Assembly (NCBI GenBank): GCA_973895155.1
Contig: OZ316895.1
Coordinates: 3,273,659 to 3,337,658 of the forward strand
Direction of reading: 5' to 3'
From: Marsupella aquatica
Taxonomy: Eukaryota > Plantae > Marchantiophyta
Length of the DNA: 64,000 nucleotides
Each line of letters starts with the position of its first letter. Within the stretch, counting starts at the first letter, position 1. The notes under the pieces are model-generated. The model ran no database searches and had not been told where the DNA came from. It was given only the letters and a program-made list of their open reading frames with translations. This document shows positions 1 through 64,000 of the stretch, one piece after another. A program made the translations under genes and the position numbers.

Positions 1-739
1 GGGTTGGCTATTCTCGGCGATGGATGCTTGGTGGTAGATGGTTACGACTGGTGAGTCCGTAGAGGTGATGAATCCAAGGCGTTTGATGACCGAGAATCAT
101 TGTTCCCTTCGTAATTCACAACAGGGATAGGAATCTTGGTTGCCTCTTTGAATTCGGTGATGCTGTTCCCTGTTTCTTTATTTCCGGAGGAACGAGTCTA
201 TCGCAAATAGAGTCACTCTTCATTCAAAGATCCTCTGGAGTCCAGCAGCGATTGAAGAAACGAAGAAGTTCTAGGTCAGGAGGAGGGAAACACATAGATG
301 GCGATGGGCCTCGAAGATCTTCTTCAGATTCTAATTTGAGACGTTGCACTCTGATGGCTCTACCGATTCTCCACATGCTCAATATTTGTACATGGGTTCT
401 TAAAGCATTACTTAATGGATATCTAATCTGAATGAAAAATGCCGACTACAGGTGAAGCCTAACGGAGGTGTGCGGGAGCGGATTCAGGGATGAACGTCTT
501 CCGGAAGCCATTGGGCGAGACTTAGCCTTTAGAAGGCTAGCAACGTGACGTCTGCGAGAATATTCTCCATAGCTTATTGGAAAACGGCATGCGCTATCCA
601 ATGCTTCATTGTTTTCCGTTCCTAAAGTCCTTAGAAGAGCGCGGACTGAACAAGTTGCGGCTCATGTAGTATCTGGCCGTTGTCGACATCACTTCTCTAT
701 AACTTCTCTCAGTCGGCTCAACGCATGCGAGGGACAAAT

Positions 740-3700
740 ATGGAGGTGGAAGAAGGTACGGAGAACCGCGGACAACCTCCGGCGGGTGGAAGAGCCGCAT
801 TGAATTTACCAGCAGGCATGTCACTGGACTCTCTAAGATTGGAGACGCGGATGTCACGGCTGGGGCCTGGGTCTCCGATGAAGCAGCCTCTTGGAAACTC
901 CAGTATGCCTGCTCCCTCTCCCACCCGCACTTCCTATAGTGACCGTTTTATTCCTAGTCGCTCCAGCTCGAATCTAACAAACTTCTCCCTTCTGGATAGA
1001 TCTCCGTCCGGAACAAATTCGGCACAGACGAATGAGAGTAGGGAAGATGGAGCAGCAGCTTATTCCCAGTTGCTGAGAACAGAACTCTTCGGACCGGAAG
1101 CGGGTTCTCTCTCACCGGCAACTCCAGAGAAAGCATTGAGTTTGAGTTCGAGGGATCCTACAAGGTCCCCCATGAGTCCCACTAGAAATCTCTTTAGATT
1201 CAAAACCGACCACAGGGCTGGCGGGATAAGCTCAAGACCCGAGTCCCCATATTCCTTATCCCCTGTTGGTGTTGATGGTGCCCTCACGGGCGTTGTGACA
1301 AGTCCTAGGAAAGCTCCAAGGAAGATTGCGCGATCCCCATACAAAGTAAGTTCCTTCGTTCCTGCATTGATGCGCAAATATTGTTCCGAGTAATGGAGAG
1401 CTCTTTGTCCCTTTCCTGCTGCATTGTTCTCGTAGTGTGGGAGGGCCCTTCTTTGAGAGTGTCGTCCGTTAGCAATATGTCGCCATGGTGAACTCTCTTA
1501 TCTGTCAATCAACAATGTGAAAAATGATCTCATTCAATCGTACGAAGAACTTTGCGATGGTGACGGTGTTGTGTTGCCTGCATTATAATGTTTGTTCTAG
1601 CTTGTGATCAAGTTCTGCACCTGCTTGCGTTCGTCTGTTTATGGTTTCTCCACCTGAACAACCGTCCACGTAACCTATCTTCGCCGGTACACATCAAGAG
1701 CAAATGAAAGGGATATTGAAATATGAACTTGGCAGGTGTTGGATGCACCTGCTTTGCAAGACGACTTTTATTTGAACTTGGTGGACTGGTCATCCCACAA
1801 TGTGTTAGCTGTTGGATTAGGCACCTGCGTATATCTGTGGAGTGCGTGTACTAGTAAGGTGAGCCGTTTTTCAACATTCCTTCAACTGCTGCACACGTTC
1901 ACTTCATGGTCAGATCTGCTATCTGATAGGAACTCTGAGGGCCTGCTTTTTCACCTGTCGAACATGAAAGGACAGCTCTGAAACAGAGTCCTTGCATTTT
2001 CTAGCTTTTGAAGGATCTTCTCAATATCTTTAGCTCCATATAGCTGAGTATCCGGTGCATTTGCTCAATTGTAGCCTGACGAAATTTTGCAGATCACGGA
2101 GTTATCTTTTGATGTAGCTGGTCGGCTAGACCACGATTAAACAATGAGTGGTGGTACTTGCAGGTCACGAAATTATGTGACTTTAGTCCACATGATATTG
2201 TTTGCTCGGTAGGTTGGACTCAGCGCGGGACGTACTTAGCAGTTGGCACCAATCTTGGTGAAGTACAGGTACGACATATCCTTCCTGGAATGAAACTCCT
2301 AAAACCCATCGAACTGCCATTGGGCTACTGGACGTATTCTGTTCGATTCGCATTAAAATGCGCACCGTTTTCCAGCCAGAAACTCTATTTCTTGCTGTGT
2401 CGGGATATTATGTTTTATTTCCTTCCAAGGAATTAGAGAATATTTGCTCCTGTGTCTCGGGCTAATCCAAGCAGAAAGCAAGTGTGTCTCTCGCTGCACA
2501 CTTATGCAAAAGAAAGATTTGTCTTATGGTAACAAGGAAGTCACGCATGTGTATTGTATTAAAGCAATGGCATTGCCTCTGGTCAGAGCTGCAGAGTCCT
2601 GTCTTACAGCTCACTGGGCAAAGAATTGTGTTTTATTATTGTTCGTCTAAAATATTCTTCCTAATTGTATCCCAAGCAACTTCCTGCAGATTTGGGATGC
2701 AACTCGTTGCAAAAAGGTTCGGACAATGGGAGGCCACCGCACCAGGGTAGGGACTCTCGCCTGGAGCTCTAATATCCTATCTTCTGGCAGCCGGGATCGA
2801 AACATCTTGCAGCGCGATGTTCGTGTTCAAGAAGATTTTGTTAGCAAACTTGTGGGCCACAAGTCAGAAGTAAGCTCCAACTTTTAGGATTGAGATCCTC
2901 CTGAAGGCGGAATGACTTCTTGTGTTTGAAAGAGAAGACCAAAGACAGTTGTAATATGGTGGAAGTATGAGCTCGCGATGTTGAGGTACGCATTAACAAG
3001 TTCTATTGTTTCCAGGTTTGTGGCCTGAAATGGTCGTATGATGACCGAGAACTAGCTTCTGGAGGCAACGACAATCAAGTGAGATGACTTCCATTCATTC
3101 TTCTCCAATATCATTGTCAATAGATTTCGGATTTTTCAAGTTTTTCTGGATATCGATTGCTTTACTGTCGATGATTTTATGGATGCTGTCAATGATGCTA
3201 TACCAGATGTATGAGCATGAGAAAGGAGCCTCAACTATGCGTTTTTGCAGTTGTTTGTCTGGAATCAACAGTCTACGCAACCTTTTCTGAAATTTAGTGA
3301 GCACACGGCAGCTGTCAAGGCTATTGCCTGGTCTCCACATCAACATGGGCTGTTAGCATCTGGGGGAGGGACAGCTGATCGCTGTATACGATTCTGGAAC
3401 ACAGCAACAAGCACAGCTCTTAATTGTTATGATACCGGTAGCCAGGTACATATTCAGGTTACTTTTGAGTGTATTTTTGTTCTACTGTGAAATGCGTGTT
3501 TGACGTTGGCACTCAGAGCATCTATTCGTAACGCGGTTAAGTTGCCTACATCAATGGCATTGGTCATGTGGAACTGAATTATTGCTGCGTCTGGTGGCAG
3601 GTTTGCAATCTTGTTTGGTCAAAGAATGTGAATGAACTTGTAAGCACTCATGGGTACTCTCAAAATCAGATTATTGTTTGGCGTTATCCAGCTATGTCAA

Positions 3701-4395
3701 AGGTGTGTATATTACAAATTCCACTCTCCGGACGTTTTTGTTACCTATGTATGTAGAGCTAAAGAGGCACTCTCGTGGAGGTTCGTTGGGTGTATTTCAC
3801 GGGAACACTGATTATGATAAATGATTTCTTTGAAACGATTTTGTCTTTGTTTCCTTTCTTGGTGCAGCTTGCAACTCTGACTGGTCACACCATGCGAGTT
3901 CTATATCTTGCCATCTCCCCCGATGGTCAGGTATATTCATCATTTCCAACTATGGTGGTATCTTGCATTTTGAAGATTGACGGAGCCAGTTCATGTAGGA
4001 CAGAAACTTCCCTTCAGTTACCTTGTTGAAGTGTGAGAAGTGATTCCAACTGATTCACACATTCAAGCCGATTTCCTAATCCACTAACGCAACTATTTCT
4101 TTCGATAATTTGGGGTTTACTATCGCAGACAATTGTCACTGGAGCTGGAGATGAGACATTACGATTTTGGAATGTCTTCCCATCACCTAAGTCACAGGTG
4201 CCTTGCATAGTAATACTGTTTTGTTCTCTAGTTTGCCACTTCGATTGGATTTGCCTACAGTTTCTCCATATTGGTCTATTACATTTTGTTCCGCCAAAGT
4301 TACTGACTCAACTTCGATGTTTGTTGTTGTTTCTATTGTAGAGCGCTGTTCGTGACACAGGCGTTTGGTCGCTCGGGCGCACTCACATACGTTGA
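740..4395 (+). CDS. CCS52: CCS52/Fizzy-related (Cdh1-type) APC/C activator, WD40 protein, 10 coding exons
   Basis: Exons with GT-AG borders: 740-1345, 1736-1858, 2164-2268, 2690-2869, 3016-3078, 3251-3445, 3601-3702, 3868-3930, 4129-4197, 4342-4395. C-box [31 protein letters not shown]40 repeats, and C-terminal IR tail (..SLGRTHIR*). An in-frame ATG at 725 is an alternative start. Confidence 0.95.
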
Positions 4396-5851
4396 AATTG
4401 TTTCCCTTTGCGTTCAAGGGATTTCAGTCTGCAGATTTGCATCCCATATTTTAAATCCGGCATGCATCATGTAAATGTACAGAGGTCGTGACACTTGTCA
4501 TCGCAGAAATTTGATACGCCAGTGGCCTAATTTTTGTCCCTCTCCGTCTCACTCTGCTTGGCCAACATTTATCCGAACCGAGCTTCCGAGTTGAAAGAGA
4601 AAGTTGACCATCGTCGAACACAGTTGGCGAACAGTGACAACATTTAGAGGTGAATGCCGTGTTTTGAGGCCAGTCATTTTCTCTTCGATAGTTGATGCGA
4701 AAGATATTCAAATATATTGGACTGATGTGTGAGGGTTTTGGTTGCAGGGATGACTGGGCAGCTCTCCTCAGGTTTGGCAAAAGCTGAATATAAACAGCAA
4801 TTCGAGGTTTTCTTATTACTTATTACTGATGATGATTCTCTTACGTGATACAGCACTGCTGATCAGTATGAGTTTCTGAAGTGGTTGTAGTTGTATTGGT
4901 AGATTGTCAAGATATTCTAGTGTTACAGGTTCCCAGTCGTCTACGGCAGAATTGTTGCCACGTATCCCTAATTTCTTGTTCGGAAGGGAAATCTCTTGAT
5001 AAGAAATTGTGTGTCCTCAGTTACTCTTCTCCAAAGGCAGAAGAGTGCATTTTACAAGTCAACATTCCTTAGTGTGCACCTCTAAGTTTGTTCTATGTGA
5101 ATTGAGGGAGGTGATTGATACAGTCGTGTATATTGACTACGGCCTCCTTGCATCTTTATCCTGGTGACTTCAAAGATTGAACCTACAGGGAAGTGAAATT
5201 GGCACTCTTTGATCAGGACACAGGAAACTGATCCTGAAATTTTTCGGACGACAACGCTGCAAGGAATCGGAAGTACTCGTATGATACTTTCTACATACTT
5301 AGAGAAAGACTCAAGCAAACAACTATGAAAGCTCCCACAAAAACCAAAGACCAAGCATAGTAGACGATCTCAACCATGAGTTCCGACTTAGTTATTTACT
5401 TACCAACCTACGAGAAGAGTCCCAAAACATGCATTTCTGAAAACCCAGACAACCCAAAATATAAAGTTACAGCACAGCTCGAAATGTTAGTATGTGTATC
5501 CAGGAAGTGGTCAATTTTCCTACTACACGATGTCGGCAATACCGAGTTGTTGGATTGAAAATGTAGTTGAGGTGAACCTAGAAAATGGGGTCATACACAC
5601 TAGAACACCTTCTCTATAATGAAAGTTCTCCAATAAATAGGCCCTCATGCTCTTGGTAGACCACCCTTTAGGCTTTACCAGGGCCAAGGGTGTGGAAGTT
5701 TTCAATGCAAAGCTTAATTAGAAGTCCCTAAAGGGAGAGTCATATACACACTGGTGAAGCTCCTAGTTGAGCTCCGGCAAATTAGGGCGCCAAGTAGTAA
5801 CCGTAAGCAAGACAAAGGCAAGTGGTGAAATAACTCTTTGTCGTTATATAT

Positions 5852-6283
5852 TATTGAACTATGACGTATTTCTTCATGACGATACAACCATGATTCATGC
5901 CACACTCACGTAGTCGACACAATCCATACGTGGTTCACTTCTTTTCCAAGGTTACGTCCACACGAACACTTCAACTTTACTTCAGAATAGTCAAACACAC
6001 AAGCTCTCTCTCTTCCTCAAGTTGCTTCGTTACAATGAGCAAACACTACATCCCAACGGCTTACACTAGCCTTAGTATATACAAGGTCCCAGACGACTAA
6101 TTTAACCTCAGCTAAGACCCTAATTGTGGTTAACCTAAGTGTTGTAACCTATGAGTCACCAGACTAAGAGCAATCCTTAGCATATAGTGTGAGCAGTAAT
6201 TGGTTGGTTTGGTTCACTGGTAAACTAAGTAGTTAGCGAGATCTAAGGGAAGGCTAAACGGTAATTTGTCCTAAACTCCAACA
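5852..6283 (-). repeat. 3' LTR of copia element A
   Basis: Right end CCAACA (6278-6283) is directly next to the PPT. The left end is placed at TATTGAAC (probably decayed TGTTGAAC, 5852) by similarity to the GTAGTCGAC..ATACGTGGTTCAC block of the other LTRs in this window. The left border is uncertain. Confidence 0.6.
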
Positions 6284-6357
6284 CCCCCTCTTGACTTGAT
6301 CTCGTTATATAGAGGAGTCAAGTGTATGAACAAAGCAAAGTTGCGGAGACGAAGAGA

Positions 6358-6816
6358 ATGTGATCGATATAGACGTTGCGGGAATCAGCATTGCACATAT
6401 TACTGGTGATGTTGGGTTTCATATCAGCATTGGCCTGGATTTTGTATGATTCGCTGTTCTGCCATCACGGAGGAACACAAGAGGTAGATGACGTTGGTCC
6501 GACTATTCTTCTGGTCCAAGAAAATGTACTTGCTGCGATGGGGCCAGCTAAGCGCCGAACACCAAAAGAAGTTTGGCTAACCGAGAATCCGAAGAGATTG
6601 GATGAAGAGCGAGTGCCACAGACTGAAGTGCAGAATTCTCCAAAGCCACCTAGATGGTATTACGCAGTGGCATGAGGGCCACGGCCTGGAATATACACTA
6701 CGTGGGAGGAAGTAGAGCCACTAGTCAGTGGCTATCGAGGCAATAAATTCAAGTCCTTCAGAACTAGATAGGAGGCTGAGAATTATATGTTGCAATATAG
6801 TGCAGGGCCTCACTAG
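6358..6816 (+). pseudogene. Antisense ORF of copia element A: hydrophobic segment plus RNase H1 N-terminal hybrid-binding (Cauli_VI-like) domain
   Basis: One frame from ATG 6358: M*SI*TLRESALHILLVMLGFISALAWILYDSLF...PPRWYYAVA*GPRPGIYTTWEEVEPLVSGYRGNKFKSFRTR*EAENYMLQYSAGPH*. It matches the HBD pattern YYAVxxGxxPGIYxTWxExxxxVxGyxGxxfKsFxTxxEA. All four internal stops are TGA/TAG, one C>T change from CGA/CAG. Confidence 0.8.
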
Positions 6817-9800
6817 TGCTAGGATGTAACAAATCAACAAGAAGTAGGAATGAGGTGTTATTACCGGCGCATAGATGGTGAATCTGTGGACGTAACTTGA
6901 GTTGAACCACTTATTGCCAACTAGTAGGAAGCACCTTTGTAACGATCTCAACAACTTGATCCTCTAATTTAACATGTTGGATCAAGACTTCCTCTACAAG
7001 TACTCTCTCTCTAATAAAGTGATGATGACTTTTGAGATGCTTGTTTTGGCGTGAAATACCGGATTTTTTGTTAGTTTGATTGCGCTCATGTTGTCGCAGT
7101 ACATGTGTAGATCCTAACTGGTTGGAATGGAAGAGTTTATTAGATCGTTGGCAACGTCAGCGCTTTTCAACATGAGGTCAGCTGGTCCGATGCTGTGTTG
7201 CTGAAGTTCTTCCACTAGGTGTTTCAGGTATACACCCTCTTGGGCACCCTGTGAGAGAGCTCGGTACTCAGCTTCAGTAGTGGAGCGGGAAATAGTCGAC
7301 TGTTGTTTGGAGCTCTAGGCTACGGGACCCATAGCAAGTTTGTGGACGTAGCCCCTTGTTGATCTTTGAGTGTTGGGACAGGAGTTTCCCTAGTCAACAT
7401 CAGTATAACCTTGAAGCTTGAGTGGCCCTCCCTTTTCATAGAATACTCCAAGGTCCATGGTTCCTTTGATGTATTTGACAATGTGCATGGCAATGTCAAA
7501 GTGTGCTTGTTGAGGTTGACTCATGAATCTACTGATTAATCCCATTGAGAACGAGAGATCGAGCCTGGTATTAGCAAGGTAGATAAGTTTGCCTACTAGT
7601 TGGCAATAAGTGGTTACGTCAATGTCGGGAGTGCCTGTCTCAGCAAAGAGTTCAAGACCTTCAGGGAGGGGCGTAGATGTTGGTTTGCAGGTGTCCATGC
7701 CTGACTCTTGAAGTAGCTGTACGTTGTGCATAGAACTATTGATGCAAGAGAACGCCGCTAGTCAAAAAATGAAAGTCTACACCTAGAGAGCGCCTAACAA
7801 GCCCCAAGTCTTTAATCTTATATTTGGATTGTAGTCGTAGCATGATCTCAACAATGAGTTGCTGGCTGCTCCCAGTTATCAATAGATCATCTACAAACAA
7901 GAGAACTATAACAATTTTCTCTTCATGATGGCGTATATAAAGATTGGGGTCTAATGAGCTTCTGACGCACCCAATGGATTTGAGAAAAAGGTCTACTTCT
8001 TCATACCACGTTCGAGGACTTTGTTGAGACCGTAGATTGACCTTCTAAGTCTACAAGCTAATTTTTCTTGTTTGGGTGCTAGAAAACTATCGTTCGTGGA
8101 GTCAACAATAAGGGCGATGCAGAGATCAATTAACATACTCAACTGTGAGTGACATATGAAACTCATCATATTTTGCTGGCAGGTTGGTAATACATCCCGA
8201 AGGTGGCCGGGTACGCTCAAGGTTTTGATGTCGAGCTCAATGGACCTTAAGTGGCACATTTCGTGTAGGTGAAGTTATATCAGATGGAGTAGTCGAAGGA
8301 ATCTCGCTTAGTGAAGGAGCATCATCGAGTGAAGGGGTGTTATTTGTCAAGTCCTCAAGTGGACTGATAATATTCGGGGAAGATCAAGGTATCCGGAGCA
8401 ATAGTATTGCTCAACTCAGTTTGAGTGTCGGTCAAATAGACTCTCTTTTTAGGTAGTGGCTAGTGATGAAAAATCACCAGGAGTTGCTTTATCAACTATA
8501 ACGTCACGAGAAATTAAGATGTTCCAAGTTGCTGGGTCAAAGCATCAGTATGCCTTACTCTGGTCATGGTACCCTATAAGAATACATTTAATGGACTTGG
8601 ACCCAAGCTTGGTCCGATGTTCTTTTGAAATGTGGACATACTTAGGCAGTGCTTCCAATAATGCAAAAATGACCAACTTTTGGTGGAGTAGAGTGAACAC
8701 TTTCAAACGGGGTTGATAAATCTAGGGCTCGGGTACTACAACGATTGTTTATATGATTGGCTGTGCATACCAGTTCCTCCCAAAGAAAACTAAGATGGAG
8801 CGTTAGACCCAAATGCTAAGGTTCGAACAATTTCAAGTAGAGTCCTATTCTTCCTTTCAGTCACCCCGTTCTGGTGAGGAGTTCTGGCCATTGTTAGTTG
8901 TTGGGCCACTCCCTGAGATTTACAAAAGGACTGAAATAGCTCAAACATATACTCTCCCCCTCTATTGGTACGTAGACATGCTATTCTATGGCCGAGAGAG
9001 ACATCGACACTTTGTTTAAAGTTTTTGAACTTCTCTGAAGCTTTGCTTTTAACCTTTAGGAAGTAGACCCTTGTGTGCCAAGAATAATCATCCGCAAAGG
9101 TGAGAATATACCTGGCACCAAGGAGCAAAGCGTGGGCAATGGATTGCAAAGGTCACTGTGGACTAGTTCAAGTAGTTGTGTTGCTCAAAAGTTGGCCACC
9201 TTGGGAATACTACTCCGAGTTTGCTTGCCTTTCATGCAGGTCTCACATATGTGCTGGTCAGATGTCAGCATAGGAGCTCCCGTGATGAGTTTGCTTTGAG
9301 TCATGTACATGAACTAGACGCTGAGAGCTAGAATGGCCTAGACGTCAATGCCAGAGTTGATGAGTTGGTAGCCGGACTCAGCCACATGACACTGAGACAA
9401 GACCTTGGAGTGAAGTTGCGTTCTGTTGTTGAGATGTATGGGATTCACACTCAACACGTCAATGTTGTACATCTTATTGTAGGGGTCATGTGTACCCTTG
9501 AGACAGATTTGAGGAGGTCGCCGGTTGTTAAATACATAGCAATATTTTGAATTGAAGAGAACGGAGTGATCTTGGTCAGTGAACATCCCTACTAACAACA
9601 ACTTTCTAGTGATACTAGGCACATACAAAACATCACAGATGGATTTATTGCTTGAAAGTGGAATACATCTGGATCTAGAGATTGGCATCTTGGATCCACT
9701 AGCACTCAAGACACCTAACGTGGGCGGTGTGCTGCAAAGAGTGGAAAAGCTAGACTGGTTACAACCGATGTGAGTCAATGCCCCACTATCTAAGATCCAG

Positions 9801-9997
9801 TTATGAGTAGCAGGATTGTGGCCGTCAAACTTGCGAAGCATGGCCTCAAGTGTAAGGGCCGATGATGGGCCTTCGTTGCTGCTGTTGTTCTTCTCTGAAT
9901 CACTATCTCCAATGTCACCATGGACAGCAAGGTATGACCTGGAGCCAATACTTTGATGCTTTGGATGCTCTAAGTGAGCTCACGCGTGTGAGCAACG

Positions 9998-10340
9998 TGT
10001 TAGGTATTTACTCAAGGTCTAGGGTTACAACATGTAACCATAGTTAGACTAACCATAGTCGGAGATGTGGTTAGGTTAACTAGGATGCACACTATATGCC
10101 AAGCGGTGTTTGCTTGGATAAGTGGAACTTAGGCGCATTGTTATGGAGCCACTTGAGAGATAAAGGAGAGCTTACACTTGGAGACTTGGTATGGCCGACG
10201 GGCTTAGAGTTCAATAAAGTTCTCTTGTGTGTTCCCGTAGACGTAGCCTCAAGGAGGTGAACCACGTATCTCTTATGTCGACTACTTGCACATTGGATGT
10301 GTCATGTGCTTACCATTGCGATTGTCGTCTATGCTCTACA
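9998..10340 (+). repeat. 5' LTR of copia element B (343 bp)
   Basis: Starts TGTTAGG, ends CTACA, and is followed after 2 nt by the PBS. Related copies at 46257-46345 and 46498-46829. Confidence 0.88.
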
Positions 10341-10342
10341 AT

Positions 10343-10354
10343 TGGTATCAGAGC
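10343..10354 (+). promoter_or_regulatory. Primer binding site (initiator tRNA-Met)
   Basis: TGGTATCAGAGC immediately after the LTR; the canonical plant LTR-retrotransposon PBS. Confidence 0.92.
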
Positions 10355-13300
10355 ATGCCTGGGAGGTGACGTGTGTTCGTGACGGGATTTCATGACGGTT
10401 TTTCTAGCGTTGAGTGTCGATGGATTTCCCGGAGTTCCGTCGCATGGAACTTGGAGTTTATGGGCTCAACGGATAGATCGGGGCAAGGGCTTTCTAACGG
10501 TGTGAAGAAATTGCTGAACGGAGCTCATGGTGCGAAGAGATCTAAGTTTTTGTCGTTCTGGATTTTGTGAAGAAAGTCGGCAACATTCGTGTTTGACGGT
10601 TTTTTGGAGGAGGATCCAGAGTTTGTTTTCTCGACGGTGTGAGCTCTACGGTGAAGGACGCATCGCATGCTGTAGCTCTACTTGTAGATCGGGATGAGCT
10701 GTTTGTTTTGGTAGCTGATTTGTTACCAAGTGAGTACCATGTGCGACGGGATGAGCAAAAGCAGTGTTCTGATTTTTTGACCGGTTATGGAGTCTTATTT
10801 TGCCTGAGAGGGGTTTCTTGTCGTGGCAATCGACTTGGAGGGAGAAGCGTCAAGTGTTTTGACTCAACAGAGAGATTGAGGCAAGATGATTGTTTTGAGT
10901 GTGGGATTGGCTCTTTGATGCAAAGAGGAAGGCTAAGCGAAATCAATTTCCTTGTTGGACTTGGTGACGACACCAAGTGCAATTCATCAACATTCGTTGT
11001 TGAGAAGGTACCATTTTTTCTCTTTGAAAAATTGATTCGAAATTGGCTATGGCAATTGAGAGAAATTTGTCATTTGTACCAATTTTTTTTCTCCCTCGTT
11101 CTTTCCTCATTTTGGGTGCTTCTTATATCGATCGTCACCGCCTCGGAGTCTAGTTTCCAAATCTAAAATCAGATCTTGATTTCGTCAAAACCCGAGTGAG
11201 ATATCTTGCATTTGGTGTCGAGGGGTACATTTTTCCGTGTGTATTTTCTGCGCGCGCGACCAGATTTCGACGACGAAGGGTGGTAGGGGATTTTGGGGGT
11301 TTGAGGACACGTGTCAGCCCCTCGATTGCTCTTCCAAAATCCCCACAGGGCCTATACAAGGGTCATAGAATATTCCAAAAAACCAGAGAGCTATTTTTTG
11401 TCCGTCCGTTAAAGATTCTGTCCACCGCAAGATAATTTTTTTCGTTTGTCTTTGGCAAGTTGCTAGCCATCGGAGTTGGCAACGCGGTACACAAATTGAA
11501 TTGCATTTCCGACATCGGGTACTAGTTCACATTTTGTTTATTCCCCGAGGTGGTCAAAACGGGGAGAATTCCAAGTTTTACCCACCCCGACCGAAAAATG
11601 AATAACTTTTACGTCGAAGTTTGGTTTTGATTTTGGTTTTCAGCGTTGGAAAGCTAGGCTCGTGGGCTACGTGGCAGTAAACTTTTGATTTTTTTGAGAA
11701 GTTGAGAAAAACATCATTTTTTCTTGATTTCTCACATGAGTGACTTGGAGGAGGGTTCTATTGAGTCACCGGAGAGAACAGAGGAGGAAGCAGAAGATCT
11801 AGCAGAATTGTGGTCACCGGTATTGCGGCAAGTGACAAGAAAAAGGATGGGAACAATCAAGCTTGGAGGCCCCAAGTTTGAGGTTACGAAATATGATGGC
11901 CGCATGGACTACTTGTTGTGGGAGCGACAAGTGAAGGGGGTACTCCGTGCAACGGGGCTTGCGAAATTGCTGAAGGACCAGTCAAATGATGTCGACAATG
12001 ATGACTGGCATGACATGCAGGAGCAGGCTGTGAGCACTGTGATGCTCTATCTTTAGCCTAATGTCATCAAGCAAGTGGCGGACCATATCGATTGTGCGTC
12101 ATTGTTTGCCGCGTTGGAGCAAAAGTACCATCAGAAGGAGCTGTCGAATCGGCTCTACACATCTTTGAAGCTGATGAGCTTCAAGATGAAGGAGGGAAGT
12201 GCAAAGATTCAGGACCATATCGATGGTTTCAACGACTTGGTCATTGATTTACAAAATCTGGGGGAGGATTTGAGTTATGAGCGGCAGACTCTTTACTTGC
12301 TTAGCTCTTTATCCTCGTCGTATCAGTCATTGTCACGAGTGTTGCTTCGTCGTGACAGGAAGACTATCACTTACAATGAAGTTGTAAGTGCTTTGTTGAC
12401 TGATGAATTGCAGCAAAAATTGACCATGCCCTCTCAGCCATCATCGTCGTCTGGTGCTGCCTTGAATGTGAATCGTGGGAGGTCATTGAAGCATCCAGAG
12501 CAGCGGACGAATGGGAGGGGAAGAAGTAAATCTAGGACAAGATTTGCTTCAAGGGGGAAGTCCCAAGAGAGAAAGCCAGTAGTCTGTCGGAAGTGTCTCA
12601 AGGTTGGTCACGTTAAGAGGGATTGTAAGGGTACGATAGCTGAATCTTCATCAGCCAATGTGGCTAGTGCTGATGGAGAAGTTGATTTACTCAATGATGA
12701 GTATGTTTATGAAGCCAGGAGTATGCCCTGTGCACATCATCTAGGAGAGCGAACGATGTCTGGATTCTTGATTGTGCTTGCTCCTTTCACATTTGTTACA
12801 TTCGCGAGTATTTCAGTTCTTACTCTGTTTCAAACGGTTCAGTTCTGATGGGAAATGATCACTCTTGTCAAGTTGAGGGTATTGGGTCTGTAAAGATTCA
12901 AATGTTTGATGACATTGTGCGCACAGTGTCCGGAGTCAGGTTTGTACCTGGCATGCGTAAAAAATTGATTTCACTCGGTGTGTTGGATTCAAATGGTCAT
13001 CAATGGAGCGTTATTGATGGTGAACTTCAAGTCAGGTCAAGAGAGACAGTGGTTTTGAAGGGGAGCAGAGAGAAGAATTGTATGTGTTGCAGGGCAATAC
13101 TATATGTGGAGAGGCCAATGTAACCAAGTCTCACGAGGGGATGACTCAACTATGGCATTCATGACTAGGCCACATGAGTGAGAAGGGTTTGACTATCTTA
13201 CGGAAGAATGAACTCATTTTTTATTTGCAATCTTGTAAATTAGAGTTTTGTGAGCACTACATTCTTGGAAAGTAACATCGTCATGCTTTCGGTATCGGAA

Positions 13301-15174
13301 CTCATCGTTCCAAAGCGGTTCTTGAGTACATACATAGTGACATGTGGGGTCCATCCCCAACTTCCTCACACTCTGGAAAGTTGTACTATGTATCATTTAT
13401 TGACGATTACTCAAGATTTGTGTGGATTTATTTCATGACGCATAAGTCTGATGTCTTGTCCATTTTTAAGAAGTGGAAGGCCCAGGTGGAGAATCAGACT
13501 GGAAACACGGTCAAGTGTTTGGATACAAGGGTGAAGAGTCTGAGGTCAGACAACGACGACGAGTACACTTCAGTGGAATTTGAAGAGTACTGTTCAGAAC
13601 AAGGGATAACTTGCCATCTCACCACAGTTTATACTCCGCAACAGAATGGTGTCGTTGAGAGGCTCAATCAGACACTATTGGAGCGGTCACGGAGTATGTT
13701 GAGCCAATCAGGTTCACCACAGGAATTTTGGGCAAAAGCTGTCAATACCGCAACTTATTTGGTAAATCTTTCTCCTTCTAGTGCTATCAATTTCAAAACG
13801 TCGTTTGAGATGCTCTATAAGCGACAAACAGACTATCATGGCTTGGTAGTTTTTGGAAGTGATGCATATGCTCTCACACCGAAGTAGAATAGGACCAAGT
13901 TGGATCCTACCTCCAAGAAATGTATTTTTCTTGGGTACCAGAGTGGTGTGAAAGCCTATAGGCTATGGGATCCTATCGCTTGTAAGCTCGTTGTCAGTAG
14001 GGATGTTTCCTTCAATGAATCCAGATTATTGAAGGAGGGGGAGAATACTCAGATCTCCCGTACTGACAAAGGAAAATCTCATATCCCGGATCTCGTTGAG
14101 GAAGAGATTGATCATGAAGTGCATGATCAGAGAGAAGGAGGTGCTCCAAGTATGGAGCTGGTTCCTGTGCCAAAGGAACAAGAGGAGTTTGTTGATGCTG
14201 GTGAGCAGCAAGTGGATGTTGCTGAGCTTCAAATTGTACTAGTAGACGCAATTCAACTGGAGTCATCGGCTAGAAGAACATTTGGTCGCACTGTACGCGC
14301 TCCTCCTAGGTATGGACAGTGGGTTGATTCATCTCAACTGCAAGAGGACAATTTTGCAGCTGATGATGAGGGTGATGCGTTAATTTTGGAAGAAGGGGAA
14401 CTGTGGTGCGTCCCATGGCTCCCTAAACCCCAGAAACCCCCCTTCACAAGCCGATTCCCGCAGGTTTTGCGCTTGGCGAGGCCGTTTTCGCGGCTTAATG
14501 GCATGGGACGCTGCTAACCTCTACTACTACTATTAACATTTTACACACATATACTGGACAGATCCTTCATCGGGTCATGAGATACGTACCCGGCCTAATC
14601 TAGGCCTTCCCTTGTCTTCCCCTCCTTCTTGTTAGGTATATTTGGATTCCGCCGCCGGAATGATCCCCAATAGGCTTGGTTAAGCCGCTAAGACCTCTCT
14701 CAGCTCGACACATCCAACTCTCACTCCCTTGCTTACTTTCCTTCATCTATTAGTTGATGTGGGCACTCTTCACACAAGTTAATGCGACACACAAATAGCA
14801 AAATGACTCCTTCTGACTGAGTCATACCATGCACTTGCCATACAAACAGTACATCTCATACACAAGCTCTGCGAACTAAGCCGTGAGGCCAACTCTATTC
14901 AGCTCTTAGGCATGAGGAAACATGAATATACACAAGGGTCATTGTATGACTAACGGAGAGCTTCTCTTACTACTTGATCCTAGCCCGGCTGGTGCAACTA
15001 AAAACTTGCTAAAGAAGAGGCCCTGAGCTCCCCGCTGCCCAGGTACTTATCCTAGTAGTGGATCCGCCTAATTCTTTGCAGCGTAAGCCTAATCTACCTA
15101 ACTGAATCTACCTATGTACAGCGAGGCAGGAGTACAAGTGTTGCTCTTACCAGTGGAACCACAATCCCACTAAG

Positions 15175-18100
15175 CTAAGTGTCAGGGCCGCCTCCTGGTC
15201 CTGATCCTAATCCTAAACTTAGAGATCTGAGCCCGCCCTGCCCATTCACGCCTCCTCCCTCCACATCCGCCCTCCTGAAAGGCGCGGCCCTCCACCACCG
15301 TCATGGCAGCGGTGTCTGTTCCTCAGTGGACGCCCCCAACGCTTCCTCCTCAGCCACTGCCGTAGGTTTGTTCTCTGACAGATTACCTGCCCTTGACTGA
15401 GTCAACTCTTCATCGGCCTGATTGGGTCCACCCCCGGCATCGGCTTCAACATCAGCCTCGGCTACGGCCTCAGCCTCGGCTACGGCCTCAGCCTCGGCTA
15501 CGGCCTCAGCCTCGGCTACGGCCTCAGCCTCGGCTACAGCCTCCCCTACACACTCAAGTGGCGGATTGGGTACCTCGGCTTCATTACCGAGTGTCGTGGC
15601 CTCGGCTTTGTCATCCCCTTCTTCTAGGGTAGTTGGATCCTCTACCGTAATCCTGCCCGAGGTCGGTGCTGGGTTTACCTCCATGGTCACCACGGCCTGT
15701 GGAGCCGTATTACTCCTTGACCCTGAAGGTTTCCGTTTCTTCTTCTTTTTTGGTTCGGCAGCTGGCCCCTTCCCCTTCTCACTTACTTCCGGCACTGGTG
15801 CAAATGGCGCGGTTTGTCCTTCGGCCAGTACCACTCCTGGTAACTTAGTGGCCTCAATTTGAGTTGGCCCTGTTGAAGCCAAGCACTTAAATACTGCGGC
15901 TTGTTTCTTCAGCCGCTCCGTTTGGTTGTCGGCTTGTCGTTGTAAGTTCTCTAGCTTCCGCGTGCTTTCCTCCAACTCTTCCTGCACTTCGTCCAGGTCC
16001 TTGCGCGCCTCCTCCAGCTCCTTCTGGGCTTCCTCCAATTCCTTTTTAAACGCAGTACGTTCTCTCCTCCCGGGTTGCTCTTAACTCCTTGTCGAGCTCT
16101 GCAATGATGACAGACTCCATCTGGTTCATCTTGGCGTAAGTCTGATCGAGCACATTGTCCTTCTCACACAGGTCGGCTTTGAAGCTGGCCGTCAGGGACG
16201 CAAGCTCCTGCTGCAGCGCAATAATCCCTTGATAGGATTTCCCTAACTCGACCTCCTTCTTCTCAAGGGCTCCGCGGATAACCTCGAGCTCCCCCTTCAA
16301 TGCCCTTTCCCTTCTCTGGGTCTCCGCCATGGCCCGGTTGTTGGCTGTTATGTGGGCCTCCTCTGCATCCCTCAGCTCTCGCTTCCACTTCTCCCGCTCC
16401 TTGATCGCATCGGCCAACTCTCCTTGGGTTCGAGTCAGTTTATTCTCGATAATCCGATTATCAGACTGTGCGGTATCCAATTGGCCCTGCATGATATTTA
16501 GCTCATGCCGCTTAATCCGCAGCTCATCTTGGGCTTTCTTGGCCGCCCTCAGGTCTTTGATTTTGGCTTCCCTTGCCCTAAGACGATGGATGACCTCGTC
16601 CTTTTTGCTTCTTTCCAAAGCCATCGCTTCTTCTAATTGGCGCTTCTCCAACATCTCCCTCTGAAAAAAGGGTCCTTGCTCCAACTCCTCCCCAAAGATG
16701 CTGAGCGCCAGCTCTCCACACATTTCCCCGTACTCCATGGCTCTATCCTTAGCATAGGTGGAGTAACTAGAAGTCATCGGCATCAACCACCGCGGCCTCT
16801 GCTCCCAAGCCGTCTTGCGGATTTCTTCTACGGTGGCAAGAGGGTTGCTTTGTTTTTCTGCAAGCCGCCTGATGTCCTCTGGCCATTCTCCTCCTGGTAA
16901 ATCATTTTCCCTAGCCAGGGCTGCCTCCTCTTCCTCCCTGATTCGCTCCTGAAATTCCTGCGCCGTCTGTTTTATGCCGTCAAAGCTCGGGGGAGCGACA
17001 TCTGGTGGGGGAGACTCGGGGCTGCTCTGCTGGCTTGGGTTTAGGGTAGTTCGGGGCTGCTTTGCTGGCTCCCCACTCTAAACCGGCCACAGGTCCTTAC
17101 TCCTGGAACATGATGATCCGACCCGTAGCCGGAGTCATCATTGCTGTAGTCCTCTACCGCCTCCTCGGCTTGGACTACCGGCTTCTCCCGCTGTTCTCCT
17201 GGTTTTGTCGTGAACACGGCTTCACCTCTCACCGGTCTTGGTTCCTCCTCCGGCTTCCGTGTTGATCTCTTGTTCTCCTTGTCGTGGCCGGGAGCTACGG
17301 CCTGCTTTTCCTCGGCTTCGGGACTTGAGGCTCCTACATACCTCCGGACTCCCGGCTCGTGTTCCGGCCTCCCTCTCTCCTTGACCCCAGTAAAGGGGTT
17401 TTCCCTTGTAAGCCGGCTTAGGCCTACCTCTGGAGCAGTGTCTTGCATTGGTGCCGTTGTCGTTGCCGTTCTCTTTTCCTTCTCCAGCAATTTTAGCAGA
17501 TTCTGCATGCCTGGTTGCTGCATCGGCAAGTCCCCCGTCCTTGGCCTAAACACCTGCTCGATTGTAGGACTGTCGGGCGGGTTGGGTTTCTTCATTGCCG
17601 GCCTCTGTTTCGGAACGTCCTCTGGTGCCCTTGCCTGTAGGGGAAGTACCGGGGCAAAGGTCTTACTTCGGGCATACCGGCATAGTAGCGGTACGTGATA
17701 GCCAAGCCGGGATACGCTTCCCTTGCCGATCACCAGTTGTTCCTCCTTCAAGATCTTGTTTAGTTGAGTGAGGAGGTAACCATTGTAGTCCCGGCTTGGG
17801 TCTGGCCTCTCTGCCAGATAGACCTGTGCCTTGCCTATCTCTGGTCTCGGCCAGTTGCAATGCATGGTCACCCGCAAGAAATCGATCATCTCTCCTATAT
17901 GCGGGTTGGTGCAGGTGTTCCAGAAGAAGCCATTCTTTGTTGATGGTCCTGGGAACGACCGAAACTCCTTGTCAGGTAAGGTCTTCCTGGTATCAACCTT
18001 GGTCTTATTACCCATCGGCAAGCCAAACACTTCAGCAATCACCTAGGGAGTGAGATAGAAATCCTTCCCATACACCCTTGTGGAATTGGTCTCGGACTCC

Positions 18101-19071
18101 CACGATCCCACGAATTCTAGTAAGTCTGAATCTGGCACCTCCGACTTCAGCCACGGTAACCTTACGAAGGCTTCCAAGCCGGATCCGGCCATGAAGCCCT
18201 GGTATTTCCGAGTCTGCATAGCCGTAAAGCATGTATCCTCCTCCTGTGCAAAGTATAATTGCACTTCCTCGGGGAGAATCGCCGCCCAACCTTTCCAGGT
18301 GTCATCTCTTGTTGGAATGGCGTTGATGGGGTCGACCTCCTCCTCCTCGGCTTCTCTTTGCCTCATGCTTTGTTGTTCTGCTGGCTTCTTTGGTGCCGCC
18401 GACCTCGTTCTTTTTGCCAGGGTGGCCTCTTTGTTGTTGTTCCCCTTCCTCTTCATCTCGGCTGTCGTGGATGTCTCTCCTAGCACGGTTGCCTTTGTCC
18501 ACCCCTCCATGCTACCCTTCAACTCCCAGTGTATGTCGTTGCAGCGTTTGATGGCTTCTCGGATGCCGACGACTCTGTCTTCGCAAAACAGCAGGTCGTC
18601 TAGCTCGTTGCCAGTAGGCGTCCACAGGAATTCAGCCTTGATGAGTTCTCCTCCTAAGAAGGCAGCTTTCTGCAGCTCCCACAATCGGGCGAGCTCCTGC
18701 CGTTCTCGAGCTGCTCTCTCTGATTCTTCGTCCTCGTAAGTCCCAATGTACTCAGTTGCCCGTTCGAATAGGCATCCCCAAAAATGTGTCGCTTGATTGA
18801 CGTTGCTCATACCCTTCTCGAGTTGATAGTCGGTATCTGTTCCCACCCTGAGCGCTTGCCTAAGCAGTTGACAGTAGTTGGCCGCCCGTAGTCGCCTGCT
18901 CAGTTTGTGCTTGCAAATGAGCTACTATTCCTCGCGAGCGGTCCTTACCCCTCTCCTCCTCTGGTTCTCCCTCCCGTTGGTTACCCCTAGCCGCCGGCAC
19001 TTAGCATGCCCTAACCCTAATCATGTTCTCTCCCCTGACATCCTTACTTCCGGTCTCAGCTCAAGTTCCAT
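15175..19071 (-). pseudogene. Degenerate ~1,300-codon ORF inside the insertion (globular domain, low-complexity linker, long coiled coil, acidic repeat tail)
   Basis: Co-oriented ORF pieces 18043-18846, 17041-18042, 16046-16786 and 15301-16038. In-frame ATG at 19071, read through TGA/TAG stops. A few frameshifts near 17040, 16790 and 16040. Heptad-rich E/K/L segment at about 15900-16700. The 3' end is either 15301 or 15175. Confidence 0.7.
15453..15541 (-). repeat. 18-bp coding tandem repeat (AEAEAV)n
   Basis: GCCTCGGCTACGGCCTCA repeated about 5 times, in frame with the long ORF. Confidence 0.9.
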
Positions 19072-20873
19072 AGTCACCCTTAATTGTTTATATTTTCCTT
19101 ATTTATGTAACTATACTAAGGTGTTTCTAGGGTACACTTCCCTTTTCCCCTTAAACTAGCCCAGTGATTCCTGGTTAGGCATCACAGGAACCTTCTTCAT
19201 TTGATGAGGCAAGTGCTTCAAAGGAGAAGCAGAAGTGGACTGCAGCAATGCAAACGGAGATGCAGTCACTGAAGGACAACAAAACTTGGGAGTTTGTTAA
19301 GCTGCCTAAGGGTCAGCAAGTGGTGGACAGCAAGTGGATTTACAAGCTGAAGGATAATTCTGTAGGAGGTGGATCGAAGGAGGCTAGGTTGGTAGCAAAG
19401 GGATTCACATAAGAGAAAAGTGTGGATTACAATGAGGTCTTCTCACCAGTTGCTAAGTACTCTACAATACGGCTATTGTGCGTGCTTGTTGTAATGTTTG
19501 GTCTGCTACTAGATCAGATGGATGTTGTCATAACTTTTCTCTATGGCACCTTGGAAGAGGTGATCTTCATGAGACAGCCGCTAGGTTTTGTGAAGAGAGG
19601 ACAGGAGGAATTGGTTTGCAAATTGCTGAAATCCTTGTATGGGTTGAAACAATTACCAAGACAATGGAACAAGCGGTTTGACGATTGGATTCGGTCACAA
19701 GGTTTTCACAGGAGTGTGCTTGACCCTTGTGTATATTTGAAACCGGTGAAGAATGTTATCTTTGGGTTCATTGTTTTAGTACTTTATGTGGATGACATGC
19801 TTATTGTAGCCAAGGATAGGTCTGAGATTGTTAAGCTTAAGGCACTGCTAAGTGCAGAGTTTAAGATGAAGGACCTAGGACCAGCTAAGAAGATTTTGGG
19901 TATGGAGATCACTAGGGACTTGGAGGCTGGTAAGCTATGGTTGACACAAAGCAGTTATGCGAGGAAGGTAATTGCTAGGTTCAACATGGGGGATAGCAAG
20001 CCAGTAAGTACCCCTTTGGCTGCACACTTCAAATTGTCATCAGCTTTTTGTCCCACAGATGCTACAGAGAAGGGGCTGATGTCAAAAGTTCCTTATGATA
20101 AGGTAGTGGGAAGTCTCATGTATTTGATGACTTGCACTAGACCTGATCTTGCCATGGCTATGGGCAAGGTGAGCAGGTACATGTCAAATCCAGGGAAGGT
20201 ACACTGGGAAGCAGTGAAGTGGATTATCAGGTACTTGAAGGGTACCGTGGATCATGGTCTTTTATTTGATGCAAATGCAAAGAATGCGAGATCATTGATT
20301 GGCTATGTAGATTCTGACTATGGACAAGATCTGGACCGAAGGAGATCAACAACAGGGTACGTGTTCACACTTGGCGGTGGATGCATAAGTTGGAGGTCTA
20401 CTTTGTAGAAGTGTATTGCTCAGTCTACTACAAAAGTGGAGTATGTTGCAGCAACGGAAGCAACGAAGGAAGCAATTTGGTTGGATAGACTTATCACTGA
20501 AATGAGATTGCCACAGGGGAATGTGAAGCTCCATTGTGATAGTCAAAGTGCGCTCCACCTTGCTGTGAACCAGGTGATGGAGAGTAGAGTGAAGCACATA
20601 GATGTCAGGTACCATTTTATCAGGCAGACTGTGTCTGATAATTTGTTTGAGCTAGTCAAGATAGACGGTAAACTCAACCCAGCTGACGCATTTACCAAAG
20701 TGATTCATTTGGAAAGTTTCTCTAGACATCGTGACGTGCTGTAGGTTTTGCAATTGCGTCACAAGTAAGGGTTTTTCTTAACATTCGCTGTAATTACTGA
20801 TATATGCTCTTCTTCACTCCTAGTAATAGGCTACGGCTTAGTTTTGGTTTGCTCTATTAGAGAGGGGAAACCA

Positions 20874-20975
20874 TGTTGGTTTTTGTCCAGAACTTCCCGC
20901 TGAGGAATCATATAGTTAGCAGTATTACCCTCCCCTAGACCAGAGTAACCATAGACCTTGAGTAAATACCTAACA
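20874..20975 (-). repeat. 102-bp inverted mini-LTR-like unit with minus-strand PPT
   Basis: Its reverse complement starts TGTTAGGTATTTACTCAAGGTCTATGGTTAC (30/31 identical to 9998-10028) and ends CCAACA. On the minus strand it is preceded by PPT-like GGAGTCAAGGGGGAGAT (20976-20992). Confidence 0.65.
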
Positions 20976-21080
20976 ATCTCCCCCTTGACTCCAATCTCAA
21001 AATCCTAAAATCCAGATAGCCTAACCTGAAATCCAAATAGCCTTAGAGTGAGTGGGTTGGACCTGAATTTTTTAATTTTC

Positions 21081-21500
21081 TTTACTTGGGTTTGGTCACA
21101 CCCGGTTAGAGTAACTAAACCCAGTTGGGTTAAAATCCAGATAGCATTAGAGTGAGTGAGTTGGACCTGACTTTTATTTGTTTACTTGGGTTTGGTCAGA
21201 CCGAGTTAGAGTAACAAAACCCAGTTGGGTTGGAGGTGCCTTGATTTTCTGTACTCGGGTTTGGTCAGACCGAGTTAGAGTAACAACACCCAGTTGAGTC
21301 GGAGATGCTCTGATTTTCTTTACTCGAATTTGGTCACACCCAGTTAGAGTAACCAAACCCAGTTGGGTGAGAGATGCTCTGTTTATCTTTACTTGGGTTT
21401 GGTCAGACCGAGTTAGAGTAACAAAACCCAGCTGGGTTAGAGATGCTCTAAGTGCAGTTAGTAACAAAACCCAGTTGGGTTAGAGATGCTCTAAGTGCAG
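21081..21500. repeat. ~69-bp tandem array, about 5-6 copies
   Basis: Unit TTTACTTGGGTTTGGTCAGACCGAGTTAGAGTAACAAAACCCAGTTGGGT... starting near 21081, 21181, 21250, 21320 and 21388. Confidence 0.9.
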
Positions 21501-21604
21501 GAGCCATGCTGAGTAACTGGACTCCGTATAGTGCGGTAGGGAAGGGATAGAGAAATAGGTTAATGTGACGGACCTGTTCGAAGGAGCGAACGAACCCTTA
21601 CGAG

Positions 21605-21612
21605 TAGGGTTT
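21605..21612 (-). promoter_or_regulatory. Telo-box (AAACCCTA) upstream of RPL17
   Basis: TAGGGTTT about 90 bp upstream of the ATG; telo-boxes are typical of plant ribosomal-protein promoters. Confidence 0.55.
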
Positions 21613-21700
21613 ACGACATTCGTTGCTCTTTCCCTCGGCGTCATTGGAAGCTCGCCCCCATTGCACGCGGAGCGTTGCTGCACTCCGAGCAACAACAGCC

Positions 21701-23616
21701 ATGGTAATCGCCGTTCTTGCATCGAGTTTGTCAGCTTCGTGTCATTCTTGATATCAATCGAAAGTCCGCGATCGGTGATTATGAAAATGAGCTCTGATTC
21801 GGTAGATTTGTGTGAGTTTTAGGGCCGGAAGTGTGCATTGAACGATTGAAGTATGACTTCGTGAATGGGTCAAGCTGGGCATCTGTTGAAGTCTTTGGTG
21901 CAATTTATACGGTTTAGGTCATCGGGCTTGGAAACTAAGTTTACGAACCTGGATTTGATTTTCCTCTGTGTAGGTGAAGTACGCTCGTGAACCCGACAAT
22001 CCAACCAAGTGTGAGTACTTTTATGAGTTGGCTTGTTCTTGCGAGATCGGCCTGAAAGTGTGTCCTTTTGTTTAGAGACTGGTCTCAGCTTTTGGCGGAG
22101 GATATGTTCGTCAGTACCTCGTCCCTTTCGTAGTTGTCGTTCTCCTTTATCATTTTTGTTGAGTACCCTTGCCTTCCATGCAGTAGTGTATGTGTAGGTG
22201 CCTTGCTCATATCGCTGACTTAGATCGTGAATCGTGCTCGAGCTGTTCCATTTTCTTTTCCTGAAAGTTTCTGTAATATTGTCATGCAGCGTGCAAGGCA
22301 CGTGGTTCGGATTTGCGTGTTCACTTCAAGGTGAGTTTCGGGCACATCTTTCTTTCTCTTAGCTACCGAAATGCTAGTTGCGGTATGTGCGGAATCAGTC
22401 ATAGAGTGTGTTAGTTTCGATCCTCCGATGCCACGTCGAACAAACCCTAGCAATTGTGACTACTACCAATAAATGATTGGGAAGATTTTGTAAACCTTTG
22501 TCACTTAGTTTCAGGCTTTCCGGTTGCTTGAACTTAGTTCTTACGGTGTTTTGCTGTGGGTCACGTTTTCTAGAACACTCGCGAAACAGCACAGGCCATT
22601 AAGAAGTTGGAGCTGGTGAAAGCCAAGAGGTATTTGGAAGATGTTCTGGCTCACAAGCAGGCCATCCCTTTTCGCCGGTTCTGTGGTGGGGTTGGACGGA
22701 CTGCTCAGGCAAAGTCTCGTCACTCCAATGGGCAGGGACGTTGGCCTGTTAAGTCAGCGACGTTCTTGTTGGGTCTTCTCAAGAATGCCGAAAGCAATGC
22801 CGAGGTATCTTCATAATATTACATGTGTTCATGCGACATATTTCTCCTTTCTCCTTCATTATATGAGTGCTCGGAAACCAAATTGCAATACTTCATCAAA
22901 GGTGGCACGCTTGGAAGTATGAATGCTTTGTTGCAATTCCTTGTTCCCTTGAAGATTTCGATGGGATTGAACCCGCAGGTGAAGGGTTTGGATGTGGATA
23001 CGCTCATCATATCTCACATTCAGGTGAACAAGGCCCAACAACAGCGAAGACGTACATACCGGGCTCACGGCCGCATTAACCGTGCGTGTTCCATCACATA
23101 ATCCATTGCTTTTTTTCAAATTTGTGACAACATCTTAAGCAGTTGATATCATGTGACGGGGTCGAACGTTGTCCTCGTAATTCTGTAACCAGGCAGGAAG
23201 CTTTCAAATCTGCTGGGGCGCCCTCTGTACAAGCTTTGGCACTGTAGTTCTCCTTTGCGAGTGTCTGTTGTATCTTATCTTTTGCTTGTTGCGTCATGTG
23301 TAGCCTACATGTCTTCTCCTTGCCACATTGAATTAACACTGTCAGAAAAGGAGGTACCTGTAGCGAAAGAGGTATGCCTTTTTCTCTGCTCTTCTTGTGA
23401 AGCACTTTGCTGGAACTCCAGATAGAATTCAATTGTCGTTTCTTTGATCCTTCGTTCAGCCTAGTGGTTACCTGCTTGTCGAAGTTGTTTCAGTTCCTCG
23501 AACTTAGTTGTTGCGATTGTTCCGTTCACTCTATCTATATGTAGGTCGATGCCGAAGTTGCGCCCAGGAGGCCTAGGAAAGCCCAAGCGCGCTTGAAAAG
23601 TGGCACATCTTCATAG
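21701..23616 (+). CDS. RPL17: 60S ribosomal protein L17 (uL22), 7 coding exons
   Basis: Exons 21701-21703 (ATG only), 21974-22010, 22290-22330, 22574-22804, 22979-23081, 23304-23371, 23545-23616. Translation [36 protein letters not shown]...GRWPVKS...[23 protein letters not shown]. Confidence 0.96.
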
Positions 23617-25510
23617 ATCTCTTTCAGAAACTTGTGGGATTTGTTTCAGACCAATGGTAGTTTTGGACGTTATACCCTTGTCATTTCTGGGCTTTCCCCG
23701 AGATTTTGTGAAGCGTCAAGGTCTTGTCATATGTGAGTTGTGGCTACAATTACAATTCTTCAACGGGAAATCAGTTATTTTGGAAGAAGATTGTTTTGTG
23801 AATCTCGAATTGAAGTACAGCTGGACGTTCTTCCTGCTTGTGAGGCAGCTCTGTGAAATATGTTTTACTTGATTGCAAAAGGTGGCAGCGCTGTTCATTG
23901 TTCTTAGGTTCCTAGGTTCAGGCCTGGACACTGTCATTCTTGGAACGTGATGGCTGGCTTGGTGCTCATATATGGTAAATTGAAACACTGTATAGTTCTA
24001 GGCAACGATCCAGTCGATGACTATCTGTGAGACCTACTTGAGGTAGGTGTAAGCTTATGCATATAAGGATTTGCTCTTTTCACGAATGATATATAAGGAA
24101 TGATCATTGCAGCTACAGCATTGCAGCACGCGTCCTTCCCAGCATGTTGATAGGTGTTTAGATGCAATCCTTTCCGTTCCCATTCACAACACTGCGTAAG
24201 GAACTGCGGAAAGGCAGATTTAGAACCTTTCACACTAGCTCGTCGGAAGCACACTTGTCTGCACCTCTCGTCTCAGTATTGCGAGTAAGAACCTCACAGT
24301 GCTTCTGGGAGGAAAGACTTATCTGGAAGAGGCGACTTAACTCATGAATGTTACCCAAGCGAATTTCGGCTTGTCTCACATAAAGTGACTCTAAGTACCT
24401 ACGGCTTACAGCAATTTGTGAAGGAGATTTTCTACCATCTAACTGTCACGTAAACTCTACGTTGCTTTGACGAGAACTTCAGACGCCATGTCTGACTCTC
24501 GTCAAAGAAGCATGGCCCAAGTCTATTTTGAGCTCTCGTTGAATGAGCAAGGCAGTGAGTGCACGAGTCTCGGCTTGGTGGAAGGAGCAAGGCAGCAAAG
24601 CTCTCTGATCGACGAAGCAATGTGTTAAAAGATCCGGAATTGAGCAATGCAAGGAGGGCACAAGTCCCAGCTCTCTATCGAAGCAGCTTAGCTTTGATCA
24701 AACATCGAAGCAGCAAAAAGTCGACAGGTCTTTTGCCACAGCGTACGTCAAAGCGGACTCCCAAAGCTAAAGTACTTACAACCCTGTCGCCAGAGTGTAC
24801 CTCGGGCCGACTGCCAAAACTAAAGTAATTGCAAACCCGTAGGGAAGTCAATTATCCCAAACCTCCACTTTTTCCCTTCAAGGAAGGTACCGAACAGTGT
24901 TAAGCAACCTCTCGTTTAGGTCCTTTGTAATTTCGGGGGAGTAGTTAAGTAATCTCCTCGTTTTACTTTGTAGTCTCTTGGGAGGTCCTGGGAATTTGTA
25001 CCGCAACTGCCCCTTTAAAGAGCCAAGGGGTTTTGGGGTACAGGTTTAAGAATGCCTGCCTTGATTTACACAAGTTTGGTGAGTGCTCCGTTTTTTTGGC
25101 ATGTACTCTCCATACTGTTCACCACAAGGCCTTTTTTTGACAAGTGCTCTACAATCTCCACACACTGTTCACCACAAAACAGGAATGAAGAGTAGTGAGG
25201 TAGGGAGTTGTTCACCACAAAACAGAAACGAGGAGTGGTAAAGTAGGGAATGGGTTTTATATGGGCAGGACACTTCTCCTATTTTATCTTAGTAGAAGAG
25301 TTGGTAAAGTATTTATATACATATGGTCTAGTGTATGCTTTCATTTTGTATTAATTTGAATTTAGGTATTTTTCCTACCCCCCAAATTTGTCAAGACCTT
25401 AGTATTTACTAGATATGTTAGAAATATATATATATTTTTTATATACTAAATTTTTAATTTTGTTTTAATAATTTTGTTTTTCTAATTTTTTCATGATTAG
25501 ATGGCAAGGA

Positions 25511-25626
25511 CTTCGTTAGACTTAATCCACCGAAGGAGCAGGCCGTAGGACATCCACCATTTGTTAAGGCATGTCAGCAAGCTTGCTTCCAAAGTGTGGA
25601 CAGCTATAAAAAAAACCTGCAAACCA
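25511..25626 (-). pseudogene. Duplicated orphan exon of the SERAC1-like gene
   Basis: Close copy of 28218-28331 (exon VFYSCPHFGSKLADMPWRMGYVLRPAPS with both splice junctions), carrying 2 extra T and substitutions. Confidence 0.85.
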
Positions 25627-25847
25627 GGCTCAACATGGACACAAGCAGGTTATGTATCCATTGGTCAAAATTTTTCCAATGTTCATGATTTATTAGGGGG
25701 CTTATACATTAATAGACGTCACCTAATAGAGAGACTCTCAAACTAGAGTCTAAAAGTATAATACAAAATAAGCATATTTCTCTTTCCCTAAGGCAGATTG
25801 ACTGATATATTCAATTTAAAGTACTAATCTTTCACCCAAAAAGTCTA

Positions 25848-26324
25848 CACTGTTTACCGTAATTAGTATCATAACTTATATAGTCTCCCTGCATAAATAG
25901 TATCACACACACTAATCAAGGTATGACTACAAATCTGAAAAAATATAAATATTAGTACAAGTAGAGAGTTCAGTCTATTGTCATCCGTTCTAATTTGATT
26001 TTGATTGTATGTATAACCTGGTTGTCATTTCATCATACTTTAATGAAATCTGAATTTCAATTGACATTCATTTTTAATTTTATATGCCATCGCAAATATA
26101 TCTTACTACTAGAAATATTTGTACTTTTCATAAGCTATATACATAATATGTGTTCATCACACACTATTTGAGTGACACCAAAAATAATCTCACTTACTCT
26201 AATTTATAATAACATGTACTTAGTCTCACTTCTTATATAGTCTCACACACATTAATTACATTGACAGCTTTCAAAAACCTTTGTTCCCAAATACTGTGTG
26301 TGAGATTAATTACGGTAATCAGTG
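25848..26324. mobile_element. MITE, Tc1/mariner-type (TA target duplication)
   Basis: 24-bp imperfect TIR CACTGTTTACCGTAATTAGTATCA / TGAGATTAATTACGGTAATCAGTG, flanked by TA on both sides; AT-rich non-coding interior. Confidence 0.75.
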
Positions 26325-26457
26325 TACCTCTCCTCGCTTTAAGGGTGTGCTTGTTTATTTCTTTTACATTTTTGGAATCATTGTTTCAATACCTCTCCTC
26401 ACTTTAAAGGTGTGCACGTTTATTTATTTTTTACTTTTTTAGAATCATTGTTTCAAT
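26325..26457. repeat. ~65-bp tandem duplication
   Basis: TACCTCTCCTC(G/A)CTTTAA(G/A)GGTGTGC...GAATCATTGTTTCAA twice. Confidence 0.8.
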
Positions 26458-27277
26458 GCATTTGAATATGACTTGATAGCTTTTATTTCATACATTAGTT
26501 AAACTGATCAGTACTCTAAATAGGGTGCACTGAAATTTATTATCAATAAATTACAATGGCATGGTCTTAGTTAGAACTGGCCAGCTATATCCATCTCTTT
26601 TTACCTTGTAATCTGGGGAGAGATCCATATCAGCCAGGGTCTAAGTTAGCCCAATCTTTGTCTAGTAGCAACTCATATGGCCACCTGGTCACAGAGTTCG
26701 AGGTCTCATAATCTAACAGTCGCTCAATCTTGGTCTACTAGCAACTCATATTGCCAGCCAGGGAGTTCCAAGTCTAAGAATCTAGCCCCACTGAGTCTCA
26801 AAATTTGAAAAACGAGTGGCAGGGGCCATGGCTGGAATTCAGCCAATAACCCACTCCAGGCTATGGGCTACCCTACACATAACACTAAGGTATGCCCGTG
26901 AAATAGCAGGGAGCTGGCGTGATATAGTGTAAATCAGGCTAAAATATGATGAAAGGTGCCAGCAACCAAGACCATAAATATTGGAAGTAGAGATTTGAAA
27001 ACGTCAGTTGAGTGCAAAATCCCCTAAGGAGTTTCTTTTTCCTTCTTTTTGTTATGGCTTTGGAGGGATTCCCTCCACCGTGTACCACGCGTTGGAAAAT
27101 TGTAACCAGACAAGTTGTCGCAAAGTATTCATCTAAGCTAGGATCCAAATCTGCAACTAGGTTTTGACTACCAACAGGATGAGGAGTCCTCTTCATGAGA
27201 CGTCAGTGAAGCATATGAACACATGGCCATAAAAAATGCAATAGGAACATTCACATTGAATGTGAACCTATTAAAAT

Positions 27278-30200
27278 CTATTCTTGTTCAGAGACACCTA
27301 CACCAAACAATTCTAGGCTTTGCAGAAATTCCAGTGTTTTCGTATAGGCAGGATCTTGCCGATCTAAGGGCTTGCAAGAGTTCACGTGATCAGTGCCTGG
27401 TAAAACCTGTTCCCAGTCAACATCCAGCAGGCAGCAAGGTAAGTACATGTTCAGTGAGAAAAGTGACACTGTTGACGTTGAAATCGATTTCATGACAGTT
27501 AACTTGATAAAGCCATTCTAGTAGATGGACCTGAGAAATCAGAAAGGACCTAAATCTATTTTTTTTCTCACAAGGGTTGCGCTTTATGCTCAACCGCAAG
27601 CTGAGACCTAGTGCAAAGATGAAGACCAACAGCAGTATGGGGAATCGTCGAGCTTACCACTAGTTCACCAAAACCTGGATAAGCTGATTCAATTGGTACT
27701 ACTTCCAACCGTAAACCCCATCCTCCGTAGCCCTCAACTAGAGGAGTGACTTTAGTCTGTCAACCAACTCAGTACCGTCAGACTTGTCACAGCAAATGCT
27801 GAGATCTTACAATTTCGAATATTTATATTGATCGAGGACAATTACAATAAATAAATGACGTAGGCAGCAAACGGAAGGTTATGCAGATGCTGGGAGTAGC
27901 TTCAGACTGAGTCGCCTTGATCCACAGGTAAGCATTCTAAAGGAGATTCAAAGTATACAATCAATTATTGTTTCTACTGACCTCGCTGAAGCTCAGAATA
28001 TTCAAATGCCCTTCCTTATGTAATTGACGTAAGTAGCGATTTAACTCCTCCAATCTCGGCGATCCACTCCTCAACTCTCCTATCTGCACAACTTACCCCA
28101 AAAGCTCAATCTAATCGTAATATGATTTTATTAATTCCACAATAATCTTGAGAAATCTTCATTTCTAGTTTCACATTTGACCTGCCTCTAGGGGCATATT
28201 TAGATGTTTTTCAAGCACTTCCGTTAGACTTAACCCACCGAAGGAGCAGGCCGTAGGACATAACCCATTCGCCAAGGCATGTCAGCAAGCTTGCTTCCAA
28301 AGTGTGGACAGCTATAAAAAACCTGCAAAACAGCATAATCATCCTTGTCAATTTATGCTGAAGTTCACTTCATCACATGTACAAGTTCCAAGAATGCGGG
28401 ATTGAAGGCATGTATGACTGCGAGTGTCAAATTTCTCAATGATTACATGGATTGACGGGACATCTGCTTACAATTCTTACCGGAATGAATTGCAAAAAAT
28501 ATAGCGACAGATTCAGTTCTATTGCTTGGCAAAGGTTGATAGGACTCTTACAATACCAATTGTATTATTCAAAAGATTTGTCCGTTTTTCATCTTTTCCT
28601 GCTAGCAGTAACATCTGCTTCACCACCAGACCACCCATGCTGCACAACGCAGTGAGTTGTCACTTCTACATTAAAACTTAGAGACAGATAATGCCCCACA
28701 ACTTGTCGAGCTCTTTTGACAACGACACTAATCAAATTATTGCAAGCCCCGTCCACGTTCCTAGTGGGAAAAGTTCAATGCAACCAAGCTAGAGCAAAAA
28801 TAATTGTGGCACAAAGATGAAGACGGATATGACACACGAACATACTTATGTGTGATAAAGACTAGAGAAAAACGGATAAAACATAAAAGATAATCACCTC
28901 AACAAGATTTGATTCATGAGACACTCGAACATACCTATGTGTGACAAAGACCAAAGGGCGCTCCCCAACACCTGCTGCAAGCAATTTATCGAGTAGCATG
29001 GAGCTCACTTCCTGTCTCACAGAATTCAGACGAAGCCTGTCGTAAAAATTAGACTCCCAGTCAACAATTGGATCGGAGTAAATTTGATCTACAGGGAAGT
29101 TAACATTTAGCAGTAATGAAGTGGACCACTTGGAGAGAGACTGTATAGACTATACCTAAACTGTAAACATATAACAAGAGCTCAATATGAATAAGACTAA
29201 TTCATCCAGTATTGCAGTTGATGACGAACAGGTACCAGATACTGGATAAGTACTAATAGCTCTACCTGAAGCGGAAGTGTTGCACCCGACCATTCCGACA
29301 GATTTGTCTGTTCACAAGAAAAGGTGACGGGAAAGCAAATCAGAGAGTTTACCCAATGCCAGGAAAGAACCAAAACCCATAAGCTCTATTCTTTCCAGCT
29401 TCCCCATCCTCATAACACGAAGGGAATGGTTTTCAGGGGAAACGAAATTAGTTTCAATTGACAATGCTAACCACAGCTGTGACACCAAAAAACAGGGTAT
29501 GCTGGAATACAGATGGTGAAAACTGATTGCTGACCTTGTATCTGACAGAGAGCAATCTAGATCGAGGAAGATCACTGCCTAGCCATTCTGCTGGCCAGCA
29601 TGTTCCCTCCTTCCCAGCTTCAACGTCGATTCTTTCAACTAAAGGCGTTGTTGTTGAGGCCTTGTTGTCAGCAACTCTCCATGTTTTAAAAGGTCCTCCA
29701 CGCAGGCCATGAATAAAGATCACATCCATTACAGGCTCATTCTTCACCATCCCTTTTCCTGTCGGTTCAATCTCCTCCATGGATGAGTTAGGAAGACCAT
29801 CAGTCGGCTGGCTGGTCTGCAAAGATCCAGCACTGTTTTGTCTGGACTCATTCCACACTTCTTCAGTGATTTTTTCGTCCTTGGCTCTCAACTTTGTTTT
29901 CCACATTCGAGAGCCGGTATTCATAATGAAGATTCCATCCTCGTACCGAGGCCAAAATCCGTTTCCCAAAGGCTCGCCAGTTCTGACTCTGGGTTTCTCA
30001 TTGTGATTTCCATCATTGAGCGTCGTACTCGTTTTAGCCATCCGAGCTGATGATACATTTTGCAAGCAAGCTAAAGCATAGCTCCTAATTTTTTTGTCAC
30101 TGTTACCTGGAATTTTACCATCGGCACAGTCCTCAAGCCAAGTTACTAGTGCCTTGTCTTCAGCGATTACTTCTGAAACTCCAGGCTGCAGACTCAGAAC

Positions 30201-33200
30201 TGCTAGTAGCCGTGCAGCATGCTTTCGGATGTGGGAACACACAGACAACACAATGTCTCGGTCATTCTCAAGTTTTTTAGGTGGCGCTGGACGCTGAGTT
30301 TGTTGAACTTCGGGGGTTGAACTGGAAATTTCAGAAGTTTCAGACGCGGCCCATTGCTCGTAGTCATTAAATAACAAAAACCTTCTCAGCAAACACATGA
30401 CTCCTGCCTCTAAGATTCTTTGGCGCCAAACAGGGTCCTCCGCTGTCAACTCTGTTAGAGCTTTGATAGCTCTCTGCACTGCAACAGCAGCTTCAGTTGC
30501 AGTGACTTTAGGTAGAGCCTCCCTAGAAGCAGGCTTTGATGAATTACCCATTACATCAAGTCCAAGCAGATCTATCATTGGCAATTCAGCGGCACTCTCG
30601 GCCACCTCCACATCTGTGTCTGATGTATCAGCTCTATATGCAGCTTCTTGGGCAACTACCTTTGCAAGCTGAGCAGCAACAACAACCGCTGCCTTCATGG
30701 CTTGGTTCTGCAGGGAACAAGAACTGGCGTTATGAAGACGGAAAAAATACTTTAGTCGCAGCCTGTGAGCTGCTGCTGCTCTCTAGATTCGGAACTGCTA
30801 TCTCTTGTATTTGCTATCGAGCTGTTCTTGGAGGTAACTGTTGAGACGCATCAGCGATGTTAGCTCCAAAAAGAAGACAGGCTTATTCTTTTCAATTTCC
30901 CCTTCGTGGCGTCCATTGTTTTACAGTGAAATCTTCGTCAAAACCAATACTGTCAGTACAAAACTCACCTGAAGTTGCTCTCGCTCCTTGGCCTCTGCAA
31001 TCAGGTTTGCAGGTCGCTTCCCCTTTCCTGATGCCAGCCTCCCATCTGAGATGACTTCCAAGAGCAGCATTGCCAACCAGGCTTGTGTGACAGGAATACC
31101 TCGGAGTCCCAGATCATTGACCAATCTATCAAGAACTCGAGACCCACAAGAGCGAGTAACAGTATCACTTGTCATGTTACAAACCCACTTCAGTAAAATT
31201 GCTGCCCATTTTTTGCTTTCATCGCTTGGTAGAATCTCTCCCTCATCTGTGAGTACATCGAGCACCTGGGCCAGTGCCCCTTGAACAAGTGTATTACCCT
31301 CGGACTCACCTGCAATCACTCGCATTACAGGAAGACCTTCCTGTAGGACAAGACTATGAGCAGATTTACTTCGAGAGACACAACTGGTCAGGGCAGCCAG
31401 AGCAGAGGTTGTAAGGGAAGGATCTTTCAGTCTACCAGCCTGGGCAGCAACGCTGATTAGCGCAGAGCTCCAACGAGATGCAACATCAGCAGTAAGCGAG
31501 AAGGGTTTACTAGCAAGGAGTGACCTCATAGCCAGAGCTCCATGCCATTTCACTGTTTTCTCGTGGGCCAAAACTGCAACTAAAAGTGCGTCTCCATTCT
31601 GATCTAACTCAGCTATTTTAGCACGATTGGCATTGGATGCCCGAGCCCACATTGCAAGTGCCCATGCTGCTAATGGTACTGTAATGTGCCGTCCATGAAG
31701 GTCATCCCATAACCCACACTTTCTAGCACCATATTCTGAGAATGCTGTGCTCTCAGCTCCCCAGTCTTGCCTAGGGCTAATATTATTGTAAAGTAGACCG
31801 GGATGAGTCTTCTGACTGGTGACAAAGATTTCCTGTGTCCGCATATCGTTTAGAGATTGGGTGAGTCCGAAAATACCTCCCTCAAGATTACCCAAGAGAC
31901 CTCTAGAGAGTACCCTCTGAATTCCCAGAATACTTGTGCCACCATTTACCCTAATCCCAATTCCATGGGCACCTCCCTTATCTTTTGCAGCCTTTCCCGC
32001 CGATTCCCCATCATCCGGGCCTTGGTCATCCAAAATCCAGCCTCCATCTTTAATAACTTGGAGTGCTGCTGCGATGTCAGCAGGATCTGCGTTACCCGGT
32101 AGCTTCGGTGTGACTCCACTTCCATCTTCTGCATCACAGCTGGAAGTGATAAGATCCACGATGGCTGTCACTAGCATACTTCTCCCAATGGAAGTTCCAC
32201 CGTCCAAATGAACTTCCTTGCTCCGATCTTGCAAACCCTAGACAATGAACCGTCCCAGTTCAACCGGTTTATTGGACAAGGTTTCGTTGGCCAGATCATG
32301 ACTAGCTTGACATTCACATAACTAAACAGGATGGAATAGCAGACACAATTATTATGTACAAGCTGGTTCAAATTGCATCTCAAAGCCAGCAAATAATACA
32401 GGTGCAGATGATGACTCAATTCAACAGTACCGATTCTAGATTCCTCTAGTGAAACCAGCAACAAACATACTAGAGGTCGCCCAAGTCGGGTATCACGAAC
32501 CTGCTTCACATGTAGGGAAGATGCAAATTGGAAAAGATATGGCAGTGCATGTGGCCTGCTTAAGACAGCCTCACAAGTATTCTCATCGGACAGCAGATGG
32601 GCCAGCGCTCGTGAAGCTTCAGCTTGGGTTGCTAGACAAACTCCGGGATCTAAAATCCCCACAGCCCTTAGCAACCAGTCCACAACACGACCTCCACCTG
32701 CTTCCACCACCGCTTTCCTGCGATTCTCGTGCGCAGCCAGATCTGCTATTAACGCAGCAACTCCAGGCATAAGCCAACTACTCAGCCCAACAGTTGGTTC
32801 CTGTCAAACGAGACTATGTCAAAGCGCTTAAAATCTGGTGATCAAGAGGATTCCAACCTCACGAAGGCCGTATAGGAGTGGAACCTGACTGCGCGACCAC
32901 AAGAAACTATATTACCGGTTAGAAATTCAGATAGTCACCCCAGTTCTAAGCTCTGAAAGTTGACGGTAACGATGTAAACCTCTGCATGCCAGACCCGTAC
33001 TTTCAAATCTTTGCAAAGAGATCTCTATTTGCGAATAGGAAATCATCTTTGCAAATCGTGTAGTGTACATATTCAGGCCACCTCACAGCTTCACTACTGA
33101 TTAAGAGAGGAATTACCTCACCAACGGTCAGCAGCACAGAAATAAGACATCGAGCCAATATTGTTGCGGCTGCTGCTGCGTCGACAACGTCACCAACGCC

Positions 33201-34199
33201 ATCCCTGAAGAGCATCCCCATATTTTCCTTGAACTCAGCTAAAGTGTCCCACAAGATCGACCACGTAGACTTTAGTACTTCGTGGGGACGAGCAGGATTC
33301 CCTTCTTCGTAACGCACAGCCGCCACTGCTCCGACAAGCATCACCATAGCTGCGGCTCCAGTTCCCGCAGCGTAATACATTCTCCGCCAAGACGAAGCCC
33401 GAGGCGGAGAACGATCCTCAGGCACGCGTTCAGCCTCTCCATGAAAGTTGGCTGAGGATAATAGCCTGGGCAAATATCTCCTAAACTTGCTCTCCTTGCT
33501 AGTCTGTTGATCCAAGAACTTGTTAGCCTCACGGTCTTCAGAATTTCATTTCGTCCGACGCAAACGGTGATTTCTCCGAAACATTGTGCCTTCAAATTGT
33601 CCATGCAGTTGCTTACTTCCTCTGCCGTGACACTTGAATTCAAATCGAAACAAGCGCGATCATTGCTGCTCTTTTTGTATCCCAAACCTCAGAGACAAAA
33701 CAGAATCCTTCTCAGGTTAGACGCAACGCAACCTATCCGCCACCGTAATGGAAACAGGCCCTTCATATTAAGAGCCAAGATTGAGGGATACTAAAAACGT
33801 TAACATGTGTGGAATAATTTGTTCATCATGTTGCTCAGCAGTTGCACTGCTCCTAATTGAGTTCACGAGAGGTGAAATTACCTCGTAGGAGTTTTGTTCC
33901 GGAGAGCCGTATCGAGTGGTAGACTTTGGAGAAAGCGGCGTCGATGTAGAATAAGCCTTCCTCCAAGGCAACGAATCTTGCTTCAATCCGGAGCGCAAAA
34001 TAGAGGGCCCCTCCCCTCGTTTCTTGCCAATCGAAATTCTAAGTAGTACACCATCAATTCCAGTGAACAGAGTCCCTCCTTCAACTTCAAGCCCTTGCTC
34101 GGCGCTGCTGGGGGCAGGAGCTTGACGGGAGATTGCACCATATCTAGAGCACAGATGACGACGGACCTGATTTCGGACCAGCATTGGTGCTGATTGCAA
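27278..34199 (-). CDS. SERAC1-like protein: ARM-repeat region plus C-terminal alpha/beta-hydrolase, about 12 exons
   Basis: Exons include 34199-33882, about 33503-33118, about 32800-32501, about 32237-30969, about 30708-29534, then small exons TNLSEWSGATLPLQ, ..ERPLVFVTHS|MGGLVVKQML, VFYSCPHFGSKLA, ..PIESAYPGFGELV and VLPGTDHVNSCKP..* (stop 27278). DVIFIHGLRGGPFKTWR and WPAEWL are SERAC1 hallmarks. The N-terminus resembles a mitochondrial presequence. Confidence 0.88.
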
Positions 34200-36099
34200 C
34201 GCTGCATTCCCCGGCCCTGATTAAATCTCTTCTGCCACTCATCAGATTTTCCCGGCGCTCGACGGATTCTCACATCGCATGACGAAAAACGAAAAACACC
34301 TCGCAGCTTCTCACTTCGGAGGCGAGAATCTTCGGAGGCGAGAATCTTGAAAGGAGCAATCAAACTAGAGCAAATTCTTCAGTCCATCATGTGTCGTCAA
34401 AGCTTCACCTGTCTGCAGCGACATGCGCGAGGGAAGGAAGCGCAAACTTTTCCGAAATCGATCCCGAATTCGAGGAAATCATATTCAGCAAGAAGCAAGA
34501 TTTTATGATCGCTCTCGAGCATAAGGAATGGGGGATCATTCTGCTGCAGATTTGGGGAATAGTTGATATCGTTTAAAACGACTGTGATGGAGACAAGTGT
34601 CAGCGTTTTGTGTTCCGTAAATTTTGACGCACAGTAACAATCGTGACTTTCATCTTTACCTTTTCCTGTGTTATATTTATCACCTACTAGTTTGATTACC
34701 TATTCTTGAAAGTAAATAGAGATAAGATGCCAAAAAGCCTTGCAAAAGATTCTATGTCGTTTCTCCTTCATCAGTGTCGGTATACATTTCACTTACAGTT
34801 TTGTCTTTATCTAGAGTTGCGACCTAGAGGGTTTCACTCCATAAGTCAATATCCCAACTCTAGCTAATGTTCGAGATTAGTTATATAGATACATCAGATT
34901 GCCCCAACAAAAAAAAACTAAGAAAAAAACTGCTACATATGATCCAAAAGGCCTTGCTCCCTGACTATCATCATGGCCTTATTTACGCTCATGGCCTTTT
35001 TTTATTAGGGGGGTGTATTTTGCACTTCAGAGGGCTTGAGCATTCACTATTCTTTTGTAAAGGGCTAGGGTGTCTAGACAGATTCCTTTGCTAGACCCTC
35101 TTATGTAGTTCACCCGTGAACTCTACCAGGCTCTTTAGTTGACCGATTACGCCGTGATTTAAGCCTTTGTTCCTGGATGTTTTTGTATTGCTCTCCTTCC
35201 TTTGTTGCTCTAGCCTTTTGGCCCTCTGGTTACCTCCCCTTCATTGGGTCTTTGCCTGTCAAACGGCCTTGCAAGGTTTGCTGATGATAGCTAGGACGTC
35301 TCAAAAGTCAGCTTTGGCGGTCACCGTCCGTCCCCGTCAAAAGATGTTAATGTGCAACGGTAACACTTATTGACTGCCATTTAGCTGGTCCATAACTTTT
35401 CTATAAAACATACTTTTCAATGGGGGCTTACCTCTGAACTACTTTTGAGACACCCCAGTAGCTGCAGGCCTGATAATGTGTGGGGATGCTCTGATCAGGC
35501 ACATGCAATACCTGGAACGTACACAATTTGGGGGAACAAATTGGAGAGACAAGTCCTAGAGGATCCACAATAGCGCCCCAATACACAAACGGTCAGCCAT
35601 CAGCCTTGTTTTTCAGAGGAGTGACATTTTTCCAGCCTGACCTGGCTCATACTATTCCAAAACTTTTCCAGGACAGGTCGCAACTTGAAAAACTATTGGA
35701 ATAGTGACCTTCCCTCCTTACCCAGCAGAGTATGGACTGCTATTGCATCCAAGAATGGCACCCACAAAGTGCAAGACATTATTCAGTTGTGTAGGACCCT
35801 AAATTCCCAGCCTGCACTGGTCCAAAGCCCAAAGCCAGTAAATGGTTCAGTTGCTCTTAGGGTGGCTTTATGTGAGTGGGGCTATGGCCATTATGATTTT
35901 TCTTTTTTCATAATATTGCTTATAGATTAAACTAGAATGGAGGCATTTAAGAGGGCCATTCAAGCAGGCCCCTTCTGGACTGGGAAACCCAGCCCTCCAT
36001 GGCATTTCATGGGCCTCTTCAAAATCCTATATGACAGGGTTAGTTCTGTCTCGTTTTTAAACTATAGCTATTGGTGGTTGGACCTTGATGGTGATACAT

Positions 36100-36280
36100 T
36101 CGGACTATGTTTTCGTTGGCCCTTGGTGCTGGGTTTGGGAAAAAAATAAATGCCCCCTTCCCCCCTTGTGCTCATGTAAAGCCAGCTAAGCATTTGGACT
36201 TATGTTTTGGATGGCTCTTGGTGTTGGGGTTTGGGAAAAGAATGAATGCCTCCTGCCCCCCTTTTGATCATGTGAAGCTA
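36100..36280. repeat. ~92-bp diverged tandem duplication
   Basis: GGACT(T)ATGTTTT..TGG..CTTGGTG.TGGG(G)TTTGGGAAAA.AAT.AATGCC.CCT.CCCCCCTT.TG.TCATGT.AAGC twice. Confidence 0.75.
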
Positions 36281-37380
36281 CCCTTGGCTAGGCGAACTCC
36301 CATTTGGGTCTGCCCGACTGGATCCTAGGCCTAGGTGCACATTGCCAATGAACAAGATTGCAGTAGTGGATATCAGATGGGGCTCGGTGGAGGCTAGACA
36401 AGCAATTAATTTACTGCTGTAGTAGGAGATTTGCAAGCGGATTACCTGGTGGTGTTTAACACTTGCCAGGACAGGGGAAACAAATCATTGCCCCAGTAGC
36501 ACAACCGTTGCCTACTCTTGCCTACTCTTGCCTACTCCTGTTCTACAGTTACACTTATATATCATTAACTACTGTACATACAAGGAAGGTGGGTCTGGAA
36601 GTGCCCTATGCACACCCAACTGTACTTTGCCTGAGAGAAGATACTGATCTTGCCCAAAGTCGTGCTCCACATCTGTTGTGGCCTGTGCAATCATCTTGGT
36701 TTGAGAGGTGCCCAGGCCTATCTGATATCTATACCAAGCCTGTGTGAGCTGTCTATGATGATTGCCATGGACGACGATGGAATCTCATTGAAACGACTGT
36801 TTCGATTCGTTCATATCTGCCAGATCCCATTGGTGCATGCCATGCTGGGCAGCACGCACAGGTCTGAACTTCCGACTTCATAAAACAAACCAGGTAGTCG
36901 GAGAGGATTCGGTTTCAGATTACCAGATCTCAGGAGCACTTGATACCGAGCACTAGGTCCGAATATGCACTTCAAAAGCGGCGGAAGGAGTAATTCATTG
37001 CCAGAGTGATTGAGATATTCCTGCCAACATACACAAAAAAAAGACGCAAACAAAGGTGACAGCTCCACGACCTCGTCAACCTTCCCCAGTCCGTTTAACG
37101 TGGGCTGCTCTTCTCACAAGAAAAATTACTTCGAATAGTCTTCTTTTATTTACAACAAAAGCGTGACTGGACTTCCTTTACTCGGGAGCATGGTCCATCT
37201 CTCATCACATCGATACCCATGGTTCTCTAATTGACATGATTCATGCAGACTGGTTCTCTCGCAGGTGTTGGCAAATTTAAGGGAAGGCTTTTGCTTTTGC
37301 AACTACAATTCAAGATAGCTACCAAAATTTTGGACCCATCAATGATCGGCCTTTTCAATCAATTTGATGTTTTGAGGTGA

Positions 37381-40300
37381 CTAGTTTAGAATTTCTGATC
37401 TACTGGGTGCGTCTACGGGAGACTGATCGTCTAACACGACGGCACTCTTGGCTTCTAAGTCGGACTCATTAGATGGCATCTCTACCGGTGATGTATATTC
37501 CGACGGTTGGTCTGATACTGCACCAGGTTCCGGCACCTCATCGGATGGTGAAGTCTGTGTGGGGTCTGCCCTTCCCTTGAAGTCGACTCTACGGCCTTCA
37601 TCTACCAATGCCTTAATCCCAATTAATCTTGGATCATCTCTTGGTATGTTACTCCTCTGCCAAAACAAATAATAAAAAAATATTTAGCAAAACAGAAAAT
37701 AGATACTGTATCAGAACACTAACCCTCAATCACAGATATCATTGGACATGAGACAAAATCCTATTCTGAAACATGCATCGCTAACATGGAGATCATATCC
37801 AACAGAAATCAAGTAAGCCTTGCTCCAATCTCGAGCTAACTTCCCTGGAAAGGTTAGAAGTAAAGAAATAATAAACTTAGTAGCTGACACCGTCAACAAA
37901 TCAAATACAAAGCACATTAGTGGCAAAATGGGGAGAGGACAGATTAAACAGCAATAGTAATCTAAGCATTCATTAAATAATGTAATCTCCAACAAGCTTA
38001 GGCTTTACCTCAAGAGCTCGGTAGTACTCCTGTACGATAAATTTTGAAATTTTGACCTCACGGTTCCTCATCATGTCCCATACCATGTTTGCTACAGCAA
38101 TATCGTACGTCTGTGGAACCAACCATAAGCCCAAATTAACAATAGCATTCCAAACATGACATGCTTTTCCTGGTATTAAAAGATCAAACTGTCCCTCATG
38201 GACCCTGAAGTAAGCTGCATAGTTCATGCTTTTGAGAAGAAATGGCTTGTAACAGAAATCAATTGATTCCAATTGCAGATATATTTCCGATTGGGGCAAG
38301 GAATTAAACGACACCATTGTAAAAGAGCCAGAATTGAAATAATGCAGAATGGCTCAAAGCAATTTATCAAGGACTTAATAGAGTGAATACGAGCATAACC
38401 GATATACAAGAATTATACTAGAGAGTAAAGAAAATTGAATGAATAAGAGGTCGAAGCAATGAATTAAGAACATGAAGTGTACGAATGAACAAAACGAGAA
38501 TGTTCTCCATGTAGATCTAACTAGGCCACAGGGTCACCTATGTACAAAGACTTTCCAGCGTCAAATTCCACAGATCACACAAAGTAGGCAGCATATACAA
38601 TTAGTCAAACAACACATCAAGATCCCTTATCTCAGCCAAACGTCGAACTGAGAAATAGGCCACTAATCTAAGTTAGAAAGCAATTGAGACAGTTCTAAAA
38701 AAACGAAATTTACGGATAAAGGCAATCTGCTACACCAAACCGCGAGGGCATCTAGATCAACATGGTTCTCTATAACTGGGCTGGAAGGCCTGGATGAATG
38801 CAAAACTTTAAAGAATCCTATCACCCTTTCAGACTGATTGCAGATTGACGCATTCCAACCAAACAAGCAAACTACGACTCAAATAGCCAATCGGTTCTAC
38901 AGTGAATTACTTGCAAGTCAATGATAACAGGGTCATCGGAGGGGATTCAACTACTGACAGTCCTCTGATTGACCCATTTCAAAAGACAAAACACACAAAA
39001 GTAGAGGAATCTTCCTACAGCTCCTGTAGGTTCTATAACATGGTCAACGTGTTAATATAGGCACCCAGCAACAAAGCCAAATCCGTACAAGAGTCAAGTT
39101 CTTACTTTTGGCTGACAGGCTCGTTGCAGAAGCTTACTTCCTAATTGAGCGTTCAAGAAGAACCCCTTTTGCACAAAGTCAACCTGTAGACGACAAACAG
39201 CCACATCGTCAAACAGAAGTGTATAATCTCAACTGTTCTCACAAAAGTTATCAGAGCAGAAACAAACTTGCAGGTTTCCTACACAGCTGAGAGATCGACC
39301 ACTAACATAACATGTATAGACAACCATATTTCTTCAATGCCAAAACAAACGTACAGGGCCCAAAATGGCATACCAAGAGCTTTTGTGCAATTGCAGATGA
39401 CTCTGGAGAGCACTGATCAATGGCTCCCTCAATTAGTATCTGTCTCACAAAAGAACCACCATTACCATCAATAGTTGCCTACAGCATATGACCCTAAAAT
39501 TGGTACAATATTGACTACCCAACACGCAAAGCTATGTAAGGGATGCTAGGCATAGAGACACCCCTCCACAATGCGCTATGTATCTAAAATATGTCAAGAG
39601 CATGAGAAGGATCAAGAGAAGTCGGTTTCTTATCCTGGACAAAGAGCTAAGCCATTGACATGTATGCACGTGAGGTTTTGACCGGAGTTCGGGAAATGTG
39701 GATCAAAGCAACCCTGCTGGCACGTCGGAAAGAGAAGGTCAGGAAGAGTATACCATGTACAGCTCAAGAGTTGGCTGTCTGCCTGTGTCCACAAATTTAC
39801 TGTACGCTGCGCATGCCTGCTCAAAGTCACCCTCCATCAAATGGCACCTGTTGCAGGACCAACATAAATGACGCATGCAAAAACGAGTCCCTTATGCTCT
39901 TACGCAATCGCAAATGCATCTCATTGAACTGTCAAAACAACGTCAAAAGAGAAATCTGGCCACGTAACTTCTACCGTTCGCAGTTTTGACACAAAGCACA
40001 TTCTTGGGAAGATTCGATTGTGATTATCTAATCCCGACCACAGCAACCTTTGCAAACAATTCTTGTCCCCCACTCCCAAGAATGGCAACAGTGAGATTAC
40101 TAACGCCAGTATCACCTTCTTCAAAATCCTATGGAGCAAAAGTCTCTTATCTGTCCTGCTACGTGAAACAATTAGTTGTCTAAGAAAGCGTAAGAAATGG
40201 CCATACTTCAGAAGTTGAGTGACGCAATATGAATCCAGTTGATGTCCGTCCGTCTCGACTAATTTCAAAACAGTCTTCACAGCCTGTATCTCTGCTTAGT

Positions 40301-42736
40301 TAGAATTTGTCTAATTGCAGCCTGATTTTACCTGCCATTCCCGCACTTGAAGAGATTTGAAGCAACCAAAAGTACAGCAGAAGTAAACCATGATGTGCTA
40401 TTTTAAGTGGCAACGTATAATTTTAGAGGAGCTCAGATTCACACAAGAAGAAAAGTTTCTACAATGCAAGTGTTTCCACCTTAAGTGCATGAGAAAACAA
40501 ATTAAACGGCCCACCTCCTTATTCCCAAGTGCACTCAGAGCTTTCACCGCAGCATGATAGACAGCAAGGCGGCGATTCACAGAACCACGTCTAGTCTGCA
40601 GGTCAACTAACAACATGCTCGCTAACCCATCGTCGACATCATCAGTAGTTTCCAACTCTCCAGTGGCAGCTACAGCCATTAAATCCTCCGCTGACTGCTG
40701 CTTTGACTGCTCCAGCAACTCAAAAATCTGCAAGCATTGCCGTCCACAGTTTTCAAGCATCAAGCCTCCTGGCCGACTAGTCGCGAACAGCCTTTACCAA
40801 ATGAGCCACATTAACAATGCATTGATGGGCAGGAGTCTTCCCTTATTTGCGGAGGGTTTCTCGCGAGGTCCACATCCAAGCCAAAAGTTGAAAAACAGGA
40901 TTGAATGATGCTGGAAAATTCTTGCCCAACAAATCAAGTTCAAATCTCTAATAATATACAGAAAGGCACTGCATTCAGCTTCAGTTTCTCCAATCAATAT
41001 TTCCGTCCGGAGATACTCTTCCACTAGCATAGACCTTCATACCAAATTCAGGAATGTGAGCAGAAAAAATAGTTACCTTCTGGACAGCATCTTGAGTGTG
41101 AGGTTGCTTATTTTCATGGGCTATTATAAGAGCGCCATAAAAATTCCTGTCCAGAGAGAGACCACTTGCTGCCATCCTCCTTACAACTCCGTATCTGCTT
41201 GCGAACCCAAATTAATCCAAATCAGTGACTCCACCATGACGCTACACATTTTTACTCATAGAACATCATCATATCTGAAAATAATTCCTCAATTTCGGTT
41301 GCTTAATTCCTAAATATACTAGACAGGGAAAGAATGTCTGTACGCTTCGTCAACGCGACCAGCAATTGCACAAGTTCTCAAAAGCGCCAAAAACGTGCGG
41401 TGCCTCAGTTGAATTCCAGAAGCCTCCATTTCGTCAGCTACCTGAATGCAACATGCACGGGAACAACTGTTCATTGGAATAGCCATACCACAGGAGCAAC
41501 GGCTTTATACCATTTTTGTCAATGTGAACTATCCCCAAGATTAACGCATTGCTCGGTACAAGGAAAGGTGGGAATGATCGAGGGCTCCAGGGTTTTTACT
41601 TTGCACTGGGGATTTCATCAATGAAAAGCAGCTGACAACTTCTACTATCCTCTCTAAAACGACAGAGTTCATACTATGGCCATGGACAGATCAGAGAAAT
41701 TGAAGGATAGTCCAAAACAAGATCAAACACTTAAACGACTGACGAACCTGAAATGCACGCTCGACTTGCATTGATCTGCCACATGCTGCGATGACGCAGT
41801 TGTATAAGTCAACCTGTACAATGCAAGATTTAATTTCAGTATTGCTGTGCACGCCTTTCAAAGTAACAATCTATGTCAGCGAATTCCAAAGGTGGACTGT
41901 ATAGATTTAACACAATCAGCTGTACGTGATTTGGAGATAAAATCAAACATACGTCAGGGGTGAGTCCCATGGCCTTCATCTCGTCGAAGAAATACATCAC
42001 ATCTTGCAGTCGTAAACCCTTCATACAGCCGTCAATGAGAAGAAAAAACGTCTCGGGGATTGGCTGAACTCCGTCCAGCAGCATATCGTCGTAAACATCA
42101 CGAACGAGTGCTGGTCTGCAATCCCCCACTTTCATATTTTCCATCAGTGACTATTATCCTCAGCATTAATTAGGACTAGTGGTCACATTTCCTCACGTGC
42201 GCTGTGAACAAAACACGAAGGGAAATTTTATTGACACTCTCCAAGCATTTGACCTAGATATTTCGTGAATGAAAGAGAAATAAGATTGTATGGCATCAAG
42301 TAATCACCTTCTCTTATAGTTGACAGCTGAAATAAGTCTATTATAGTGATAAACATCACTAGCTTCGGCCGGCTTGGATCCAGGAGAAGAATAAGCGGAA
42401 CTGAAATCACGCGTAAACCCGTGCAGTGCTGGACGAGGTGCTGCTGACACTGACTCAGGAATGCAAGTTGCCAGTCCCAAAAAGTCCGAACCTGGACCAA
42501 ATGATCAACAATTCAACTCAGTGCTGCATTCTCGGCCGAATGCTCTCTGGGGGCAAATTAAGATTTCATAAAAAAGTGACACTGATGGAATTTATTTTCG
42601 TAGTCCTTATCTGAAAGTGCCAAAGCGACATGAAAAGACTGAGCGGTAAACTACCAGAGAGAGCTGCAGAGTTTTGGGAAGACCACCACGACGCCGAAGT
42701 GCGCAGCAAAGCTCGTGGCAAGGAGCGCATCGCCAT
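37381..42736 (-). CDS. Mitochondrial P-class pentatricopeptide repeat protein (At4g35850-like), multi-exon
   Basis: ATG 42736 (MAMRSLPRALLRTS). Exons encode DVYHYNRLISAVNYKRR, RDVYDDMLLDGVQP..MKAMGLTPDV, FYGALIIAHENKQP, RRLAVYHAAVKAL, KCHLMEGDFEQ..ELYM, ILIEGAI, IAVANMVWDMM and IPRDDPRL; stop 37381. Similarity to At4g35850 is recalled from memory, not searched. Confidence 0.88.
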
Positions 42737-42998
42737 GGTTGGCAGCTTTCAGATCACACACTCTTCGGAAAATGAGGAGGGCACGCAGGAAACCCTAGTC
42801 CATCGATGGGGAAATGTTCAATGCCTGCCTTGCTATCGAGGTGCATTGCAAGGTCTGCACAGTATCGTTCCGCCGCAATGTGACATGAGTACAGAACAGT
42901 CGAGTAGCTCTTACTCAAAAGCACAGTGTCAACTTTCGCTTTGCATGTCTGTTTGGAGAATACCTTCTTTTAAACCTTGGAGAATGCTTTCTTTTAAA

Positions 42999-44900
42999 CC
43001 ACACCTGCCCATATAAAAGCCTAATTCTGTCGTTATTCACACCTGCCCATATAAAAGCCTAATTCCTAATTCCATAGTTAAAGTACACCTGCTCACATAA
43101 AAGCCTAATTTCATCTTGAAATCACACCTGCCCAAATGAAAGCCCAATTCTGTCGTTCACTACTCCTCAGTGAACATTCCTGTTCAATAGTGTCTCACCA
43201 CAAAAGGTGTAACTTTATGGTGAAGCACTTGCCAATGAATTAATCCGTGGACCCCCATCCTCATCCAAGGAATGTGTGTGTGATGAAGTGAAATGGAGGT
43301 AACCAATGGTTTTGAGTCTCTTGGTGATCTTGGTGTGTGCTTGTACAAAAGAGAACGCTCAAAAGACAAAGGAGATTGATCTGGTTGAGATGATCTCTCA
43401 GGTTTATCAAATGGAAGGTTGAATGTAGAGGAATTGAGTTTTTTGACAGTTTTTGCTTACACATTGGAGAAATCATGTTTCTACCATTCTTGATTGATCA
43501 TTTGTGAGTTACATTGAGCATTACCGCCACAAGACAGACTGGATGACAACACTCAATTGTTGGTGAAAGAGCACTTGTTGTTTCGATGGGAAGAATGCAC
43601 AAAATGGACGAGCCATCATTTCATATGAAGGTTTTGTGGTTTTTTTATTTAAGATAGTTATGGTGAGGGGGAGACTAACGATTGTTTCTTCAACATAAAG
43701 GTTGCATTTGGCGTCAACCTGTGTTCATAGTGAGCTTCAGTTGAAGACTGGAGGGACACAAACAATTCAAGCCAGGAAGTAAGCATTGCAGACAAGTGAT
43801 GGTGACATAATTGAATAAATCAATTTGCAATAGCTAAGTTTGTGACGGTGAGGAGATTGTGACATCTGTTAGTCGAGCAAGGGTTGCCAATGAGTCTTAG
43901 ATTGACAAATTTTGTCAAGTTCCACCTGAGTTTTTGAATTTCTCTGCCTTTCCAATGAGTGTGACAATAAGAAATTTTCATCATGAGTTCATGAATTCTT
44001 TTAGCTTTCTAACATTGAGTCCAACATTGACAAATTTCATGTCAGATTTTGTCATGGTACTAAAGAGATCATGAGATTTTCAATCTCTCTCTAAAGTGTG
44101 ACATTGAGAGTATTTGTCAAGAATTAGAGAGATCATGAGTGTCCGAATTTCTCTAGCTTTCCAATGAATGTGACATTGAGCTATTTTATCAAGATAGTAC
44201 TAAAGAGATCATGAGTTTCTTGATCTTGAGCTTTCCAATGAATCAACATTGACAGATTTAATCAAGTACTAAGGAGATTGATTATTATTCAGTTGGAGTC
44301 AAAAGAGTTCTAACTATATACATTTCTATCAATTGGTTATTTTTTAATACTTGCAAACAATTAAAAAATACAAGCATTTTGATGTAAAACACTGATATAT
44401 CATTGACGAATGGTAACTTTATTTTACCAAATGACATCTCTTCCTTTGTACTTTGGTTTTTTTACTCTTAATATTTACGGCATGGCGCCCCAAAAATTAC
44501 GTTGCTTTTGCCACAAACACGAATGTGTGCTTTTGTTACTGTCAAAAATAGGATCTGTCCTGTTTGTGGCTGGTTTTGGTGATGTGGCGCAACCTCATGG
44601 TAGGGAATTTGTCAAGGACCTCTCATGGGGGTCCGTAAATAGTATGCATTCAACACCTTTGTGGAGCTCAAGCACATTTCTGAACGTCATATAAAATCCT
44701 AATTCAGTTTAAGCCACACCTGCCCAAATACAAGCCTAATTCCATAGTTCACTACTTATTCCTGTTCACTACTCCTAGTGAACATTCCTGTTCAACAGTG
44801 TCTCACCATAAAAGGTGGAACTATATGGTGAAGCACTTGCCAATAAAATAGTATTCACTCAACACCTTTTGTGGAGCTCAAGCACATTTTTGAGCCTCTG
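42999..44900. repeat. Composite repeat: short tandem units plus a duplicated ~200-bp unit whose first copy is split by a ~1.4-kb insertion
   Basis: CACACCTGCCCATATAAAAGCCTAATT about 4 times (42999-43150). 43125-43236 matches 44715-44843, and 44637-44683 matches 44846-44893. Confidence 0.7.
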
Positions 44901-45346
44901 AACTTTATAATGAGAGCAATGGGTAACTCATAGCTCTTAATAGGTGCACGGGTGATTTTAACCACCATTTAGATTTTCATCTTGTATTTGTTGAAGGTTG
45001 TCTACAATGATTTAGTTGGTGTATCGGGTCTCATGTATGCTTGTAAGGAAGCTAATAGTCCTTCATTTGATTGGATTGATGAGATGAAGATAATGGGAAA
45101 ATTTTGGGGATACATTTTTCTTTAAATTGGTCTAGAAAGTAGGTCTTCAAGCTATACAACAACATAATAACTTGGACTCCTAGTGGACTTGAGACAAAAT
45201 TATTTAAGGTTAAAAAACTCATTTGATGTGTTTTAGAACATTTATGTAACCCTAGTGAGACAAAAATAGCAGCATCAAAACTCAATTTTCTTGGACTAAC
45301 TTCAAATATTGTTGGGTTTAGGTGCACGTACACCATCACAACTAGT

Positions 45347-45381
45347 CATCTCATCTCATCTCATCTCATCTCATCTCATCT
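45347..45381. repeat. (CATCT)7 microsatellite
   Basis: Read directly from the sequence. Confidence 0.95.
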
Positions 45382-46256
45382 GTTAACGAATGTAGAAGAA
45401 ATTCGACAACATGCACCTTTTTGTGACTATTGTGCACACTCATCCATCGGGAGCCAGTGGGCATGATGCACTTGGACCTCAATACCCAAACATACTATGC
45501 ATTGCTTCCCCAACGCAAGTTCTTGTGGGAACTGAATGCGGCTTGACTACTGTTTTGGTAAGATTGGCAAGTGGGCGAGATAGCCTGTGCAAACCGTGAG
45601 GACCATAGGCACCCCAAGTCGCAACTGAGATCAAGAGGCCATAGTTATCCTCAAGAGCTTTCCAATGCATCCAAGAAGTCCCATAAAGGACTTTGCGTTT
45701 AGGAGATATTGTTGTTTTTTATTGGTGACCCTTGATAGCGCAATCGCTATACCCCATGACTTGGGCTTGTCTTTGGTCCACTGGAGACACAACTCTACTC
45801 ATATATGTTTCTGTTGACTTGCTACCCCCTACCAACTTTGGACCCGTATTTTGCCCCCCCCCCACAAGGACTCAAACCAAGTTGACCAGACATGAAGCTA
45901 ACTTGCTAGGCCAATAACTTTCTAGTTAGACATATGTAGATGAAGTGTCTTAGCCCATTGCAGCTGGGTCAATGCGGTGCTCATGCCCAGGCCCTTAGGA
46001 TTTATTGGGCGTCAACAGTCCCAGCGGCTCCACCCGAGCGCTGCCAATTTTTGAATTGTGTTGTTTCGCATGATCCAAACTTTCTTACACTTAGGTCCAA
46101 GAGGAGTTTTCACTCAAGCCCTTAGAACTTGATTGTCAGGGGTCCGGACTGTTTACCTTGAGCCCAACCCATCTTATGGCCCGACTTGCTCTTCACGCCA
46201 GTCCGAGTTGCGTGTGCGCGACTTTAGCTCAATGCCTCGCCTTTGCTAGGGTAACA

Positions 46257-46345
46257 TGTTGAGCATAGACAACAATCACAACGGTAAGCACATGACACAT
46301 CCAACGTGCAAGTATTCGACACAAGAGATACATGGTTCACCTCCT
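46257..46345 (-). mobile_element. LTR end fragment of the copia B family
   Basis: TGTTGAGCATAGACAACAATCACAACGGTAAGCACATGACACATCCAA... is close to the reverse complement of 10252-10340. Confidence 0.8.
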
Positions 46346-46497
46346 CGAGAACCATGTATTCGAATAACTCCCCTAACACTTTTACAGATGATACAGAAAC
46401 AAACAAACAAACCTAAAGTTTAGACACACCTTTCTTTCTTTGCATAGACTTTAAGGGGCAAACATGGTATCATTAAAAATGGAAAACTAGTCCATTC

Positions 46498-46829
46498 CGT
46501 TGAACATTGACAACATTCATAACAACATGCACATATCCATCCAATGATCAAATAGTCGACACAAAGAGATACTTGGTTCACCTCCACATAAGGCTCCATC
46601 CATAGGAACACACAAGAGCTTTACTGTACTCTAGGCCGACCAGCCATACCAAACATCCACAACACAAGCTCTCCTTATCTTTCAACTGGTTCCATAACAA
46701 TGAGCCTGAGTTCACATCGCTTGGGTATATAGTGTGTGCACAACATTACTAACTTAACCTAGTCTGCGACTAAGGTTAGCCCTAACTGTGATACAATAAT
46801 AATTCTAGACCTAAAAGTTAATCCTAACA
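46498..46829 (-). mobile_element. Copia solo LTR related to the element B LTR
   Basis: CGTTGAAC (decayed TG)...CCTAACA, 332 bp, flanked by 5-bp TSD CATTC (46493-46497 and 46830-46834); colinear similarity to the reverse complement of 9998-10340. Confidence 0.8.
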
Positions 46830-48015
46830 CATTCTGGTTTCTGCTTTGGTTTATGAAGTAGTTCTTACGATGGATTGATTGTCCGCACCAAGCTTGTTTG
46901 TGCAAATAAAAAAGGCTGGATGTGAGCTTGAAGCAGTTTCCTTTTTTCCTATTGATCAATTGACTGTCTCCAATGGATTCTATTGTATGTGAGCGCAGGT
47001 AGTGAGGCAGAGCATTCTCGGGAGGGGTCTGACCTAGTATAGGGTGGCTTACCAAACCACAACCTGGGTCCTAGTAACTGCACATCAAAATATGACATAT
47101 GCGGTGAACAACATCCCTCCATACCATCATAAACCTGGTCATTTTCTTTAAATTAATGTGTACACCCTATATTATCACATTTTGATGTGTATTTATTTTA
47201 GATATCATCATAATTCTTGTTATTTTATTTAAATCAATGAGTGTACACCTTATATTACCACATTTTGATGTGTGATTACTTGCACTGGACCCATGGCCAG
47301 TGTGGCAGAATGGTGTCTAGGCCAGTTAAGCATCCTTCCAACTTCTCTGGCTGCTGCAACTGCAATCACGGTGGGGCTGAGGAGAGGCATTGCACTAGAA
47401 TGATAGTCTGATAGTCTAGAAGGGGATATTGAATTAAAGCAGGTTGAAGAGAGCAAAACAGAGAATAACAAGCATTGGGAGAGGAATTTGTTTAGATTAG
47501 CAATAGCGAAAGTGGGATTTTTCACTGGTAACAACTCTCGCAGAAGTGGCACACCGCGTCCTTTTTGTTGATTGGCTTTGTCAAAATGTCGATCATGATT
47601 TCTCTACCAGGACGACTGCAAAGAATCATGATCAGACAGGTACGATAGAAAAGTATGTTATTATCACAATAAAGTCGTGATAGATAGAATTCTGGTGTCA
47701 CGGTGTGTGAATGCAGGCAACATTTGGGCAATGGTAGCACACGATCTAGTAATACTCACAGGAAACACTTGCTTGCAGAAATGACATCCATCCCACAATT
47801 CATAGGTCATGATCTAAGTAATCAGGCAAAAATTCGCAGCGTTCTCCATATATTTTACTGATTGGATGCGGAAGTATTTACACTTCAATCCTACAGTAGC
47901 GTGTCAACCCCTAAAGAGTTTCACAATAGACGTTCATTGGGTGTAAGGTATCCCACAGATTGCAGACATCCTTGATGAAAGTTTGGACCAAACATGTCCA
48001 TTTATCATTTTCTTG

Positions 48016-51000
48016 TCATATAGAAGCAAAGAGGAGCGAAGCATTGGTACCCCCAAACCCAAAAGAATTTGTGAGCACAGCTTTCATATCTCGGCGTGTG
48101 GCACTTCTGAGTGGAGTAAAATGATCATGAAAAATAGCGTCAGGATTATCCAGATTCAAAGTTGGAGGAGCTACGTTCTGTAACCACCAATTTCAACTGC
48201 GTGTCAGCTCTGCCGTAAGATTAGACATAATTAGAATAGCTGCAAACACAAGATGCCAGTGTTTCCAAGGAGACAACTGAACGACTCACATGATGAAGTG
48301 CCAAAATCGAAAAGATGGCCTCCACAGCTCCTGCTGCTCCTAATAGGTGACCTGTAGCACCCTACCTCATTTCTGAAATTGTTAGTCGAGGCTCAGACAT
48401 AACCATTAGTGTACCCCTCTGTATACAATTTCAGGGAAATCTCTGAATGTATATTGTATATTCAGCACACCTTAGTTGATGAGAATACCATGTCGCCATT
48501 TGTTATATGCTCCTTAAAAACGGTCTTCATGGCCCTCGCTTCCACGGCATCCCCTGAAGTAAACAATGCAGGTTGGTTGGATACAATTCCCAATTACACC
48601 TGCTAGGAGCTCTCCTAAAACTGATCAGAACTCCGTGAAATGTTTCAGTTCTTTGATGTTTGTCCTAACTAAAATTACAGACATATTTGCCGTACCTAAG
48701 GGTGTTGATGTTGCATGGGCATTGACATAGTCCACGTCATTTGGCTCCAACCCAGACTGCACACAAATTCAACAAAATGGAAATGAACAGAAAGAGGCAG
48801 CAGCCGGGCCTTTAAAAAATTGGACCCATTGCCTCGAAGCTAAACTTCAATTTTCTAGAGTGTTACACTCCAGTGATTCGTCTTCGACTTCATTTTCCTT
48901 AGGTATCAAGGGAAGAAGAGTTACATTGACAGCAAATATTCAGTCTAAACCAAAAGCAGTTCATTACTACAAACAGATGCAGACATCGAATTTCGATGGC
49001 AAAAATGGCCTCTATCATGGTGCTAAAGAAGCATACTAGTCCCTTTCTGGTTAGTGATGCAGATGTTCGTGTATTCGAGTATATAGCACGCCCACCAGGA
49101 CCGAAAAATTGGAATCACACGATCTCTGGCTTCAAAAGTCAGACCTGATTTAAAGCTCTTGCCATTGCCAGAACGGCTCCTCTCCCATCACCTGATGGCT
49201 GTGTTATGTGATATGCATCCCCTGGGTTGTCAAGGAAACGTTTAGAAAATTAGCTTCATCAACTCATAGGAGTACACTGTAATTACTCTAAAACGCCAAT
49301 TTAAATATCTCTAAGCAGAAAAAATACCATCAGAATAAGTTGCCTTATACCAGACATCCCATATCCTCGAATTTCAGCATAAATTCTCGCACCCCTTTGT
49401 TGGGCATGTTCAAGTTCCTGAAGTGCAGTTAACATCAACACATCTTGTACATCAGGTATTAGCTTTGAAAATTGGAAAGCTTTGATTCCAATGCAGCTCC
49501 TATCCTATAATTACAGTAAGAATGTTGACAAATTGACAGTACTCACATGCTAGTATGTCTGGGTAACGGCTGATGAATCAAAATAATGGTCTAAAGCAGG
49601 TAACTTAAGCTGCACTAGACTCTCCAGGAGAAGGACCTGCAACCCAGTACACATATACAGTCACGTCTGGGAGTTTAAGATGTCTCACCTCTAAAACTAG
49701 AATACCAGCACCTTCACCCATCCTGAAGCAATCAGTCCATTTAGAAGTGAGTTTCGTACTGGAATTCTCTGATGGACGTGACAAATCTAATTCAATATCG
49801 ACTACCAAAGTTCTAGAGCTGATATGGGAATTAGAACTTGACAAGAAGATGAGATTGAACATACACAAATCCGTCTCTATCCCGATCAAAAGGTCTGGAA
49901 GATCTTTGTGGATCATCATTGAATCTTGTACTCAATGCACGGGCCCTATCGCAAGAAGAGCAACGACACAACGAGATTCATATGAGTTTTATCTCCTCAA
50001 CCATTGTAAGTATCCTGTAATAAGCAGTTTGCTTTATAGCTGGAAACCAAACATATTTTCACTGAGTCTATGCAAAACTCAGTCAAAGTCTGTACTATCA
50101 GGACCACAAATAGATACAGACCTAGAAAAGCCAGTAATAGACACAGCATCGACACTCGATTCAGTACCACCAGCCACCATAACATCCGCATCCCCAAAAC
50201 GTATCATCCGGGCAGCATCCCCAATTGAATGCGCCCCACTAGCGCAAGCTGTAACGGCTGCATGGTTAGGACCCTAGCACAAGTAAAACATAACTCTTAT
50301 TTAATATGAAATTTCACCCATGAATGGCCATCTTCGAAACTCGATACGCATTCCAGTCACTGAACTATCAACACTATTGTACAATAATGGTGAAGATTGC
50401 AAATGTACATATATACTCTTGCATAGAATCAACAGTTGTGAGCACACCTTAAATCCATGGGTTATGCTGACATGCCCTGCTGCCATGTTGATCAGAATAC
50501 GTGGAATGAAGAAGGGACTTAGTTTTCTCAGTTGCTGGCACAGACATCGCAAAAGACGTTCATTGACGGTGTGGCATCAGTCTTTGAAGTCAAAACTACT
50601 CTTAGAGGTGGTGGCTTGCAAACAAACGAGAGGAGACAAGGATTAAACCAATTGACTAAGGGTCATCAAAGCCCAGGAATCATTCAAACCCGGGAGGGTC
50701 GTACAGATATCGACCTTTCCAATAACCAGTTGCGCTGCTCCAATCATGTCACTGATGCACCCTATGCCACCTCCTATTGCAACCCCCTGGAAGAAGAACA
50801 AATATTATCATATCACTTCCTAGCCTCAATTTGTTGGCTTAAAATGAAGATCAATAGCTACAACTATCACTTCATAATTGTGTGCAGAAAGCTGTGTAAC
50901 AAGTCCTTCTAACTATGCAACTTAAGGATGGGACTTCACTTGTCTCGCGAGTTAGGTTCCAAAGAAAGTGCAATTATACTTCGCATCTGGATCACAAACC

Positions 51001-51977
51001 GTTCTTTCTCGTTCTTCTAGGTCTTGCGGTTTCCACCCAGCATCTGCAAGTGCTTCTTCAGCGGCACAAAGGGCATAAGCAATGAAAGGTGCAATCCGCT
51101 TTTTATCCTGCCAACAAAGCTCCAAATTTGATATGGGGAGACATGACAGGTTCAACGATAAAGGGATGGCAGTCTCAGATGTAGCAAGGACCCAACGCAG
51201 TTTCTGGCAAGGAAACCCTACTAGTGACATAGTTCCAAAATTATGTCTGATTTACTGGATCGTAATACGAGTTGGAATACTTGTCACATGCCACATACTT
51301 GGCCAAGCCACTTCTCAGAATTGAATTCATTTGAGGCAGTTCCATATGTTACTGTCGCAACTACCCTCGATGATAACTGCGCAAGTGTCTGACTCAACGA
51401 AAGATCATCCGCTCCATACAACTTCAGATCCTGAGTTCTTAGAGCATGAACGCCACTTTTCTCTGCTAGTATCTGCTCCCATGTGGCTTGCACTCCAGTA
51501 GCAAGGGGTGTGACCAAGCCTAACCCTGCAGAGCAAAAATAGTACCATCAAAACTGGTGCCCGACAACATGAACCTACATTTACGCTCTGCACGTGCCAA
51601 GACATTTCCTCACTCTTGGCCAAAGTACCTCTCTTTAGACAAAATCTGATGGACTGAGTGGTTAGATCCTATGGAAAGGTGAAAGTAGATTCAGCTTAGT
51701 CTTGAGATTTGTACTTAATGGAAGCAGTTCTTATCCTCCACTTGGTCCAAATCCCAGTGCCAGCAAAGGAGAGAGAGAGAGTGAAAGAATTGCAAATCCA
51801 CGAGGGCCAGATGGGCATGGCATCTCAGAGAGTAGAGGCAGAACCTGTGACAACAACTCGTCGCTGAGGTTGCAGAGGCGGGGGCTGGAATGCTGGACGG
51901 GCAACGGAAGTGCTACCATAGCGGACGGCCCCAACAGATCGAGCTAGACATCTTCTATTCGTGAGCCAAATCCTCAT
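48016..51977 (-). CDS. mtKAS: 3-oxoacyl-[ACP] synthase, mitochondrial (mtKAS/OXSM type), multi-exon
   Basis: ATG 51977 [21 protein letters not shown]|LGLVTPL; [13 protein letters not shown]; [16 protein letters not shown]; [20 protein letters not shown] (catalytic Cys); [11 protein letters not shown]; [10 protein letters not shown]; [12 protein letters not shown]; [12 protein letters not shown] (stop 48016). Confidence 0.94.
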
Positions 51978-54666
51978 CTTCTACAAACCTAATCAGAATT
52001 CACCGGTCAGGCTGCTTTCCAACTTCATTCCATCCCGCGTTCGAGCCTGCAGATTCCCGACCTTGAGGAGGGCTCTACGGACACAAAATGGCATTCGACA
52101 TTCCACAGCTCAGGACGGCACAGAACACCGGCAGCGGCTTAAGGGAGAAAAATACGTACAGGAAAACGTACCCGAAAATTAGTATTACGAACACGACCCT
52201 GCCCTTCTGGTGCTGCTTCAAACAGGTAACATCATAGTTTGGGAGTGAAAGATGGGGGGCAGAAAATTAGCCTGCTGAGCTCACGCAACCATCTACGAAC
52301 AATCCAATACGACACTCGTATCAGGCCTTTGAACTTTTTACAAATGTTTGACACGCCTTCATTATACCTATCAATTCAAAGATACATACTAAACTGTAAT
52401 TTCTGAACTCCAGTGGACTTCTTCGAAGAATCTGGCAGAATGTCATTCTTTAAGAAGGTCAAAGTGATACAGTTTCCCCATGAAGGAAATAGATGGAATT
52501 CATAAAATGAGTGGAAAGGATCAAACTGTCCAAGAGAATCCTCAACTTAAATTCATTGACAGTCTAAAGTTCGTGAAGTAATTTCCATATGAACGCATTT
52601 TGAACACACTGGATCTCATGTTCGCATTGAGCATTACCGTAGATCAAGTCAGAAGATGTTTACTTTCCTTAAAAATTATGTCGGCGATTTTACAGTTCCA
52701 GTTGCGTATGCCACCACCCTGCACATGGGGACAATCATTCAAAAAGTGTTTGAGTTGCCCACCGCTTGAGCAAGCCGCATAATTTGTGTGCCCATTTTCC
52801 TATGTGCTCCCACGTGCCCTGCTACCACTTTGTCCACAAGGGCATTCAGATGAAATGCGTCTCACTTGCCCACAAGTTGAGCGCTGTTTTTTAGAGCCAG
52901 TTTGACTACCTTGCCCAGTTCCTCCCGACCTTGTCTGCTGGCCGGACTACGAGGCAATTTCAAAGTTCCAAATTTCAGCTCACTCCCCTAAGTATGACTT
53001 ACTCACACTGCTACTTGACACAGAGTTGACAAGAAAAGGGGGAGTTCCTGGTTCTAGACAGAAGGAGCTGCTCCAGCAAATCCTTTAAAGCTTTTCCAAT
53101 ACTGTTAGCGATGCTTGCCTGAGCTGATAGAAGATGCATTTACCATGTGCAGTCCGGAAATTGGTTCCACCAACCTTAATAATGTCCTTCAGAATTTCAT
53201 CACAGTCCCCTGACGCCACTCCATAAGAAAGAAGAAAGAGGTCGTCAGATAAGAGTCACAAAAATCTCCAGACAATTTTACTTGCTTTCATCCAAGAACA
53301 ATGAAAATGAAATTAGCCACTTAATAGGGGGTTGACAAACTATAACACTCTCCACATATGCAGACAATAAGTACATGAATCCAGCATTCAAAGTACAGCT
53401 CGAGAATTGAATCTGACGTACCACATCGCTATTGACGGCCGGCTCAGCAAGATTCTTTAGCCTTCGCTTCTTCTTGGATTTGGCCTTCCTTCTCTGCAAC
53501 TGTCTGCAATAAAAGGAATTCAACCTTGCTATCCACTCAATGTATGGATAGTGATGCTCAGCTATGTAACGTGAGCTTAACTACAGAAGATCTCTGGCTC
53601 TACAAGATTCCCACACCTTATATGAAACAATTAGAGCTCCATCAAAACATTTGAAAGGCTTCGTGTTCATTCGTAGAGGACTACTGTATCTATCCCTTGT
53701 TGAAATCTTACATTTAACTCCCTTTCATCACCGACCGTAAATTTAGGTCTTGCTTTTGTAAAGTTTCAAGTAAAGCATTTGCAATTTCCTACACATAGTA
53801 AAGGGGGTGAGCAACAGAGCAACTGAGTGACTGAGGATATGAATTAGTGAAGGAAATTATACAAAAATCTATGCATGCCTATAAGCAAAATTCATGTCAT
53901 GAGAAATGAAGTTTCTTCCAACAATAAGAAACATGTCACACCCCTCATCGATCATATGTCAAATTGTAAATTCATCTAGAAAATTCAACCAAATTACACT
54001 TCTCTAGTCCCTATTCTGTCTATTTTTAATTTTATGTTGGTAGAACTGGAAATCCAAGGGAAGGAAAACTGAACAGAAGGAGTATGTTATACTAATCCTT
54101 TCGTCTATTCATAAGCCGTCGATTCCCGAGATCGACGACCGACATTGATTTTCGTGGCACTCGAAAGGCGACGGGTCAATGCAGGAAAGCCCACTTTGAA
54201 GGGCCACTTGTAAACTGCTCCTAGTTTCTTCGTGGAAATGACTCATCATCAGTAGATCTGAACTCTCGTTTTGGCGTCTGCTACAGGTCTCTGAGATCGT
54301 GTTCGAGGTCCGAAACGATCGCGATTTCCTACTGTACTCCTTATTTTCATTGGCAGTACTGAATTCTATATGAAGGGCTCTTCGTCTCATTTTCATCACA
54401 ACACTTATGTTCTTTCTTACAGCTGCTGAAGCGACGAAGGTTTGGCCAAGGCGGAGGCCTGAATTGAGGAGCAGGGTTTCCAATTGATGCGGATTGTGGA
54501 GCGAGTGAGTAAGCTGAGCAGAATTGGTTTCGTGTCGATTGTGTTGATTTTGTTGTGTTATCGAAGTACTGGCGTGGAGGAGTCGTCGTGGTTGGACGAG
54601 AAGGAGCAGCAGATTGGGCTTGAACAGGAGCAGCACTCGGGTCTGCTAGGGCGAGAGATTTTTCCA

Positions 54667-55797
54667 ATGGCGATTGCAGGGGATACTCAAAAAGCCACTG
54701 TCGCGGCTGGATGCTTTTGGAGCGTGGAATTGGCGTTTCAGCGCGTCCCTGGTGTCACCAAGGTGCGTTACTACTGTACTTGAATCCTGTGTGCCTGTGC
54801 CGATCCTCCCTCAAACCTGAATTTGGGGTCTGCTGAGTGTGACTTGTGATAGATTGTTGATGATTCGGCTTGGCCTCACAGGTGGGCTGACTTCTTTGAG
54901 GTAAGGATGGAATTGGATGACCATCGACGTCTGGAGCCCTAAATTCGTGATTGATTTCGAGATACTGTACATGCATAGATGTTGGGACCTTCTTACTTGT
55001 TCTTTGTGAAGTAAAGGTTATGGAAATGGGTATGTAATTACTTACGGCAATTGCCAAGTGTTGCAATTGTAGGAGATTTCTTGCGCTGACACTTTGAACG
55101 TTTTTGCAGACCTCTGTAGGGTACACTCAAGGGCATGTTGAAAATCCAACATACGAGCAGGTGTGCACCGGCAGGACGGGGCATGCTGAAGCAGTGCTTT
55201 TAGAGTACAACCCCAGCGAGGTGTCTTATCAACAGCTTTTGGATGTCTTCTGGAAGAAACATGATCCAACTCAAAAGAACCGTCAGGTATGATCCTTGAT
55301 TTCGATTGCCAAGTCAGGCCTTCCCAAGTTCCCCGTGTCAGTCTTTCCCATGTCCATCTTAAAGCGAGATTTCCAAGTCTGATTTGACTCGCCGTTCTGA
55401 AATTGGGGTCAAACATTTTGATCCACTGCCATGTTACTGATGGAGTTGTGTAACAGTGTGGCACCGAAGTTCCAATTGTCGTTTGTTTATGAGGTTTCGA
55501 GAGAGTACACTGACACATGTGCCAATTTTTGGTTCTGTTCTGTAGGGGAATGATGTGGGGACTCAGTATCGATCTGGGATTTACTACCACAACCCAGAGC
55601 AAGAGTCGATAGCAAAGGCTTCACTGCACGCGATGGAGGAAAAGTTGGGGAAGAAGATTGCCACAGAAGTTCTGCCTGCAAAAACTTTCTACGTATCCGA
55701 GGATTACCACCAGCAATATCTTGAGAGGGGTGTCGCCGGGGGAGGCAAGCAGAGTGCTAGAAAGGGTTGCAACGACCCCATCAGGTGTTATGGCTGA
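54667..55797 (+). CDS. msrA: Peptide methionine sulfoxide reductase A (plant PMSR type), 3 exons
   Basis: Exons 54667 (or 54487)-54762, 55110-55286, 55546-55797. Motifs [52 protein letters not shown] and [10 protein letters not shown]. Confidence 0.95.
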
Positions 55798-56862
55798 ATT
55801 TGTATTCGGGGTTGACGATCCTCCCACGATTCTGCCGATTCTGTTCAGCCTTCGTTTTGCTGTTCCATAACATTAGGTTTCACTTGAAAGCAGGTCGCTG
55901 AAAAAAGATTGTCATAGAGATGGCACCGGGAAAAACACGTTGATTCAACGTCATGAGTTCATGCGTAAGTAGAGGTTAAGTTGGTGAATATTGCTGGACG
56001 AAGCAGATAAAGTAGCTTGCAATGATATAGAGAGCTCTTAACACGGGCTGGGTTTCCTGGGGCAATCTGGTAAGCTGCTAGAGCTACAGCTTTAGAAACT
56101 TGCTGCTTGACCTTCCAACGGGGCAACTTTACTGTAACAGATATGCCTTCTGAGTGGTTTTGCTAGCGGTTTTGTTAGCCTGGTCTCCCCCGGTTTGAGA
56201 GCGTTGATTTTCCTCGTAGATTGTGTTTACAAGAGTGGACCTTTCTGTAACAAAATAGCAACAACCTTCAATAATATGGACATGGTGATGTTAGAGGGTG
56301 ATCTTTCCCCCTAATTCGCTGATTCAATGCTGATTAACCATTAACTCTCCCCACTTGTTAATAAAAAACTTTTAATTATTATCTTTGAGAAAGAAGTCTC
56401 CATGGCATCACTTTCGACTCAGTGTAATCTTTTTCAAAATTAAGGTAGCCTGACAGGAAGACAAAAAAAACTGATTGTAACTTTTGAGCAACATCGATGT
56501 TACTACCCTTCCAGGGTTGGGTTGGGATTTGAAGAGACAATGTACTGAGTACTTTCCCGCTGCCAAGGGAAACTTTCCCTCGTCTCTCACTGCAGCGGCT
56601 CTTGCTTCCTAGCGCCAGGTACTTGCCTCCTAATGAGTCGAGCAAATTTCCCTTCACGGATGTCAATTAGAATCCAAAGGCATTGCAAAATACAATTAGT
56701 ATGCACGGGATGGGCAATCTGCATGCCTCGGCACCCAGACTCCCCTGTGTTTCACCCAAGTACTCACAATCACAACCAGTAAGCTGTACCCATGCTTGTG
56801 CACATGAAGAGCTCTCTGTACCCCCAGATTTCCCAATGCCCAAAACTTTATCTTCTCGGTCA

Positions 56863-56914
56863 GATATATATATATATATATATATATCATATTATAATGT
56901 AATGTAATGTAATA
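56863..56914. repeat. (TA)n followed by (TAATG)3 microsatellite
   Basis: Read directly from the sequence. Confidence 0.9.
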
Positions 56915-57955
56915 TAGGAGATAGATGTCAATGACCCCCAATCCTTTGGATTCATCCAGGAAGGTTACAACAAGATGGTAATGCCAACTGGTAAACCTAA
57001 TTAAGCCAACCTTTAGGTGAGTGCCATGCCACAATCAGACGCTGGTCGTCTTTGTGTCTATCTGAATGAACTACTGTTGCGAGGTCCTGGCTGTAAAACA
57101 GTGGGCTGACAGTGGACATGCTAACTTGTACATTATCTGAAGTTATAGTATCGTTTCCTCTCGTCTTTGGACCTCTTTCGCTTTCCCTTTGTTGTACTTT
57201 GTTTGGCCCTTTTAAATTATGGCCGCTTTTTCTTCTCGATCCTCTGATTAATTTTTTCGGTCATCTTTTGACACCTGTCTCAGCTATTCTCAGGCGCGTC
57301 CCCATCTAGTTCAATGAAAGCACTTCCGCAATTTCATTCTTTCACCGCTTACATGAGTCATTTTTCGCAGTACTCAATCAGATATAGGGATATACACCGA
57401 CTCAAATACAGGAGGAATTGCTACCGGCTTGAAGCTTGCATACGACTCACCGGCCGGAGGAACAATTGCACAACCAGGTAATTAAGAAGAAGTCATAGCG
57501 AACCAGTTTCAGGTATCGAATTTCGGTTCCTGCGTTGTGACTGTGCATGTCGTCCAGCTTCCTAGTCGTTCGGGACTTCTTTCTTCTCGTCACTTTGTGT
57601 TTCGGAAGACCAAATGTTTTCAATCAGCGGGATGCAATTCCTTACGATGCAGTTTTGACCGAGTCGATTGAGAACTCCCTGGTCAGCCATCGTAGTTCAA
57701 TCCCCTGTTTAATACCCGAAGTTATTAGTCAAACTGGAATCTTAAGAAGCAGCAGCGTGGATGTTGTCAAAGGTGTCGAGAAGTTCATTGAGCAGATGGA
57801 CCAAGATTTGACGATCTGATGGCTCTTTTCCAAGCCAAATTCCCCTTTGTTCTTCTGAGGGTCGGAAGTTTGGCGAGAGCGAATTCTAATAGCTGACCAC
57901 AGAGGAACTGGACGGGGCGAAGCCAGGGCGACTTTTGTGATACCGAGAGTACAGC

Positions 57956-60600
57956 ATGGGAGGCCCACTTGAGGGCTTGGTCACCCACAAATTCGTGCAG
58001 ACCAATGGCATCAAGACGCACTACGTTGAAGCTGGCTCAGGCAAGGCTATTTGCTTGTTGGGTTCGTTGAGGTTCAGAGTCTCATTCATGAATTGCAGCT
58101 GCATCTTTCGCTCCTTTGTCGCCATGTCTATGACAGTTCTTACAATGCTCTTGAATCCGATTAATCATCTCCTTCCCGAAGACTTCATCTTCTCTACTGT
58201 TGTCCTGACGTCACTTCAATTCCACAGATACATGTGGTGGGAATGTGAATTTGGCTAGTCAGGTACAGAACTCCATGGTTTGCCTGAATAGGCAGCGACC
58301 ATAGAAAGTACTAAGCGAGTACTTCCTTGGCCAATGACAGTGCAGACAAACCATGGCGATGGTCATTAACCCGTCTGGCGTGAAGAATTGCACTTCATGC
58401 CTAGAAGGCTCTCAGAATAGCGATAGAAGGTCTTGCACGTGCTCAACAAATTCTTGTGATGAATCGTTTCCGTGTCTGCATTCCCTGTGAGCTTCTCGGA
58501 CTCAGCCAGCAACCTCTCCTAAAGTGATTTGCTCTGGTTTTGAGGGTGAAGTTCACCAAAAAGAGTGTGAGTGAGATGTTTCAAATGCATTTGAGAGCCA
58601 CACTATGAGTGGCGTCATGATTAATATGCTACAGCTGACTTTGAGTACACGCTGCTAAGAACCATAAATTTGTGGCTCAACTCAGAAACGTCAGCCATAG
58701 AGACCCTTATGGAAGACACACGAAGAGCTCCCTTTGGAAGAGTAGGTTCCAGCTGAGTCTTACAAGTCGATGCACATCCAATTCAGCTAGGCACGGCCTT
58801 GTGACGGGCCTCTCCCGACATTCATGATCAGCATGAGGAGCAATTCAGCAACGGCAAGGGATCAATGTAACCTGAAAATTCACTTACATGGGGCTGTATG
58901 TCACATTCGGTGAATTATGTTCATGTCGTTCTTTCTGTTTGTGTGCACAGGGCCAACAGTGTTGTTACTTCACGGTTTCCCTGACTTTTGGTACAGCTGG
59001 CGCCATCAGATTCCAGCCTTTGTCGCGGCAGGCTACCATGTGGTGGTTCCAGATCACAGGGGCGTTGGAGAGACAGAGATCCCGGATTTAGTAGATAAGT
59101 ACACGGAATTGGACTATGTTGGAGACATCATTGGTCTCTTGGACGCTCTCGAATTGAAGAAGGTATTAATTCCTCATGCGCAGCGGAAGGGCCAGCTCTC
59201 CAGCTTGTCTCAATCTGTAAGCTTTTAATAAAATTGCTGAAGGTTTGAAAATATGTCAGTCTTACCTTTAACGAACCACACAAAATCTTGAAAAAGCTCA
59301 ACTATTTTGATTTACAGAAAAAACGATTCACAAGTGTTGGAAACGAAAGTTGACGGAATTCAACGGAGGCTTAGATTTTGCTCCTAGTTCTGCTCTTGTG
59401 TCTCCCCACCTTTCCCCCAAACACAATCACACAGCCCAAAAGCTAGAAAGATATTAAAAACAGATAGCCTGATTCGAATGTGCAGGTAGTTGTGGTTGCG
59501 CATGATTGGGGCTGTACATATGGCTCGGATTTGGCATTGTTTCGGCAGGACAGAGTAAAAGCTCTTGTCCTTTTGGGTTTGCAATACATACCTCGAGTCC
59601 AAGAGGTTTTTGCAGTGGACATTTTGCGAAAGATGTTGGGTAATGACATGTATATTTCAGTTTTCCAGGTACTTTGTCATACTGTTTCCCTGGTCTTAAG
59701 TATTATCCTCACGGATTGGGATGGCCTGTGTTCCAGAAAATATTCTGTTTATAGGTTCATGAATTTCTCTTTGAATTCCATTTAGTGCACAACTTTTGAT
59801 TCTCTTGGGCACGTGATTACATCATGGTCGTGCAGACACCTGGGGTCGCTGAGGATATATTCAAAAAGGCAAAGAATGAGGATATATTCTCCGCCTTTTA
59901 CTTAAGGTGGAACTCTACTCCCAACCTTGCTATCCCGCCTTTTATTGAGGACGAGCCGCTTCCAGAATGGCTCAGCAAAGAGGACCTCAAGATATATGCA
60001 CAGGCCTTCGACAAAACTGGGTGGACAGGCGCTTTAAATCAGTATCGTGCAATGAAATTGTACGTATCCTGTACCGTACCATGTATCTGGGGAGCCCCAT
60101 TGTCTTTGGCTTACGGCACTAGAAAATTCCATATGTAACACGAGGTACCACGCACACTCTAACCAAATCATACGACAATAACTCTTGACGATCATAGAAA
60201 TATACCGATGTGTTCTGCTTTATCTGCAGCTCTTCCCGTTAGTTCTTGTATCTGGGACGGATAGCACCTCTTGGAAATTCACTACAAGAAGCACATGTTG
60301 GAAATTGGCTTGATGCTGAATTGTTCTCGTAGGTCGTGGGAGTTGAAGGCTCCGTGGACAAAGGCCAGCTTGCCTGCAGAAGTGCCTGTCATGTTGATGA
60401 TGGGAAGACAAGACCTTGGGGCTCTTTTCTTTGGTATCAAGAGCGCGGCAGATGAAGAGAAGTTTTTTGCGACATCCAAGGAGACAATGCCTGGTCTAAA
60501 GGCCCACTCCTTCATCGATGCTTCACACTTTTTGCACCAAGAGAAGTCCGAGGAAGTGAACATTAGTGTCCTCGACTTTTTAGAGGAGTACAAAAACTAG
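57956..60600 (+). CDS. Soluble epoxide hydrolase (alpha/beta-hydrolase), 5 exons
   Basis: Exons 57956-58040, 58951-59162, 59486-59668, 59836-60059, 60333-60600. Motifs LLLHGFPDFWYSWRHQI, PDHRGVG, VAHDWG (Asp nucleophile), LNQYRAM and SHFLHQE (catalytic His). Confidence 0.92.
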
Positions 60601-60884
60601 GACGCAGCCACTCGGACATCTATGTGCGCTATTCGATCCTCAAGCTGGATTGTAAATAGAGGTGCAGTGAATGATGTCTTAGATACACTTTTTGGGATTT
60701 GAGGGAAAATGTGTGCAGATGCTTCTAAATATAGATTTTCGTGTGCCTTGTCGTGGACTTTACGAGTAAGTTTATCTACTCATGTTTTTATATCTATTTC
60801 ATATTTGGTTTGATGTGCTCTCAGTAAGTCAGAGCTAGATCGAAGTGCATGAGTAAGTGATCATGCATAATTTGTCTTCTTTAG

Positions 60885-61190
60885 TTCGGCGTGAATCCCA
60901 CTGAGGGGTGGGGGACCCAGTAAGGCAGTGAGAAAAACAGAACACCCACAACTGGGGCATGTTTTTCGGCGTGAACCGCACTGCGTGGGGGATCCGGCCA
61001 GTAAGGCTATCAGAATAATTATAACATAACTTCCGCAACACTCGCCATCACAGGGACATATTTTCGGCGTGAACCCTTGTGAGGGGGGACCCAGTAAAGC
61101 TATCAGAATAACAGATCACCCACCATATGAGCACTACGACGAATTCGGGGTGAATCCCGGTTAGAGGGGGACCCAGTAAGCTATCAAAAT
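60885..61190. repeat. Four-copy array of a ~50-bp core with variable linkers
   Basis: TTCGGCGTGAA(T)CCC..GGGGGACCCAGTAA(G)GCTATCAGAATA near 60885, 60965, 61062 and 61144. Confidence 0.8.
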
Positions 61191-61350
61191 ATTATAACAA
61201 AACTACCATATTGGGCAGCATGGTGAAACACTCACTTTGATAAGTGATGATGCCTCCACTTTAAGCGATCATGTCCCCACTCTAAGTGATCGTGCATGAT
61301 GGGATATGGAGCTTGGATATGCATGATGGGTCTTACACTGCATTATTCTA

Positions 61351-61565
61351 GAGCCACTACCTAGTTCTGCCATGCCACGTAGGAATGCAAATGCAACATT
61401 CAACCAGCTTGAACGGAAAGCCTTAGTCGAAATTGATCTCTCAAGGAATAGTTTGTGAGCCACTATCTAGTTCGGCCATGCCACGTAGGAGTGCAAACGC
61501 AGCCATTCAACCAGTGAACGGAAAGGCTTAGTAGAAATTGTTCACTCAAGGAATAGTTTGTGAGA
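61351..61565. repeat. ~107-bp tandem duplication
   Basis: GAGCCACTA.CTAGTTC.GCCATGCCACGTAGGA.TGCAAA.GCA...TCAAGGAATAGTTTGTGAG twice. Confidence 0.85.
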
Positions 61566-61800
61566 GCAAAATGACATTTGCACTAATACATGTAGGAAAA
61601 TGCAGGTCTGGTCTGGGGTACTAGCTTGTGACCTCTTGACCAGATAGGGAAGAAGACCTGGGCGACGGCAGCCACAAAGTGTAAATCCTTGACCATAAAG
61701 TGAAGAAGACCTGACCGACAGGGCCACAAAGGTTTTCTGAGCTTTCTGGTCACAGGGTCACAATAGAATCCCTACCCAAACATGCATTATATTATTTAAT

Positions 61801-62430
61801 ACTAGCCTTGATTACCCGTTCAAAAAATGATTAGCGGAGAGGACAATAAAAAAAGTCATCAAAATATATTCTCTATTCATATTCTTTGAAAGTTAATAAA
61901 ATAATAATAAAAACTCATCATTTTAATAATTATATATAATATATCATTCTTTTTATGTGCATATCATTATTTTTTATACATATCTATATGAATTTTTCAT
62001 ATGCACATGATTATCATATTATTTGAAAGTTAATAAAATTTAAAAAAATATGATTATCATATTATTTGAAAGTTAATAAAATTTAAAAAAATTATCATTT
62101 TAATAATTATATATAATATATCATTCTTTTTTATGTCCATATTATTCTTTTTTATACATATCTATATAAGTTTTTCACATACACATGATAACCATAGAGT
62201 TACAGCCTAGAGGCTTCACTCTAGACCTAGGCTCTTCATAGTAGACTTCAATTGACGTCTTTATAATAAAATAATATACTATTCTTCTCTATGTGCATAT
62301 ATATATATTTTTTGCATATCTATATGAGTTTTTCAGATACACAAGATGACCATAGAATTACAACCTAGAGACTTCACTTTAGGCCTAGGCTCGTTACAAT
62401 AGATTTCAGTTAGCTTTTTTATAGTAAGAT
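61801..62430 (-). mobile_element. AT-rich internally repetitive element, possibly a non-autonomous Helitron remnant
   Basis: Internal duplications (61885-62015 vs 62065-62190; 62190-62260 vs 62350-62425). The left end ACTAG..ACCCG resembles a reversed Helitron CTAG 3' end, but the hairpin is degenerate. Confidence 0.3.
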
Positions 62431-63409
62431 TCTGTATGGAAAAAAGGTTACTTATGGGAATAGCAACTTCCTCCAGAAATGTTTACCCCGATGTTTACAT
62501 GCACGTAACATTCCTGACAGAATCTGCACTCACGGGCTTTCGTTTAAACTGGAGAATACCGTGCAAGTCCTTGCCTTGCCCCAAACATGTTTGCTTTTGC
62601 AAATCTTGTTCTTGATTTCCCCAAAATGGGTACATTTGCAAATGGTTTCCTACAGCTGGAAAGAGTTTCCTACAGCTGGAAAGAGTAATCTTCTTCACGT
62701 GGATACAGAGCCTGAGATCAACGACATTGCGTGCAACGCGATATCCCGTGCAGGGATACACTTCACGTAGGTTAAAATCATTGATTGATCCGAGGGATAT
62801 TTTCTACCAAGGCGGACGAAGTATCTCAAGGGAGCGATCCAAAGCTTCAACGCAAGTTCTGTTAATTTACTGACCCGACGGATTCTCTCCAAAGTCGGAT
62901 CGGACGATATATCTCAAGGGAGCGATCCAAAGCTTCAGCAAGTATGATCGATCAGTTCACACAAACCGTACCTTAAATCGAGAAAGCAAACAAGTCTCGT
63001 GCAAGATCATCATTCAATTCAGTAGGTAGCAGGAGTACCACAACCGAGCTTCTGAGCGGCGCGGACATTCAAGAAGGTATCAACGTACAAACGGTTCTCG
63101 AATCATCTACTGAATTCACCTTTTAATAGGAAATGTGGAGATAAAATGTGATCCAAGGACATGTATATTACACCATAATTGGCGGGTTGCAACAGCTTTC
63201 TTACACCACAGCTCAAACATGGCCAAAAATCTTTAAATATATGACGAACTTCGACAGCTAACGGGGCAGCTAAAAACTACATCGGGCACCAGCTCTACTC
63301 GTGAAATATCCCAGCGGATACAACGCAGACTTCTTCAGCTTACAGAAGAAGCTATCAGAAGTTTGAGCTCTAAAGACCACTGCCGCGTACATCGATTACC
63401 AGACAAGGA

Positions 63410-64000
63410 TTACGTGCAAGCATTTCCCGCAGAAATGGACTCCACATTCACGGTCTCGAACACGAGGGCTTGCTTCGCCGCAGCCTCCTTGCTAACCAAA
63501 GCAGCGGTGAACTCCTCGATAACCAAAATCGGGGATAGTGGGAATTTTCCCCTGCCGTAAGAGTTCAGAAGGGACGTGCAAGCGGATCTCACTAGCATTT
63601 TGTATGGGTCAGAGCTATACTCCAACAACGCCTCCAAAACGGTCGTTTGTCCATAAACCGCTGCAGCCTTTGTTCCAAAAACGCTAGAAACAGTCGCTGT
63701 GATTTTCACGAAGGCTGGCCACGAACCGGTATGCTCAGCCCAGTACGCTGTTCTGCATCCATCTCCATTTCCCACATAAGGCGTTCCGCTGCCTGGGTAT
63801 GGAAGAGTTTGGAAGTTACCCGTGTAGCTGCTATATGTCAATGGCTTAAACTGCCCGGTGCTGCCAGTGGTCTTCGGAGCGTTCTGCTCGTAGTAGCCAT
63901 AAGGGTATCTCTCACCAGTGGTCTTCGGAGCGTTCTGCCCGTAGTAGCCATAAGGGTATCTCTCACCAGGCACATCAGTCCCGGCTGTCGTGTCCTGAGA
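63410..64000 (-). CDS. Protodermal factor 1 (PDF1)-like cell-wall protein, C-terminal part; 5' end lies outside the window
   Basis: Frame open from the window edge to the stop at 63410. C-terminal domain C..AYW..H..W..FG..YG..TVLEAL..PYKMLVRSACTSLLNSY..FP..AAAKQALVFETVN resembles the PDF1-family domain. Confidence 0.72.
   Translation of the reverse strand, partial: SQDTTAGTDVPGERYPYGYYGQNAPKTTGERYPYGYYEQNAPKTTGSTGQFKPLTYSSYTGNFQTLPYPGSGTPYVGNGDGCRTAYWAEHTGSWPAFVKITATVSSVFGTKAAAVYGQTTVLEALLEYSSDPYKMLVRSACTSLLNSYGRGKFPLSPILVIEEFTAALVSKEAAAKQALVFETVNVESISAGNACT

Follow-up and report, generated by a model that had tools for sequence, protein, structure and literature searches.

An antisense reading frame with an RNase H1-type hybrid-binding domain in a copia element of the liverwort Marsupella aquatica: a candidate membrane-anchored helper

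Introduction

Why should a copia retrotransposon carry, on the strand opposite its pol gene, a separate reading frame ending in the hybrid-binding domain of RNase H1, and what might the product do? Antisense ORFs between pol and the 3′ LTR (aORF-3R) have been described in maize Grande (gene23), rice RIRE2, Silene Retand, bean PvRetro13, and the fungal element Boty (PMC7264820). In plant LTR elements, what antisense extra ORFs do is still an open question, mainly because their products have few known counterparts (PMC7264820). The case considered here lies in a 64,000-nt stretch of the Marsupella aquatica genome (contig OZ316895.1, positions 3,273,659 to 3,337,658), referred to below as the window. 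An earlier note, made from the letters alone, had proposed that the frame encodes a membrane-anchored accessory protein separate from pol.

Results

A dead copia element with an antisense frame

The element carrying the frame, here called element A, has the following features.

5855-6283, minus strand: 3′ LTR of A, 429 bp, with TG...CA ends (from sequence; partly similar to the LTR at 9998-10340)
6284-6297, minus strand: polypurine tract (PPT) directly before the 3′ LTR of A (from sequence)
6929-7400, minus strand: decayed copia RNase H; an insertion of 24 residues, specific to the clade, lies at about 7120-7200
7393-8088, minus strand: reverse transcriptase (RT), C-terminal part (tblastn)
8485-9152, minus strand: integrase core and SH3-like part, frameshifted
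9572-9799, minus strand: protease-region beta-barrel (Pfam Pol_BBD)
9998-10354, plus strand: LTR and primer-binding site of an opposite-facing element interrupting A

The minus-strand order of pol (protease-integrase-RT-RNase H, from 9799 to 6929) is that of a Ty1/copia element, as is the PPT (6297-6284) followed by a TG...CA LTR (6283-5855). Element A is a dead copy: its pol has frameshifts and stops, no N-terminal part of RT was found by tblastn, and it is cut off at about 9997 by the opposite-facing LTR. There is no second copy of its LTR within the window; the LTRs at 5855-6283, 9998-10340, and 46257-46833 are related. Summed contig depth is 1e4 to 1e5 on the first two of these and about 1e2 in the interior (depth is not copy number), a pile-up that suggests many solo LTRs or non-autonomous derivatives.

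The closest match to the pol of A among 58 is P0182 (63%). In a quick tree of 52 of 59 rows (seven rows of less than 200 aa having been dropped), the two fall in a five-row clade with an SH-aLRT of 97, and A is set apart from all 11 named rows, which are angiosperm only. The RNase H of this clade retains its acidic motifs. In A and its closest relatives it has an insertion of 24-26 residues (about 7120-7200, minus strand), predicted with moderate confidence to be helical; two motifs are separated by 55-57 residues in 6 of the 38 measurable rows, and by 30-32 in 29 of them.

The features on the opposite strand are as follows.

6306-6312, plus strand: TATA-like TATATAG, a possible antisense promoter (weak; sequence pattern)
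6358-6816, plus strand: antisense accessory ORF of 152 codons, interrupted by stops at codons 2, 5, 106, and 138
6373-6468, plus strand: conserved N-terminal helix with a hydrophobic core (codons 11-29), predicted membrane anchor
6469-6657, plus strand: variable, mostly acidic linker, predicted to be disordered
6658-6786, plus strand: RNase H1 hybrid-binding domain (Pfam PF01693, Cauli_VI), codons 101-143

Translation confirms an opposite-strand frame between the end of RNase H and the PPT, reading from ATG at 6358 through a hydrophobic stretch, a linker, and WYYAVA... to TAG at 6816. The 153 codons first given for it count in the stop, leaving 152. Its position, antisense between pol and the 3′ LTR, is that of an aORF-3R. 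The four internal stops lie at 6361, 6370, 6673, and 6769. The exact start is uncertain, since the first five codons align poorly with the homologs described below and these begin at different points, P0002 at about window codon 5 and four others near codon 1. The TATA-like sequence that had been pointed out upstream is present at 6306, but is weak promoter evidence, because the pattern TATATA[AG] has 24 matches in the window, counting both strands.

The hybrid-binding domain

Residues 101-143 of the ORF protein match Pfam Cauli_VI with an E-value of 7.9e-18, which led us to reject a chance ORF; the PF01693 profile scores are 64.9 bits (for this match) and 69 bits, against a gathering cut-off of 21. 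An origin as part of pol was also rejected, the frame being on the opposite strand, as was a full RNase H1 gene: Cauli_VI is the only Pfam family in the ORF protein, and the catalytic RNase H domain is absent from the chain. The window has no second copy of the domain. There were three PDB sequence matches, all of them RNase H1 chains, headed by the N-terminal domains of the yeast and human enzymes, and the predicted domain of the homolog P0002 superimposes on the human domain bound to RNA/DNA (3BSU) with an rmsd of 0.9 Å over 44 columns. Profile search, PDB matches, and modelled fold all bear out the original identification of this region as the RNase H1 N-terminal/Cauli_VI domain.

In the human protein, Trp43, Lys59, and Lys60 make up the binding surface (PMC6846478, available text). 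Among the seven members of the family described below, the Trp43 equivalent is retained in six (P0059 has Arg) and the Lys59 equivalent likewise in six, while the Lys60 equivalent is Ser or Ala in all seven.

The nearest clusters in the Atlas are Basidiomycota Cauli_VI proteins (0.91, 0.87, and 0.86); residues 1-45 alone gave no usable match there. Among viral contigs, none of 14 pattern matches was confirmed, and among metagenome contigs just 1 of 214, an ordinary bacterial-type RNase HI locus (L001).

A family of open-frame homologs

A word-based search passed one of nine candidates, P0002 (148 aa, 50% identity, 92% cover), and an exhaustive search found 2352 proteins at E-values up to 0.001. 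Six of the 150 listed match over their whole length (P0002, P0046, P0059, P0060, P0073, and P0074); P0037 matches in its C-terminal part only. All six are open frames, a property for which gene callers select, and all share the layout of hydrophobic helix, variable acidic linker, and domain. Family members are 141-251 aa long and 33-53% identical to one another. Over the seven sequences, including the window's, mean pairwise identity is 37% in the helix, 19% in the linker, and 60% in the domain, which is the pattern expected of selection on the protein. A profile of the helix made from the six homologs picks out the window protein (E 2.8e-8), with no match among the other 173 of 180 proteins; within the window it has one extra match, non-significant (E 0.85). 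When the alignment served as query, 35 out of 7477 candidates passed, including one named family member, from the leafy liverwort Calypogeia fissa. P0074, which has a protein annotation in a liverwort assembly, could be a host gene.

A further protein, P0163 (181 aa), has an amphipathic N-terminal helix, which the helix profile misses, followed by a linker and the closest domain outside the family (76.8 bits). It is possibly a distant relative.

The proposal of an accessory protein separate from pol is upheld by this stand-alone, conserved family with open-frame members. The layout shared by the six also shows that the frame is not a one-off, a possibility raised in the earlier note. We consider it very probable that the ORF is an accessory gene at the level of the family.

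Position relative to copia RNase H

P0059 extends about 70 residues beyond the usual end of the family, as a read-through tail. Its context was approached by a codon-consistent test, in which any codons encoding the tail were allowed and the opposite strand was scored against an RNase H end. The strand opposite the tail can encode 33 of 40 residues of the P0182 RNase H C-terminus, with a score of 156. P0182 was the best of the 10 pol matches (of 58) with a usable C-terminus, the next scoring 102. None of 1000 shuffles (mean 85, maximum 118) and none of 172 natural protein tails (maximum 139) reached 156. An earlier opposite-strand test, more permissive and made against the decayed RNase H ends of the window itself, showed no signal (220 and 236 of 300 shuffles scored as high). 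A reverse test, in which the tails of P0182, P0183, and P0189 were compared with the domain end of three members, was negative in all nine pairs. A short motif matched not only P0059 but 23 of the 5000 shuffles and one of the 172 other proteins. From the domain to the RNase H motif there are about 71 codons in P0059, compared with about 50 in the window.

Sister sequences were found among contigs. In run X3, a diverged contig covers 6760-7524, from the end of the ORF into RNase H, with 85 letters other than the window's. Another contig of this run, seen in run X4 too, covers 6267-6767; it can be aligned at both ends, with 106 unalignable letters replacing 112 of the linker. The diverged contig and a window-identical one both start at 6760, which in a word-graph assembly would imply a shared stretch covering the codon-138 stop. 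The sister copy may therefore share this stop, counting against recent intactness.

Since the P0059 tail fits the RNase H end of A's copia clade, the tail-to-tail placement with copia RNase H likely recurs, as judged from sequence. Copies at the same position, which the earlier note had suggested looking for, are suggested by the P0059 tail and by the sister contig next to copia RNase H. The related suggestion that the frame was probably intact once is supported for the family, in its open-frame homologs, but is put in doubt for this copy by the codon-138 stretch that its sister appears to share. From two elements and one sister contig we infer that the family travels with A's copia clade, and it is likely tied to this one liverwort clade.

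The N-terminal helix

An AlphaFold2 model of P0002 (from seven rows; mean pLDDT 69, pTM 0.38) places a helix at residues 3-38 (pLDDT about 90) and the domain at 95-145, joined by a linker of low confidence at 39-88. The maximum Kyte-Doolittle value over 19 residues is 1.9-2.4 in six of the seven members. P0060, at 1.09, has a weak helix containing Glu. In the helix, 16 columns have hydrophobic or small residues on every face and there is a conserved A/G/S/A stripe; Arg/Gln/His and Tyr follow. Its hydrophobic core is short, and by these predictions it plausibly fits a short single-pass anchor, possibly self-pairing. The membrane anchor originally proposed, for which a hydrophobic helix of about 17-21 residues would be expected, is a prediction that suits the hydropathy of six members, and P0060 poorly; on balance, we lean towards membrane association of the ORF product.

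Neighboring sequences

A second set of copia sequences lies on the plus strand, with gag, protease, and integrase at 11706-14517 separated by a gap of about 4.9 kb from RT-RNase H at 19413-20744. The LTR-like sequence after 20830 is unlike the LTR at 9998, so that these may be two nested elements. The gap holds four long, GC-rich, adjacent open frames (259-343 aa; 15301-18921, minus strand) with no Pfam match above cut-off, and within them a short tandem repeat (15414-15551). A 69-nt tandem array at 21029-21501 lies beside an inverted 31-nt piece of the LTR start (20945-20975). At about 22000-23600 (plus strand) there is what we take to be a spliced host gene, reading like ribosomal protein L17/uL22. 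A run of long open frames at 29454-34220 (minus strand; 442, 438, 210, 180, and 150 aa) has no Pfam match.

Discussion

Possible roles of the protein

The reading that we prefer, tentatively and at somewhat less than an even chance for the whole, is that of a membrane-anchored, non-catalytic helper that binds hybrids. The ORF would be transcribed from its own promoter near the PPT. Its product would anchor in an internal membrane by the N-terminal helix, with the C-terminal RNase H1-type domain facing the cytosol or nucleoplasm and gripping the element's own RNA:DNA replication intermediates, the ligand being hybrids rather than dsRNA. The role would be to hold or localize hybrids, not to cut them, because the protein has no catalytic domain and the RNase H of the clade keeps its acidic motifs; for this latter reason the ORF would not be a replacement for a dead enzyme. 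In CaMV P6, the region containing this domain is required for replication (PMC3836500, available text). Against binding by this mechanism stand the loss of the Lys60 equivalent in all seven members and the Arg at the Trp43 equivalent of P0059, the sole member with an inferred context. The main difficulty is one of location: copia reverse transcription occurs inside particles, so that a membrane-bound domain needs a route to the hybrids.

The protein might instead act as a sink for the element's dsRNA, for instance that formed where sense and antisense transcripts overlap at its 3′ end, keeping it away from Dicers. The earlier note had suggested an anti-silencing role of this kind by analogy with P6, which does have a dsRNA-binding region (PMC5670102, available text); antisense ORFs can give rise to dsRNA (PMC7264820), and the missing Lys60 equivalent would fit as well. 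The analogy is weakly based, however, since silencing suppression by P6 maps outside this domain, to the N-terminal D-I, and local suppression was kept after a deletion in the miniTAV region that overlaps the domain and blocked replication (PMC3836500, available text). The human domain, in tandem copies, is moreover a hybrid-selective sensor (PMC10639055, available text), and we regard an anti-silencing sink as unlikely. Equally unlikely, in our judgment, is a soluble scaffold with multivalent hybrid binding, in which the helix self-associates or docks on Gag or RT-RNase H; such a protein would be a P6-like factory protein in miniature, or a split RNase H1 with its binding domain acting in trans. 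The P0002 model does have one continuous 36-residue helix with a small-residue stripe, the helices of P0060 and P0163 are amphipathic, and P6 too has, besides a variable region and this domain, an N-terminal helix that self-associates (PMC5670102, available text). On the other hand, the helix core is hydrophobic on all faces in six of the seven members, unlike a soluble coiled coil, and likeness to P6 outside the domain is absent in every search made. The 24-residue helical insertion in the RNase H of the clade could serve as a docking site, but it occurs in P0184 and P0185 as well.

Two further readings seem quite improbable. A binding domain without a catalytic one could block access of RNase H, which would let the protein trap the element's own hybrids and lower transposition, as a form of copy-number control. 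Far fewer contigs cover the interior of A than cover its LTR, as such restraint might leave it (depth, again, is not copy number), but an excess of LTRs is the usual outcome of solo-LTR formation and of non-autonomous derivatives. Alternatively, the frame might be a passenger or host gene, captured as a host or fungal fragment and without a role for the element. This would suit the broken state of the window copy, the annotation of P0074 in a liverwort assembly, the frequency of stand-alone Cauli_VI proteins in Basidiomycota (in the Atlas), and the capture of PF01693 by a Pleurotus helitron (PMC4289320, available text). It sits poorly with members that are only 33-53% identical and yet keep both ends while the linker varies, and with the recurrence of the tail-to-tail placement in P0059.

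Relation to known systems

The aORF-3R genes share the position and orientation of the window ORF; those described are conserved family-wide, and have been proposed to have their own promoter (PMC7264820). They differ in being nuclear or in having SMC or Transposase_28 domains, whereas the window ORF is in a copia element, has about 150 codons, and combines a hydrophobic helix with PF01693. RNase H1 itself has the same domain in sequence and fold (PDB 3BSU, 1QHK), with the Trp43 and Lys59 equivalents mostly kept in our family, but in the latter there is no catalytic domain in the chain, the domain is C-terminal behind a hydrophobic helix, and the Lys60 equivalent is replaced.

The caulimovirus P6/TAV protein (viroplasmin) is likewise the product of a separate gene of a reverse-transcribing element, with an N-terminal helix, a variable region, and this domain. 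P6 differs in being sense-oriented and multifunctional, with silencing suppression outside the domain; neither its D-I domain nor its 520-aa layout is found in the family, whose members share the one domain with it.

Among other LTR elements, the SIRE env-like ORFs (copia) and other sense transmembrane ORFs are also extra ORFs after pol, some of them with transmembrane segments, but are in sense orientation, share no conserved domain with the present family, and have no reported hybrid-binding domain. Tat, Chronos, and Archon elements have gained an RNase H-related module as an extra RNase H (aRH; PMC5348765, available text); these are gypsy elements that gained a catalytic domain inside pol, whereas here a binding domain alone is found as a separate antisense gene.

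REXdb considered extra ORFs only from 250 codons upwards, its main text as available does not mention liverworts, and all entries in its table of extra-ORF domains (Additional file 4) are for gypsy lineages, with PF01693 absent (PMC6317226). The 15 extra domains detected in a screen of 121 angiosperm genomes were all in gypsy elements, and none in copia (PMC9289625, available text). No description of a copia element with this gene was found in the literature searched, including the available text of PMC7102451 and bioRxiv 10.1101/572842, most subscription journals being outside the search; within this literature, the impression that no such copia lineage has been described was correct.

Implications

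It is possible, and we would put it a little lower than the mechanism itself, that a liverwort copia lineage has its own miniature viroplasmin, in which an antisense-encoded membrane anchor and hybrid-binding domain organize or shield replication intermediates at a membrane. If this is true, a plant copia lineage would have acquired a functional domain, and there would be an antisense extra ORF from whose sequence the biochemical activity can be deduced. The members of the family are short and include open frames, and the binding residues of their domain are known, so that binding, location, and effect on transposition could be directly tested in Marchantia. Copia elements and caulimoviruses would also seem to have independently placed the same hybrid-binding module in a separate helper gene.
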